In this document: positions 1 to 64,000 of the stretch, in pieces
How the letters are laid out: the number at the start of each line of letters is the position of its first letter
How positions within the stretch are numbered: position 1 is the stretch's first letter
Source: Candidatus Omnitrophota bacterium
GTDB lineage: Bacteria; Omnitrophota; Gorgyraeia; Zapsychrales; Zapsychraceae
NCBI GenBank assembly: GCA_029261055.1
Contig: JAJDCA010000075.1
Coordinates: 77,573-141,572 of the forward strand
Length of the DNA stretch: 64,000 nucleotides
Direction of reading: 5' to 3'
Notes under the pieces: generated by a model
Told to the model about the DNA's origin: nothing
Seen by the model: the letters and a program-made list of their open reading frames with translations, nothing else
Database searches by the model: none
Translations under genes and position numbers: made by a program

Positions 1-2
1 AA

Positions 3-3000
3 TGGATAAATCGAGGGTTTGATAAATTTATAAAAAGGCTGGCCTCAAAAATCAGCAAGGACCAGAGGGATATTCAGGAGCAAGTTATCAAAGGTGCTAT
101 TAGTCGGGCAAGAATCGCGTATCTTGACAATTTTCAAAGTATTGTTTCTTTGAGAAAGGTTCAATACAGTCAAAGACTAGCAGATAATCTGCTTGATGTT
201 TTTTCAGAAGAGATAAATTTGATAACAGCACAGCTTAAAAATTACCGAGAGGTAAGCATATCTTCAGAAGATGCCCTTTATGTAGGATTGTTTGATGACC
301 TTCTTCATCTTTCCGGTGAGTTTATCCAAACAGAGGTATGTACGTGGTGTGATAGGGCTCGGCAGGTTAGGGAGGGAATGCAAGAAGGTATTCATTTTGC
401 TGTTATTGCTTTGAAGGATGCCCAAGGGCGGATATTAGGTTTTTCACAGGTCCAGATAATTAAAACACCCCTAAAGGGGAGTAAAGAAGAAGGTTCCCAG
501 GGGTATCGGGTTCTGTCCCTTACAGGGATAAATCTTTCCGAAAAGGCGATTCCGATCGATAGAAAAAGGGCGGTTTTGGTTATTCTTAAGGCAGCTTGGA
601 GTTTAGCTCAGGCTGCAAACTTACAAAAGGCAGTTGTCATTTATGCGAGTAATCTCCATTCAAATCAAGAAGACGTAAAGAGATATATTAGTGAATTTTC
701 AAGTCAGGGATATCTGAAGAAAGGCAATCTGCTTGAGACGGTAAAGTTGAGTCATAGTCCTTCGTACAGCTATCAGGAGGTGTATGTAATCGACAATCTA
801 CCGGAGATAGGGCTCATTACTACAGATAAAGAAGAAATAACAACGGCCCAAGAGAAGGAAGATTATCTTTTAGAGAGAAAACATTTAGGTTTTTATAATA
901 ACCTTGGCCATATTGTGCACAATGGAGAGTTGTCAGAAGAATATGCAGGGATGCTTAAAGAAGAGATAGAAGGAATATTAAAAACCATGCCGCAGGATAT
1001 TATTGAAGATTTAGGGCTTAATTTTGCCGGTGGAGGGATCAGCTTTAATGTCATTCATGAACCCTCTTTGGATCGCAGCACGATAAGCCGGACTCAGGAG
1101 GAGATTACGCTTTATTTGGGGGTGGATGTGCTCTATGGGGAGGGGAAAATTGAGACCTTAACGTTAAGGGAGCTTTTGGGCGAGGTTATTGCCTCTGTTA
1201 TCCTCGAAGATTATCAGCAATTGAAAGAAGCTTCAAAGACCAATGAAAACGCGTATTTTAAGATGGAATTGATAAAGGTGCTTTTAAATTATCGGGCTTA
1301 TTTGGCACTATATCATAAGTTGATTCAACGGAAAAACTGGACACCAGAAAATTATTTGGATGAAAAGATTGCGCAGGAAAGGAAGACATTATTAGCTGGG
1401 TACAGACAGGATTTGGAGAAATTTACAAAAGGCATGCATGGTGTCGCACAGTGGAATGTTTTTCTGAATATCATGGATGACGCGGATCCGGCATTTATGG
1501 TTATAAATTATGTGCATATCCTATTAAAAAATTCCTCATTAGACGAGAAGGGGATTTATACGATAATGATGAAGGTTAAAAATATGGATGTCTTGGGCAA
1601 ACCCAGCATTGCGCGGTTGAGGAATGTATTAAAGGAATTCTTTTTATCCGGGAAGGTAAGATTAAGAATAGGTCAAAAGGTAATAAACAATGAACGGTTT
1701 GATAATTTTGATGATACAGCTGCATTAACACAGGTCAAAGATACCCTGCTGACAACACAGGATGCCAATATTTTTTATCAATTAATACGAGAGGTTTTAT
1801 CTGGTTTACTACCGCTGGATGAAATCGGACTCAATAGTGAGATAAGCGATTTATTCGAGAAGGATATATTTTCATTGCCGGATAGAGAGGGTGTTTTAAG
1901 AAAGGTAATCCAGGATATTTTTACAAGACGCATAGGCGGAAAGGCTTTTATAGCATTAAAAGCACATCTTGCTGCAAATAGAGGGTTTAAAGAGATTCCT
2001 TATATAGAAGTTTTGAGTCAGGAATTAAATGAGGGAGAGGATGCCGATGATTATGAGTTTTTAAGGTACGTTGGGAATGAGGATGGTTTATACAAGTTGA
2101 TTTCAGATGAAGGTGATATAGTTCAGACACGGGATTGGGTGAGCCAGTTGTTTGTGATGAACCAGGAAAATGATGAGTCAACGCAAGCTTCTCCTCTCAA
2201 AGCTAATCAAGTAATACAAAAAGAGTATGAAGGAACAAGTTTTCTCGCCAAAGTCATAGATGCCGTACGTGGGAAAATTAATATTTTAAAACAAGAGGGA
2301 CAAATATGGGACGTAAAACGTAGTGAGGCATTAAAGATTTTAGCGCCATATATTTCTTACCTTGTTAATGCTCCACCAGATTCCATAGAAAAATTTGATG
2401 AAGTACGCCTCACCGCAAGTTTCAAAGGCACCAAAAATTCCTTCCTCGCTGTAAAATCAGAAAATGGCCGCAACATTCTTTACATTCATCTCTACGCCGT
2501 AGATAAGGTTGCTGATTTAGTTTCAAAACAGGCCGATAAAGATAAAGACTTTTTCCTTCAAGCCTTTGCCGGTCAAATCCGTCATGAACTTGACCGCCAT
2601 ATTAAGGAAGGCCTTGCCGATGGTCCCGAAGCCCAAAATCGTGACCTCGCCGACTTTACCAAACCTCAGCATTTAGACGAACTCACCGCCACGGTGTATG
2701 TATTAGATCACCCAGAAACATTTTATCTTCAAACAAATAAAGAATTTGAAACTGAGCTTAGAAATATTTATGCGATGTACAAGAAAAAAGAATCTACAAA
2801 AAGGCTGTTGCCCGAGGGCGATATAACTTCCCGTGGCGGGTTGAATGCCCTTGTAAAACTTACGCAATATGGGTTTAAGGCAGCAGTCTTTTTCGTTGGT
2901 TTTGTTGTTCATTTGGGAATAGTGACGGGTGTATATTTACTGTTTGTAGCTGGGGGGCGTTTGTTGTTAAAGGTTGTTGATGTATCGTTCCCGATTTGGC

Positions 3001-6000
3001 GAAGAATCTATGTTGAGTTGACACGTATCACAGGAGGATTTAATGATAAATCTGATTCTGAAGGAAATGAGAAGCCAGGCTCAAAGAACAAAACGCTTCC
3101 TAGCTTTGATCTCATGGCGGCAACGTTATTCGGGTATTTGGTAGCAAATCATTTAACAATTATGTTATCAGCTGGCGCGATTGCTGCACTTGTTGCGTTG
3201 AGTTTATTTGGAAAAATAGGAAAACGAACTATAGGTGAAGCAATAATCAATTTAACAAAAAGGTCGTTGCACAAGGGCTATATAATCTCCCGTGGCGGGT
3301 TGAATGCCCCTGTTCGGCTTCTTGGTTGGCTTGTCCGGCATACCGGCAAGGCAGCGGCCTTTTTAAAATATTTTAAAAAGAACTCTTTTTATTTTTTCAA
3401 TGGAATGAGTGTTGAGGGTTCCAAGAGTTTTACGTATGAGCAGCTTATTAATAGTAATAATTTTACTTACTTTAACAAGAGAGGCTTTTGGAAGGTTTCC
3501 AGTTTGGATTTCTTGTTTATTGAGAAGATAGGCATCATTTGGAATAGTTTTTGGGATCTTGGAGGTAATCGCCATAGCAATGACATCCTTATGGGAGGCA
3601 TTAAATTTATCGGAAGAGACAATAAGGGCAGGTCGTTGTTTCATGGTGGAGAAATCAGTGAAAGGAAAAGGAATAAGAATGATATCGCCCTGTTTGTGGC
3701 GATTAGAGGTCATCATAAACCGTATCTTCTGGGTTATTCCAAAAATCAAAGGAATTTTGAGCTGTTTTTAGCAGAAGAAGGTCATCTGTTGAAATTTTCA
3801 ATAAACGGGGAAGATCATGAAGGAGTTGTCTTTGTTTTTCAATTCCAAGATGAGAAATATGTTCTTCAAGCATTTTTAATGTCATCCAAAGTTCCTCCTT
3901 TAAGATTTATCGGGACATTTATTAATCAATTTATCCTTAGTGCTTCAAATATAACATATCTTTTAAGTCAGGGCAAGGCAGCGGCTTTTTATTCAATTTT
4001 AGCTAAAAGAGCAATTTTCTTATCGTCTGCTCCAGAAGGAACCCTACGGGTATCAAATCCTTTTTGGTTAAAAATTTTAATTAGTTCATGGGGAATATTT
4101 TCATCAAAAAGAAATTTCATAGAAGGTGTTGGGTTAGTTGACTTTGGCAAAAGGAACCGATTCACCGGTTCTAACGAGTTTGGTAGCAAAATGAAGCGCA
4201 GCCTGGATATGCTTTTTAGTCAGTTTGGGATAGTAGCGAGTGATGATTTCAGTGACCTCGATGCCGGCCTCAAGGAGTTCCAAAACAAGATAAATCATAA
4301 TGCGGGTTCCTTTAAAGCAAGGCCGGCCGTGGCATATGCGGGGGTTGATATCTATGTATTTACGGTAGTTAATCATGTATTTACTCTCCTTATTAAAAAG
4401 GATAGTCGGTCAAAATTAGTGTTTAACGGCAGTTTTGGAAAGTCTTTCTACAATCCATTTTTGTACAAGCCGGTCGTAAAGGATTCCTTCTTTGGTAGCG
4501 AGACGCCGGAGTTTGGCCATTTGACGAGGCTTAAGGGTAATCAGCAGATGGCTTGGTTTTGGGAATTCGAGATGCACTGGCTTCAATTCATCAAGATATT
4601 GAGTGCTGTCATGAGTATCCCAAAAGGCGGCAGCATCCGCGTCATTCTTAAATTTAGGGATTCTTTTGGTCGACATGTATTACCTCCTTTGAAAAAGTTT
4701 TTGTTCGGATCGGGACATGTTTCTAGCCGTAATAATATAGGCCAATCCTTTAGATTCATAGCGAGCCACCATAAACAAGTATCGTCCGGCGTACGATTGT
4801 CCGTAAATAAGATAAAGTCCATCTTTAGATTTCTTAAACAATGGTCGTCGGTAACAGGCTTCTTCCACTTCTTGAGTGTTCACTCCATGTCGCGCAATAT
4901 GGTTAATGTTCCAAGCATCCCATTCAAATTCAGTTATTCGCATCAATTTTCCTCTTTGTTAAAAAGGGTAGCATATGGAAGTAATGGTGTCAAGCTGCCG
5001 CAGGAGGAAAATCGACTAAAAAATAGTAATTCGCAATCAGGATGGTTTTTGAAAGCGGCCTTTTTTAGAGTTTTGAAAACGATAATATGGCCTACGCAAC
5101 AGCGTGTTGTATTTTTAGGGAAAGTAGCCGGTTTAACGTTAGGCCTTCTTCTGACGGTTATTGCGCCTGTTTTTGCTGGTGCTGGTGAGGTTTTTGTTGG
5201 CGGGTCTCCGGTTTGGATTGCGTTGGGAGGAATCATTGGTATAGGGATAGTATTAAACCTTTATAGGCGTGGGGGCAAAAAACAAGCAGAGGAGTTAGGG
5301 AAACAGGCAGGTACGATAAGGGAGGAAGGCAAAAAGACGGTATTACAGGTGATTAGCTCTTTTGCGATTGGTGGGGTGTCGCAGATGACTTCAAGTCTTT
5401 TATCAGATATAGAGAAAAATAGATTTACGGCAATAGTTTTATCCAGACATGTAGAAGGAGAGCGCGATAAAGAAATTGATCATCTTAGAAACAATGGTGT
5501 GAATTTTATTTTTGAGAAAAAGCAAAATTCATTTTTTAATAGTTTAGTCGATAAATCTATTATTCAACGAATAATATTCACGTTTATGTACATAAATAGG
5601 ACTATGTATAAGCCGTTCATTGGGTACTATTTATTTAAAACAATACAACCAGATGTGGTGCATTTTCATTCATCAAAGGGCTTAAGGCATTTTCCTATTA
5701 AATTTATTGCAAAGTTTATAATCAATGGCCCTAGAATTTTAACGACATATCATGATTCTGCATATGGTAGGAAGAAATTAATAAAGAAATATGGGCTGAT
5801 TTTAGGAGGTGTGATAAGCATTGCAAATTATTTTGATATGCGATTTATGAATGATGCGATTGTTGCGGTGACAAAAGCCCAAAATGTTGGTAGCGGCTCT
5901 AAAGTTCAGGTGATTGAAAACGGGGTTAATTTCGACTCGGTTCAAGAAGCCACACAGGATTTCAAACAGACCAGGTTTAAGGAATTAGCGAATACATTAA

Positions 6001-9000
6001 AAAATAATTTTGTCTTAGTAAATATTGGCGGGTTACATTCAGATAAAGGGCAAAAATATTTAATAACAGCTATGCAGACAATTATTAAGAAAATATCTAA
6101 CGTGAAGCTTCTTATTATTGGTGAAGGTCAAGAATATCAATCTTTAGAAAATCAAATAAAAGAGTTGAATCTTCAAGAGAGTATTGTTCTTTATGGAGCA
6201 GTAGATAATCAAGATGTTTCAAAAATTCTTTCTTTTGCAGATATTTTTGTTTTTCCATCAGTGTTTGAAGGGCTTCCTTTAGCCCCGTTAGAAGCCATGG
6301 CTATGGCAAAGCCTGTTGTGGCGAGTCGTGTAGGGGGGATCCCTGAGACTTTAGGTGAAGATGAAAGTGCAGGGTTATTAGTTCCTGCCAAGGATCCGAA
6401 AGCGTTGGCGGAGGCCATTATTCGGTTACATAACGATAAAGAATTATCTAAAAAAATGGGTGAGGCTGGACGAAATATAGTTCTTGAAAAATATACCGCT
6501 AAAACCATGGCCAAAGAATACATGGCCTTGTATGACCGCCTTCTTCTCGAAGCCAAGCCATTTCGTGTTTTGCGTTTGATTATGGATATTTTTCAGCATA
6601 TTTTATCTAGAACTCGAACTTTCTTTTTCCCAAAAAATTTTGATTACCATTTTGTTTTGAATCTAGGTTGGCAGGCCTGGTCTAAATTATTCAGCCTGCC
6701 AAGGTATATTCGTATACCTGTATTTATTTTCATTATTAGTGCTTGGTATATTTTTGGATTTCCTAGTATTGCGTTTGCTGATGGTGTTTTCTTTAGTGAG
6801 ACAATTTTTAGTTTAGACGTATTTGACTGGTTGTCGATTGTTTTGGGTGGGGGAATATTTATTTTTGTTGGGAAGACTTTTGGCATGTTTAATGACGGGG
6901 AGGAGGATAACGTTAAATATATTCCTGGCAAAACACAAGATGACGAGACTAAAAGACATGTCATGAATATTTATGATTCACCACCGAAGGGTGAGGAATA
7001 TCAGCTTTCTGCCAAAGAGGCGTATGACCAGATGGAAGCATTATTTGAAGAATACCAAAGTAGAATTGACAACTGGGAATATATCACCAATGGGGTGTCT
7101 GAAAAAGATTTTGCGCTTATTACGTATGCGGATTCCGTAACAAATAAGAATCAACCTAATGAAAAAGCTCTTAAAAATACATATAAACTTTTTAGAGGGA
7201 TTAAAAAAAGTAATGGGGGAATTAAAAAAACTAATAAGGGGAGATTTCCATTTACGATTTGGCAGCCAATATCCTTATTTCCTTCCAGTACAGATCGTGG
7301 TTATGGTGTGATTGACCATAAGGTTGTGGATCCTCGATGGGGAGACTGGGAGATGGTGGAGAAAATAGTCAAAGAATTCAATCTTAAATTGCAATTAGAC
7401 TATGTCATGAACCATATTTCTGATCAGAGTGAATTATTTACGGAATTTTTAAACGGGAATGAATTGTATAAACATTTCTTTACGTATTACAGGGCGACAT
7501 ATATTCAGGAAGAAATTGATGGGGAAATTGTTTATATGCGTAATGACGGAAGCCGGAGCCGGTTTGTTAATGGCGATGAAGGGGATCGTATTACGATAGA
7601 TATGTATAACGACCCAGAACAAAATATTCTCTTTGATCAATGGGATAACCGCGTGGATCGAAAGGATTTTGATCTCATAACCCGTCCACGAACTTCTGAT
7701 TTATTAACGGAAAAGACGCGGATAACGACAAGAGAAGATGGAACAACAGCAGCTATAAAAGTTATGGTCTGGACCACCTTTAGTCCTCACCAAATAGATT
7801 TAAACTGGCATAACCCTGCTGTTTTGGTTTTTATGACGGATGTATTTTTAAATCTTATAAGCCATGGGACAAAAATTGTCCGTTTAGATGCCGCCCCCTA
7901 TATATGGAAAGAATTGGGGACAAACAGCGCTCATCAAAAGAATGCCCATAAATTGGTAAAACTTTTCCGTTCAATGGCTGAAAAGGTTGCCCCTACTGTC
8001 AAGCTTCTTCCTGAAATTAACGCATCAATTGAAGATGCCAAGAAATATTATGGCGATGAGAGACATCAAGATGAAGGTCATATTTTATATGATTTTGGTT
8101 TCTTTCTCGAAATGGTATCGGCGCTCCAAAAAGGGGACGCCAAAGAACTTAGAAAATATCTTCAAATGCATCCCCATGTAAAGGAATATTATTGGTACGG
8201 TTTGCTTAAAGGGCATGATGGGGGGCCATTGTTAGCGGCTCAGAATATTTTGGATCCAGAACGATACTGGGATGTGATCACTTCATTTAAAGAGCACAGC
8301 GAAGATATGTATGGTAGGGAATTAATTATGTATCGCAAAGTTAAAAATTTAATGGATTCGCTTAAAGAGGATAATAACAGCTTAAGCACACATCTTAAAA
8401 ATATTCTTGGAAAAGAAAAGGTGGATGCCACGATTGATTTTGCTTTAAGCCTTTTAAAAGATAAAAAAGAGCGGCCGTGGGAATTTTATAAGAAGCTTAT
8501 AAGCTCTGAAGAAGTTCCATACGAATTAAATTCGACGGTGTGGAGCCTGTTGTCTTCTTATAGAAAAAAGGGAGAGAATATGTCCACGACAGCAGCTCGA
8601 TATTTTGCTGCATATGATCCAATATTCACCGAAGGCGTTATTCCTGCGATAGAAATTACGGACTTTTTTGGAATGGTGAATATGACTGCAGAGTACAAGG
8701 CGGTGGTTACCCTGGATCAATTTAAAAAAGCAAGTCTTTCCGAAGAGGATTTTAACATACTGAAAGAAATGGAGTGGTTTAAATTAGAAAAAGGAAGTCA
8801 AACAGAAGGATCCTTTAGAAAAGAATTGAAAAATATCAGAAATGATATCGAAAAAATGTTTTCAGATAATATAAAACGTAAATACGTCATCGAGGTTTTA
8901 GAGGCCGCTTTAGAAGAAAGATCATTACGTAGTGTTCACCGTTTTCATATAGAATTATCTGATGCTATAAGAAGAATGAATGATGAATCGCCAAAGGGGC

Positions 9001-12000
9001 GGGTACAGCCATTATTGAGGCTGGCTAATTATAGTAGCGAACATAAAGCTCTTCATCCGGATGGTGAGGAAGCGGTGATTGAATTAGCTAATAAAGAAGT
9101 TTTTGCCTTGGCGCGTAAACATGATGGGGAGGCTATCATAAGTTTACTGAATGTTTCGGGAAAGGCCCTTGACCTGGAAATACCGATTGCACAATTTTTA
9201 GCTAATGACAAAATTAAGTCCGGACCACTATTTACACGTGGCGATGAGTTAAAGATGTCGGATCTTATTCGAGAGGAAGAAAAACATATTTCATTAGATG
9301 GGAATATTGAAGTAATACGTATTCATATGGAACCGTATCAAGCTCTTAAAATTGAGACAACTGTCAAGGAAGATGAAATTGAGGATGATAAGGGGGCGCA
9401 AAGAGTAATAAAACTTTTTCAAGAAGGGTTGGCGCGCGCCGCGGTGGGTATCGGTATTATTTTTACAACCAGTTTGTTCGGGTTAAGCGATATAGCTACT
9501 TTTTTCTCATTTTTTATAGGCACAGTATTTTTAACATGGCCGTTGCTGCACCTCGACGTCCTTCCCGTGGTGGGTCGATCGCAGACTCGGGTTCCCCAAT
9601 CCAATGTAGCAGCAGCTTTTAATGTTGAGCCATTTCAGGGCGAAGATAAAAAATCATCGAAGGAAATTATGGATGTCGCAACAATTGAGTTTGAAGAATC
9701 TATGGATGCGTTGGGTAAAGAAAATAATCTTCGTACTTTGGAAGAGGGCGTAAGCGTGGCGTCCTCTTTGGGAGACGGTGCAAGAATGTCGAGAATACAC
9801 ACAAGAAGAAAAATGCCAACGCCAGCGCAAAGAGATAAATCGTTTTCTTCTGTTAATCTCGCTTTAGCACATATTTTTGAGGAAGATATTTATTTAGATA
9901 AGATTTGGAAAAGTGTATTAATGGTTTTTGGTGTGATTCCAGCACATGAATATGGGCATCGTATTCCAGGAAGCCGATGGTTTGAGGAAGGGCCTTTGAT
10001 GGATAAAATTTTTACAGGCACGATGAATTTGACGCGCGGATCGCCGCTTTCTGTATTCTTTTGGGGACCGATGATGAATTTAGTGGTCGGTCTCGGAATT
10101 GTCCTTTCCGTTGCATTGATCGGATTCGGTAGCATCTTCACTCCTCTTGCCCTCTTCGCCGGCACACTTCATTTAGCTGCTTTTATTTACGAGTTTGTTT
10201 CTCCGCAAGGAGATTTTCAAAAATTATATCAAGGGCTGTCGCACCGTAACGTTACCTCCCGTGGCGGGTCGGTCGTTTCGGTTGTAGTAGCGGCAGCCCT
10301 TAATTATATAAAAAATTTAGCCGCTGTTGCATCTCGTCGTCCTTCCAGAGGTGGGTCGATCGCAGACTCGGGTTCCCCAATCCATGCAGCAGCGGCTAAA
10401 TTAGCTAAATTTATTTTAAAGTTTTTAAAAAGGTCGCCGTTTATAACTACAGCGTTCCGCTTCCCGTGGCGGGTCGGTTTCGCTGTTCTAAGCGGCATCC
10501 TAGCGGCGACCTTTTTATTCTATTTTCCTGACGTAACATTTGACTCGAGCAGTCACTGGGAATTCCTCCTCTTTAGTTACGCGGCTCTGAGCAATTCTAA
10601 AGATTCTCAAAATGATGAAACGCAAATAACACAAGGAGGTATACCCGTGAAGGTTGGTGACTTTATGTCGGTTGATCTTTTGTTTGGTAAAGAAGCAAAA
10701 AATATAGTGTTCATGAGCATGGAAAACGTCCGAGAGAGAAAAAGTACTGTTGTGATATTAAAGAATAGATCGACGGGTAAAAGATTAAAAGTAAAGTTTG
10801 TAGCAATAAAATCGGAGGGTACAGAAGGTCTTTTAGTCAAATTTCGAAATCCGCAACGATCGCAAGAAGACTCATCCGTTTATAAAATTTATAAGGATAA
10901 GGATAAAAAAAATAAAATAGTGTTGGCGGATAAAAATGGAATACACATCAGAAATTTAAAGAATTTAAGAGGACGTATAAAACTTAACCTTAGCGAGGTT
11001 GCTAAACCCCAGAGGAGTTCTTTGCTTAGAAATTTCTTTTCTGAAACGGAACAAGCATCTCATGCGCTTGCTGTGGAGGGGGACAGGGTAATTAGACCAT
11101 ATTTAGAGAAAATAGGATTTTCAGAGGAAGAAATTATTGAGCTCGACCCTACAGAATATTTTTTAAGAATTGTTAAGAAATATAGAAAGAAGTTTGGAGA
11201 AGATCAAGAAGGTGTTATGGATGAAGAGTTTGTTATTGCAGAAAGGGTCAACGGAAAATTCCAATGGCGCCTTAGAGGGGGTGAAGAGGCCTTTAGGGAA
11301 ATGGCACAAGTAAATTTACACTTACTAAAGGAAGAAATCGCTTATCTTCTTATGCAGATTAAAGTTCATGAAGCGGGGGAAGATGAAGAAGAAGGCATGG
11401 ATAATCAAATAAAAACTATTGTATGGGTAAGAAATAATATACGGCCTGAGAAGGACATTCCGACGGCTCTTGATATTCCGCAAAGTCTCAACCTTAATCG
11501 CACAGCTAAGGCGGCCCTGGTAGAGTACCTAAAAATTTTAAATAAATCAAGAAGAGTGAATCCTGTCGGGGAACGGATTAAAGACGCAAAAGGTACTTTG
11601 GCCATTTTGGAAGATAAATTGAGTGGGTTGGAACGAAATAATCCCAAAAAGCTTTTGAAGGATGTCAGGCGTATGAAAATATTGGCAAGCAAACTCATTA
11701 ATTCCATGCGGTTAAGAAGGGACATAGGCCCTGGATATTCTTATACATTAAGAACGCTTAATAAACGCGTTACACGGTTAGCCGTCGACACATTAGACGC
11801 CATATTAATAGCGGTTGATACCTCTGAAGCCGATAAAAAAACTACACGTAAACTATTATTAACGGCTAAAAGATTTAAAGACATTATTGAATATAGTATT
11901 GCCTACGACGACATTATTAATAATCGGGAAATTATTGATACAGTTAAAGGATACCGGATACCTTATATTTCATTGAATTACAAGGGAAGCGTGATCAGAT

Positions 12001-15000
12001 TATTAGTAAGAGTTATCAATGTGTTGATATTTGGTATCAATTTTGTTGTTGGTTATATTTGGGGCATGTTCCCTCGTATTAGAATATCGCTGAATGTAAT
12101 ATTGGCATCCAGTAAAATTCTCATTAACAAAGGGAATGTCATTTATGGAGGTTTATATGAAGATGTTTCGGAGGGAGGTTCACCCAAAGAATATTTTGAA
12201 GCCGTGGGGCTGGGGAGTTATGTAGGTATTCAGTATTTACGTAATTCTGTATTGGAAGGAGAAGAATTTGGATTTCATGCCTTTACCATAGTCCGTAAAG
12301 TGAGTAGTCGATTTTTTACGTTAACGTGGCCTTTTCTTGCCTTGCTCTTTGCTTCTTCGACCCAAAGTTTTTGGGAAAAAATAATATCTCAAGATTTTTG
12401 GGGAAAAATAGAGCTCACGGATTTAGCGATATCGTATGGCATGTCTATAGGATTCTTTTGGCTGACATTAATACGAAAAAATTTAAAGTATCAATTCTTA
12501 AAAGGGAGATTTAGGAGAATTATTCGAAATAAATGGGTGTGGCTTCATGGATTAAAAAATAGTCGTATTGAGGCTTTGCAGGCATTGAGGGCGGCTCGAG
12601 AGAGAGAAATGTCTGCCCCACAACCTAATGTCGATATGATTATTGTTGTTGTTGGCGACAGTAAGGATAACGAGAAGCAGGTCGCTTTTGAGAATATGTT
12701 TGCCGGTTCTGAAGGTACTATTTGGCGAAATGATGTCCCGGTATTGATCGTAAGAAATAATCCTGGTAAAGGAAGTGGAAATGCACTTTTAAAGATGGCA
12801 GAACTTTTTGAAAATATTCAATCTCCTGCACTACAGGTTATAGATGCCATGCAAGATGATCCTGATATAACAATGGTTAATAAGGGGGTTCAAGTGAACG
12901 CCCTTGATCATTTAACGGGTAAAAATATTGAAGATTTAAGTATTATTGTAGCTACCAATGGACACGATGTGGATCCAAGCAAAAAAGAGTTATTATTCCC
13001 CGGGCTGGAGCAAAAGCTCGCCACACTGGAATATCAACTATCTAATGGTTATCTGGGAGCGCAATATGATAAAGATAATGCGAAAAATGGGCTGATTTTT
13101 CTTGATGGTGAGGGTGTTTATTTAGGGCCTGTAGAGCGAAGAGGAGATATTACATTGCTTTCAGCCATGGTCAGTTTAAAGAAAGTTCGCAAAGGCTTAG
13201 CCTTTTTTCATAGTAATTCTGAGGACGATGAAGAAGGCATTAAAAATATTTATGATAAATTTGCATTTGATTTTGTTCGGGAAAATCATCCACTCCGATT
13301 TGAGTGGCATGAGTTAAAAAAAGAACAAGTTCCAGTTGTTACCGGTGTGAAGCTTGTGAGTTTTAAATTTTTGTCGCTGCTCAATGATTTGCAGGCCCAC
13401 TTAACACAGGTTGAAAATGGTGAGAAGGATTATGAAGACATTTTAGCCACTATTAAAGATGCGGATGTAAGGAAAAAACTCACGAAATACAGAAAAAAGA
13501 TTGCCGGCATAAGGAATTTACCGATACGGATTTCCGACATTATAACGCCTGTCTTGCGCATAAGTACCGGGGCAGATAAGAAGCTTATCAAGTACCTTGA
13601 GGTTTATTACGCCGGAATGAAGAAAAGTTTACGGAATTTAAAATATAAGAAAAGCCCAACGGAAAATGAAGATATCGTTACTTTTTATGCTGAATTGTTT
13701 AAGTTTTATCGGGAATGGTTTAAAGGTAGAAGGAGTCAACCTTTTAGCTTTTATTCTCCACAGGTTACGCATGACGAGGCATTTTATTTTAAGAGGTTCA
13801 AAGATGAATCTAAATACAAAGATGATTTAGATGAATTTAACTCCATAGTGGAGGAAGCTGAAAATAATAAAAAATCAAGGGGAGCAGTGAAAAAGGCCGC
13901 CGGTTTCTTATTAGCCGCTATTGGAATTGCATGGGCTATACTACCGGCCAAAACTTTCGGCGATGATCTTTTAAGTCCTATCGGTCAGGCGTTGGCAGAG
14001 ACCTCTTCCTTTTGGCAATGGGTGACGATGGCGATAGGTGTTGGCGTATTTGGTTTTTTCTTGAAAGAATCTAGTATTCTGGTCAGCCAAGAAAATAAAT
14101 TTTGGGAAGAAATGAACCGTCGGGATCATGACGAGACAGTTCGTGAAAGAAAGATTAAGTGGCGGTTTCATAACAGAGGGGATGAAATTCTCGACACCGT
14201 TAAAATGGTACATGAAACAACCATTCAGCGGGCTGTTCGGAGTCCCGGCTACATTGAAACATTGTCGATGACTTTATTCTGGAGCCGTCTGCTCGTAGGG
14301 TTCAATAAATTTCGGAATGACCGGGTCACCGGACGGGTCAGGGCGATTGATTATCTCGTCAAGAAAATACAGGAGAACTGGTATCATTTGCCTTTTGCCG
14401 GGGTTATGGCCGCATTAGCCGGGCCGATTGCGCATGCTAATGATATGTTTTCAGGGCAAATTGTTTCCGGGAAAAAGGTGGGGCAAGCACTTCTTGATGT
14501 GTCCATAGGAGATTTAAACGATGAGAAGGGTATTTTTTCCACTGCGATAACGGATAAAGCCGGCACGATGCACTTGCCGCCAAACGAGAAGGCGTATGTT
14601 CTATTGGCCTCTAAACAATTTCGTATTAAGAATCCGGACGGAACATTCCAACAGCCTTCGATTTTAAAAACGCCCAAAGAAAATTTGGAATTTATGCTGA
14701 AACAATTACAGTCAGAATCACCGGTGGGAGTTATTACGATGAAAGATGTCATTATTGCTATCCCGAGGGATGAACGTAATGACGAGCTTGCTTTAACCAT
14801 TGAGCGTCAGGGGGCTACCGTGTTGCGTTCAGACAAGTATTTAAATTCTGTGTCTGTGCAGGTTGTCCTGCGTGCGAAAGCAGTGCCTGAAGAGCAACGA
14901 ATCACGGCAGCCATGGGCGTATTTACGCTGGATGAGAATGGGTTGGCTGGAATTTTGGCGCAGGGTCAGGACGGAGTTCTTTCGGCAAGAGTTGTTCCGG

Positions 15001-18000
15001 AAAGTTTTAGAAATTCTATGTTGATTGAAAAGGACGGGTTTCGTAAGGCTGCCTTCACACGATCGGAGATACTAACTTTAGCTAATTTTGATATTTTCAG
15101 CCCTGATGAAGATAGTGATGCCGCCGCTAAAGAGTATTCTCGCAGCGATAAACTATTGGCTAACTCATGGATGAAAGAAGTGAAGGAGGCCAGAAAGAAA
15201 GATTTTAGTAAATATGAAAATACGTATGATCGAAAGAGACATGTGTATCAAGTTGCGCATGACTTTAAAATGGATGCACCTTCCTTTATGAACAAAACAC
15301 GGACCGCTATCAAAATATTAAACGATGGGACAACGTTAGCATCTTTGGGATTTATAACGACAAGAACTTGGGATCAGGAATTAACCGAACAGGATTTAGC
15401 TCCCCGTGTCGAAGGGGACAAAGGCAAGGTATTTATCCTTGGGATTATTAAGGATTATTCTGGGTTACAGCTTAACGAGAAACCCATTCCTGGTGTCAGA
15501 ATTAATCCACAAACTGGTGACGCGGTGGTGCATATTGTTTCGTTTTACGACTCAGGGCGTGTGACTATTAGTAGGGTGGTGTTTAAATTGCGCATAGGAC
15601 CTCTTAATCAGCAATTAAGTCTTGAAAAAGGCAATCCGTCAGAGGGGAAGGTCCGGTATGATTTGGCCGTGGTGTATGACCTGTTGGGGTATTACCGGGA
15701 AGCCATAGATCAAATCAAGAAAGGATTGAAAGTTCGTGGCGCTGAAAAAAATATTTATAAAAAATTGAGTGTATTGAAGATTAATACTAAAGGTTTGCGT
15801 GTGCTGGACGGCACAAAACATTGGTCCGGTGTTAAATCTGCCATAAGAGGTTTTAAAAAAGTGGCGAAAGCAATAAAAGACTTTAAAGAAAAGAATGGGC
15901 ATGATTTAGATTTGTCCCTTTATCCGAAGGACATGGTTCGACGATTATATGAATTTATGGGAGACGCGATTTACAGGAACGATCCATACAAGGCGGCACG
16001 GTTTTATCGGGAGGCCTTGAAAATGGCCCCGCATAATCTTGGCTTGTACAAAAAATATTATGACCAAATCTTAAAAGATTCTTTGGATAAGTATTTTGTC
16101 CTTTTGGAAGATTTCATGAAAAGAAACAAAAGAGATCCCGATGGTAAGGAAAAGTTAGACATGGTGTTGTTTCAGATTGGCATCAGGGTGGAAAATTTTA
16201 AGGGGTGGTTTCACCTTCAGGACAATTTAAGTGAGGGGGAATTAGAAAGGCTGGGCCACCGATTAATTCTCAAAACCGCTTTGGAGGACGAGCATCCGGA
16301 TTATCGGACATGGTGGTATTTATATATTGAACAATTATTGAAAGACCTTAATGAGATGAGTCAGGGTGATTTGGTCTCACGGTATGAGTCTTTCGGTATA
16401 ACCGATACTCTTGCACATAATGTGATTGTTTACCGGGAAAAATTAGATCAGGGACAAAAAATGCGCCTGTATCAACTTTCCGATATCAAACAGTGGCATA
16501 CAGGGGAAAATAAGGGCCTGATTGTAAATTTATTGTATCCAAAGACAGAATTCATTGAGCAATTATTTCATTTTAAACGCGGTAAATTAAATGAACTGGC
16601 TAATGAGTCTATTCCTTCGGAAACAACGAAAGGAAGTAATGAGCAAGCCGGCATTAAATCTTTCAGTACAGAAATAGAAGCAGGTCTGGTGGCCAAACAT
16701 GACTACGAATATCAAAGCAAAATTTTTTCTTTGGCGTGGGCGCACCGTGATCGGGCCGTTGAGCTTTTGGGTTATGGCGACAGCGTTGGGGCTGAACGAG
16801 AATATAATACCGCCATCAATCTGTTTAAAGGCAATCGGGTTTATTTTGAAGGGGTCTTTCCTATGGATGCGCAAACGGCTTTGGGACATATTTTTAATGA
16901 GATGTTCTGGATTTTTTCAAAAGAAAAATATAAAAAATTTGCCATAGATAGTTTTCAAGTCGTGATTGATAGAGAGTTATTTGATATTGATTATAGAAAG
17001 GGTTATCAAGCGGATAAAAAACTTCCGGGTTTTCAGGAAGAAAGAGTTCGAGATTTCGGAGAGCTGGGGCAATTATTTTCGATGGGAGATCGGTTTTATG
17101 CTTCTTATGCCAGGGAACAGTTGAAACGTTTAATGGACCCACAACAATACGATGCTTTAATTCAAGATGTAGAAAAATATATGATCTTACTTAAGAGGGC
17201 GCAAGAGCCAGAACAAAGCACACAAGATAATAAAGGAAATGAAAAGAAAAATTGGGATGATTTACGGGTGACGATTGAGAATATTTTTAAAGTCGCAGAA
17301 AAAAATCTACTGGATAAGGGCGCGGTGGGGTTTAAAATTCAAAAAGCGTTTAGAAAGGCAGAGTTAATAGAAGGCGTAGATGAGGAAAGTTTTTCAATCA
17401 AAGATTATTTAGGAAGCTTCACTTCAAAGGAAGATGCGACCAGTGCAGCAGAGACGTTAAATACTGAAAACAATGTCACCCAATATAATCCGTACGTCGC
17501 CGACTTCCTCATTTGGTTAGCCCAGGCATGGCAAGAGCATTGGGCGTCGCGAAAGGATTCTTCATCAGACGATTCCTCTAACGGTCGGACTATCTTGTCG
17601 ATCATTCTTTGGTTTGCCTTTCTTCCAACTCTCTTATTCACATGGGCCATGCAGGTAGCCGTTTCCTCTGGCGCTAATTTCTTTGGGCCAATCGGGAATG
17701 CTGTTGCCGAGCCGTCGTCTATAGGGACGGTAGGGACGTGGGTGGGGGCATTTTTAGGGATGATGGGGATTTTGGGGCGTATTTATATGACGGGTCAAAA
17801 TACGAATGCTCGTACAGAGGAAGAGAAAGAAATGCAAAGCCATTTTGATCCAGGGGCTGGGTTGGGGTTTTTAAAAAGTATGTTAGGGACAAAATTATTA
17901 TCCGTGAATCAAGCTTCTGATTCCGGTCAGGAAGCAGCTAAAGAAGAATCGGTTGAGCATAAAAGGTTTGCGCTTTTAATGTCGAGGCTTAGCGTGCATA

Positions 18001-21000
18001 TGTTGAAATTTATGGGCAAGGATTTAAAAGACAATACATCCGGCCTTTTTAGAGCCAGGGAGTTTATCGCTAAAGAGTTGCGTTTAGTTTGGCACCATTT
18101 CCCTTTTTCCGGTGTTATTGCAGTTTTGTCTCAGGAATTTGAAAAATTGAGAAATATGTATAGTGGCGAAGTTATGGTCGGCAGGGAAATGGGCGAAGGA
18201 CCTACTTTTGATGTTATTCCGGGGGATTTTGAAAAGAAAAAAGGTTTTATGGACGACAATGTATTGGGCACTCTTATTTCTATGGGCGTGACAGATGAAT
18301 ATGGTGTCAGGCATGTGCCTCCGAATATTGATGCGGAGGTGATTTTGTTGGGAGAAAAATTTAGGCATGCAAAAATTTCCATCAACAATACCCCTGCAGA
18401 AAATTTGGCTATTATGAAGCGATACATAAATAAAGACTACAAGGATTTACGCATAGCGGTTCCATTAGGCAAGAAATATGACAGGCTGGCGAAGGCCATT
18501 CGTCAAACAGGGGCTCAGGTCATACGTCTTGATGATGAATGGACCGGTCCTATATTTGCCTTGAGTGATTACGATCGTATCCCCGGAGAAAAACGCTTGG
18601 ATGCCATTATGGGGGTTAGGCCATTAAATCAGGCGGTGTTGTCAGCTATTCAAGTGATAACGATGGGCGGCCGGATACGTGCCAGAGTCGTGCCTAAAAA
18701 TATTTCAGCCAGACGCGTGGCGCATGAAATAAGTGACGACGATGTATTTTCTTATGAAGAAGTGATCCTGTTAGCTAAATTTAATATATTCAGACCGCAA
18801 AGATTTTATAGAAGAGGAACTATAACGGATGATGACGCTCGCGCATGGTTGCAAAGAATTGAAAAGGCAATAATTAATAGGGATGTGTCATCAAGGATGG
18901 GAAGAATTATCGGGAATAAAAGATATGCTTATCAAGTCGCGCATGACTTTCAGATGACATTGAGAGAGTTTGTGAGAAAAACTGAGATGGCGCTTATGCA
19001 AATAGGGAAAAAAGAAACATTCCAAACCCTTGGTTTTAAGGGGGCGGAAGACTGGGATAAAGAATGGACCGAAGAAGATTTGGCGCCGCAGCATAAAGAA
19101 GATCATGGCAAAGTATTTATCGTCGGGATAATCAAAAATTTTAATTGGATGTATGCAGATATAGCAGATAAAACCCCTGTATTGGGCGTCCGCATTGATC
19201 ACAATACTGGGGTTGCCAAAATTAACGTCATTGTAGCCGGAGCTTCAGGGAAAATTGATATTGTCGAGACAACATACAAAACCGTCATCAGCACTGAGCG
19301 TGAGAAATTGGAAAAAATTAAAAGGGTAGGTAATAAAAAAGTAGAAGCAGCCATAGCGTTAAGCATGGGATTAGCCGAAGCTGGACATTTTGCCTTGGCT
19401 TTGAACAATCTGAAAGAAGCCTTGGAATGGGATGGAACAAGCCCCACACAAAAAAATGATTTAGAGCTTATGATATACAATATTCAAGGATTAAAGGCAC
19501 TCACAGAAACCCCAAAGTTAGAGGATATAGAAACAGCGGTTATTCCTCAATTTAAAAAATCCCAGGAGAAAGCGGGGGCAAACGATACGTATCGTCTTGG
19601 CCATATGCTCAGGAGAGTGTATGAATACTTAGGAGATGCGTATAAAAATCAAAAGAAATATTCTACGGCCATTAAGTATTATCATAAGGCTTTAAATCAA
19701 AATCATCAGGATAGTTTTCTTTATAATAAATTGTTTAAACAGGTGATGGAGAAAACCATCGCACGGTATAGAAGACAAATACAGCAAAGGATTAAGATAG
19801 CAGGAAGTTACGAGGGACTAAAATCCTTTAAAGTAAGGATAGTATTTAAAACGCGTTTTAAATCAAGGCATCTTAAGCATAAAGAAGATCCGAATAGAAT
19901 GTTACGTCAATTTTTACTGCGGGCGATTTTGAAAGAAGAGAAAAAATATTATCATACACTTTTAATACGTTATTGGGATCAGCTGCAACGGGACATTAAT
20001 CAACTTTCGGGAGATGCTTTAGTACGTCGTTACGGGGAATTGGGTATGGATGCAAATAAGGTTAGGTTTTTGACGGCATACAAGAAAGGGGAGTGGTATC
20101 ACTGGCTAATATTTTGGAAGAAGAATCGGATGAGAGCCATAGGGCTTTATCAGATAGATAAGGTCAAGAGATGGGATTATGGTTTTATTACGCGGTTAAT
20201 GCTTCCGGGTAAAGAGGTTATTGAAAAGTTATTTAATATCAGAGGTGGGCTGGCCAATGAATCAGAAAGAGAAGATATCCCTTCAGTGGAGGATCCGGTT
20301 GCTATGTTAGGCATGCGTCTTAAATTTTCCAGAGAAGAGCAACGGGAAGGTATTGTGAGAATGGATATAGGAAGGAATTATCAAAGGGAGGCTTTTTCCT
20401 TGGCGATGACGTTCCGGGATATAGGGGCCGAGTTATTTAGTGATGGACAGAAAAAAGGGGCTGAAAAAAATTATCGTCAGGCAACGGAGATACTTGAAAA
20501 AAATAGAGAACATTTTGAAGCGATATTTACTTTGACCGCTCAATTAAGACTGGCTGAAATCTATGAAGAAATGGAACAATTTTTTCCGGATCAAGGATAT
20601 TTAGACAGAGCGATCCTGGCCTATGAAATTATGACGGATAAAGAAAAATTTTATGAGGCGTATAAATATTTTAATGGGAAAGAGCGGAACCGACGAGATT
20701 TTGAAGGGATTATAGAATTTTATGGAAAAGAATTAATCAGGCGGGCCCAAGAACGGTTAAATCAATTACAGCCCTCCGAAGAGAAATCAAAAAAGAAGGA
20801 TAAGAAAGATGAAATACTTCGTACGATATCTTTATTGGGGCAGGCTCATATTCAGGCGGATCATTTAACAGAAGCAGAATTAACGAAAGCAAATACAAAG
20901 ATAGAATCTCTTGTTCAAAAAGGACGTGAATCGGAGCATATACAGACTACGGTTATTATTACCAGAGAAAATGAACATAGTAAATTTGTGAGGGCTGGCC

Positions 21001-24000
21001 TGAATTTTTTAAGGATTATTCAAGATGAGGATCTGTGGAAGGATGAAGGTATTCATATTTTTAGCGACGCCATCATCAAAGCTTATCAATTAGATGAAAA
21101 TGAAATTATTCTTTTTAATAGGTTGGTTAATATTAAAGCAGAAGTGAACGAGAAGGATAATTTGGACAGTGCTGAAGCTCATCAACACAAATCCCCCATA
21201 CCCAAAGTCATCTTAATGGGGCTGTTTGGTGTGCCGGGGGGGATTCTTACGTTTTTATTCGCTTCGCCATGGGTGGGGCCAGTTCTTTTGGTTTTGGCGG
21301 CGGTGTTCGGAATAGTAATACTGGCGGATATTATTGCATTTGGATGGATGATGTGGCGCGGGGCTGGGATAAGAAAAAGTACATTTTTTGAAAAAGTAGG
21401 ATTGGCTCAGCGAAGAGGAATGCTCCCCGCTGATTTATCCATAGACAAAATAAAAATTTCTAAGGACGGACGTTTAGGTTTATGGCAAAGCGCAGCATAT
21501 ATAGACGGCATTATCTATGTGCGGAGGGAGGCGGCGTATTCGCTTAATGCATTAGTTCGTCTGCTTCGGCATGAGATATATCATATGAATCAGAATGGTC
21601 TTGATCCACCTGTCCCTGTTGCTAACGTCCTGCTGCGAACTCCTTATCTTGCTGTGTATTATCTTTTTTCTTTCCTTTATTATTTATACCACGAACTATC
21701 CGCTGAGCTTTCCGAAAGGGCACCGGAACACCGCAGCCGTCATACAGAAAAAACACGGGAGATTTTTAAGAAAATAAATTTCCCCCACCTCAAGACTCAA
21801 CAGAAAAAAGATATTAGAAGGCTTATTAATGATTTGACCGAGTTTGGCCTTGACCAAGAAATCATTCAAGATATTGCGGATGTCTTGAGTATTGTTGATA
21901 AAAAATATACGTATACACCCGTTCGGCGTACTTTTGATGAAGCACAAAAAGTAGTTCAAGAATGGCATAAGAGACACGTTAATTTTGATGAAGTTCCTGA
22001 TGAGGCTGTTTTGGTTGGTGTGCTCCTTTATGATATCGGAAGAATTTTTATTCCCCACAAGATACTTTACAAAAAAGGATTACTTACACCGAAAGAAAAA
22101 GAAATCTTTAATAAAAAATTACAGTTAGGGACAAAATTTCTCGGCCTTATTCCGGGAATGAAAGACGTAACGGAAATTATTTTGTATCATTCGAAAGAAT
22201 ATTTTGGTGGAAGCGAATATTCCCAGGGCTTAGAAGGAAAATCTGCTCCCCTTGGCGCACGCATTGCCGCGGTGTTTGATGCTGTCGATGCTATGACATC
22301 AAACCTACCTTATCGTAAAAAGATATCCCGAGAAGAAGCGGTCATTGAGTTAGATAAACATAAAGAGTATCAGTTTGATTCGGATGTGGTGGATGCCTTT
22401 CTATCTGTTTATTCAGCAAACCGTCAGCCGTCAGGTTTACAACAAACAGAAAAAAATGTACGTATGCAACAAGATAGGGGTGACCTAAACACAGATGCAT
22501 TGTCCAGAATATTTAGAAGTATTTTGGAGAAAGTTGGAGAGCTCAAAGAAAAATTATACACTGACAAATTGACAGGCCTTAAGAATGTTGAATTTTATGA
22601 AGAAAATATTGCTTCAATTATTCGCAGTGCTCATGAGGCAAAACAACCACTTGCCGTGATCATGCTGGATATTGATCATTTTGGAAATGTTAATAATCAT
22701 TATGGACATGATGCAGGTGATCTTGTTTTAAAGAACGCTACCCACATTATTTCCCATGCCCTGCGCGATGATGATGATATTTTTAAAGTTATACGCAAAG
22801 GCGGCGAAGAAATTTATATTATTCTTCCGGGAGTAACGGAAGAAAATGCCATAAAAATTGCCGAAAGGATAAAAGAATTTCTGTCTTGGATTAGTCGAGA
22901 AGATGGCGAACGACTTACAGATCGTACTGCCGTTGATAGCGAAGGTCGCAGATTAACGCTTACCGTCAGCCAAGGTATTGAGGTATATACCCCTGATTCT
23001 TCTAAAGAATTTCTTTCGGATGATGATGTACAGCAAATAAAAACCGACTTGGGAAAACACTCTGATGCCGCATTGTATATCATCAAGGAAAATGGACGGA
23101 ATGGGTATAGGGTGTATCAGCCAGGGGATGAGGTAAAGGCTGAGGAACAATCTTCCGCTGGGAATAAGGGGACTAGTGCTTTGGCTGAAGAACCTCAGAA
23201 TTTGAGGGATCATATAAAAGAAAAGCATGCGGATCTTAGTGAACATGGAATTGTGGCTTTCGAGACGGATAAAGTTGAGAACGAAGTATCTTTTAATGCG
23301 GATGGTGCGGAATTGGTAAAGCGTCTTGAAGTAGAGAAGGGTATTACATTTAAGGAACAGGTGATTAAACTTAAAGATAAAAAAGGAAATAAGAATGGAA
23401 AAATACTTAAGGTGACTATTCCAGTTAATGCGCACCTTTCAGAGAATGCGCTTATGGCTCTTTTGCAAACGGCTCTGGCCGTGGCAGACCTACGCGATCT
23501 TCCTGATGACAAACCGTATTATCTTATTCCCGCCGCTTACATCCTTTCCCCAGATAATCAAGACAGTTCTTCTTCCCATCTCGCTGGTGTATATCCTAAT
23601 GCACGCTTGGTTTTTCTTTCTAATGAAATTCTTTACGGGGCATCTCAAAATAACGACGGGCCACCCGCATTTGTTACTCTGTTAAACGCACAATTTACAG
23701 GAACGCTTATGATTCGTAAAGGTGGAAAGAAGGTTAAGGTTGAGCCAGAAGAAATTGGTTTGGGTGATTTCTTTTTACGTCTTATTATCCGGCATGAGTT
23801 TAGACATATTGCCTATCCGAATCTTAGCGAAGAAGATTTGATGGCCTTTGATGCTTTTGACTTAATTACTTTTGCTCGGAGTATTAATGTGAAGGATAAA
23901 GAAATTGTCAAGAAAGTTGCCAGTGCACTTTTAGCGGAGAAAGTTATTAGTCAGGATTTTTACAATGCGATTGTAGGTTCAAATATATTACTAATTTACA

Positions 24001-27000
24001 AAAATGATAAATATCAGAAGCTTATTAAACATACGGTTTCAAAAAAAGATTTTGTTGCCCTTGATGGTGTAAAGATACAGGAACGCCTAGGAGGAACAGG
24101 ATCTCTGTTTATTGGTTATCCACGAGAATGGATACGATTAGTTAAATATCCTTTTGCTCCAATTAATTTTGATGTGGAATATGGATTTGTTACAAAAGTG
24201 CGCCTCCTTGATAGTTTGGGGTATGTATTTAAGGAAGAAATATTATTACGGAAAGAATCGGCAAATGGAAGCTTCTTGGGGACAATAGCTTCCCGAATAA
24301 ATAAAGATGAGTTCTTTAAATTTGATAAAGTGTGGATTAGAGGTAAAGTTTTAAGTGCTATGGGCATTTTAAGAGTTGGAAGAAAGGATCCTTGGATGTA
24401 TTTAGGTGCTAATTATGATGGTTATCCCGTAGACTTTTATGTTGAACAGGGGATGGTAACTAGAATCCATATTTTTGATGAGGAGGGAAAGCATGTAATA
24501 AAAAAATTGGAAGCAGCACGCGTATATGACTCCTACGGCCAGTTCATTAATGTCATATTTGGCGATATAACTCCTGCTGCGTTGGCAAAATTAGATGGAG
24601 TCATTATCAAAGATGTGCCTCTTCAAGAAAATGGCGACCTTATTTTCGGAACTATCAACTGGACTAGTTTTGAAAATTATCCAGGGGGTAAGGCAGATAT
24701 CCGGATTGTTAAAGGTAAGGTTGTTTTTGCTAAAATCGTGGAAGACGGTTGTTGTCAACGGGTGAACACTCGTGCTGGAGAAGGTTTTGGACAGACCCGA
24801 AGGAAAATATTATTAAAAGGCGAGCTGGCTCTACAGGAGCACATTGAGGTTTCTTTGAAGTCGGCAGGTATTTTAGATGCGCAGGCTGGGGATATTGCAC
24901 AAGTACTGGTGCGGCTTAAAGAAAATTCATTAGCCATACTCGTTAAGGATGGTCTACTTTCCAAAGAAGACGCCGATGCCTTAAGAGCATCTCGGTATCA
25001 AGCATCGGATGTTCAGGCCAATCTCGCGCATAGCTTACTTTTGCAGGCGTCGACCTATCAAAACTATGGCCTCTCACGTGGTCTGATTGATTTTCTTCTT
25101 CAGCCTATGTGGGCCTTATTGGACATAAATGCTCTTGACTATGATCTTAAGAAGAAGCTTGAAGCGTTCATACCTGAAAATAATCAAGATATAGGGACCC
25201 TTCTTTCCGAGGATCAAAATACTCTGGCAAAGAAATTAATTGAGTATATGGAGCTCTTCACACATATTCCGGTAAAGGAACCAAGAAATAAGATTCTTCC
25301 CCAGTCCAGGATAGACACTCTGCTCGCGCCGTTATTGGATCAGATGGATATTAATCAGATAGATAATAGAATTTATCAAGAAATCCGTACATATGAAGGT
25401 CGGGGATATTCGCTTGTCATGGACGGGCGGCTTAGATCATCTTCTAAAGAGCCTCTGAATGCGCAACGACTTGGGCATAAATTTCAGGAGCAAATACGCT
25501 TGTTTAAAGATCATGGCCTTCATGAGAAATTGATTGCATTTTTGTTTCAAACCCATCTTTTTCCGTGGGAGACCATCGCACGTTTTCTGCGGACTTACAG
25601 GCTCTTTAAAGATGTCACCAGAATTTGGGAAGCCTTGAGTTCTGATAATGTTGAAGCTCATATTAGAGAAGGGCTTAAAGATAGAGATGGTCAGCCAGGG
25701 ACTTTAGATAGAGAAAAACATCTCAAGAAATATGACCCAAATAAAACACCCGTTGCAGATTTAAATTCGCTTTTGGCAGATTTGAAATTCAGGAAAAATA
25801 TTTTAGACCTACTTCAGCAGGGCCCCGAATCCGTGGAATTTTCTTATGAGGTGGTTTATACGGATAATCAGATGCCCGTGGTGCAGTTTTATAAAAATAA
25901 CCTTCCGGATGATTTTAAGAATTTTGATTTTAATGAAATTACACAATTTATTTTTACAACACGTGCGCAAGGTCATGAATTATTTTTTGAGGTGACCGAA
26001 GTTATGGATGCTGGTAAATGGAAGGCTAAATTACGGAATGTTGGTCAGGGATCCATAGATTTACCCAACAAAGGCAAGCTGACCATAGTACCAGTTGCGG
26101 ATGTGAATACAGATCTTGAATCAAAAGCGGTTGATCAAATTATAGAAGATCAGAAAAATATTGATAAAGGAGATAAGCGCCCTGATAAATTTAGTCGACT
26201 TTTTGGATTGGCTCCACTCACACAGGACTCAAGGCCGACAACGGTTGAACATATTATGGATGAAAAGATTCCCTATCGTCTTAAACCGGGATCTATAGAT
26301 GAATATACAGGGGATCAGAGTCAGGAAACAGCCGTTCATTTAGCTTCGAATAATACAGAGGTAGTTTACATCGACGGGCCTGTCGGCACCGGGAAGACCA
26401 CGGTTATTGTAGAAATTATCCGTCAGGCTGTTTTGCAGGGCAAAAATGTCCTTCTGGTATCTCAAATGCATCGAGCTGTGGATAATGCTTTGTTAAAACT
26501 TTTAGAAGCCGATCCGGAAATTCCGGTTCTTCGCCTCGGAAAAGATCCATCACGTTTTGAGGAGGAATTCAAAAAGAAATTTTTAGATCAAGTTTGGCCG
26601 GGAGTTGTTGAAAAAGGACGAAACAATTCCGGAAGAGGAGATCCTCAAAGAGTGAAAAGAGTCCTGGATACGTTTGCTGAGAAACAAAAATCAGGAAAAG
26701 GATGGGTTATTGCTGCAAGCAGTACTGGTGTTGCGCTGGACCATATGTTTCTTGGTCGTGGTGTTGATGAAAAAGTTGTTGATTTGTTTGTTATGGATGA
26801 AGGTAGTAAGGAGAGAACGACAGGCGGGTTTGTTCCTATGCGTTTTGTAAAGGACGATGGTAAAATAGTAGTTTTTGGTGATATTAAGCAGCTTCCTCCA
26901 CATCCTTTGAGTAACGCACAAGTCAAATATCTTAAAGCACAGGGCATATCAAAAAAAGATATGGATGTCTTTAATATGAGTATTCTGGAATGGTTATTGA

Positions 27001-30000
27001 CACAACGTCCGCCTAAAGATAGTCATGGGCAGGTGTATGGGGATAGGGTTATGCTTTCTACGAATTGGCGCTCGCATCCATTTTTGGCCTCATTAATTTC
27101 TGATTGGAGCTACGATGGGGAGCTGATACCTAACGGATATGTAGATTTTGATAGAGATACATTCCGGATTATCAATATTTCTGATAAAGGCGTTGTAGCT
27201 GGAGCTATGCCTGAAGATGGTTATGAAGAAGCGGTGGGAACCTCTTTTAAAAATACTACTTCCGCGAATGAAGTTACGAAGGTTGTAAGACAACTCAAGG
27301 GAAAGGGCGTGAAGGCGCGGGGTATTACCAACATTACAGGTTATGCCGCACAGGTTGCATTGCTTAAAGAAATATTAGAAGGTATTGAGACTTCATCGAT
27401 TGATAATTTTCAGGGTCGGGAAAGTGATGCAACCATCATTGACCCTGTCCGGAGTAACCGTTTTAATGATATAGGGTTTATTAGCGACCTTAAGAGATTG
27501 TTGGTCGCTATGTCACGAGCTAATAATTATTTGGTCTTTGTTGGGGATATGAACACGATGTTAGGTGAACTTGATAAGCAGAAGCGCCCACATGATAAAA
27601 ATCGACTTAAAGAAATTGAAGATGCTAAAAGTCTCATGCAAATCATGTTTAATGATTATCTGGATAAATCCAGTATTTTCTTTGACGGGCCTCCACTTAT
27701 AGTTACTTGGTCTCCCCATGTTCAAAGTCTTTCGATGGATATGCCTTCAGCCAATCTCAAGCTGGCACGGATTGCCGATGGAATGGAAGCTTCTGTAAGA
27801 CCGTGGGTGCGATGGCTGGGTAAAATGCTTAAATTTTTCTTAAAATATATATTGGTTATCTTAACCCATGAGCTTGCACATTATTTGGGGGCGATGTTGT
27901 GGAAGCAGAAACCACGTGCTACTTGGGAGGAATTGAGTACAGTTGGTCGTACGCATGACGTTGACGGTGCCCCGCGTTTATTCGGCGCTATTGCCAATCT
28001 TATCATTGGTTTGAGCCTTGTGAAAATAGCCTTACTTTTTGGTTTTACTTTCCTTCCCTACGCAATTCTTGCGGGACTGGCTGCATTCATTGCCGCTTTT
28101 TATCTTTTCGCTGCGGTGATTGATATCATGCATCCACGCGGAGATTTTGCGCAATATGTGCAAGATCTGAGGGAACCGGTTAAAGATTTTTTTCATAACC
28201 TCAACTCCAGATTTGTTAAAACATTAGCTGTTTTTATTTTTATTATGGGGATTATCCACATTCTGCAGCCATGGGGTCTTGGGGTGCACATTGCTAATAT
28301 TGGTTTTGGGGTGTGGGGGGTTGGAAAATTAAACAATGCTAGTGTGGGTGTGAATATTGACCCAAATGGTCAGCGCATGGGGCGTCAGGCTTTTCCTGGG
28401 TTGATGGTGTCGATATCCGTTATGGACGCCGGGGCTGAGATGCGTGTCGAGGATAATCAGGGGAATGAAGTTGTCAGTTATAGTGGTTCGATTAAGACGA
28501 TCATCGACGTGTTACCGTATTTACAGTCGCGGGGTGTAAGCGCGATATACCTATACGGCGGTATTTATACCCCAAGTGAAATTTCGAAAGTTCTGCATCC
28601 AAAACGACGTTTTGAAGAAGAGCTGGTTAAGACAGAGAGAAAAGGCACCTACGTGGTCACAAACTATCCTGATAACAATACGAAGCAAATAGGGAATAAA
28701 AAATTTGCGGATGTTAATGGAATGCCTTTTTCTATGATGGGTATGACTGAAGATATTGCGGATCCGGAGAGTCTTTTAAAAATTAATCCTCAGCTTTCGG
28801 ATGGCAATGCCAGGGAAGATATTTTTGAATTGATACAAATAGCTAAGAAGTTAGGGTTAGAGGTTTATGCTGATTTAATTCCGTGGCTTGCGCCGGACGC
28901 GATCACGGCAGACAATTATCATTTGTTTTTGCATAAAGAGGTGGGGAATGATGAAGAGGAGACAAGGAGGATTAATGAAGAATTTAGTAATCTTCCTAAT
29001 GAAGAAGCCGAAGATAAATATCTTTTTAAATTTCTTAAATCTAAAAATGAAAGTTACGAATTTTATTTTGCCAAATGGATTCCCGAAAAAAATAATGAAA
29101 GAATTGTTCTTTTCCCTCGAGCAGATATTAATCTTCCTAGTGCCGATCAGGTGATATTAAATATGTGGCTGCCGGAAGTGCAGGCGTATTTAACCAACGC
29201 GGCCGTGCAGTGGTCCAAGGCCGGCGTGACAGGTTTACGGGTTGATCTGGCGGCTAAATTATTAAATAATAAATTAAAACGCCCAGAATATTCGAATCTT
29301 GTTACAGCGGAACAGAAGGAAAAAATTGAGAAATTTTACAAAAAAAGTTGGCAAGAATTTATGGAGTCTGACGATCCTGAAGATGAACCTTTATATCGCG
29401 TTATTCAAGATACGAAAAAAAAGATTGGAAATGAAAAACAAATGGCCTGGCTGATGGAGGCCTATGAACGAGGATATGATAATGCGGATATGTATACACG
29501 GTTATTAGATATGGATCCTTCTGTCAAAATGTATTTCGAATGGGTTAAGTTGGCTTATGAGGATGATGATGCGGGAGAAATGTCCAAGAAAATTTATAAT
29601 ACTATCTTTAAAAAGGAATACCGTGGACGGGTTGTGGTTTATGGGGCAAATTTTGATGAAGAGTCTCTTGTGAATATGATGGGTTCCCGGGAAGGATTAT
29701 TGATGATTTTGATTACTTTGGCTTATTTAGACGTCGGAGTCATGATTGACGTACGTGAGTGGATGGGGCATTCTGGGCAGATGATTAAAATCTCAGGTCC
29801 GAATCATCCATTTTTGAATGCGGAAGAATTGGAAGTTCGTTTAGAACCTAAGGGGTATGAAAAGGCATTAAGGCAAGGCCCGGTTGATCAGCTGATTAGA
29901 GACTTTCTTGAAGCCGTTCCTCAAGGGGATGTATCTGTAATTAGCGTAAAAAGTTCGAATAAGTCAGACAAGGATCACAAAAATAAACTTCTTAAGATTT

Positions 30001-33000
30001 CTTTTAATACGAAGTATGGAGAAACACGTATAAGTGTTATGTTAAATTTTAGTCCTCAAAGGACACCGTTTAATGAACAAAAGTTTATGCGGGGGCTTTA
30101 TCCTGAGGAGGCAAATCAGGATAACAAGAAAAAAGTAAAAATTGAACGGGGAGCATCCGTAACGATGTTTGGAAAACTTTGGAAAAATTGGCGATGGGCT
30201 AAAGAAGATCAATTTTATTTGATTGAAAATGAATGGGGATTTTATTTAGATAAAAACAGGCAGATTGAAGATTCAGAGAAGCTGAGGAAGGTTGGTTTAA
30301 AAATAAAGGTAACCAAGGATTCTTCAAACGAGGAATTATATCCACTGGAACCACGAAATTTGAAAGTCGCGTTAGGGAGGGATGCATCTGGTATTGAACC
30401 GGATAAAGTTGAAATGCTTTTTAAACAAGCACAGGAAGGTGGGGAGGAAGTAGAGCACGGAATAACAGTATCCACCCCATTATATCATTCTAAAAAAGAC
30501 AGCAGCGAGGAATTGATTGTCTATAATGGCATGACTTCCTTTCTAATGCCCGGGTATTATGCCGCTTATATATTGATTACAGTGGGCGGAACAACTTATT
30601 CTGTAAAAGAAACAGTTATATCTGTCAGCGCACCTAAAAAGGATGAACCATGGACGCATGGCCCGGTAATAACAGCCTTAAATGAGTCTGCTCAAAAAGA
30701 GGGTGGGGTGGTGTTTTCCGGTAATGGGAGCTCAGCGGTGGATGTCAAATTTCTTGAGAGTAGAGGCATTGGCGCGGTGTTGAATATTTCTAATGAATTT
30801 GATTATGTTTATTCTGTGGAAAGCGGCATAACGTATGAAAAAATAGTTCTGCCTGAGGAAAATGATAAAGAATTTCCGATGGATAAACTGCAAGAGGCGA
30901 TGGATTGGATTAGTCAGCATATTACAGAAACCAATGTTCTTGTCGTTAACCGTAAGGGCCTAAATTCTGTCGATACCGTAACGTTTGCTTATTTGTATAA
31001 GTTTGATTCCCGAAAAAGAAGTATTTGGGAGGTGGCGGAAGATATTAAACAGAAAAAAGCCGAGGCTTTCCCTCATTTGCAATTAGCGGAAAAGGCAAGT
31101 GAATTGCGGGATGCCCCGGAGATGACACAAAAGATGGTTGTCGATAAAAAAGTTAAGGAAATTGAGATAGTTGGTTTATCTGTGGATGGAACCAATTATT
31201 CTGTTGAGGAATTTCCAAACGAAATTCAAATAGGAAGTAAGATTGAAATTACAGCCGGTATTAAAGCAGAGGAAGGAGTCAAAGATCTTTTTGTTACTGT
31301 ACGGACAAATAGTGAGACAGGGTTTCCTTACAATGATATTAAAATGAAGAGCAGGGGAGTTAATACTACGAAACCAGAGCAAGGAAATATTTTCTATGCT
31401 GATTTTACGGTGAATCATCCGGGAAGCATATGGTTTACACTCTCCGCAGCCCCGTATGGTCCTGGAATTTTGCATGATTTTAAACGTAAGTGGATGGGGA
31501 AGAATATTGAATTTGAGGCGAACAATCAAAATATTTCTTGGGGGATGACGGAGGCGGATGATATGGCTGTGATTGAGGCGGCAATTCTTGATGATAATGA
31601 AGCCATAAAACCAGCTGATGAAAAGGTGACAGAGGCCTTTAATGTGGTGAAGAAGTCTTTACAGGATAATGGTCAGGGCGATTTAATAAAATTTATTGAA
31701 ATTAATAATTTTCGATTTGTTCACGTAAGCCATAAGAATAAGAGCAATCCACGTTCGCCACCGTATTATCTGTGGCATGATTCCCCGCAGAAATTTCTCC
31801 TCGCCCGAGCTATAAAATATCAAGAACAAAAATACTTCTTTGTTTCCTACGACTTCATTCTTCTTCTGATGGAACACAATAAAATTGACCTTCTTACCCA
31901 AATTCTTCTTAATGGGGGGCGCCACATACAAGGCGATCCTTTTTTAAAGAATGAAAATGTTTTAGATGGGCTCATGATTGTCGATCAATGGGCGAGGTTG
32001 GAAGCGATATTAGCTCAACCAGGACAACAACACAGCATTCCCCCCATTCAATCTTGGGACTGGGAAAGAGACGCCTCCAGAGAATTTAAGCTTCTGGAAG
32101 GTCAAGGGATTATTATTCGTAATAAAAAAGAATTTAAAGTGATTCTGTATGAAAAAGCGGCAGATCAAGATCATGATCCTATCTCTTCCATGAAATTTAA
32201 AGGTAAGGGGCATAAGTCAAATATTGTGATTCTGCAAGGGCTTAAACCGGGACAATATGTTTTGAAGTTTCAGTTTGAATCCGGCATGGAAGAACATGTT
32301 TATAATATTAAGGTTTTATCTGAGCAGCTTGGCGAGGCAATGTTAGGGGAACAGTTGGAAATATTCAAAGAAGGCGTGCAAAGAATTTTTGATAATGAGG
32401 GAAAGCCTGTTCTTATTTTAGATCTCGAAGATAATTTAACCGATGGGCGTGATGGCGATATTATTCCGGGGATAATAGAGATTCTTACGAAGATTTCAAA
32501 AATGGGAGGCGTATTATTTGGATTGAATACAGGGGCTGTTTGGGCCAGTGATAAAGATTATAAAGGTGTCGAGGAACGGGTGATACATAAGATACGGGAT
32601 CAATTTCATTTTGAATTTCTGATTTTAGATGAAGGGCAGGAAATTCGTGTTTGGGATGCCGAAGAGAAAGAATATAAAAAAATAGCCCTTCCGAAGAATA
32701 CTAAAGGGAAAGGTGTAGGGATTCAAGAGCTCATTAAATATTCTGAAAACCTACGTATTGAAAATGGTGTCTATATTGCGGATTTTCCGGATAATGAAGA
32801 TCGCAAGCAGCCCGCCATTGATGATTCTACCCTCGTTGAGCGATTAGGTGTTATTGTCTCCTCAGGACGCCTACGCGAAGATCTTAAAGTAAAATATCCA
32901 AACACCACAACCTTCATTCAATCCGCCCTGGGTGGTGTTTATGGCCCGGAAGTGACTCTTAGGTTTTTGCAAAGTTTTCTGGATGTTGTTGAGGCTGCAA

Positions 33001-36000
33001 ATAAGTCTGGAGAAATAGCGAAAAAAGGAAAAGGTAAATTTAATGTAATAATGTTCATGCTTGGAATAGGACTATTTATTGCGAACGCCCTGGTGAATTT
33101 GGTGGGAGATGTGGGTATGCCTACGGTTGAGGCCGCGACCATTGATGTTACTGGTCTGCATAACATTGATACGTTGGTATCGCAGAGTACGTCAGTGATG
33201 GCTACCGGTCTGAGCGCGGCGTTTGGGGTGAAGGAAGTTGGTTATATTCTTGGAGAAAGTTTACTATGGACGATGTATGCTGTAACATTTTTAGGTTTTA
33301 TCCTAAAACCTCTAATATGGTTTTCATATCAGATTTATGCGTCTATAAAAAGAAATTTTGTATCGATTTTTTTGTGGTTTGTGTTGTTCTTTGGGTTGAG
33401 TCAATTTGTGTTTGTTCTTCCAGAGGAAGGTATTGAATTTTGGAGATGGGCCCTTTGGGGCGGTGTGGGTGCTGCGCTGTTGGGATTTTTTTGGAATCAA
33501 GTATCCCCTTCGAATTTGGTTCAAACTATGGATGCCGTTTATAAAAAAAATATTCGTTCGGCGATTCGTCGGGCAAGGAAGCTTGGAAAGGATGTTGGGA
33601 TTGTGGTTACCGGTACGGGGGGGAGTGGCAAAACGAGAGAGAAGGATGTCCTAATGCAGCTTATTGAAAAAGAATCTGGCAATGCCCCGCTGGAAATTTC
33701 TTACGATGGGATTATGCTTGAAGAAGCGCCTGATGAGGACATAAAAAAGGCTGAGGATTTGTGGAAGAGTTTCTGGCAGGCTGTCATAGATAATCCGGAA
33801 GCTCAAAATAATTCGACAATTATTAAGACATTGCGTAAGCTGTTTGATGATTTTAATGCAGACCTTATGCAGCGAGGGTTTCGCTCATTTGATCTTCATT
33901 CGCCCAATTCATTTAATGGTGGCAAGCTTAAAGTACGGCAGGGGATGACTATGAAGTTTCAGGCGGATCGATATTTACGGCTTTGGAAGGCTTTGAGTGC
34001 GGGGGGGGATGTGACACCAGATAATTTTGAGCATTTATTGTATCCGGTATTCGATGACAATTCGCGGGGGCGTCTGCGTATCCGTTGGAAGGTGCGTGAT
34101 GGGAACGGGGCGTTTGAAATCGTTTTTCGTGCGCGGGATAACTTGCACGCGCGTATTGTGAAGGGCACAACCTCGGGCACGCCATCGCAATTGGAATCAG
34201 GGTATCAGTTGAAATTTTATATTGGCGATAAACTCTTGGACAATGAAGATGTTCCCCACGAAACGTCTGTTAAAGCTTTTGGGCTTAAAATTCTTGAGAC
34301 GGCTAATGCGCCTCCAGGGCAGATTGATTTTCAGTTAGCCCATAATATCATCCATCTGCAAGAGCCCACCCATACAAGCCTCCCCCAATATTATTATGAT
34401 GATTTATCTGCCAAAGAATTTCATCTGAGCGTTGAGGAAAATACGTTGCAGGAATTACGTATTTTTTACAATTCGAGTCCTCAAAAAAATAATCAGCCAC
34501 GTGTGTATATAGCTGAAGGTGTTGGCTCACATTTACCGTTTATGGCGACACATATTTTTAAAGAAGTGTTATTACGCGACGGGCATTCTACCGAATTTGT
34601 TAATAATATTTTGTCGGACAACGTTGTTCTTGAAGGGATACTTGTTTTGGTGGATATGGATCAGTATCCACGTTATTACAGATTAGTTCAACGAACGGAA
34701 TATCAGAAAGGGTATACAAAAGGGTCAGATGAATATATTAATGACCGTATTCAAATGGGGATAAGAGAAGATCCTGTGATTAATGCTGTTCGAGAAGCAG
34801 TAGATTTGCTGGTAGTGACAGGTCAGCGTTTGGCAGAGTACCTGTTAGGCCTTTACTATTCCGGCATATTGTCCCGCCCTCGTTTACAAAATAAACATCA
34901 AAAGAAAATACTCAAACAATTAAAACGATTGCCCTTGAGTGATTTGAAGGATATTTTTGCATCTAGTCACGATGCTGGGCATATGCGTTCACCATGGAAT
35001 CCGAACGACCTTCCGCGGAGTATCCGTGACCGTTTGACGACCATCAGTCAGCAAACAATTCTTAAAATTATAAAACAGAATGGGAACAGGTTAAACCATT
35101 TAAAGACGGTGGGGGAAATTACCGCCCTTACGCTTCATGGGTTGGTGATTAAATTTGATAATACATTCTGGAAATTTGATAAGGGCCTTATGGTCCATGC
35201 GTTTAGTCATTCACGAGTCAATTTTTATAATGAAGAGGTTAAAGAACGGCTTGGCGAAAGGATGGTGCCTGGACGAGTAATGGATTTGTCTTCTCTGGGA
35301 CCAATTACATATTTTGATTCCGAAGGATATGAACATCAAATTCATCTGGGGACAGTGCTGGTTCAGCAAATGGAACGGCCTTTGGATGATCGGCTTGCGG
35401 AGCTTATTAAAATGGAAGAACGTGCCCGTCTTTTTGGTCAGAATGCTTTGGCTGATCTTTATCGACGAGATGCTAAGGAAGTAATTATTCGATGGGTGAC
35501 GACATTAGGTGAAATGGCGGCATTGGGTTTCGAAGATAAGTCTCCTAAAACCAGCCGCTATGCGGTTATGTTTGTTCATGATTTGCTGGAAGGGTTGCGT
35601 GAAAATGTGGTGAGTTTGGGAATCAGTAGCCTTGAAAAAGTGACCGATAGACGGGCCGATCCTTTCTGGTTTATGAATGATTTGTCTTCATACAATGAAG
35701 TCCTAAATTCTATCCCTGAGCCGTTACGGAATGATTTTTTACAGGCTGTAGAAGATTATCAGCACAATAAGGCCCTTAAAATTTTTCCTAGGCGTATCCC
35801 GGCTCCATTTAATGGCAAAATTCTTTTAGAGCAGATGGCCTTTTTGAATGGTATTGATTTTCGTTTAAAACTTTATGCTTTGTCTAAAATATTTAAAAAG
35901 GAATACCGTGGTCTGGCGTCGATTCTTGGGGATAAAGTTAAGGTAAAGAAATTTATTGGGAGCATAACGATGCCCAATACTGCCGTTGAAGTCGCCATTG

Positions 36001-39000
36001 AATGGATTCTGACACGGTTATCAACTATGGATGATTCTGATGAGGGTGACATGGCTGCACGTATCGCACGCAATGGAGGTATCAACGGATTAAGAAGCAA
36101 CCTTTTGAGGCAATTAGGAATCCGATATTCTGTTTTAAGAAAAGAAAGCAGCAAAGACCGTCAGGAACTCGAAGCATTCTTTTGGTCGTTAGAGTATCGG
36201 ATTTGGGAAAGGAAAAAAACTTTTTTTGAAGGAAAGAATTCGGGGATGTTATCGAATGAAGTCTTTAAGGCGATCAAAAGAGGCGGAATTGAAGTTGATA
36301 AGAGGTTCGAAGATGACGAGTCGAATTTTCAGGATGCTCCAAAGCCAACTTCTATCCATTTAGGCTCGACCCGGCGTGACGGAAAAACAGATCCGGCAAA
36401 GATTAAAGCGGATGTGGCCGAAGATTCCAGAGAGATACAATTAGAAAAATATAATATTACATTCAAGGTTGATCAGCGGTTAATTAATGAATTGAAAAAG
36501 AAAATGAAGAATGTCAATGAGGATGAAGAAGTTGTTAAAAGGTTACAAGATTGGTTTTCCGAAGGCTTGGATGAGTTGGGGGCACTTAAGGATAACGATA
36601 GAGATGAATTAATAAAGGCTTTGGAGAATAAAGATGTTTTTATTGCACTTTTGGATGCCTCTGTAGCGACATTGGTAAGCATTTCTAATTTGATCGGTAT
36701 TAATTTTGATGTTCTTCAGCTACAAGAGGAGTTTTTAAAGACAAAGCTACAGGTGGGGGTAGTTCATGAGCTTCGACATGTGGCTGGGTTTAAGATGAGG
36801 GAAATAAATCTTGTCACGTGGGATGTTAATTTAACCATGGCATTACGGAAGAATGATGTATCGTCCCTTGTTGCTTTTGCTAAAAATTTACAGCAAATTG
36901 TTTATGCGCGTCAAATAGGATATTTGCATACATTAGCTGTTAAGGTCGATAAATTATATTTTGATTTGGAAATGACGGGCATATTTGAGGATTTTCCGGG
37001 AATATCTAAAACAGAAAAGAATCAAATAAGGTTTGCGTATTATGTTCTTTATGGTTCGAGTAGTCCTCTTTTAGCATTTATCCGTATGCCACACATGGTG
37101 AAGAGGCAGCCGCTAAATGTCATTTTCAAGGTAAAAGAAATTGGGCACATACAGGTGATACCAGGAAAAAATCCAGCATTTCAGGACGTTGAATGGATGG
37201 AACTCCTGGATAATTTAAGTATTGTTTTACGCAATCCATTAAATGGAGAAGAGCTTGTTGTAAAAATACAAGACCAGGTTGAAGATAATGTTTTAGTAGT
37301 CGTCAGAGAACCTCAAGGGCAACTTGATAAAGGACGGGTTTATCGTTTAGAAAAAGTTGGACAAAGTTTTATGTTGTTTGATGATTCAGATAAGAAAGGG
37401 GCTAAAAGTAGGATAAAGTTGCTTTTTGATACAAATAAAATACGTGTTTTAAATTTATCAGAGTTTGCCGAAAAGTTTGCGCAAGAAAATCCTGACATGG
37501 ATCATTTTATTCGTAAATTTAAATCCGTGATGATTATTTTAGGTATTTTAATCAGCCTGGTTGCTCTTTTTGCTGTGGTGGATCCAAGTGCAGGTTGGGC
37601 TTTGGGGGTTGGTGAGGTTGAGGGGGGTAAAGAGTTTGATGTGTTTACTAAAAGGATTCAGGCGTTCAGCCTATGGAGCTGGAGCCCATCGCTTTGGATG
37701 CTGATAAGCGTCGTGGGGCTGGGCAGTATTTGGAATAATTTTAACATTCAAGATCAACAGAATCAAAAGGATAAAACATCAGGGAATCTTCCAGAGGATA
37801 CCCTGCAGGGCATAGAATCTACCGCCGCGGCGATTACTTACACCCAGGATAAGACCAAGGTTTCTAGGGATGTGGATGATTATATGCAAGAGGAAAATAT
37901 AAAAGAGGAAGAGGTTAAAGTTTTTCTAGGTGAAACTTCAGATACAGACGTGACTCAATATAGGAATGCAGGCCAGATGCGCGGGGCCATAACCCAGAGC
38001 AAGGGTATTCAATTTATGGTAATGAATGATATTCCAAAAGACCAGAATATTCCGGAGATTAACGTGTCTCTGCCAATGCAGGAAAGAGTTCATCACAATG
38101 ATAAACCATCCGCGGGGATCTTGGGGGAGAGCCTTAAAAATGTTCTTGCCGTTGAGGCGTTCAAGGGATTGTCTAATGATGACCCCTACTTTATTATGCC
38201 TGCCGCGCATATTGTTTCTAAAGATGTGCAGGGACAAATACAAACGTACCTCTTGGCGGTGTTTCCGCATATGCGCGTCATCTTTCTGCAAAAAGATCTT
38301 TTGGAAGCCGTTAAAAAACTGAATGATAATCCTGAATTCAAGGAGGTTAATTTAGGCAGTGCTTTCCTCGAGATTCTATTAAGGCATGGGTTCCGCCGTA
38401 TCCTGCACCATAACCAAAATAAAGAAGTGAATGAAAAAGAATTTATAGCCTTGGATATGTATCATTTCATTAGCTTTGTTCAGATGCAGGTAAGGCAAGT
38501 TATATCTCAGAACTCCGTTGATGCCCTTCAAATTGTTGCTAAAGCCCTTTTTGATGAGGGAGTTATCAGGGAGGAATTTTATGATCAATTAACCCAAGTT
38601 CAGACATTTATTCTTCAAGATCAAGACGGCCAGTTCAAGGAAGATCATTTGGATGGGCTACCGGATGGCTTTCTTAAATTTAAAGGAGGCACTTTTCATG
38701 GACACTTGCTTGGTGCAGGTCATTTCACCGTTGTCGAAGGATACGAACATCGTTTTAGTAGATATGCTTTTTACCCTTATTCTTTTGATGTAGGCGAGGA
38801 AGAAATAACAGAGGTGCGCATTTATAATGCCTTGGGAAAGGAAGTGCAGAAAATTTCAGAATTCTCTAAGAAAAAATATGAGGCAAATCCTTTAGTTAAA
38901 ATAAATGGAGCTATTTCTAAAAAGAAACTTCTTAAAAAATCTGATTCCGTGATGGTCTTTTTAGATGATGCAGGGGAGAACCCCTTGGATGAGGCAGCAA

Positions 39001-42000
39001 GCAATGAAAATATTACGGGTTTAAGCGGCGGGAAGATAGTGTTTGAGAAAATTTCTATTAAAGAAAAAAGAGGCAATCTCATAGATGTCTTTATTCCTGT
39101 TCAGGTAAGTAATCAGCAGGAAAAGTTGAAAGCGATTGTTCGATTAGCCGTCGCACAGGAATTAGATAATACGGCTCCCTACTATATTGTTCCGGCCACG
39201 CATATTTTTTCTCGAGACTCCAATGGTAGAATTCATAACCATCCTTATGTCGTGCATTCTAAGGGAAAACGTATCTTAATTCACAAAGGATTTTTTGATG
39301 ATAAGGGGCAAAGTATGGCGGCTGAACTTAATCAAATTTTTCGTATTCCCATGGATAAGAATAAAAATAGAGTGGGAGATAATAGATTTAAAGGGCCGAT
39401 TAAGGGATTGGGGGATGCCCTTCTTTATATCACCTTACGCCAAGGATTTAAAGAGGTTCAGCATTTTCCAATTTCGAAAGAACAACGTGAGGCCGAGGTT
39501 GTTTACCAGCTCATAAGTCTTGTAGGGATTTTTCATGATGACACTATTGTCGCAAAGGTGGGCCAGCACCTTCAGGAAAAGAAAATTATTGCGGATAGGT
39601 TTTACAAAAGGCTTCAGACGGTAAAAAAGATCATTCTTTATTTTCTAGAGAGAAAATTTGTACGTCATTACCAAAAAGGAATTTTCAAAGAAATTTTTCA
39701 GAAGTTTGACAAGGCTACCTTCGCGACTCATTTAGCCAAGAATGGGAGCTTTGATGTGGGAGGAGAACATTGGTTGCGAAGAACACAATACGCTTTGTAT
39801 CCCATTGAATTTGACGTAGAAAACGGCAATGTTACCCGGGTACGGATCCTTGATGAACTCGGAGGCGTTATTGAAGAAATTGTATTTTATCGCCAAGAAG
39901 ATGAGCAAGGGACATTGTTAAATACCTATAGTTATGGGAGCCTTGATGAAAATAAAATAAACACCTTTGATAAGGTGTGGATAAAGCATGAGGACTTGAG
40001 ATTGGAAGAAGACAGTGTTTTTAGATTTATCTCTGTAGACCCTTTAGGAAAATTTAAATATTTTGAGCCGGGAAGCCGGGTCGAGCCTTATTTTGAAAAG
40101 GGAAGAATTACCAAGATTAAGATATTTAAAACGGGGAAGGTTGAAGAGAACACAGAGGGGACATTATTTGAACTTTATGACATCTATAACAAGGATGCAG
40201 TCTTCATTCGTTCTGTTTTTGTTGATACTTCTTCTGACCTCCCTCTGCAGGAATTAGCCGGTGAAGATGTGAATGAGGGGAAAGCCATAAGTTATAATTT
40301 TAAACATCAATGGGGTATTGCAAATGATCAACTTCTTACCTTCAGGGGGATAGGAGGCTGTTGTATGACAGATAAACTTCTTTCTCAAGAAGAGATAGCC
40401 CAAAAGAGCGATATGTATGCTCTTCAATCTCCTACGGTGAAAATGAAAGATTTAGAAAGAGATCTTCAGACCAGAAAAACCCTCTTAACCCAACTCAATG
40501 AGGCGTCTGAAAAAATATATTTTTCATTTGAGCAGGTACCTCAAGGCAATACAGGCGTTGTGAAATTAAGATTAAGCACCCTGTTCTCTTTACAAAAGAA
40601 TTTTGATTTTAAACAGATCGGCCAATTTATCTTTATTTTAGATGGTACAAAATATCATTATGAAGTGAGTGATATTTTGGATGAAGCTGAGTGGATAGTG
40701 CAATTGAGAAATCGCAACGGTTCCACGGAAGGCTTGCCTGAACAGGGCGCTTTTACAACAGCAGATATTTCAGGGCATAGGATAAAAGAAGAGTTAGCGC
40801 GCATTGAGCAAATAATAAAAGAGGTAAATATCAAGGAAGGCAGGGATGTAGACGAGGATGCAATACCATCAACACCGTATACGCGTCTTTTAGGATTAAC
40901 CCCGGATACTTCAGCGGAGAATGCCACGGAAATTATTCTTCTGAAGCAGGGGGAGGAACTTCAAAGGAAAATGGTTATAGGGGCTATCATTCAGCAGGCC
41001 GTTGCCGATGAGAAAAATGTTCTTTTGGTATCACGGAAATATCCGGATGTTGATCAGATTCTGGTTGTGATTTTAAATCAAGATCCGCATTTTCCTGTCC
41101 TTCGACTTGGGGCCAAACAATCAGGTTTTGATATGGAATTTCTCAAGAATTATGCTGCTAAGGTCTGGATAGGGGACCATGTGAAGGAAAATCTTGGTGT
41201 AGACGATGTACGCGAGAGTCCTGCGAAGAGTTTATTTCTCAGTAAGATAAAAAAAACCAAAAAAGGTTCTTTAATTGCTGCAAACAATGAGGGGATTGTT
41301 TCGGATACAAAATTCTTGACCCAAGGCACAGGCGAACAGCCCTTTGATATCATTATTATTGATCGGGCAGGCCAGGAGACCGTCACGGAGGCATGGGTGC
41401 CCATACAGTTTTTAAAGAACAACGGCAAAATGATTTTTGTTGATATGCAAAGTGCTTGGGAGCCATTTGGACTGAATAAGGCTCAGAAAAAGTATCTTCT
41501 TTTCCATGGCACGCAACAAAAAGATATCGACATTTTTAATAAAAGTTTTCTTCAGTGGCTGTTGGATTATGGGTATAAGAAACGTGAAAAAAATCTGGCA
41601 GATGATTCCCCTGATGTGTCAAAGGATACCGGTCTTATGCCTGACGGCAGCGGAAAATGGAGTAAAACTCTGCCGAATATATTAGGTATTGTAATCGGGT
41701 TGACCGCATTTTTTTCTGTTATGGATCCAAATGTTGGTTGGACGTTAGGATTGGAGGGCGTTGAGAATCTTAAAGGGTTTGATGTTGTGTCCTGGATTGT
41801 CACTTTGGGTATTGGTCTTGGGGTGTTGGCGGTTGGTATCACGGGCGGCGGGGCATGGTGGAAGAATTTGCCTGCAAGAGTGTTTTTTGTTTTTGCGTTG
41901 CCTCTGAAAGAGATAAGTCGTTTGGTTTTTGCTCTGATTCTGGGAGTTCCTCTGGGTAAGGGGGCGTGGAAACCCTGGCGATTATTGAGCGCGGTTCGGG

Positions 42001-45000
42001 TGGATGACTCCCGTGCCCCACCATGGAAAATTTTTATTATCCGCATTATTGGTCCGGCGGTTAATCTTTTGGTCGGTTTCACCGGATTCTTCCTTTTTGA
42101 CATTCCTTTATTTGACTTTACTTATGTTACATTTATAAGCACAGACACTTTCTGGTGGGTGTTTACTTTAACGAATTTTTTATTGTTTGTTTTTGATATG
42201 ATTTCTTCCAGCATTCTCAAACGCGGGGATGTGCATGAAGCTGTTGAGGGTTTGTCAAAGGGGTGGGATAAGGCCGTTAATAGGGGATTTTATAATATAA
42301 ATGCTAAAAAGTATTCTGTGGATGAAGATCCATTAATGCGCGAGGCAATGGAATCTGTTTTTGGGCAGGCTGTTCCTCAGGAGGTTATAAATCAATATGC
42401 AAATGAATTGCGTGTTCTTGATGTGGGGACGGGCAGGGGCCCTCTTCCTGAATTTGCCGCGACTGCAGGAGCTAAAATTATTGTCGGGATAGATCATTCG
42501 ATTCATATGCTTAAAGAGGCAGAACACAGATTTAATAATATAAAAACTTCAGCCAATATCCGTTTCATCAAAGGGGATGTGGAATATCTTGAGGATAGAT
42601 TAAAGGAATCCAAAATTACAGAACCATTTCATGTAACCACCATGTTTAATGTCCTGCCCGATTTAAAGAGAAAAGAAAATAAGTCTGTATTTGACGAGGT
42701 TTTTAAAGTGATGCTTGATGGAGGTTATTTCATTCTGGGTCAGAATATACAGCTTAATAAATTTGAGGATGAAAATAAGTGGAATATTAAAATTTTGCGA
42801 TGGAATATGAGGGGTTATCAAAAATTATTAGAAGAGACCGGTTTTGTTTTTGATAAAGTTTATGAAATTAAAAAAGTAACTTCAGATTTATTTATTTATG
42901 TTTTATCCGTCAGGAAACAGGATAAAAATTCTTCACAACAGGGATTGGACCCTGCCGGCATTAAGGCACTTGTTCCTCTATTGGTTACAATTGGAATTTT
43001 GATGGTTTTGGGAGGCGTCGTTGAAGCTGGAGAGGTAGAGGGTAATGAATTTTTATTCAATCAGGCAAGCATGGTGTGGACCACCATGAAGACACTTGCG
43101 GTCAGTGTGTGGAGTTTGGTGGGGTCTGTCGTGGGATTTGGGATTTTCTTTGGCATGGCTATTGTTCTAATTTTTTCTAAACAAAACTCTCCCGATAAGA
43201 CGAAGATTTCTAAAAATGAAAGAGAACAAACGACAGGTAATCAAAAAAGCTTGCTTCGTGAGTATTTCAATATTGTTTTAGAACAATTAGGGGAGAAGCT
43301 AGAGAAGATTGTCATTAAACTCGAAGACCGTGCAGGAAAACAGGTAGTAGAGTTTAAAGATGAAACTACGCTGCTCTTTGATAGTGACTTGGCCAGCCGG
43401 GCGCCGCCGTTGGATTCTTCTGATGCCGCATCCTTTCAAACACTTCTACGTGATATCCTTCGTCAAGAATTAGTTAGACATCGTGTGCATGGGGCCAGTG
43501 AATCAATGGCCGTTCGAGTAAGTCTTGATTATTTTAACCAATCAAGAAATAAACAAGAATTAGTTATTCTTCTTTCATCTTTCCAAAAATATTCCATTAA
43601 TGTGGATCAGCAGTATTTTGTTTTATTAAGAAATTTATTACCTCAAGAAATAGAAAAAAAGAAAACTGTTTTAACAGAGAAAGTGATAGCAGAAGCAGAT
43701 TATGCCAGTATTGAAGCCTTGGCAGCCTTAGAGCTTTCCGAAGCTGTTTTAGCAAATCAAGAATCAGATAAACAAGTCCTTGTTGCTGCCAATCTTTCAT
43801 ACGGTGGATTGGTAGTAGATATTATCGGACGTGATTTAGGCAATAATGACATAGATGTCGTTCGGACCAAGGTTGGCTCTTCAGAAAGTGAAAATAATCC
43901 ACATATATTTAAACCGCAGTTATTTGATGTTAAGACTTTGAAAAATTTGGTAACAGAGCAACCACACATAATTGTTTTGGATGGTACGTTTAATCCATTT
44001 GAGATTAGAAAGCAGGGGAGGCGGTCATTCGTAGGAGGCCGTTACTCAGATGCTTACCAGGGGTACAGAAATTTTGTATTGGCATTTAATTTAGCCCTTG
44101 CGAATGTCCAGAAAGAAACAAAAAGAGATGATCTGTTCTACCGTATTGGCAAGTTGAATGGATTTTTGAAGTCATTATATTCAAGTCATTATGGAGAAAA
44201 ATTTCTAGATTTTGTTCAATACCTTGAGTCTATTATGCGGGAAGTTGGTGATCAAGATTTACAATATTATTCTTTTGGATTCTGGAATCCTAACGGGTTA
44301 AATACAGTGTTTCGTGAATATAAGCAGCTGCAATTCAGAGCAAACGTGATATCTCCGGACAGTATCATTAAGCCAACGGTTATTTTTGCTAATGTTACGA
44401 TGCTTGACCAGGTTATTCCTCGCTCCCTTCATGAAGAGCATCATCCGCATAAACATGCGCCGGGATTCTTTGATTTAGTAGATTCGAAAGGTTTTATTAG
44501 AGAATATGATTGGCAGAGGGTTTCTTATCCGTTTTCTAAATTGGTAGGTGTTAGCCCTCAAGAAGATATTGAAAAAAATCAATTACTCATGAATTTAATA
44601 CATTCAAGATATCCTGAATTAAAGCGTAAATATTATCGGCCGGAATTGAAGGATGGTGAAAGTCAAAATCAAAAGCGAGGTACTTCAAACCTTAAGACAA
44701 TTCTTTCGCTATTGTTCACAATTGGAATTTTGATGGTTTTTGGAAGAGTCGTTGAAGCAGGAGAGGTGGAGAGTAATGAATTTTTATTCAATCAGGTAAG
44801 CATGGCGTGGACAACTCTGAAGACGTTTGTGGACATTCCTTTTGAGACAGGGGTGGCATTGATGGGGGCCATAGTTTTTAGGGGGCAACCTAAAGGTCGA
44901 CCAGTGCTCAAAACGCTTGTTCAGAATGGATTTTATTTGAGTGATGCCGAAGTAATCGTCAAAGAGCAGCAACTTTTTGCAAAGCGTGCCAAGATAGGAT

Positions 45001-48000
45001 TATCCGAACAGGATATTAAAAATATACATCGAGAGACTTACTGGAACACGCTTAATAATCATTTGAAATATACTGTGGCAGGAAAACGTGTTTTGAAAGT
45101 AATGATGATCAGCATACTTGTGGTTACAGGTTTATCCGTAGTGTTTCTGAATGGGCCATTAACAGAAATTTTGCAAGCGTTGATATTAGATTTTTTTGGC
45201 AGCGTAATGATTTTTACGGTTTTAGTAATGGGATTATTTTTGATTAAGACAGAAAAAATTTTAAATTTTATGGGTTTGCATCAGCCCTATTACAACAGAA
45301 TATTCCTATTCAATCAAAAGGAGATTAGTGAAAAATTTAGAAATATTCCTGATTTAAGCAAAAAAGCATGGCTTAAGTTAGTAGGCGCAAAAATATATTT
45401 TCAGGGTCTTATTGTCCATGAGACGGGACATCTGTTTTTTCCGCAAGCTTCTGAAGAAGTTCTTATTTCAATGAAGATCCTTCGTATTATGGAATTAGAT
45501 CAAAGTAAAATGACTCAATATGCATTTTTCTTATCCGCGGTTGATGGGGGCTCAATTGAAAGTTTTAAATTAGCACAACATGCTTGGCGCATAGGCGAAC
45601 GTACCGGTGATCATGAAAATGCCTGGGACTATTTAGTGCTGCTTGCTGAAGGAAAGACAAAAGAGGCTGAAGCAATGGCAAGAGGTAATGAGAATAGGGG
45701 CAATGATGATTCTATTCAGGTTAAGGTTTTTATTCCTTTGCCTTTGAGGCGTTATGTTGATGGTCAGAGTGTGGTTGAAGTAGAAGGGAGAGGGGCGAGA
45801 GAGGTGACGCTTAAGCAGGTCATGGAACGATTGTTTCGGGAGTACCCTGCATTAAAATTATATTTTGAAAGAAATATAGACGCAAGCATGACGAAGAAGG
45901 TAACAGAAAAAGCACAACAGATATTTTTCTTTGTCGATGGGAAAGACACTCCGGTGATTTTCAATCAGGAAGCATGGTCAAAGATTTTGGTTGAAAAAGA
46001 AATTCGCCTTGTGCCACACATGCATGGAGGGGTACTGAATAAAGAAGAGCGTATATTGCAAATTAAGGAGCTATTTGAGAAACGTGGGTACACGGCCAAA
46101 GAAGCGCAGCTCATTATTGACGTGCAGCAATTTTTGATCCCACATATCCGATCTTTTATTCCGAAGGATCTAGGAAAAAATGTTGGTATTATATGGATGA
46201 TTTATCCGCATACAGAAAGAAATCTTTTGCTGCATTCTTTGTATTTTGGATATGTGTTGATGGGGTGGATAACCCTATTTTTAGTGTTTTTGGGATTTGG
46301 ATTTATAAATCCAGAGGTTCTTTTATGGAAGGTCGCAGCTGGTCTGACATTGATACCTTTGGGCAGTTGGTACGATTCTTTGAAATACAATTTAAGAAAA
46401 CCTGGACATATTGGTTTCTTCAAAAAGGTTATTTTTCTCCCTCCAACAGGTTCCATCGATGCTCCGAATATTGTCCGTACGATGGTTCAGTCTCTTGTAC
46501 GTTATCAAGTAAGGGGCTTTTACCGTTATGGAGAAAATCTCGAATATGTCTTTGAGGCTATGGGCGCTTTACATTACATGGAATTGCACGGTTCTTTCAA
46601 GGGATCGTCTTTTAGCTCAAAGGCGAATGCTTTAGCCAGAGAGGCTCTAGAGGTCGGTAAAGAAGCTGGAGAAACCAAGAAGGCATGGACTTTTCTTGGC
46701 ATGATGGGTAATGGATCTAGAGAAGAAGTTGCTAGAGGGAAGGTTTTGGGGTTAAGTGAAGAGGAAATAAAAAAGACAAGCGCTTTTCGAAAGTTTTTCA
46801 GTTTCCGCGGCGCCTTGATGGCGGGATTGGGGTGGCTGGGTTTTGTTGTTTTATTTGGCAATGAGATTATGGAAAAAGGATTTATATTTGGAGGTTGGAG
46901 TGCGATACCAGCCAGTCTACTTCTTATGACGGGAGTCATCGGTTTTGTGACTCAATTCTCTTTAGCCTGGCGTATTCAGCGGGGTGTGAGGAGGCTTAAG
47001 GCATTGTTTAAGAGCGGCGAGATGGACTTGCCACCGCCGAGTACTGAAGATATTAAGTCTTTGGCTTTATCCATTATCGATCGAGCCAGGAAGACATCAA
47101 GAGGAGCATCTGTTGATATTAGATTTTATGAAACGTTAAGATCGTCTTTTAACGACATTCCTGAGGAACACTTAAATAAACCTGCCTGGATGGAAACGCA
47201 TTATGTTGACTCCCGGGACGATCGTGATAATGATCAACATTCCATTCGTATTCTTCATGTCAATATTCCATTACTAGATGCCATGAGTTCAGACCCGGAC
47301 GTCTTGCGGCGTATTCTTAAATCCATTTATAGTCACGAATTTTCCCATCTACGCGGCAAGGGAGAAGTTTATGCCTTCATAATTCAGAGCTTGAAGGCCT
47401 GGAGGATCTTTATTGGAGCTTTACCTAAAGCGATACTTCGGTTGTTACGCAGGATGGGCTTGGCAAGCCATTTAAGAAAGGTGACCCGACGCCTGATGTT
47501 TGTTTTACGTGCGCGCGCTGGGATATTTAAGACGATACTTTTATTTACCCTGGCGGCAAATTTTGTTTTGATGCGCTGGGCAAATGCTTTTAGTGACCAA
47601 GATGTTGCAGCCATAGGTTCAAATATTTTTAGTAGCGAGAATAGTGTAGGGATTTTAGGATTTTTGAGTGTGTGGTATCTGTGGAACACTGTTTCAAAAA
47701 GACGTTCTAAAAATAAAAGCCGACCTTTTGTTTTGAGAAATAAGATTTTATTCTTTCTTTATCGACGATTTAGAGTGATGTCAGCCAAGAGAGAATTTAA
47801 GAAAACGGTGCAAAAACTTAGAAGTAATTTAAAAAAAGGTATCCAAATTGATGTCATGGAAGGAACACAGGAATATAGTCAGGGATTGGTACAAGCTATT
47901 ATGACTTTTCTTAAGAGAAGAGGCGTTAGACAAGATGTGTCGGTTGTTTTATTAGGTTCTCTTGCAAGGGATATGACGCATGAGAGTAGCGATGCGGATA

Positions 48001-51000
48001 TAGTTCTTATTACAGATTCTTCATCTGCAGCTTGGGTTGAAAAAAGACTTTCTGGGTATTTTGGCTTGCGGGCGGCGTTAAGGAGCGTTTCTCATGAATT
48101 TGATACAATCATCGCAGGGAAGTTGATTTTTACGACGGAAGAATTTAAGGATCATATTGAAAATTTATCACAAAATATAATCCATTTTAGTGACAAAGAC
48201 AATTTTAAAGTTATAGTTAGTTCTCTACTATCTGCCCAACCTCATTTTTTCGCAAAAAAATCCCACAAAGATGCGATAGAAAATAGTTTGAAGAAATTAG
48301 CCGGAAATTTAGGGTTAATGTCGGCAATGAATATCTATGTACAAGAAGAATTAATAGAAAGTCGGAAAGTTTTTGATCAGAGCAACGCGTTGGATACTGA
48401 ATTAATTTTTTCTAATTTAAAACAGGCCCGTTTAGGTCAAAAAATTATTCATTCTCTAATTGCCTTGCTTCAATTTAGTGTGTTTCAGGAAACACGAGGA
48501 GCAGGTTGGCCTATATTTATGGCCGAGCAAGAAAATACAAAAGAAGCATGGCGGGCGTATCTTAATGCATTGGTAAGCAGACAAAATGTGTTTAAGAAGG
48601 AGGATGTTAATAAAATATTTGAGGGGTACGAAGCGTTTTTAAGTGCTTATAGGCCTCAAGGTATTAATAAAGATACGCTCATTAAGATTATGGAGGATTT
48701 ACGTCTTTTAGCTTTACAGAAAATGGAGGCTATTGAAAGTATGGCCGTTTTTGTTTATTTGCAGGGTCCTATTAAAAAGCATTTCAGGTCTAGTTTAGGG
48801 CTCGAGATAGGGCCAGTCACTATCAAACTCAAAGTTTTTGGATTTACCTTGGAGGAAGTTCTACATACATTAGAAATAAAGAATTATTTTGCAACTATTA
48901 AAAATGGGCAAATAGATGAAAATTTAACAATTTACATAAACAATGAAGAAGTGTCATTTCAGAATTGGAAGCACCAAAAAGTGCCATCCGGTGCGCAGAT
49001 AAAGATTGTTTCACATGCGCAAAATTATCATGAGGAAAGGAAGAAATCACAGAAATCTTTTAAGATTCTTGGGTTGATTTTGATGGCGGCTGCAGGGGTA
49101 ACAGCATTGTTTGCCGTATTCCCTCTGACGGGATGGACGAGCAGTATTCTTCCCGGGCTTGTGCAGGGTGCCGAAGGTAACATGGTTTGGTTCGGATTTG
49201 ACAAGGGTTTAGCGGGGATCGTTTTTGGGGCGGGATTGTTTGCGATAATGGGTTTCACTAGTGGCGCGTGGAATTTGCGTTCAAGTCAGGTGAACCCGGG
49301 TAAAAATAAGTTATTAGGTCCCGAGGCTTTTGGTCCCATTCAGCGGACGCGGTTGAGTTCTAAAAACGGAGAGCATTTTAGGAATGTTGTCGGCCGTGCG
49401 GTTATGGATAGTTCCGGTGCACTGCGTCCTGTGAAGGAAACTAAGGATGATTATCAGATAGCCTCGCGGCTTTCGGCAGTGACGGGAAGATTAGCTTTGG
49501 AAGTCTGTCAAGAGTGTGACTGGAGCGGGGTTATTGTTCAAGTTGTTCGCGATAGTGACCGGCTGGCGCGTTTTACGGAGAATAATGTAGGGGTAATGAC
49601 CATAGATGAGGATATCCTTACGATGATAGAAAAGGGACGCCCGGGGGCGTTAGAAACATTTGAACTCGGATACAAACACGAGCTTTATCACACGCATGTT
49701 TACAAAAATCGATTGGAGTTTAATCGTGTTTCGTGGATAGGTCAAGAAGAGCGTCTTGTGGAAGAGCTTTTTGTGACCGTGTTATACCTCAAAGATTTTC
49801 TTGCCTACAGCTCTGATACAAGAGAAGGCATTCTTAATCTTTTATCCGCGACAGATAATCCTTACGATCCTTTTCAATTCGGTAGGAATATCCTTCAGCC
49901 GATGCATGAAGGCGTCATTGAAAAGGGTCATTTACATAATGGTCAAGCTTTTCAGGAGACTTTAGTCGAGGTTTTACCGAAAGTTATCGCCTATATTACG
50001 GATACCGATTTTTATAATTATCCGGGTATTGATAGTGCTCGAAAAATTTTACGGGAAATACATCCTGATAATTTTAGAAAATATATACATGGATTAGATT
50101 TAAATTTACCTCCGGGCTTCATCGGGCGTTTTATTTATGCCGTAAAACGTATTCACGGGGTAGGCCGGTTTATTTTGGAAGACGGGGAAATGTATGAAGT
50201 TATGGTGGCGCCCTATTCTATAAATTATTCGAGAAATAGAGAAAATGAAAAGCGTAAAGAAAACGGCATGGTTAGTGTTTTTGTAGAGAATATAAGCGTT
50301 GGGCGTTCAAGTCCGAATGGTTTTAATGCGGATGATGGTACAGGTGTGGATCCTGTATTTGCTGGAAGTATGGATATGGCGACTATTGGACTTAATCTAT
50401 GGTTGGCACGTTTATTATTAGTTAAGGATTATATAAAATTGACTGCAAGTTCGGTAGAAATTATTACCCATCTTAGGGCGCCTAAATTGGACAGGCATGC
50501 TTTTTATTTGGTTGAGGATGGTTATCATGGGCATACATCAAACGCAAAATTAGATTTTGAGGCAAGGGCCAAAAACTTTAGGAAGCTTGGCTTAGCGCAA
50601 GTTATTCTTGAGGTGCTTTTGTCATATATCGCTCCAGGGGGTACAGTCACGCTGAGCATTATACATCCTGTTATTTTACGACAAATAAAAGAAGAAGATA
50701 TTCCTTGGGAAGACACAAAATTTGGAAAATTGTTTGCCAGCGTTGGTCTACTTAGAAGCGAAACGGGCGCATATATTGATCTAAATAAATTAGAACTTAT
50801 CAAACATACTAAAATCAGCACCCCACCGCGTGTCAATATCCAGTGGATTAATAAGGGCAATGTTTTTGGTTCGTATGCACCTACATTTAAACCACCCATT
50901 TTTTCATCCTTTCGTATCCACCTTACGCAGACCTGGAAATGGCTGAAGAATCGCCATCTCCCACCAGCCAATTTATTTTATTATTTAAGTCTGGTAATCT

Positions 51001-54000
51001 TAGCCCCGTGGGCCGCACGGTTAGGAAAGAAGACGTATGCCACAATTACAGCGTGGATTGGTTTGGGTGGGCTTACTATCGAAATTCCAGCATTGGTTTA
51101 CGCGGCATTGTTTTTCGGGCCGCTGGGAATGTTGGCTGTCATCGCAGCTCTGGCTGTGGGCGAAATCCTTTTAGAGCTTCTTGCGCTATGGCTGCTACCC
51201 GCGCGGGCACGAGGGGATATTGCCCGGCATACTTTCAAATCTATTGTACGTACCTTCAGCCGGAAGATGCGTGTCCTCTTGCCCTACGTAGGTCTGGCTA
51301 TCCTGTGGTTTGTCATTCCCTCAATCAGTTTTACCTTAGCCATTTTTATTCCCAGCTTTCTTATTCCCATTCTTTTTACCGTCTTCTTTCATGGCATTTA
51401 TGATATGAATTATTTCCAAAAGGTCTTGGAGATAGGAATTGATTGGGATAGAAAAAAGTATTCTTCTGTCGGCGGCGGGCGAAGGTTTGATGATGTCGAG
51501 AAACTTTTTAGTAGGGCTACGCAGCATGACCCCGACGCCCTGGGCCAGTTGGTTGCGTATCAGAAGAATTTTCCTGAGTTATTCTGGAGGCAGGTTGATT
51601 ATTTTTGGTATGACCGGAGCAACATCAATCATCTTCTTAAATTAGGTCAGGCCTCTGTTGATAGTTCTTTGAAGTCTAGAGAAATTCCTATTCCTAAGGT
51701 GATCAAGGATATTCCTCATTTAGATTTTTCCAGGGCAACCCCAGAGGATTTATTAAATCAAAAAGAGTATGAAGAGGTAAGAGAATTAAATTCAAGTCCA
51801 CAGGCAATAGTCTCAGCGATAAGGAATGTTTACAGACCACAGGATATAAACTTTAGTCTTTCTGAAACATTAGTACGCCGAGTTGATATCCATCAAGATG
51901 ATTTGATTCAAAAGGATTTTGAAGCAACCATTAAGAAGAAGCTCGGTAAAGATCAGGAAATTAATATTTATCAAATCGGTCTTGGAACCGAATATTTTGA
52001 AACTTCAAGTATTTTCACCGTATTAGAAAACGCATTTGACGCAAACAAGGTGTCTCCCAAAGATCAAAAAAAATGGACCATTAATTTTATTGGGATTGAT
52101 TTTGATTCAGAAGTTATTGAGAATTTTTGGCCAAGAGTTGTCGTGGAAAGCCCCTTTAACACCAATCTTAAGATTGGTCAGGGGGATACCCTTTATGAAG
52201 AGGCCATGCAAGAATTAAGCAAGTGGTATAAAGCTGATTATATTTTTCACCGGCATGTTTCTTATGCGAATCATTTGATCAGCCAGGGTAGTCTTTATTA
52301 TCCGGAAAATTATGAAGAAGTAGTAGATGAAAATGAGTTAAGCGCAATGATTAATGTTTATGCATCGACACGAAATATATTAAAACATTTAGCTAAGCCA
52401 GGGACACATTATATTATTGAACCCGCTCAAAACGGACCATTCCCTTTTGTGTTTTATATCCCGGGAACCGAAATTATTACAGTGAATAAACTCGAAGGAA
52501 ACAGAAAATATGATGATGAGCATGATATTAACAATATTGGGACAGGCATTCATGAGGTACTTGATCCTGAGAAGGTGGCCGAGGAGGGTATTAAATATTT
52601 ACTACAGTACAATGCGCATAAGAATAATTTTCAGGGCAACTTAGCGTACGTGTTGGGAAAAGAAGGTCTGGACCCATCTTCGTGGTTTTATTATTTCACC
52701 CGGTTTATTTTGGCAGTATTGATAAAGTTTAATGTGATGAAATCTGCCAAAGTAAAGTTGGGTAAAAAAATCAGCACGTGGGTCGGCCTCGGCGGGCTTG
52801 TGGTCGAGATTCCGGCGCTTATTTACGCGGCGCTAACCTTTGGCCCTCTGGGAATGCTGGCAGTCATCGCTACCCTGTCTGCAGGCGAAATATTCCTGGA
52901 ACTTCTCACCCTTTGGCTGTTACCCTCCCGGGCACGAGGAGATGTTGCGCGTTATGATGGATATTTCATTCTGCAGCTGTTTGGCAGAAAGATGATGGTT
53001 CTTTCACCTTACGTATTCCTCTCTTTATTGTGGATTCTTGCAACGCCCACCGGAGTTACGCTCTTCTTGCCCGTCCCCATCTTTATTCATGCAACATATG
53101 ATTATTATCAATTGCGAGATAGTTCCTCCGTAGGGACAGGTCGTAGCCTATCTTTACATCTGAAAAATATTCTCAAGATAGCAGGAGAGTATGTGACGAG
53201 GATTGTATCAAAAGTCCGAGCGCTCGGACTTTTGGTCAATGAAACTTTGGCCAAAGGGGCAGTCCTATCAGCCGGTTTGTGGTTAGTAGCCCCAGGGACT
53301 GTGCTGGCAGGCGGCATTACCGGTGGGGGGCTTGGAATTATTGAGCTGATTTCAGGGCAACTTCTGGAGATTTTAGTGAGTATAGTAGGGACGTTTACAA
53401 TAATATTTATTGTAAATACACTTTATAAAAAACGTGTTCGTGCAATCAGTAAAGATATGAAGGCGGAGATTTACGCGTCTTATAGTGTAAAGGCTGATGG
53501 GGATGAAGGGGCATCCGGAAATAATAATTACGATGAAAATCCAGGGTTTCAAAAAGCGGTTAAATCTATTTTTGGCCGCGCTGTTTCTACCAATTTTCTA
53601 AAAAAATACGAACATAAACTAAATGTTCTTGATTTATTAACAGGCCGAGGAGTTGTCCCATTTTTTGCTGTCAAGGCAGGAGCTAAGTCTATTGTAGGTG
53701 TAGATCATTCAAACCAGAATCTTGAATTGGCAAAGGCATATTTGGTAAAGGTTACTCACTTGGCAAAGGTACGTCTTATTGAAGATGACGTGAAGCATTT
53801 TTTGAGTGAATTTGAAAAGGATAGGCCCAGCATGGGGGCATTTCATATTGTCACCATGGTCAATGCTGTACATAGATTTGATGCAGAGTCTTTAAAATTT
53901 ATTTTTTCACAATCATTAAAAGTGCTGGAAGCGGGAGGACGATTGGTTTTATTGACACACGTTAAGCATTTAAGCCTCGATAGGGCAGGTTCATGGAAAT

Positions 54001-57000
54001 CATCGGATATCAAAGCCTATCAGAAGTTTTTAAAGAAAAGTGGTTTTATTCACGTTAACGCTTATCCAGCTGGGGAAATAAAGGGTAAAGTAAGAGTTTT
54101 TAATAAAAGTCATGAAGAAGAATTAAGAGATGCGCGTTGGACTATTGTTGTTATTGCAGCCGAAAAACCTGAGAATGATGCCTCCAAATCTTCGCGAGGC
54201 GCCCCCAGGAAGCTTCCCCAGATTTTCTACAAATTTTTCTTAAAACATTTTGTGAATGTAATAGTTCCTTTCCTCCTTTTTGTTCTCATCTATATGATCA
54301 GCGGGATAGAGTCTGTTTGGGCGGAAGGGGTGGTTGATAACATGGGCCTTATGCATTTAGGGCAAGCCGAAGTTAGCTCGCTGGGCTTTTTAAATCCGTT
54401 GGGAGATTTAGTATGGTTAGTGCCCATGGTGTTTATGGGAGGGATTAATGTTCAAAATAATCCGGAGGAGAATTCAACGAATGTGCGTAACGTCGTCCTT
54501 GATGAAGAGTTTATACAGGAAGCGGAACATGTGAAAAATCATTTATTAAAAGTTATAGGGGATGCCTTTAATATTGAAGATAACAAGGATTCCCCTCAAG
54601 CCCTTGCGCAAATTGCTGAAGCCTTTGCGCAGGCAGGTTTTATGACCCAAGCTTTCGACTTGGCCATGGAGGTTATCAAAGAAACAGAAACTATTATTCC
54701 ATCTCCGAAACAATTTAACGCCCGTGTTAAAGCCGCCGCTGTCCTTTGGAATATTGGTTATCATAATGAAGCTAAACAAGCCCTTAAAATTATAAATAGC
54801 GAAAACGGATCACATATAGGCAAAATTAATAATCTTTCAATATCATTGGCTCCTGAATTTATTCTACAGCAGCGGGGGCTGGTTGCACATGAGGAGAGTC
54901 AAAAAATTCGTAAGAATATTAAAGAAAATGTTTTTTATGGGTATAAGGAAAATCCTGACAGGAAAATTTCTGATCTTACGGTGTTAGCCTCTGCATTAAT
55001 TTCGGGAGAGTATCCTGAGGAAGGAAATTCGGTCCTTGATGATGCGAAAATAATCGTACAGGAAGGGATTAAAAAAAGTGCGGTTTGGGAATGGATTGAG
55101 GCCATCTCTGATTTGGCTGTTGTGTTTGCGCGTGCCGGTCGCGTACCTGAGGCCTATGAGATCATCGTAGGGGCACAGGGTACACCACTGCGTCAAGACA
55201 CAAGCGACACGCATAGGCATTCTGAGGCCCTAATTTCACTTGCCTGGGCTTTAATTCAGACTGGGCATAGAGAAGAGGGGCATACATTGATGGATAAGAT
55301 ACGTGTGAATATTGACACCGATAATTCTAAACTTAATATGCGGATTTTGGCGCGTATCGAATTGGCCATAGTGTTTGCCTTGGAGGGTAAAATTTTAGAG
55401 GCGAATGAGTTATTAGATCAGGTACGGCATGAAACCAGGACAATTTTAGATGAGAAGGATGCATTACGATCCTTGATTGTTAGTAAAACGATGTCAGCGC
55501 AGTCCGTGATTTTTCATGAGGCGTTGATGGCAGTAGCACCTTCTGTACGTACGCAAGTGATGAGTGTTTGGCCTTCTATCCAGGGCAAAGTTTCAATTAC
55601 GTTAGCGATAATTGGTGTAAAAGGACTTCTGAGTGAGGCTCCGGTGATGGAAGAGGTGAGTCCTGACGTATGGAAAAGGGTATGGAATAATTTGGAATAT
55701 ATTGACGTTTATCCATCACAAGGGGTACTGCCCACAGAGACAAACAGGATTTTGTTTTATATTATAAAATTGCTTAAGCGACCCGTTAGAGAAAAAGGCG
55801 ATTGGGCATTCTTAGAGACTCCGCCGTTATGGTTTAACACTATGCTTAAAACCCAATCTTCTCAAGGTCTGCCGTCATGGTTGACAAAGATTTGGCCGCG
55901 TTTTTCTTTCAAAGACAGACTTAGTTTTGGTTTGCTTATCATCACAGCAAAGATTCAGCATCTTCCTATAGAATGGCTGCGAGAGATGCCGCGGGATCAG
56001 CGTAAATACGTCTATTTTCAAGGAATGTTGAGCTTTTGGTGGGGCCAGGAATTCGGCCCATATCAAAAGGTGATGAAATCTCTTTTGAATCAGATTCCTC
56101 CTTCATCAAACTATGAAGAGCGTGTTCAATTTATTCATGCTTCCGTCATGTTGATGCGTTTGCTGGTGAGGGTCATGCCGACATTTAGGAGGCTGAGACG
56201 AACTGATTTTCTCGATGATTTGGTTAGCTCTTTATCCAAACCATCTGCAGTCCCTCTACTGGAGAGGATTCGACAAGTAGAGCAGGACATTAATAAATAT
56301 CTATTTAATAAAGTAGAAGATCTTTTGCATATTACTCTGGATAAAAATTATCCTTTGGATATTCTTCCCGACATCGATCTTTGGAGGGCTGTTTTTAATT
56401 ATGATTTGCAAAATGAGCCCCGTTTGCGTGATTTGTTCGGGCAATACGTATTGACATGGCAGCGCACCAGTGATTCAAAGCAGGCGAGCGTGGCGGCCTG
56501 GGAGTGGTTACAGTCTTCGTTAGAAAAGGAGACTGGAGAAAAAGTGAGTTTTGCTCATGATAGCGCGCCTGCACCTATGTCTTTTATGGGTAGTCCTAAA
56601 GTAAACCGAGCGCAAGCAGCTCAGGATGCTGTCGCCCAGCAGTATAAGGAGGCGCATTCTTTAGTGCAGCAATTGATTCAGAAATTACCGGGAGCAACCG
56701 TTACAGACGCTTTGAGTCAATTGTTAACACAATGGGGTGAACCCGGTACCCCATCTGAGGAAATAGTGAATCAACTAAGAAATTTATTAGGTCAGATTAA
56801 GATAACAAAAGATTTAGAAGTATACATAAAAACAATACGTAAGCATCTTCAGAAAGTCAAATCAATTGCCGGTGAAATTAATTATTTTGATGGGTCTCAG
56901 AATGTTCTCATTGGGGTTAGCATGGATCCGGTAGAGCGTTTGCATCTCGGATATCCTTCCCTTGGAGGCTCATGCCTGGATTGTATGACAGGAGGCGCAA

Positions 57001-60000
57001 AGCATTTTGCAGCAGGTTATGTGCTTCATCCCAAGATAGCAGTTCTCTATGCCTGGCGTGAACAGCCCGATGGGTCAAAAGGTGAACGGTTGGCCCGTGT
57101 GGTTGTCATGCAGACACCCCAAGGATTGATTCTTTTAAGTAATCTCAAGACGAGCACGGATTTGGAGTTGGGCAAGGCCTTCTCTGAATTCCTCTGGCGG
57201 TGGTCGCGGAAGGCAAATATTCCTTTGATGAGATTGGAAGGTGAATCTTTTCCATGGTTGACACTCCCGGCGGATACAGCTTCAGAAAAGATGGTCGTAG
57301 AGTTTCCTGCGGGAGGCCTTAGAGGAGAGTTTTATTCCGATGTCCTATTATGGGTAACCACATTTCCAATGGAAAGGATCTTAAACGTTCAACGTTATGT
57401 TCCTGAAACAATCGAGACGCATATGTTTTGGGCGGGGCATATTCAACCGGCCAATGGAAGTGAAGTGATCGTCACAGATGATAAGTCCATAGCTCTCACG
57501 TTTGCTTTGGCGCTGGACAAAAAAGAATTAGATGAATCCAAGTTGATTGATCAAATAGGGCTTAAAGGATTTGTGCATTTTAGGTATTCCGCAATTGTTG
57601 ACGGACATCCGCATGAGTATGACTGGTCAACGCCGGAACAGGATCTACCTTTGAATTGGGCGTCATTAAAAGTCATTGGACGTGATAAAGATAATAATTA
57701 TCTGATATCGGCAAAGTTTCATCCACCGAAGGAAATGATTTCTATCCGGTTCATCATCAGACTGCATACGAGGACGGGGCAAGAAATTTGGTTGAGCAAT
57801 TATACCGAAGACAACAATTGGGTGTGGACGGTAAATCGGGGAACGGTGATGAATGTAATAGTTCCTTTCCTTCTTTTTGCGTTCATCTATATGATCACCG
57901 GGGTAGCGTCTGTTTGGGCGGAAGGGGTGGTTGATAGGATGGAGCTTGGGATAAATGATGGAAAATGGGAATGGTTGGTGCGTATGGTTGCCGGCGTAGG
58001 AATTGTGGGAGGGCTAATAAGTCCGTTAGCTAAGAGAGATGCTGGGGTAAATCCATTTAAGAAAAGGCATGAAGAAATAAAACGAGAAAGAAAAGAGAAA
58101 GAAGCTATTCAAAATAAGGACACTCGTCCTGTTGACCAAGTAAAGGTTGTTGTGCCGCTCGTCGAACAGAATAATAATTTTATAAAAATTAAATCGGAAA
58201 AAAGTGCGCAGGCAGCTAAGTTAACATGGAATGGCCTCGAGAAAATTAGTGCCTTTTTTCAGATTATATTGCAACTAAAAAGGTTAATAATTAATTTTAC
58301 TTCTTTTGACATCAACAAGATACGCGAAATGGTATTTGGACCTTTTATTCTCATTGTTTTTATCATTGGTTTGATAGACCTGTTTACGCATGTTGAAACT
58401 GGCGTGGTGAATCATTGGCCAGTGGATTTGATGATTCCCTTGATGATGTTTAATAAAGTTCGTTTAGGGGATTTGGATAGGTTATTAAAGCGATTTAAAT
58501 GGAATGGTGTTTTCATAAAGGATCTTCCAATACACACAATTAGTCCAAGTTTTTATGAACATCAAATCGATAAGGACACTAAGATTACTTTGATAGAATT
58601 TATTCTGGAGGAAGGTAAGCAGAATAGAAAAAAATGGTATGTAAATAATCATCTGATTGGAGCCGCAAAGCTGACTGAAATAGAATTGAAAAAATATCTT
58701 CTGGATGACATATTCGATGTGTATTCGATTTTACTGCAAAAGAATGAGATTATTTCGAGCAAACAAATTTTAAAATTGTTAAGAAATAAATTAAAAGTGA
58801 TTAGTACTATTCGACAACTTGAACGATCGCTCCAGTGGCTAGAATTAAAATGGTTTCCGGTTCGACGCATGCCGATAAGGAAAAGGTATGAGGTAGGGCG
58901 TATTATTGATTTGGGCTGGGAGGTAAGCGGGGTTGTGAGTACAATGCCTAATATCATCAGTTCACATAATTGGGGTAAAAAATTACATAAACAATGGAAT
59001 GTCGATGGGAAAATTAACGGGATATTAATTTCTAAGCGAATTAATGTAATTAAAGAAATATATAAATTACAAAAAACTAGGGATATCATTGACGGAAATA
59101 AACGTAAAACAGTTGATGCCTTAAATAAAATTTTAAATAATTGGGAAAAATTAGATGAAGGGTCTCCACGCATTTCAAGATTAGATCTATTTGGGTATGA
59201 ACCAATATTACTCTATTTGGGTAAGAGTCGTACTGAATCTGAATTGAGGGTTTTTCCTGATTTAATGCAATTGCAACCAAAAGAACGTGAAAAGAAATTG
59301 CAGTTTGTATCAGGAGTAACAGATGATGAAATTGAAAGGTTGATTGGAGGTAAGAAAAAAAGAATTCTGTTTGCTCAAACAAGGAATAATAATTTTCAGA
59401 AGTTATCTCCAGAATATTGGATAAGATTAGCCTATAGTTTAGGATTTCGGGATTCTTTTATCCTTCTTGCAGGAGATGAACAAGATAATATTTTGCCTAT
59501 TATTGATATTCCTTACCGCATTAGGTTGTTACGATTATCGAAGGGGTTGAAGCGGGAGGATCTTGCAAAGAAATTAGGTGTGTCGAGAGAAATGATATCT
59601 AAATGGGAAAATGTAAATAAACCTTTGAAAATTTTACAAAAGTATCGTGCAGATCTTGCTGCTATTTTGGGAGTTAAGGAAGAAGATTTATTTGCTCAAA
59701 AGAAAAAGTCAGAAATGGAAGTTCATGGGGAAAGGGGGCCTGTTTGGTTTACAAAGAAAATCCCTGTAGCTCTCCAAGGAGCGCTGGCTGAATATGTTAA
59801 AGATATCCCTATCGGAGAGGCTCATGAGGTGAAGGTTAATACTGTGGGAAGCACCTTGGGGGACGTGATCCATAATTTACGTGAAGCATATCCAAAACTG
59901 GGGCGGAATCTTTTAAGCGAAAGGGGACAGTTGGATGTGCGGATCCATATCGAGGTTGATGGAAAAAGAGTGGACGGTCATTCTGACTGGGCGGCCATCC

Positions 60001-61652: not shown

Positions 61653-61794
61653 GAAAAAATAGACGCTATATTTAACCCGTTATTTCTAAACGAGTAATAA
61701 AACAAATATATTCTATGAAAAAAAAGACTATGTCGATAATTTTTGATAATTATTTTGTGTTGTTTGTAATATTGACACAAAGTGGCGTACTTAT

Positions 61795-61811
61795 GTCAGT
61801 GCAACTGACAA
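61795..61811. terminator. Short hairpin TGTCAG-tgcaa-CTGACA between convergent giant gene and mutL (possible bidirectional terminator)
   Basis: 6-bp perfect stem with a 5-nt loop in the 175-nt convergent intergenic region. There is no clear U-tract. Confidence 0.25.
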
Positions 61812-61827
61812 TGTAAAGGTGGTCGTA

Positions 61828-63681
61828 TTACGTGCGTAAAAACTGTTTATCGAGAAATGATTCGGACATTTCTATGACGGTGGGGCGGCCGTGGGGGCAG
61901 GTGAAGGGGTCGAGGCATTGGAGGAGTTGTTCGCGTATGGCTTCGGCTTGTTCGGGTTTGAGGGCATCACCGGCCATGATGGATGAGCGACAGGCACGAC
62001 GAGCCAAGGTATCGTGATCAGTGCGGGCAATGGTGTCGCCGGCGAGTAAGGCGCGTACGGCTTTCTCGACATTCTTTAAAAGAAGTGGTTGGCTGTGGAC
62101 GGCAATCGTTTCGTCATTCCATTGTGTTGTATCTAATCCCAATTGATTTAGGTTTTCCTGACATTCTTCCCATGATACGAGTTCTTGAGCGCTGAGTTTG
62201 ATGAGAATAGGGCTCAATAGGTTCTGCACTTCCACACTTCCTTTATTCATTTGTTGAATCAGTTTTTCATACGTAACACGTTCTGCCGCGGCATGCTGGT
62301 CGATAACTAGCAATGAGGGGGTTGATTCAAAGAAAAGGAATTTATGGATGAACGTCCCGACAAAACGGGCATTGGTTAATTTGCTTTGCAAGCTATCCTG
62401 TTTTTGTTGAAACAAGGTTTCACCGGCCATCGAATAATATTCAGCCTGCGGAAAGGCGTATTGGTCTGACGGCGCTGTGCCGCGATTCGGTGCACTTTTT
62501 GAATTACCTTTATCCGTCGCGGAATACTGCGTGTTAGATGGTTCAAATATTGATGGTGGCACAGTGGTGTCAAACGGCATGTCCTTTGTCGTCGTGCCGG
62601 TCAGGGCACGATCAATGGAATAAGGTTTATTAGCGCTGTTTTCAGTAGATGTGTCTGAAGAAGGATCTACGGCTTGTTTGGCCGCCGAGGCCTGCATTAA
62701 AGTGTTTTCACATAAATGGCGTAAGATAGAGGTGATGATTTGTTCATTCTTCATTTTGACTTCCCGTTTTGCTGGGTGAATATTCACGTCAAGATCTTCG
62801 GCCGGCATATTGATAGTAACAACAAAAAATGGATAGGTCCCTTGGGGCATAATGAGACGGTACACATTATTCATATGAAAGCTGATGTTTTTATTATCCA
62901 CTGGCCGGCCATTAATAAATACAAACTGCATATCCCTTCGAGAGCGTGTGATATTAATATCGCCAAGGAACATATCAACGGTAATATTTTTATCGGATAA
63001 TTCTTGCTGCGTGGCGAGAATATTATCTTTGTTGAGGTTTAAGGTCGCCGCGATGCGTGTTACGGGATCTTCAGTCGGGGCAAGGTCGAGTAATGTTTTG
63101 CCTTGATGCGTCAGAAGAAATCGGATCTTAGGGTGCAGCAGGCTGTATGGAATAAAAATATTCAGAATTTGATTAAGTTCCGTGGTGTTGGTCTTGAGAA
63201 ATTTTTTTCGGGCTGGGGTATTAAAAAAGAGTTCTTTGACTTCTATGGTAGTGCCTTTGTCCGGTGCCGGACCGGGCTTTAAACTTAATTGTTTACTTCC
63301 ACGTAAATGAATTTCCCATCCGGTATCTTGTTCAATAGTCTTGCTTTGTAAAGTCACGTCTGCAATAGCCGCGACGCTGTACAATGCTTCTCCGCGAAAT
63401 CCTAAAGAATGAATATCAAAAAGGTCTTCGGCGCTTTGAATTTTGCTTGTCGCATGTCTGAGGAAAATTTTTTCTAAATCATCTTGCCCAATACCGGAAC
63501 CATTATCTTTGATAGTAATGGCTGTCTTGCCGGCATCTTTCAGATGGAGTTCAATGCTGTCAGCCCCGGCATCCAGACTATTTTCCAGAAGTTCTTTAAC
63601 GACGGATGCCGGACGTTCAATCACCTCACCGGCGGCGATTTTACTGATGATATCAGATGGGAGTATGTGGACTTTGTTCAT
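61828..63681 (-). CDS. mutL: DNA mismatch repair protein MutL (GHKL ATPase N-domain plus endonuclease-type C-domain)
   Basis: N-terminus MNKVHILPSDIISKIAAGEVIERPASVVKELLENSLDAGA...ITIKDNGSGI...GFRGEAL. C-terminus carries VIDQHAAAERVTYE (the DQHAx2Ex4E endonuclease motif) and FTCPHGRPT. Convergent with the giant gene. Confidence 0.95.
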   Translation of the reverse strand: MNKVHILPSDIISKIAAGEVIERPASVVKELLENSLDAGADSIELHLKDAGKTAITIKDNGSGIGQDDLEKIFLRHATSKIQSAEDLFDIHSLGFRGEALYSVAAIADVTLQSKTIEQDTGWEIHLRGSKQLSLKPGPAPDKGTTIEVKELFFNTPARKKFLKTNTTELNQILNIFIPYSLLHPKIRFLLTHQGKTLLDLAPTEDPVTRIAATLNLNKDNILATQQELSDKNITVDMFLGDINITRSRRDMQFVFINGRPVDNKNISFHMNNVYRLIMPQGTYPFFVVTINMPAEDLDVNIHPAKREVKMKNEQIITSILRHLCENTLMQASAAKQAVDPSSDTSTENSANKPYSIDRALTGTTTKDMPFDTTVPPSIFEPSNTQYSATDKGNSKSAPNRGTAPSDQYAFPQAEYYSMAGETLFQQKQDSLQSKLTNARFVGTFIHKFLFFESTPSLLVIDQHAAAERVTYEKLIQQMNKGSVEVQNLLSPILIKLSAQELVSWEECQENLNQLGLDTTQWNDETIAVHSQPLLLKNVEKAVRALLAGDTIARTDHDTLARRACRSSIMAGDALKPEQAEAIREQLLQCLDPFTCPHGRPTVIEMSESFLDKQFLRT

Positions 63682-63690
63682 AATTTATTA

Positions 63691-63960
63691 AAGAAGCAGA
63701 GAAGTAAGAAACAAGATGCAGAGATTTAAAATGAGGGCCAGAGGTGTAAGAAGTAAAGAATAAAGAAAGAGGAATTAAAAAAATAGAGACAATTTTTAGT
63801 AAAACAGTATTAAACTTTTTCTTTTTTTTACGTCTCTACTTCTCACATTTTTGTTTCTTACATCTCTGCTTCTTACATCTTTGCTTCCTGCTTCTCTACT
63901 ACAGGCATCTTTACTTCTTGCTTCTAACCTCTCTGCTTCTTGATTCTTTGCGCCTTTGCT
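63691..63960. repeat. Imperfect inverted repeat (63691-63715 AAGAAGCAGAGAAGTAAGAAACAAG versus reverse complement of 63850-63874) followed by CT-rich tandem motifs (cttcttacatct / ctgcttct) upstream of mutL
   Basis: 23 of 25 positions match between the arms, with a spacer of about 135 nt. The motif AGAAGCAGAGA recurs at least three times in reverse complement across 63850-63960. Confidence 0.5.
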
Positions 63961-64000
63961 TCTATTTAACTGTTTCTTTCAGCTTCCCCAACACATTCAA

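Follow-up and report, generated by a model that had tools for sequence, protein, structure and literature searches.

MoaD/SAMP-type beta-grasp domains in a giant membrane-threaded Omnitrophota protein, with two internal Gly-Gly pairs as candidate cleavage sites

The giant open reading frame and its surroundings

The window considered here, a stretch of 64,000 nucleotides from an Omnitrophota genome, is filled almost entirely by a single open reading frame (nt 3-61652, + strand, as for all features described below), which is open at the left window edge, comprises at least 20,549 codons in the frame of nt 150, and terminates with the stop codon at 61650-61652. It extends over 61.5 kb without an in-frame stop, compared with 1,384 and 1,983 stops in the other two frames, matches to more than 15 Pfam families share this one frame throughout, and 12,173 nt of the region are recovered at 100% identity in an independent Logan assembly, all of which argues against an artefact of assembly or frame. 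The Pfam domains include GT4, alpha-amylase, FBPase_glpX, HD_5 together with GGDEF, an SF1 helicase, three methyltransferases, NTP_transf_2, HTH_3 and ThiS, and a Kyte-Doolittle scan detects about 50 hydrophobic segments along the protein. The resulting architecture is that of enzyme cassettes with transmembrane (TM) segments between them, many of these in close pairs. Cysteine is nearly absent from the protein, and self-BLAST reveals large internal duplications.

With more than 10,000 aa, many TM helices, many Pfam domains and an Omnitrophota genome as its source, the protein belongs to the multi-enzyme giants of this group. It shares with the Omnitrophota "multi-enzyme metabolic cluster" proteins (10.1101/2023.11.21.568195, 10.64898/2026.06.07.730766) its length, TM helices and sequence uniqueness, as well as a mosaic of sugar-metabolism, methyltransferase, signalling and helicase domains. 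Its only neighbours are an 881-aa gene and MutL, the latter 50-60% identical to the MutL of Omnitrophota MAGs. A giant ORF convergent with mutL is also found at two Omnitrophota MAG loci (L002 and L006), and ordinary genes lie beside mutL at another (L004). The last 3,000 residues of the L006 giant have no similarity to the end of the one studied here, and within the last 3,000 residues of both the L002 and L006 giants no ThiS match and no ubiquitin-like domain (Ubl) was detected. The region that carries the first two Ubls appears as an orphan, since phmmer with aa 15180-16379 gave no hit among 1.84 billion representative proteins; searches for homologues with the first Ubl, or with the third Ubl and its flanking helix-turn-helix and TM segments, gave no match, and aa 17651-18250 retrieved nothing from genome, viral and metagenome collections.

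Three embedded beta-grasp domains

A sequence-only reading of this DNA had proposed three MoaD/ThiS-like segments with a terminal Gly-Gly embedded in the polypeptide. All three do lie within the single giant + strand frame, and all three are beta-grasp domains, with the Gly-Gly present in the first and third; the second has none.

The third Ubl, SAMP1/MoaD-like (aa 19864-19967, nt 59739-60050), ends in ...ITIFAGIAGG, its Gly-Gly corresponding to aa 19966-19967 (codons 60045-60050). It exceeds the gathering score of Pfam ThiS PF02597 (26.0 bits versus 22.5, E 1.4e-5), matches NCBIfam SAMP1 (NF041918) as far as the profile end with E 1.1e-8, though below the equivalog cut-off of 60, and is also matched by NCBIfam moaD_arch. 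A phmmer search of the PDB returns 1v8c, 2m19 and 3dwg, with GG aligned on GG. On these profile and sequence matches, its assignment as a MoaD/ThiS/SAMP-type beta-grasp domain may be regarded as firm.

The first Ubl, MoaD/CysO/SAMP-like (aa 15186-15294, nt 45705-46031), gives no Pfam match and contains, compared with the family, about 15 inserted residues; its tail ...LVPHMHGG, with the Gly-Gly at aa 15293-15294 (codons 46026-46031), is unlike the usual family tail PPV[AST]GG. Its AF2 model (pLDDT 76.8) finds CysO as best Foldseek match (3dwg_C, E 4e-6), along with SAMP1, MoaD and Urm1 (TMt 0.62-0.82). Sequence comparison and model together provide good support for a predicted MoaD/ThiS/SAMP-type beta-grasp domain. 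The second Ubl (aa 16199-16292, nt 48744-49025) is degenerate, and it ends in ...KIVSHAQN, reading on as ...IVSHAQNYH. It remains under the ThiS gathering score of 22.5 (19.9 bits, E 1.1e-3), and its local AF2 model (pLDDT 52-88) matches CysO, Urm1 and SAMP1 in Foldseek with probability 1.0 and TMt 0.55-0.73; it is probably a domain of the same type.

Each of the three aligns end to end with the family in MAFFT. Alignment to the MoaD/SAMP family with hhalign bears out the first copy (86%, E 4.9e-6, GG on GG) and the third (92.7%), and is weak for the second. The fold check came out in favour of the original proposal, the models of the first and second copies both matching beta-grasp proteins, but because both AF2 alignments included MoaD homologues, the evidence from fold and from sequence is not wholly independent. 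An HMM built from outside family members only and scanned over the whole ORF, in 408 fragments, gave the third (iE 1.9e-6) and the first (iE 0.004) as sole significant matches. No further Ubl copy was found in the giant ORF with HMMs of the three segments or of the outside family, and none of the three lies within an internal duplication. Could such similarities be due to chance, or the ORF itself to an artefact? The missing Pfam match of the first copy, the sub-threshold score of the second and the possible bias of the models by MoaD homologues in their alignments would speak for it; against it stand the curated Pfam threshold passed by the third copy, the outside-only HMM that singles out two of the three, the family alignment of all three over their full length, and the integrity of the frame described above. 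This explanation is far-fetched and largely refuted: the three segments are genuine MoaD/SAMP/CysO-family Ubl beta-grasp domains in the giant protein.

In the alignments, the Gly-Gly of the first and third copies sits exactly on the C-terminal GG of free homologues. Among 35 family-invariant columns, these two copies keep 34-37%, including both glycines, while the second keeps 17% and neither glycine; the joint chance of the first and third each retaining both glycines is about 0.02, at an identity after divergence of about 25-33%. The residue after the Gly-Gly is Val in the first copy and His in the third, and a further 5,206 and 533 residues, respectively, are still encoded: in both cases, as in a fusion precursor, a non-proline residue and more polypeptide follow. 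The DNA around the GG codons contains no relic stop or start signal, GGAGGG in the first copy being just two Gly codons. Among the closest family members retrieved are proteins that continue for 1-18 residues beyond the GG, and from these extensions we infer that post-GG trimming probably occurs in the MoaD/SAMP family.

The free proteins SAMP1, MoaD, CysO and Urm1 (PF02597; NF041918, TIGR01687) have the same beta-grasp fold and the same sequence pattern from first strand to tail as the Ubls described here. They are, however, proteins of about 65-100 aa with a (nearly) C-terminal GG that work with an E1-like enzyme, whereas the present domains lie inside a polypeptide of more than 20,500 aa, one is devoid of GG, and no E1 or acceptor was found in the ORF. 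That no E1-like or JAMM partner is encoded there had been noticed from the sequence, and is confirmed within the giant ORF: no E1, E2, JAMM, MoaE, ThiG or CysM was detected with Pfam at E<=0.1, scans of NCBIfam, PADLOC and PDB sequences and regexes were negative for E1, JAMM and E2, and the ORF contains no E1 Rossmann motif, rhodanese, JAMM motif or Pfam JAB/MPN domain.

Cassette ends, membrane segments and HExxH modules

Every Ubl forms the final domain of a cassette, and the next TM segment, which we read as a hairpin, begins 14-74 aa later. The cassette of the first Ubl is small, and is followed by the TM segment(s) at aa ~15368-15410 (nt 46251-46379; Kyte-Doolittle scan), starting 74 aa past the GG. 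The TM hairpin after the second Ubl (aa 16306-16374, nt 49065-49271; hydrophobicity scan) begins 14 aa past the domain, and in the AF2 model a long helix runs on from its last strand. The cassette of the third Ubl contains, about 40 aa before it, an XRE-type helix-turn-helix (aa 19791-19821, nt 59520-59612; Pfam HTH_3, E 4e-8) with generic PADLOC HTH matches to HTH_VI, RmrA and capH, and the following TM hairpin(s) (aa 20013-20067, nt 60186-60350; hydrophobicity scan) start 46 aa past the GG. All three Ubl ends thus fall within 75 aa of a TM start, for a background of 0.146 per site, or about 0.003 for the three together.

The cassette of the second Ubl also includes a Pol-beta-type nucleotidyltransferase (aa 15919-15994, nt 47904-48131), whose motif G-S-x9-D-x-D (aa 15936-15950) had already been noted from the sequence, and which proves to be a real NTP_transf_2 domain (Pfam E 7.8e-5, 23.4 bits for a cut-off of 21), with weak MntA-like and Sden_1164 matches in addition; the Ubl starts about 750 nt beyond the motif. 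Its presence raises the possibility that a released Ubl-GG would be activated through adenylation, either by an E1-like enzyme from another locus or, in an unconventional way, by this nucleotidyltransferase, and would then be thiocarboxylated to act as a sulfur carrier or be attached to lysines in a SAMPylation-like reaction that covalently cross-links fragments of the giant. The canonical ...AGG tail of the third Ubl would suit this role, as would its best family match, SAMP1, which serves both as protein modifier and as sulfur carrier. However, the nucleotidyltransferase is located in the cassette of the only copy devoid of GG, E1 Rossmann motif, rhodanese and E2 are all absent from the giant ORF, no cysteine is found close to the first or third Ubl in this nearly cysteine-free protein, and a prior cleavage, itself hypothetical, would be required. 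To our knowledge, Pol-beta nucleotidyltransferases do not activate Ubl C-termini, and we consider such a modifier or sulfur-carrier role very unlikely.

Another characteristic of the giant ORF is its excess of HExxH motifs: 10 are present for 0.66 expected (15-fold), and none of 2000 shuffles has more than 4. One belongs to a module in which the motif extends to HETGHLFFPQASEE (aa 15090-15103, nt 45417-45458; motif search), in the same small cassette as the first Ubl and about 100 aa before it; the window contains the extended DNA pattern twice, shuffled sequences not at all. Three of the 10 motifs are located 190-435 aa downstream of a Ubl: HEFSH (aa 15729, nt 47334-47348) 435 aa past the GG of the first, HELYH (aa 16510, nt 49677-49691) 218 aa past the second and beyond its TM hairpin, with a CxxC pair 55 aa before it, and HELVH (aa 20157, nt 60618-60632) 190 aa past the GG of the third, also beyond the hairpin; the statistic for this proximity is weak (about 0.01) and post hoc. 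What is new here is the position of the Ubl ends 14-74 aa before TM segments, together with the HExxH excess and the placement of three of these motifs downstream of Ubls.

The extended motif HExxHxx[FY]Pxx[ST]EE is common to another Omnitrophota giant gene, and is also found in many small proteins with weak matches to SprT, YgjP and WLM zincins (E 1.6e-4 to SprT-like, under the gathering score). A metagenome scan with the extended DNA motif returned at least 120 loci; the matches listed are all in short frames (<=407 aa), most real instances among them being about 90-170 aa and none lying in a giant gene. Like the minimal zincins SprT, YgjP (DUF45) and WLM, the modules of the giant display a strand-helix arrangement leading into hhhHExxH. 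Unlike them, they match no Pfam or PDB profile (Pfam at E<=10, PDB profile search) and no curated peptidase family, which makes them candidate members of that group. An AF2 model of the second Ubl with its TM segment and the HExxH at aa 16510 remains below pLDDT 50 except for the Ubl and the first helix, and yields no confident model of the HExxH module. We know of no zincin of the SprT/YgjP/WLM type that cuts after a Ubl-GG.

Possible cleavage after Gly-Gly and its meaning for giant proteins

Both processing sites and relics of fused genes, which the sequence-only reading had put forward, are compatible with these observations. Ubiquitin-fusion precursors mature by cleavage after GG; more generally, GG-bearing Ubl fusions are usually precursors, while integral uncleaved UBL domains are usually GG-less. 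Our best guess, a tentative one by analogy with such precursors, is that the giant protein may be cut after the Gly-Gly of the first and third Ubls, which qualify as candidates because both keep the Gly-Gly that is the cleavage and activation point in their free-standing relatives. The Ubls would have arisen when small genes of the SAMP/MoaD type, or Ubl domains at the C-terminal end of other proteins, became joined in frame with a membrane-anchored unit downstream, so that the Ubl ends would mark old protein boundaries. Their need for NTP, SAM or DNA would place the cassettes on the cytoplasmic side. Cut 1 would fall in HMHGG|VLNK (nt 46031/46032, after aa 15294) and cut 2 in IAGG|HSGA (nt 60050/60051, after aa 19967), splitting the C-terminal quarter of the protein into membrane-anchored pieces with Ubl-GG as new C-termini. 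The second Ubl, which has lost its GG and leads straight into a TM helix, would be a permanent, uncleaved domain. With only two GG sites in more than 20,500 residues, this would amount to local processing at most, and not to a general maturation scheme.

Precedents exist for such cleavage. M. tuberculosis MoaX must be cut between Gly82 and Ser83, both glycines being required (PMC4326299), the MoaD-MoaE fusion of D. radiodurans is cut by the JAMM protease DRJAMM (PMC8832034), and archaeal ubiquitin precursors are processed by Rpn11/JAMM (PMC6043591). MoaX and DrMoaD-MoaE resemble the first and third Ubls in having a MoaD-type Ubl, an internal Gly-Gly and then more polypeptide; they are two-domain proteins in which MoaE comes right after the GG and cleavage is needed for function, while here a spacer and TM segments come after the GG in place of MoaE, and cleavage is only hypothesised. 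Ubiquitin fusions, polyubiquitin and the archaeal precursors likewise use Ubl-GG|X as the protease site separating fused products, but represent another Ubl subfamily with dedicated, known DUBs, whereas a protease is only proposed here. A JAMM-type protease from another genomic locus could perform the cut. A more speculative candidate is one of the HExxH zincin-like modules in the giant itself, which the TM hairpin would place on the membrane face of the Ubl, 190-435 aa downstream. The earlier suggestion of autoproteolytic sites is not directly supported: a beta-grasp domain is no protease, and the link between cleavage and the HExxH modules is one that we infer. A stronger version, in which membrane-proximal SprT-like zincins, carried by a TM hairpin to the Ubl tail of the cassette before them, would cut after Ubl-GG in a self-processing polyprotein, the released fragments of several thousand residues would end in an activatable and conjugatable SAMP-like Ubl-GG, and embedded Ubl-GG would serve as a general cleavage marker in Omnitrophota giants, is unlikely.

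The opposite reading, that the Ubls were captured by fusion and persist uncleaved as relics or docking modules (inert spacers, interaction modules or membrane-side structural caps, comparable to the UBL domains found in multidomain proteins of eukaryotes or to the YukD/EccD Ubl), their GG pairs being undecayed leftovers, is nearly as likely as cleavage after GG. Tail decay is demonstrated in the same protein by the second Ubl, partners for activation, conjugation and deconjugation were not found in the giant ORF, GG retention is just about p = 0.02 above expectation, and the closing of each cassette by a Ubl right ahead of a TM segment would fit a relic of fusion. Omnitrophota giants, moreover, accrete hundreds of different Pfam domains, and embedded ThiS/MoaD-like and other Ubls are common in prokaryotic multidomain proteins: Iyer, Burroughs and Aravind (2006) described ThiS-ThiG, MoaD-MoaE, Ubl-Mut7-C, polyUbl and phage TAPI, as well as YukD/EccD, in which a Ubl is fused to a 12-TM domain (PMC1779556). 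In such proteins the beta-grasp is likewise a module of a larger polypeptide, the YukD/EccD Ubl is also directly N-terminal to membrane helices, and the MoaD-related 1v8c of T. thermophilus, a two-domain protein, shares with the first and third Ubls an internal MoaD-GG; none of them, however, is part of a giant membrane-threaded multi-enzyme protein or occurs with HExxH modules. What weighs against uncleaved relics is the diglycine kept at the exact family terminus in both GG copies despite their divergence, the usual lack of GG in uncleaved UBL domains noted above, and the spacers to the membrane of 74 and 46 aa in the two GG copies versus 14 aa in the GG-less one, which fit two functional classes.

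Whether the Omnitrophota proteins of 10,000-150,000 residues exist as single chains or as cut pieces is the question that these junctions address. Cleavage is considered likely in the giant-gene literature, without sites being given, and both preprints propose C39 and S8 peptidase domains for processing, with cleavage points unknown (10.1101/2023.11.21.568195, 10.64898/2026.06.07.730766); the defining paper states that its analysis could not go further because no cleavage points were known. The main texts of both contain no mention of ubiquitin, ThiS/MoaD or HExxH, and one supplementary file of the 2026 preprint (10.64898/2026.06.07.730766) has no PF02597, ThiS/MoaD or ubiquitin entry. In the first Ubl the candidate site lies directly behind aa 15294 (nt 46031) and in the third behind aa 19967 (nt 60050), exact to the residue; candidates for a protease acting in cis are the 10 zincin-like HExxH modules. 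Failing confirmation of the cleavage, the protein would represent another, ordinary case of a multidomain protein that has accreted Ubl modules. Confirmation would turn Ubl-GG junctions into a rule for predicting how giant proteins can be dissected, and would extend the principle of ubiquitin-fusion precursors to bacterial polyproteins; should the self-processing version hold as well, ubiquitin-like tagging of other proteins or fragments would be built into the scaffold of a giant protein.

Ubiquitin-like segments inside the giant protein

Three ubiquitin-like (Ubl) segments of the MoaD/ThiS/SAMP type are embedded in the giant protein (numbered here from nt 150), at the positions that a sequence-only reading had correctly given them, and all in the frame of the giant ORF. 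The third (seg3, aa 19864-19967) can, on its sequence, be firmly placed in the ThiS/MoaD family: it matches Pfam PF02597 ThiS (26.0 bits for a gathering score of 22.5) and NCBIfam SAMP1 (E 1.1e-8, with an alignment reaching the last profile position), attains 92.7% in hhalign against 11 Thermus-type MoaD/SAMP proteins, and among PDB sequences matches the T. thermophilus MoaD-related protein 1v8c, HVO_2177 and CysO, whose terminal GG in each case aligns with its IAGG. The first (seg1, aa 15186-15294) has no Pfam match, and reaches 86% probability (E 4.9e-6, GG on GG) in hhalign against the same family; the best PDB matches of its AF2 model (pLDDT 76.8, pTM 0.71) are CysO (E 4e-6), SAMP1, MoaD and Urm1. 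With an HMM built only from MoaD/SAMP proteins, without window sequences, seg3 (1.9e-6) and seg1 (0.004) were the only significant matches among all 408 overlapping fragments of the giant ORF, and chance or artefact as the source of the segments is essentially excluded.

The second segment (seg2, aa 16199-16292) is the weakest of the three identifications. Its ThiS match (E 1.1e-3, 19.9 bits) is under threshold and its hhalign result poor; it aligns with the MoaD/SAMP family from end to end and, modelled by AF2 as part of a larger region (local pLDDT 52-88), resembles CysO, Urm1 and SAMP1 (TMt 0.55-0.73). For want of homologues of the region itself, the alignments of both AF2 runs (seg1 and seg2) contained MoaD homologues, and the fold result is thus supportive, not independent. 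A terminal Gly-Gly had been read in all three segments: it holds for seg1 and seg3, where it falls on the GG of the family, but not for seg2, which ends in ...KIVSHAQNYH at the PPVAGG position of the family. The GS-x9-DxD motif noticed near seg2 belongs to a genuine NTP_transf_2 domain (23.4 bits, Pfam cut-off 21) in the same cassette, i.e. the same stretch of domains between transmembrane segments. HMMs of the segments and of the outside family revealed no further Ubl copy in the giant ORF and, as also noted from the sequence alone, no E1-like or JAMM partner is detectable within it, nor any E2, MoaE, ThiG or CysM domain or motif.

A giant Omnitrophota protein

The giant ORF was called at 150..61652 on the + strand (20,500 aa). 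Since no in-frame stop lies in nt 1-149, upstream of the listed TTG start at nt 150, the gene begins left of the window, and its product has 20,549 residues or more. Over this stretch the two other frames contain 1,384 and 1,983 stop codons, and an independent Logan assembly (run SRR15505515) has the same sequence over the final 12,173 nt of the window. More than 15 Pfam families share the one frame, among them GT4 glycosyltransferase, alpha-amylase, FBPase_glpX, TPR, HD_5 with GGDEF, SF1 helicase, three SAM methyltransferases, NTP_transf_2, HTH_3 and ThiS, and a hydropathy scan picks out about 50 transmembrane-like segments, many of them lying close together.

Downstream, the giant gene and mutL (61828-63681, - strand) converge at their 3' ends. 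The mutL product shares 50-60% identity with the MutL proteins of Candidatus Omnitrophota MAGs, and in two of these (loci L002 and L006) mutL likewise converges with an ORF that exceeds 3,000 aa and runs off the locus; the giant protein therefore belongs to the Omnitrophota 'multi-enzyme metabolic cluster' class (10.64898/2026.06.07.730766; 10.1101/2023.11.21.568195). Locus L004, also reached through MutL, has ordinary genes in this place. The L006 ORF shows no similarity to the giant ORF of the window over its C-terminal 3,000 residues, and over the same length neither syntenic giant ORF has a ThiS domain. Relatives were found neither by word-seeded search with seg1 and the HTH, seg3 and transmembrane region, nor by back-translated scans of genome, viral and metagenome contig collections, and an exhaustive HMMER search of 1.84 billion representative proteins gave 0 matches at E<=0.001 for aa 15180-16379 (window 45687-49286), 1,200 residues that include the Pfam-recognisable nucleotidyltransferase. 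This stretch is an orphan in sequence; such a dearth of relatives fits the report that ~80% of the sequence clusters formed by proteins of this length are singletons (10.64898/2026.06.07.730766).

The protein is extremely depleted in cysteine (10 per 20,500 residues, or 0.049%, compared with 0.81% and 1.13% in two neighbour genes and 0.38% in the L002 giant-ORF piece), a feature mentioned in neither giant-gene preprint. All are in adjacent pairs, three CxxC and two CC (aa 64/67, 8201/8202, 13404/13405, 16453/16456 and 18942/18945). Old, large internal duplications (24-60% identity, some blocks exceeding 1,000 residues) pair aa 4587-5636 with 5824-6851, 7658-8950 with 12548-13805, 16932-17111 with 17502-17665, 18035-18099 with 19234-19285, and 14257-14316 with 14834-14893; none of those found includes a Ubl segment. 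Within window 56001-60000, G+C drops from 0.44 at 56-58 kb to 0.36 at 58-60 kb; across the HTH/seg3/TM region local values lie between 0.30 and 0.52. Such swings may mean that the cassettes have a mosaic origin.

Cassette ends and HExxH modules

The three segments, all MoaD/SAMP-type Ubl domains, close their cassettes at the C-terminal end, and two retain the terminal GG of the family. Each is the last recognisable element ahead of a transmembrane segment, which starts 74 (seg1), 14 (seg2) or 46 aa (seg3) beyond the Ubl end; a transmembrane start lies within 75 aa of 14.6% of positions in the giant protein, so that all three would do so by chance with a probability of ~0.003. Of the cassettes thus closed, that of seg1 holds an HExxH module, that of seg2 the nucleotidyltransferase and that of seg3 an XRE-type HTH; they presumably face the cytoplasm, because a nucleotidyltransferase needs NTPs and an HTH needs DNA.

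Zincin-like HExxH motifs are in excess in the giant ORF, with 10 observed where composition predicts 0.66 (at most 4 in any of 2000 shuffles; 0-2 for related control patterns), at aa 3266, 7141, 7882, 9240, 12206, 14761, 15090, 15729, 16510 and 20157 (nt 9945, 21570, 23793, 27867, 36765, 44430, 45417, 47334, 49677 and 60618, + strand). A hydrophobic stretch precedes most of them and several are mutually similar in register. The modules at aa 3266 and 9240 resemble each other (E 7e-9) and adjoin transmembrane helices, one of them with a faint Peptidase_M50 match; the others have a common strand-helix-HExxH syntax. The modules have no Pfam or PDB profile match, and AF2 gave no confident model of the one submitted. 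An extended motif, HExxHxx[FY]PxxSEE, occurs twice for 0 expected, and as HExxHxx[FY]Pxx[ST]EE in the L002 giant ORF beside mutL (19296-19337). At least 120 metagenome contigs carry a DNA variant with one base fixed (GAAGAR), which also allows Thr/Cys/Trp/Arg in place of the Ser; among the matches listed, most are in open frames of ~90-170 aa, and some small proteins with the motif weakly match SprT-like, YgjP-like and WLM zincins. Past the transmembrane segments, an HExxH follows each Ubl by 435 (seg1), 218 (seg2) or 190 aa (seg3), and a fourth lies ~100 aa upstream of seg1 (proximity statistic ~0.01, post hoc).

An XRE-type HTH, the Ubl, a transmembrane hairpin and an HExxH module follow one another in window 59520-60632 (aa 19791-20161), an order reminiscent of the repressor/metalloprotease pairs ImmR/ImmA, DdrO/IrrE and CapH/CapP. 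PADLOC gave only generic HTH matches, capH among them, and the region could be a membrane-tethered regulator cassette.

Possible maturation at the diglycines

The Ubl domains presumably descend from small Ubl genes, or from C-terminal Ubl domains, that became joined in frame to membrane-anchored units downstream, and their ends would thus mark former protein boundaries. Are the glycines of seg1 and seg3 still used? Cuts after HMHGG and IAGG as maturation sites are the favoured, though tentative, proposal, plausible if somewhat short of probable. In its favour, both glycines survive in seg1 and seg3 while only 34-37% of family-invariant positions are kept (17% in the GG-less seg2). Integral UBL domains usually lack GG, and GG-bearing fusions are usually precursors. 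Close family members naturally extend 1-18 residues past GG. Between GG and the membrane, seg1 and seg3 leave a spacer of 46-74 aa, whereas seg2 continues into its transmembrane helix. MoaX requires cleavage after Gly81-Gly82 for function (PMC4326299), and Deinococcus MoaD-MoaE is cut by a JAMM protease (PMC8832034). That the domains are instead uncleaved relics or docking modules is nearly as likely, with many precedents (PMC1779556). If cleavage does occur, a JAMM protease encoded in the genome would be the conventional candidate; the giant protein's own zincin-like modules, brought to the same membrane face by a hairpin, are an attractive but unsupported one.

By sequence and fold the domains belong to the ThiS/MoaD/SAMP superfamily, but they have neither a free C-terminus (in the gene) nor a neighbouring E1 or acceptor, and are therefore filed as embedded Ubl domains, not functional sulfur carriers. 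A role of the released Ubl-GG as sulfur carrier or SAMP-like modifier is improbable, given that partner enzymes were not detected in the giant ORF and that the protein has almost no cysteines.

There are precedents for Ubls embedded in prokaryotic proteins, for MoaD fusions cleaved at GG and for giant proteins in Omnitrophota. Neither main text on the giant genes (10.1101/2023.11.21.568195, 10.64898/2026.06.07.730766) mentions ubiquitin-like, ThiS/MoaD or HExxH, and a search on Omnitrophota and ubiquitin found no title or abstract on the topic. That the domains are Ubls is well founded and a mild surprise; the mechanism is a proposal drawn from one orphan sequence. For this class of giant proteins the findings are of practical use, offering exact, testable candidate cleavage points together with a set of candidate in-cis peptidases.
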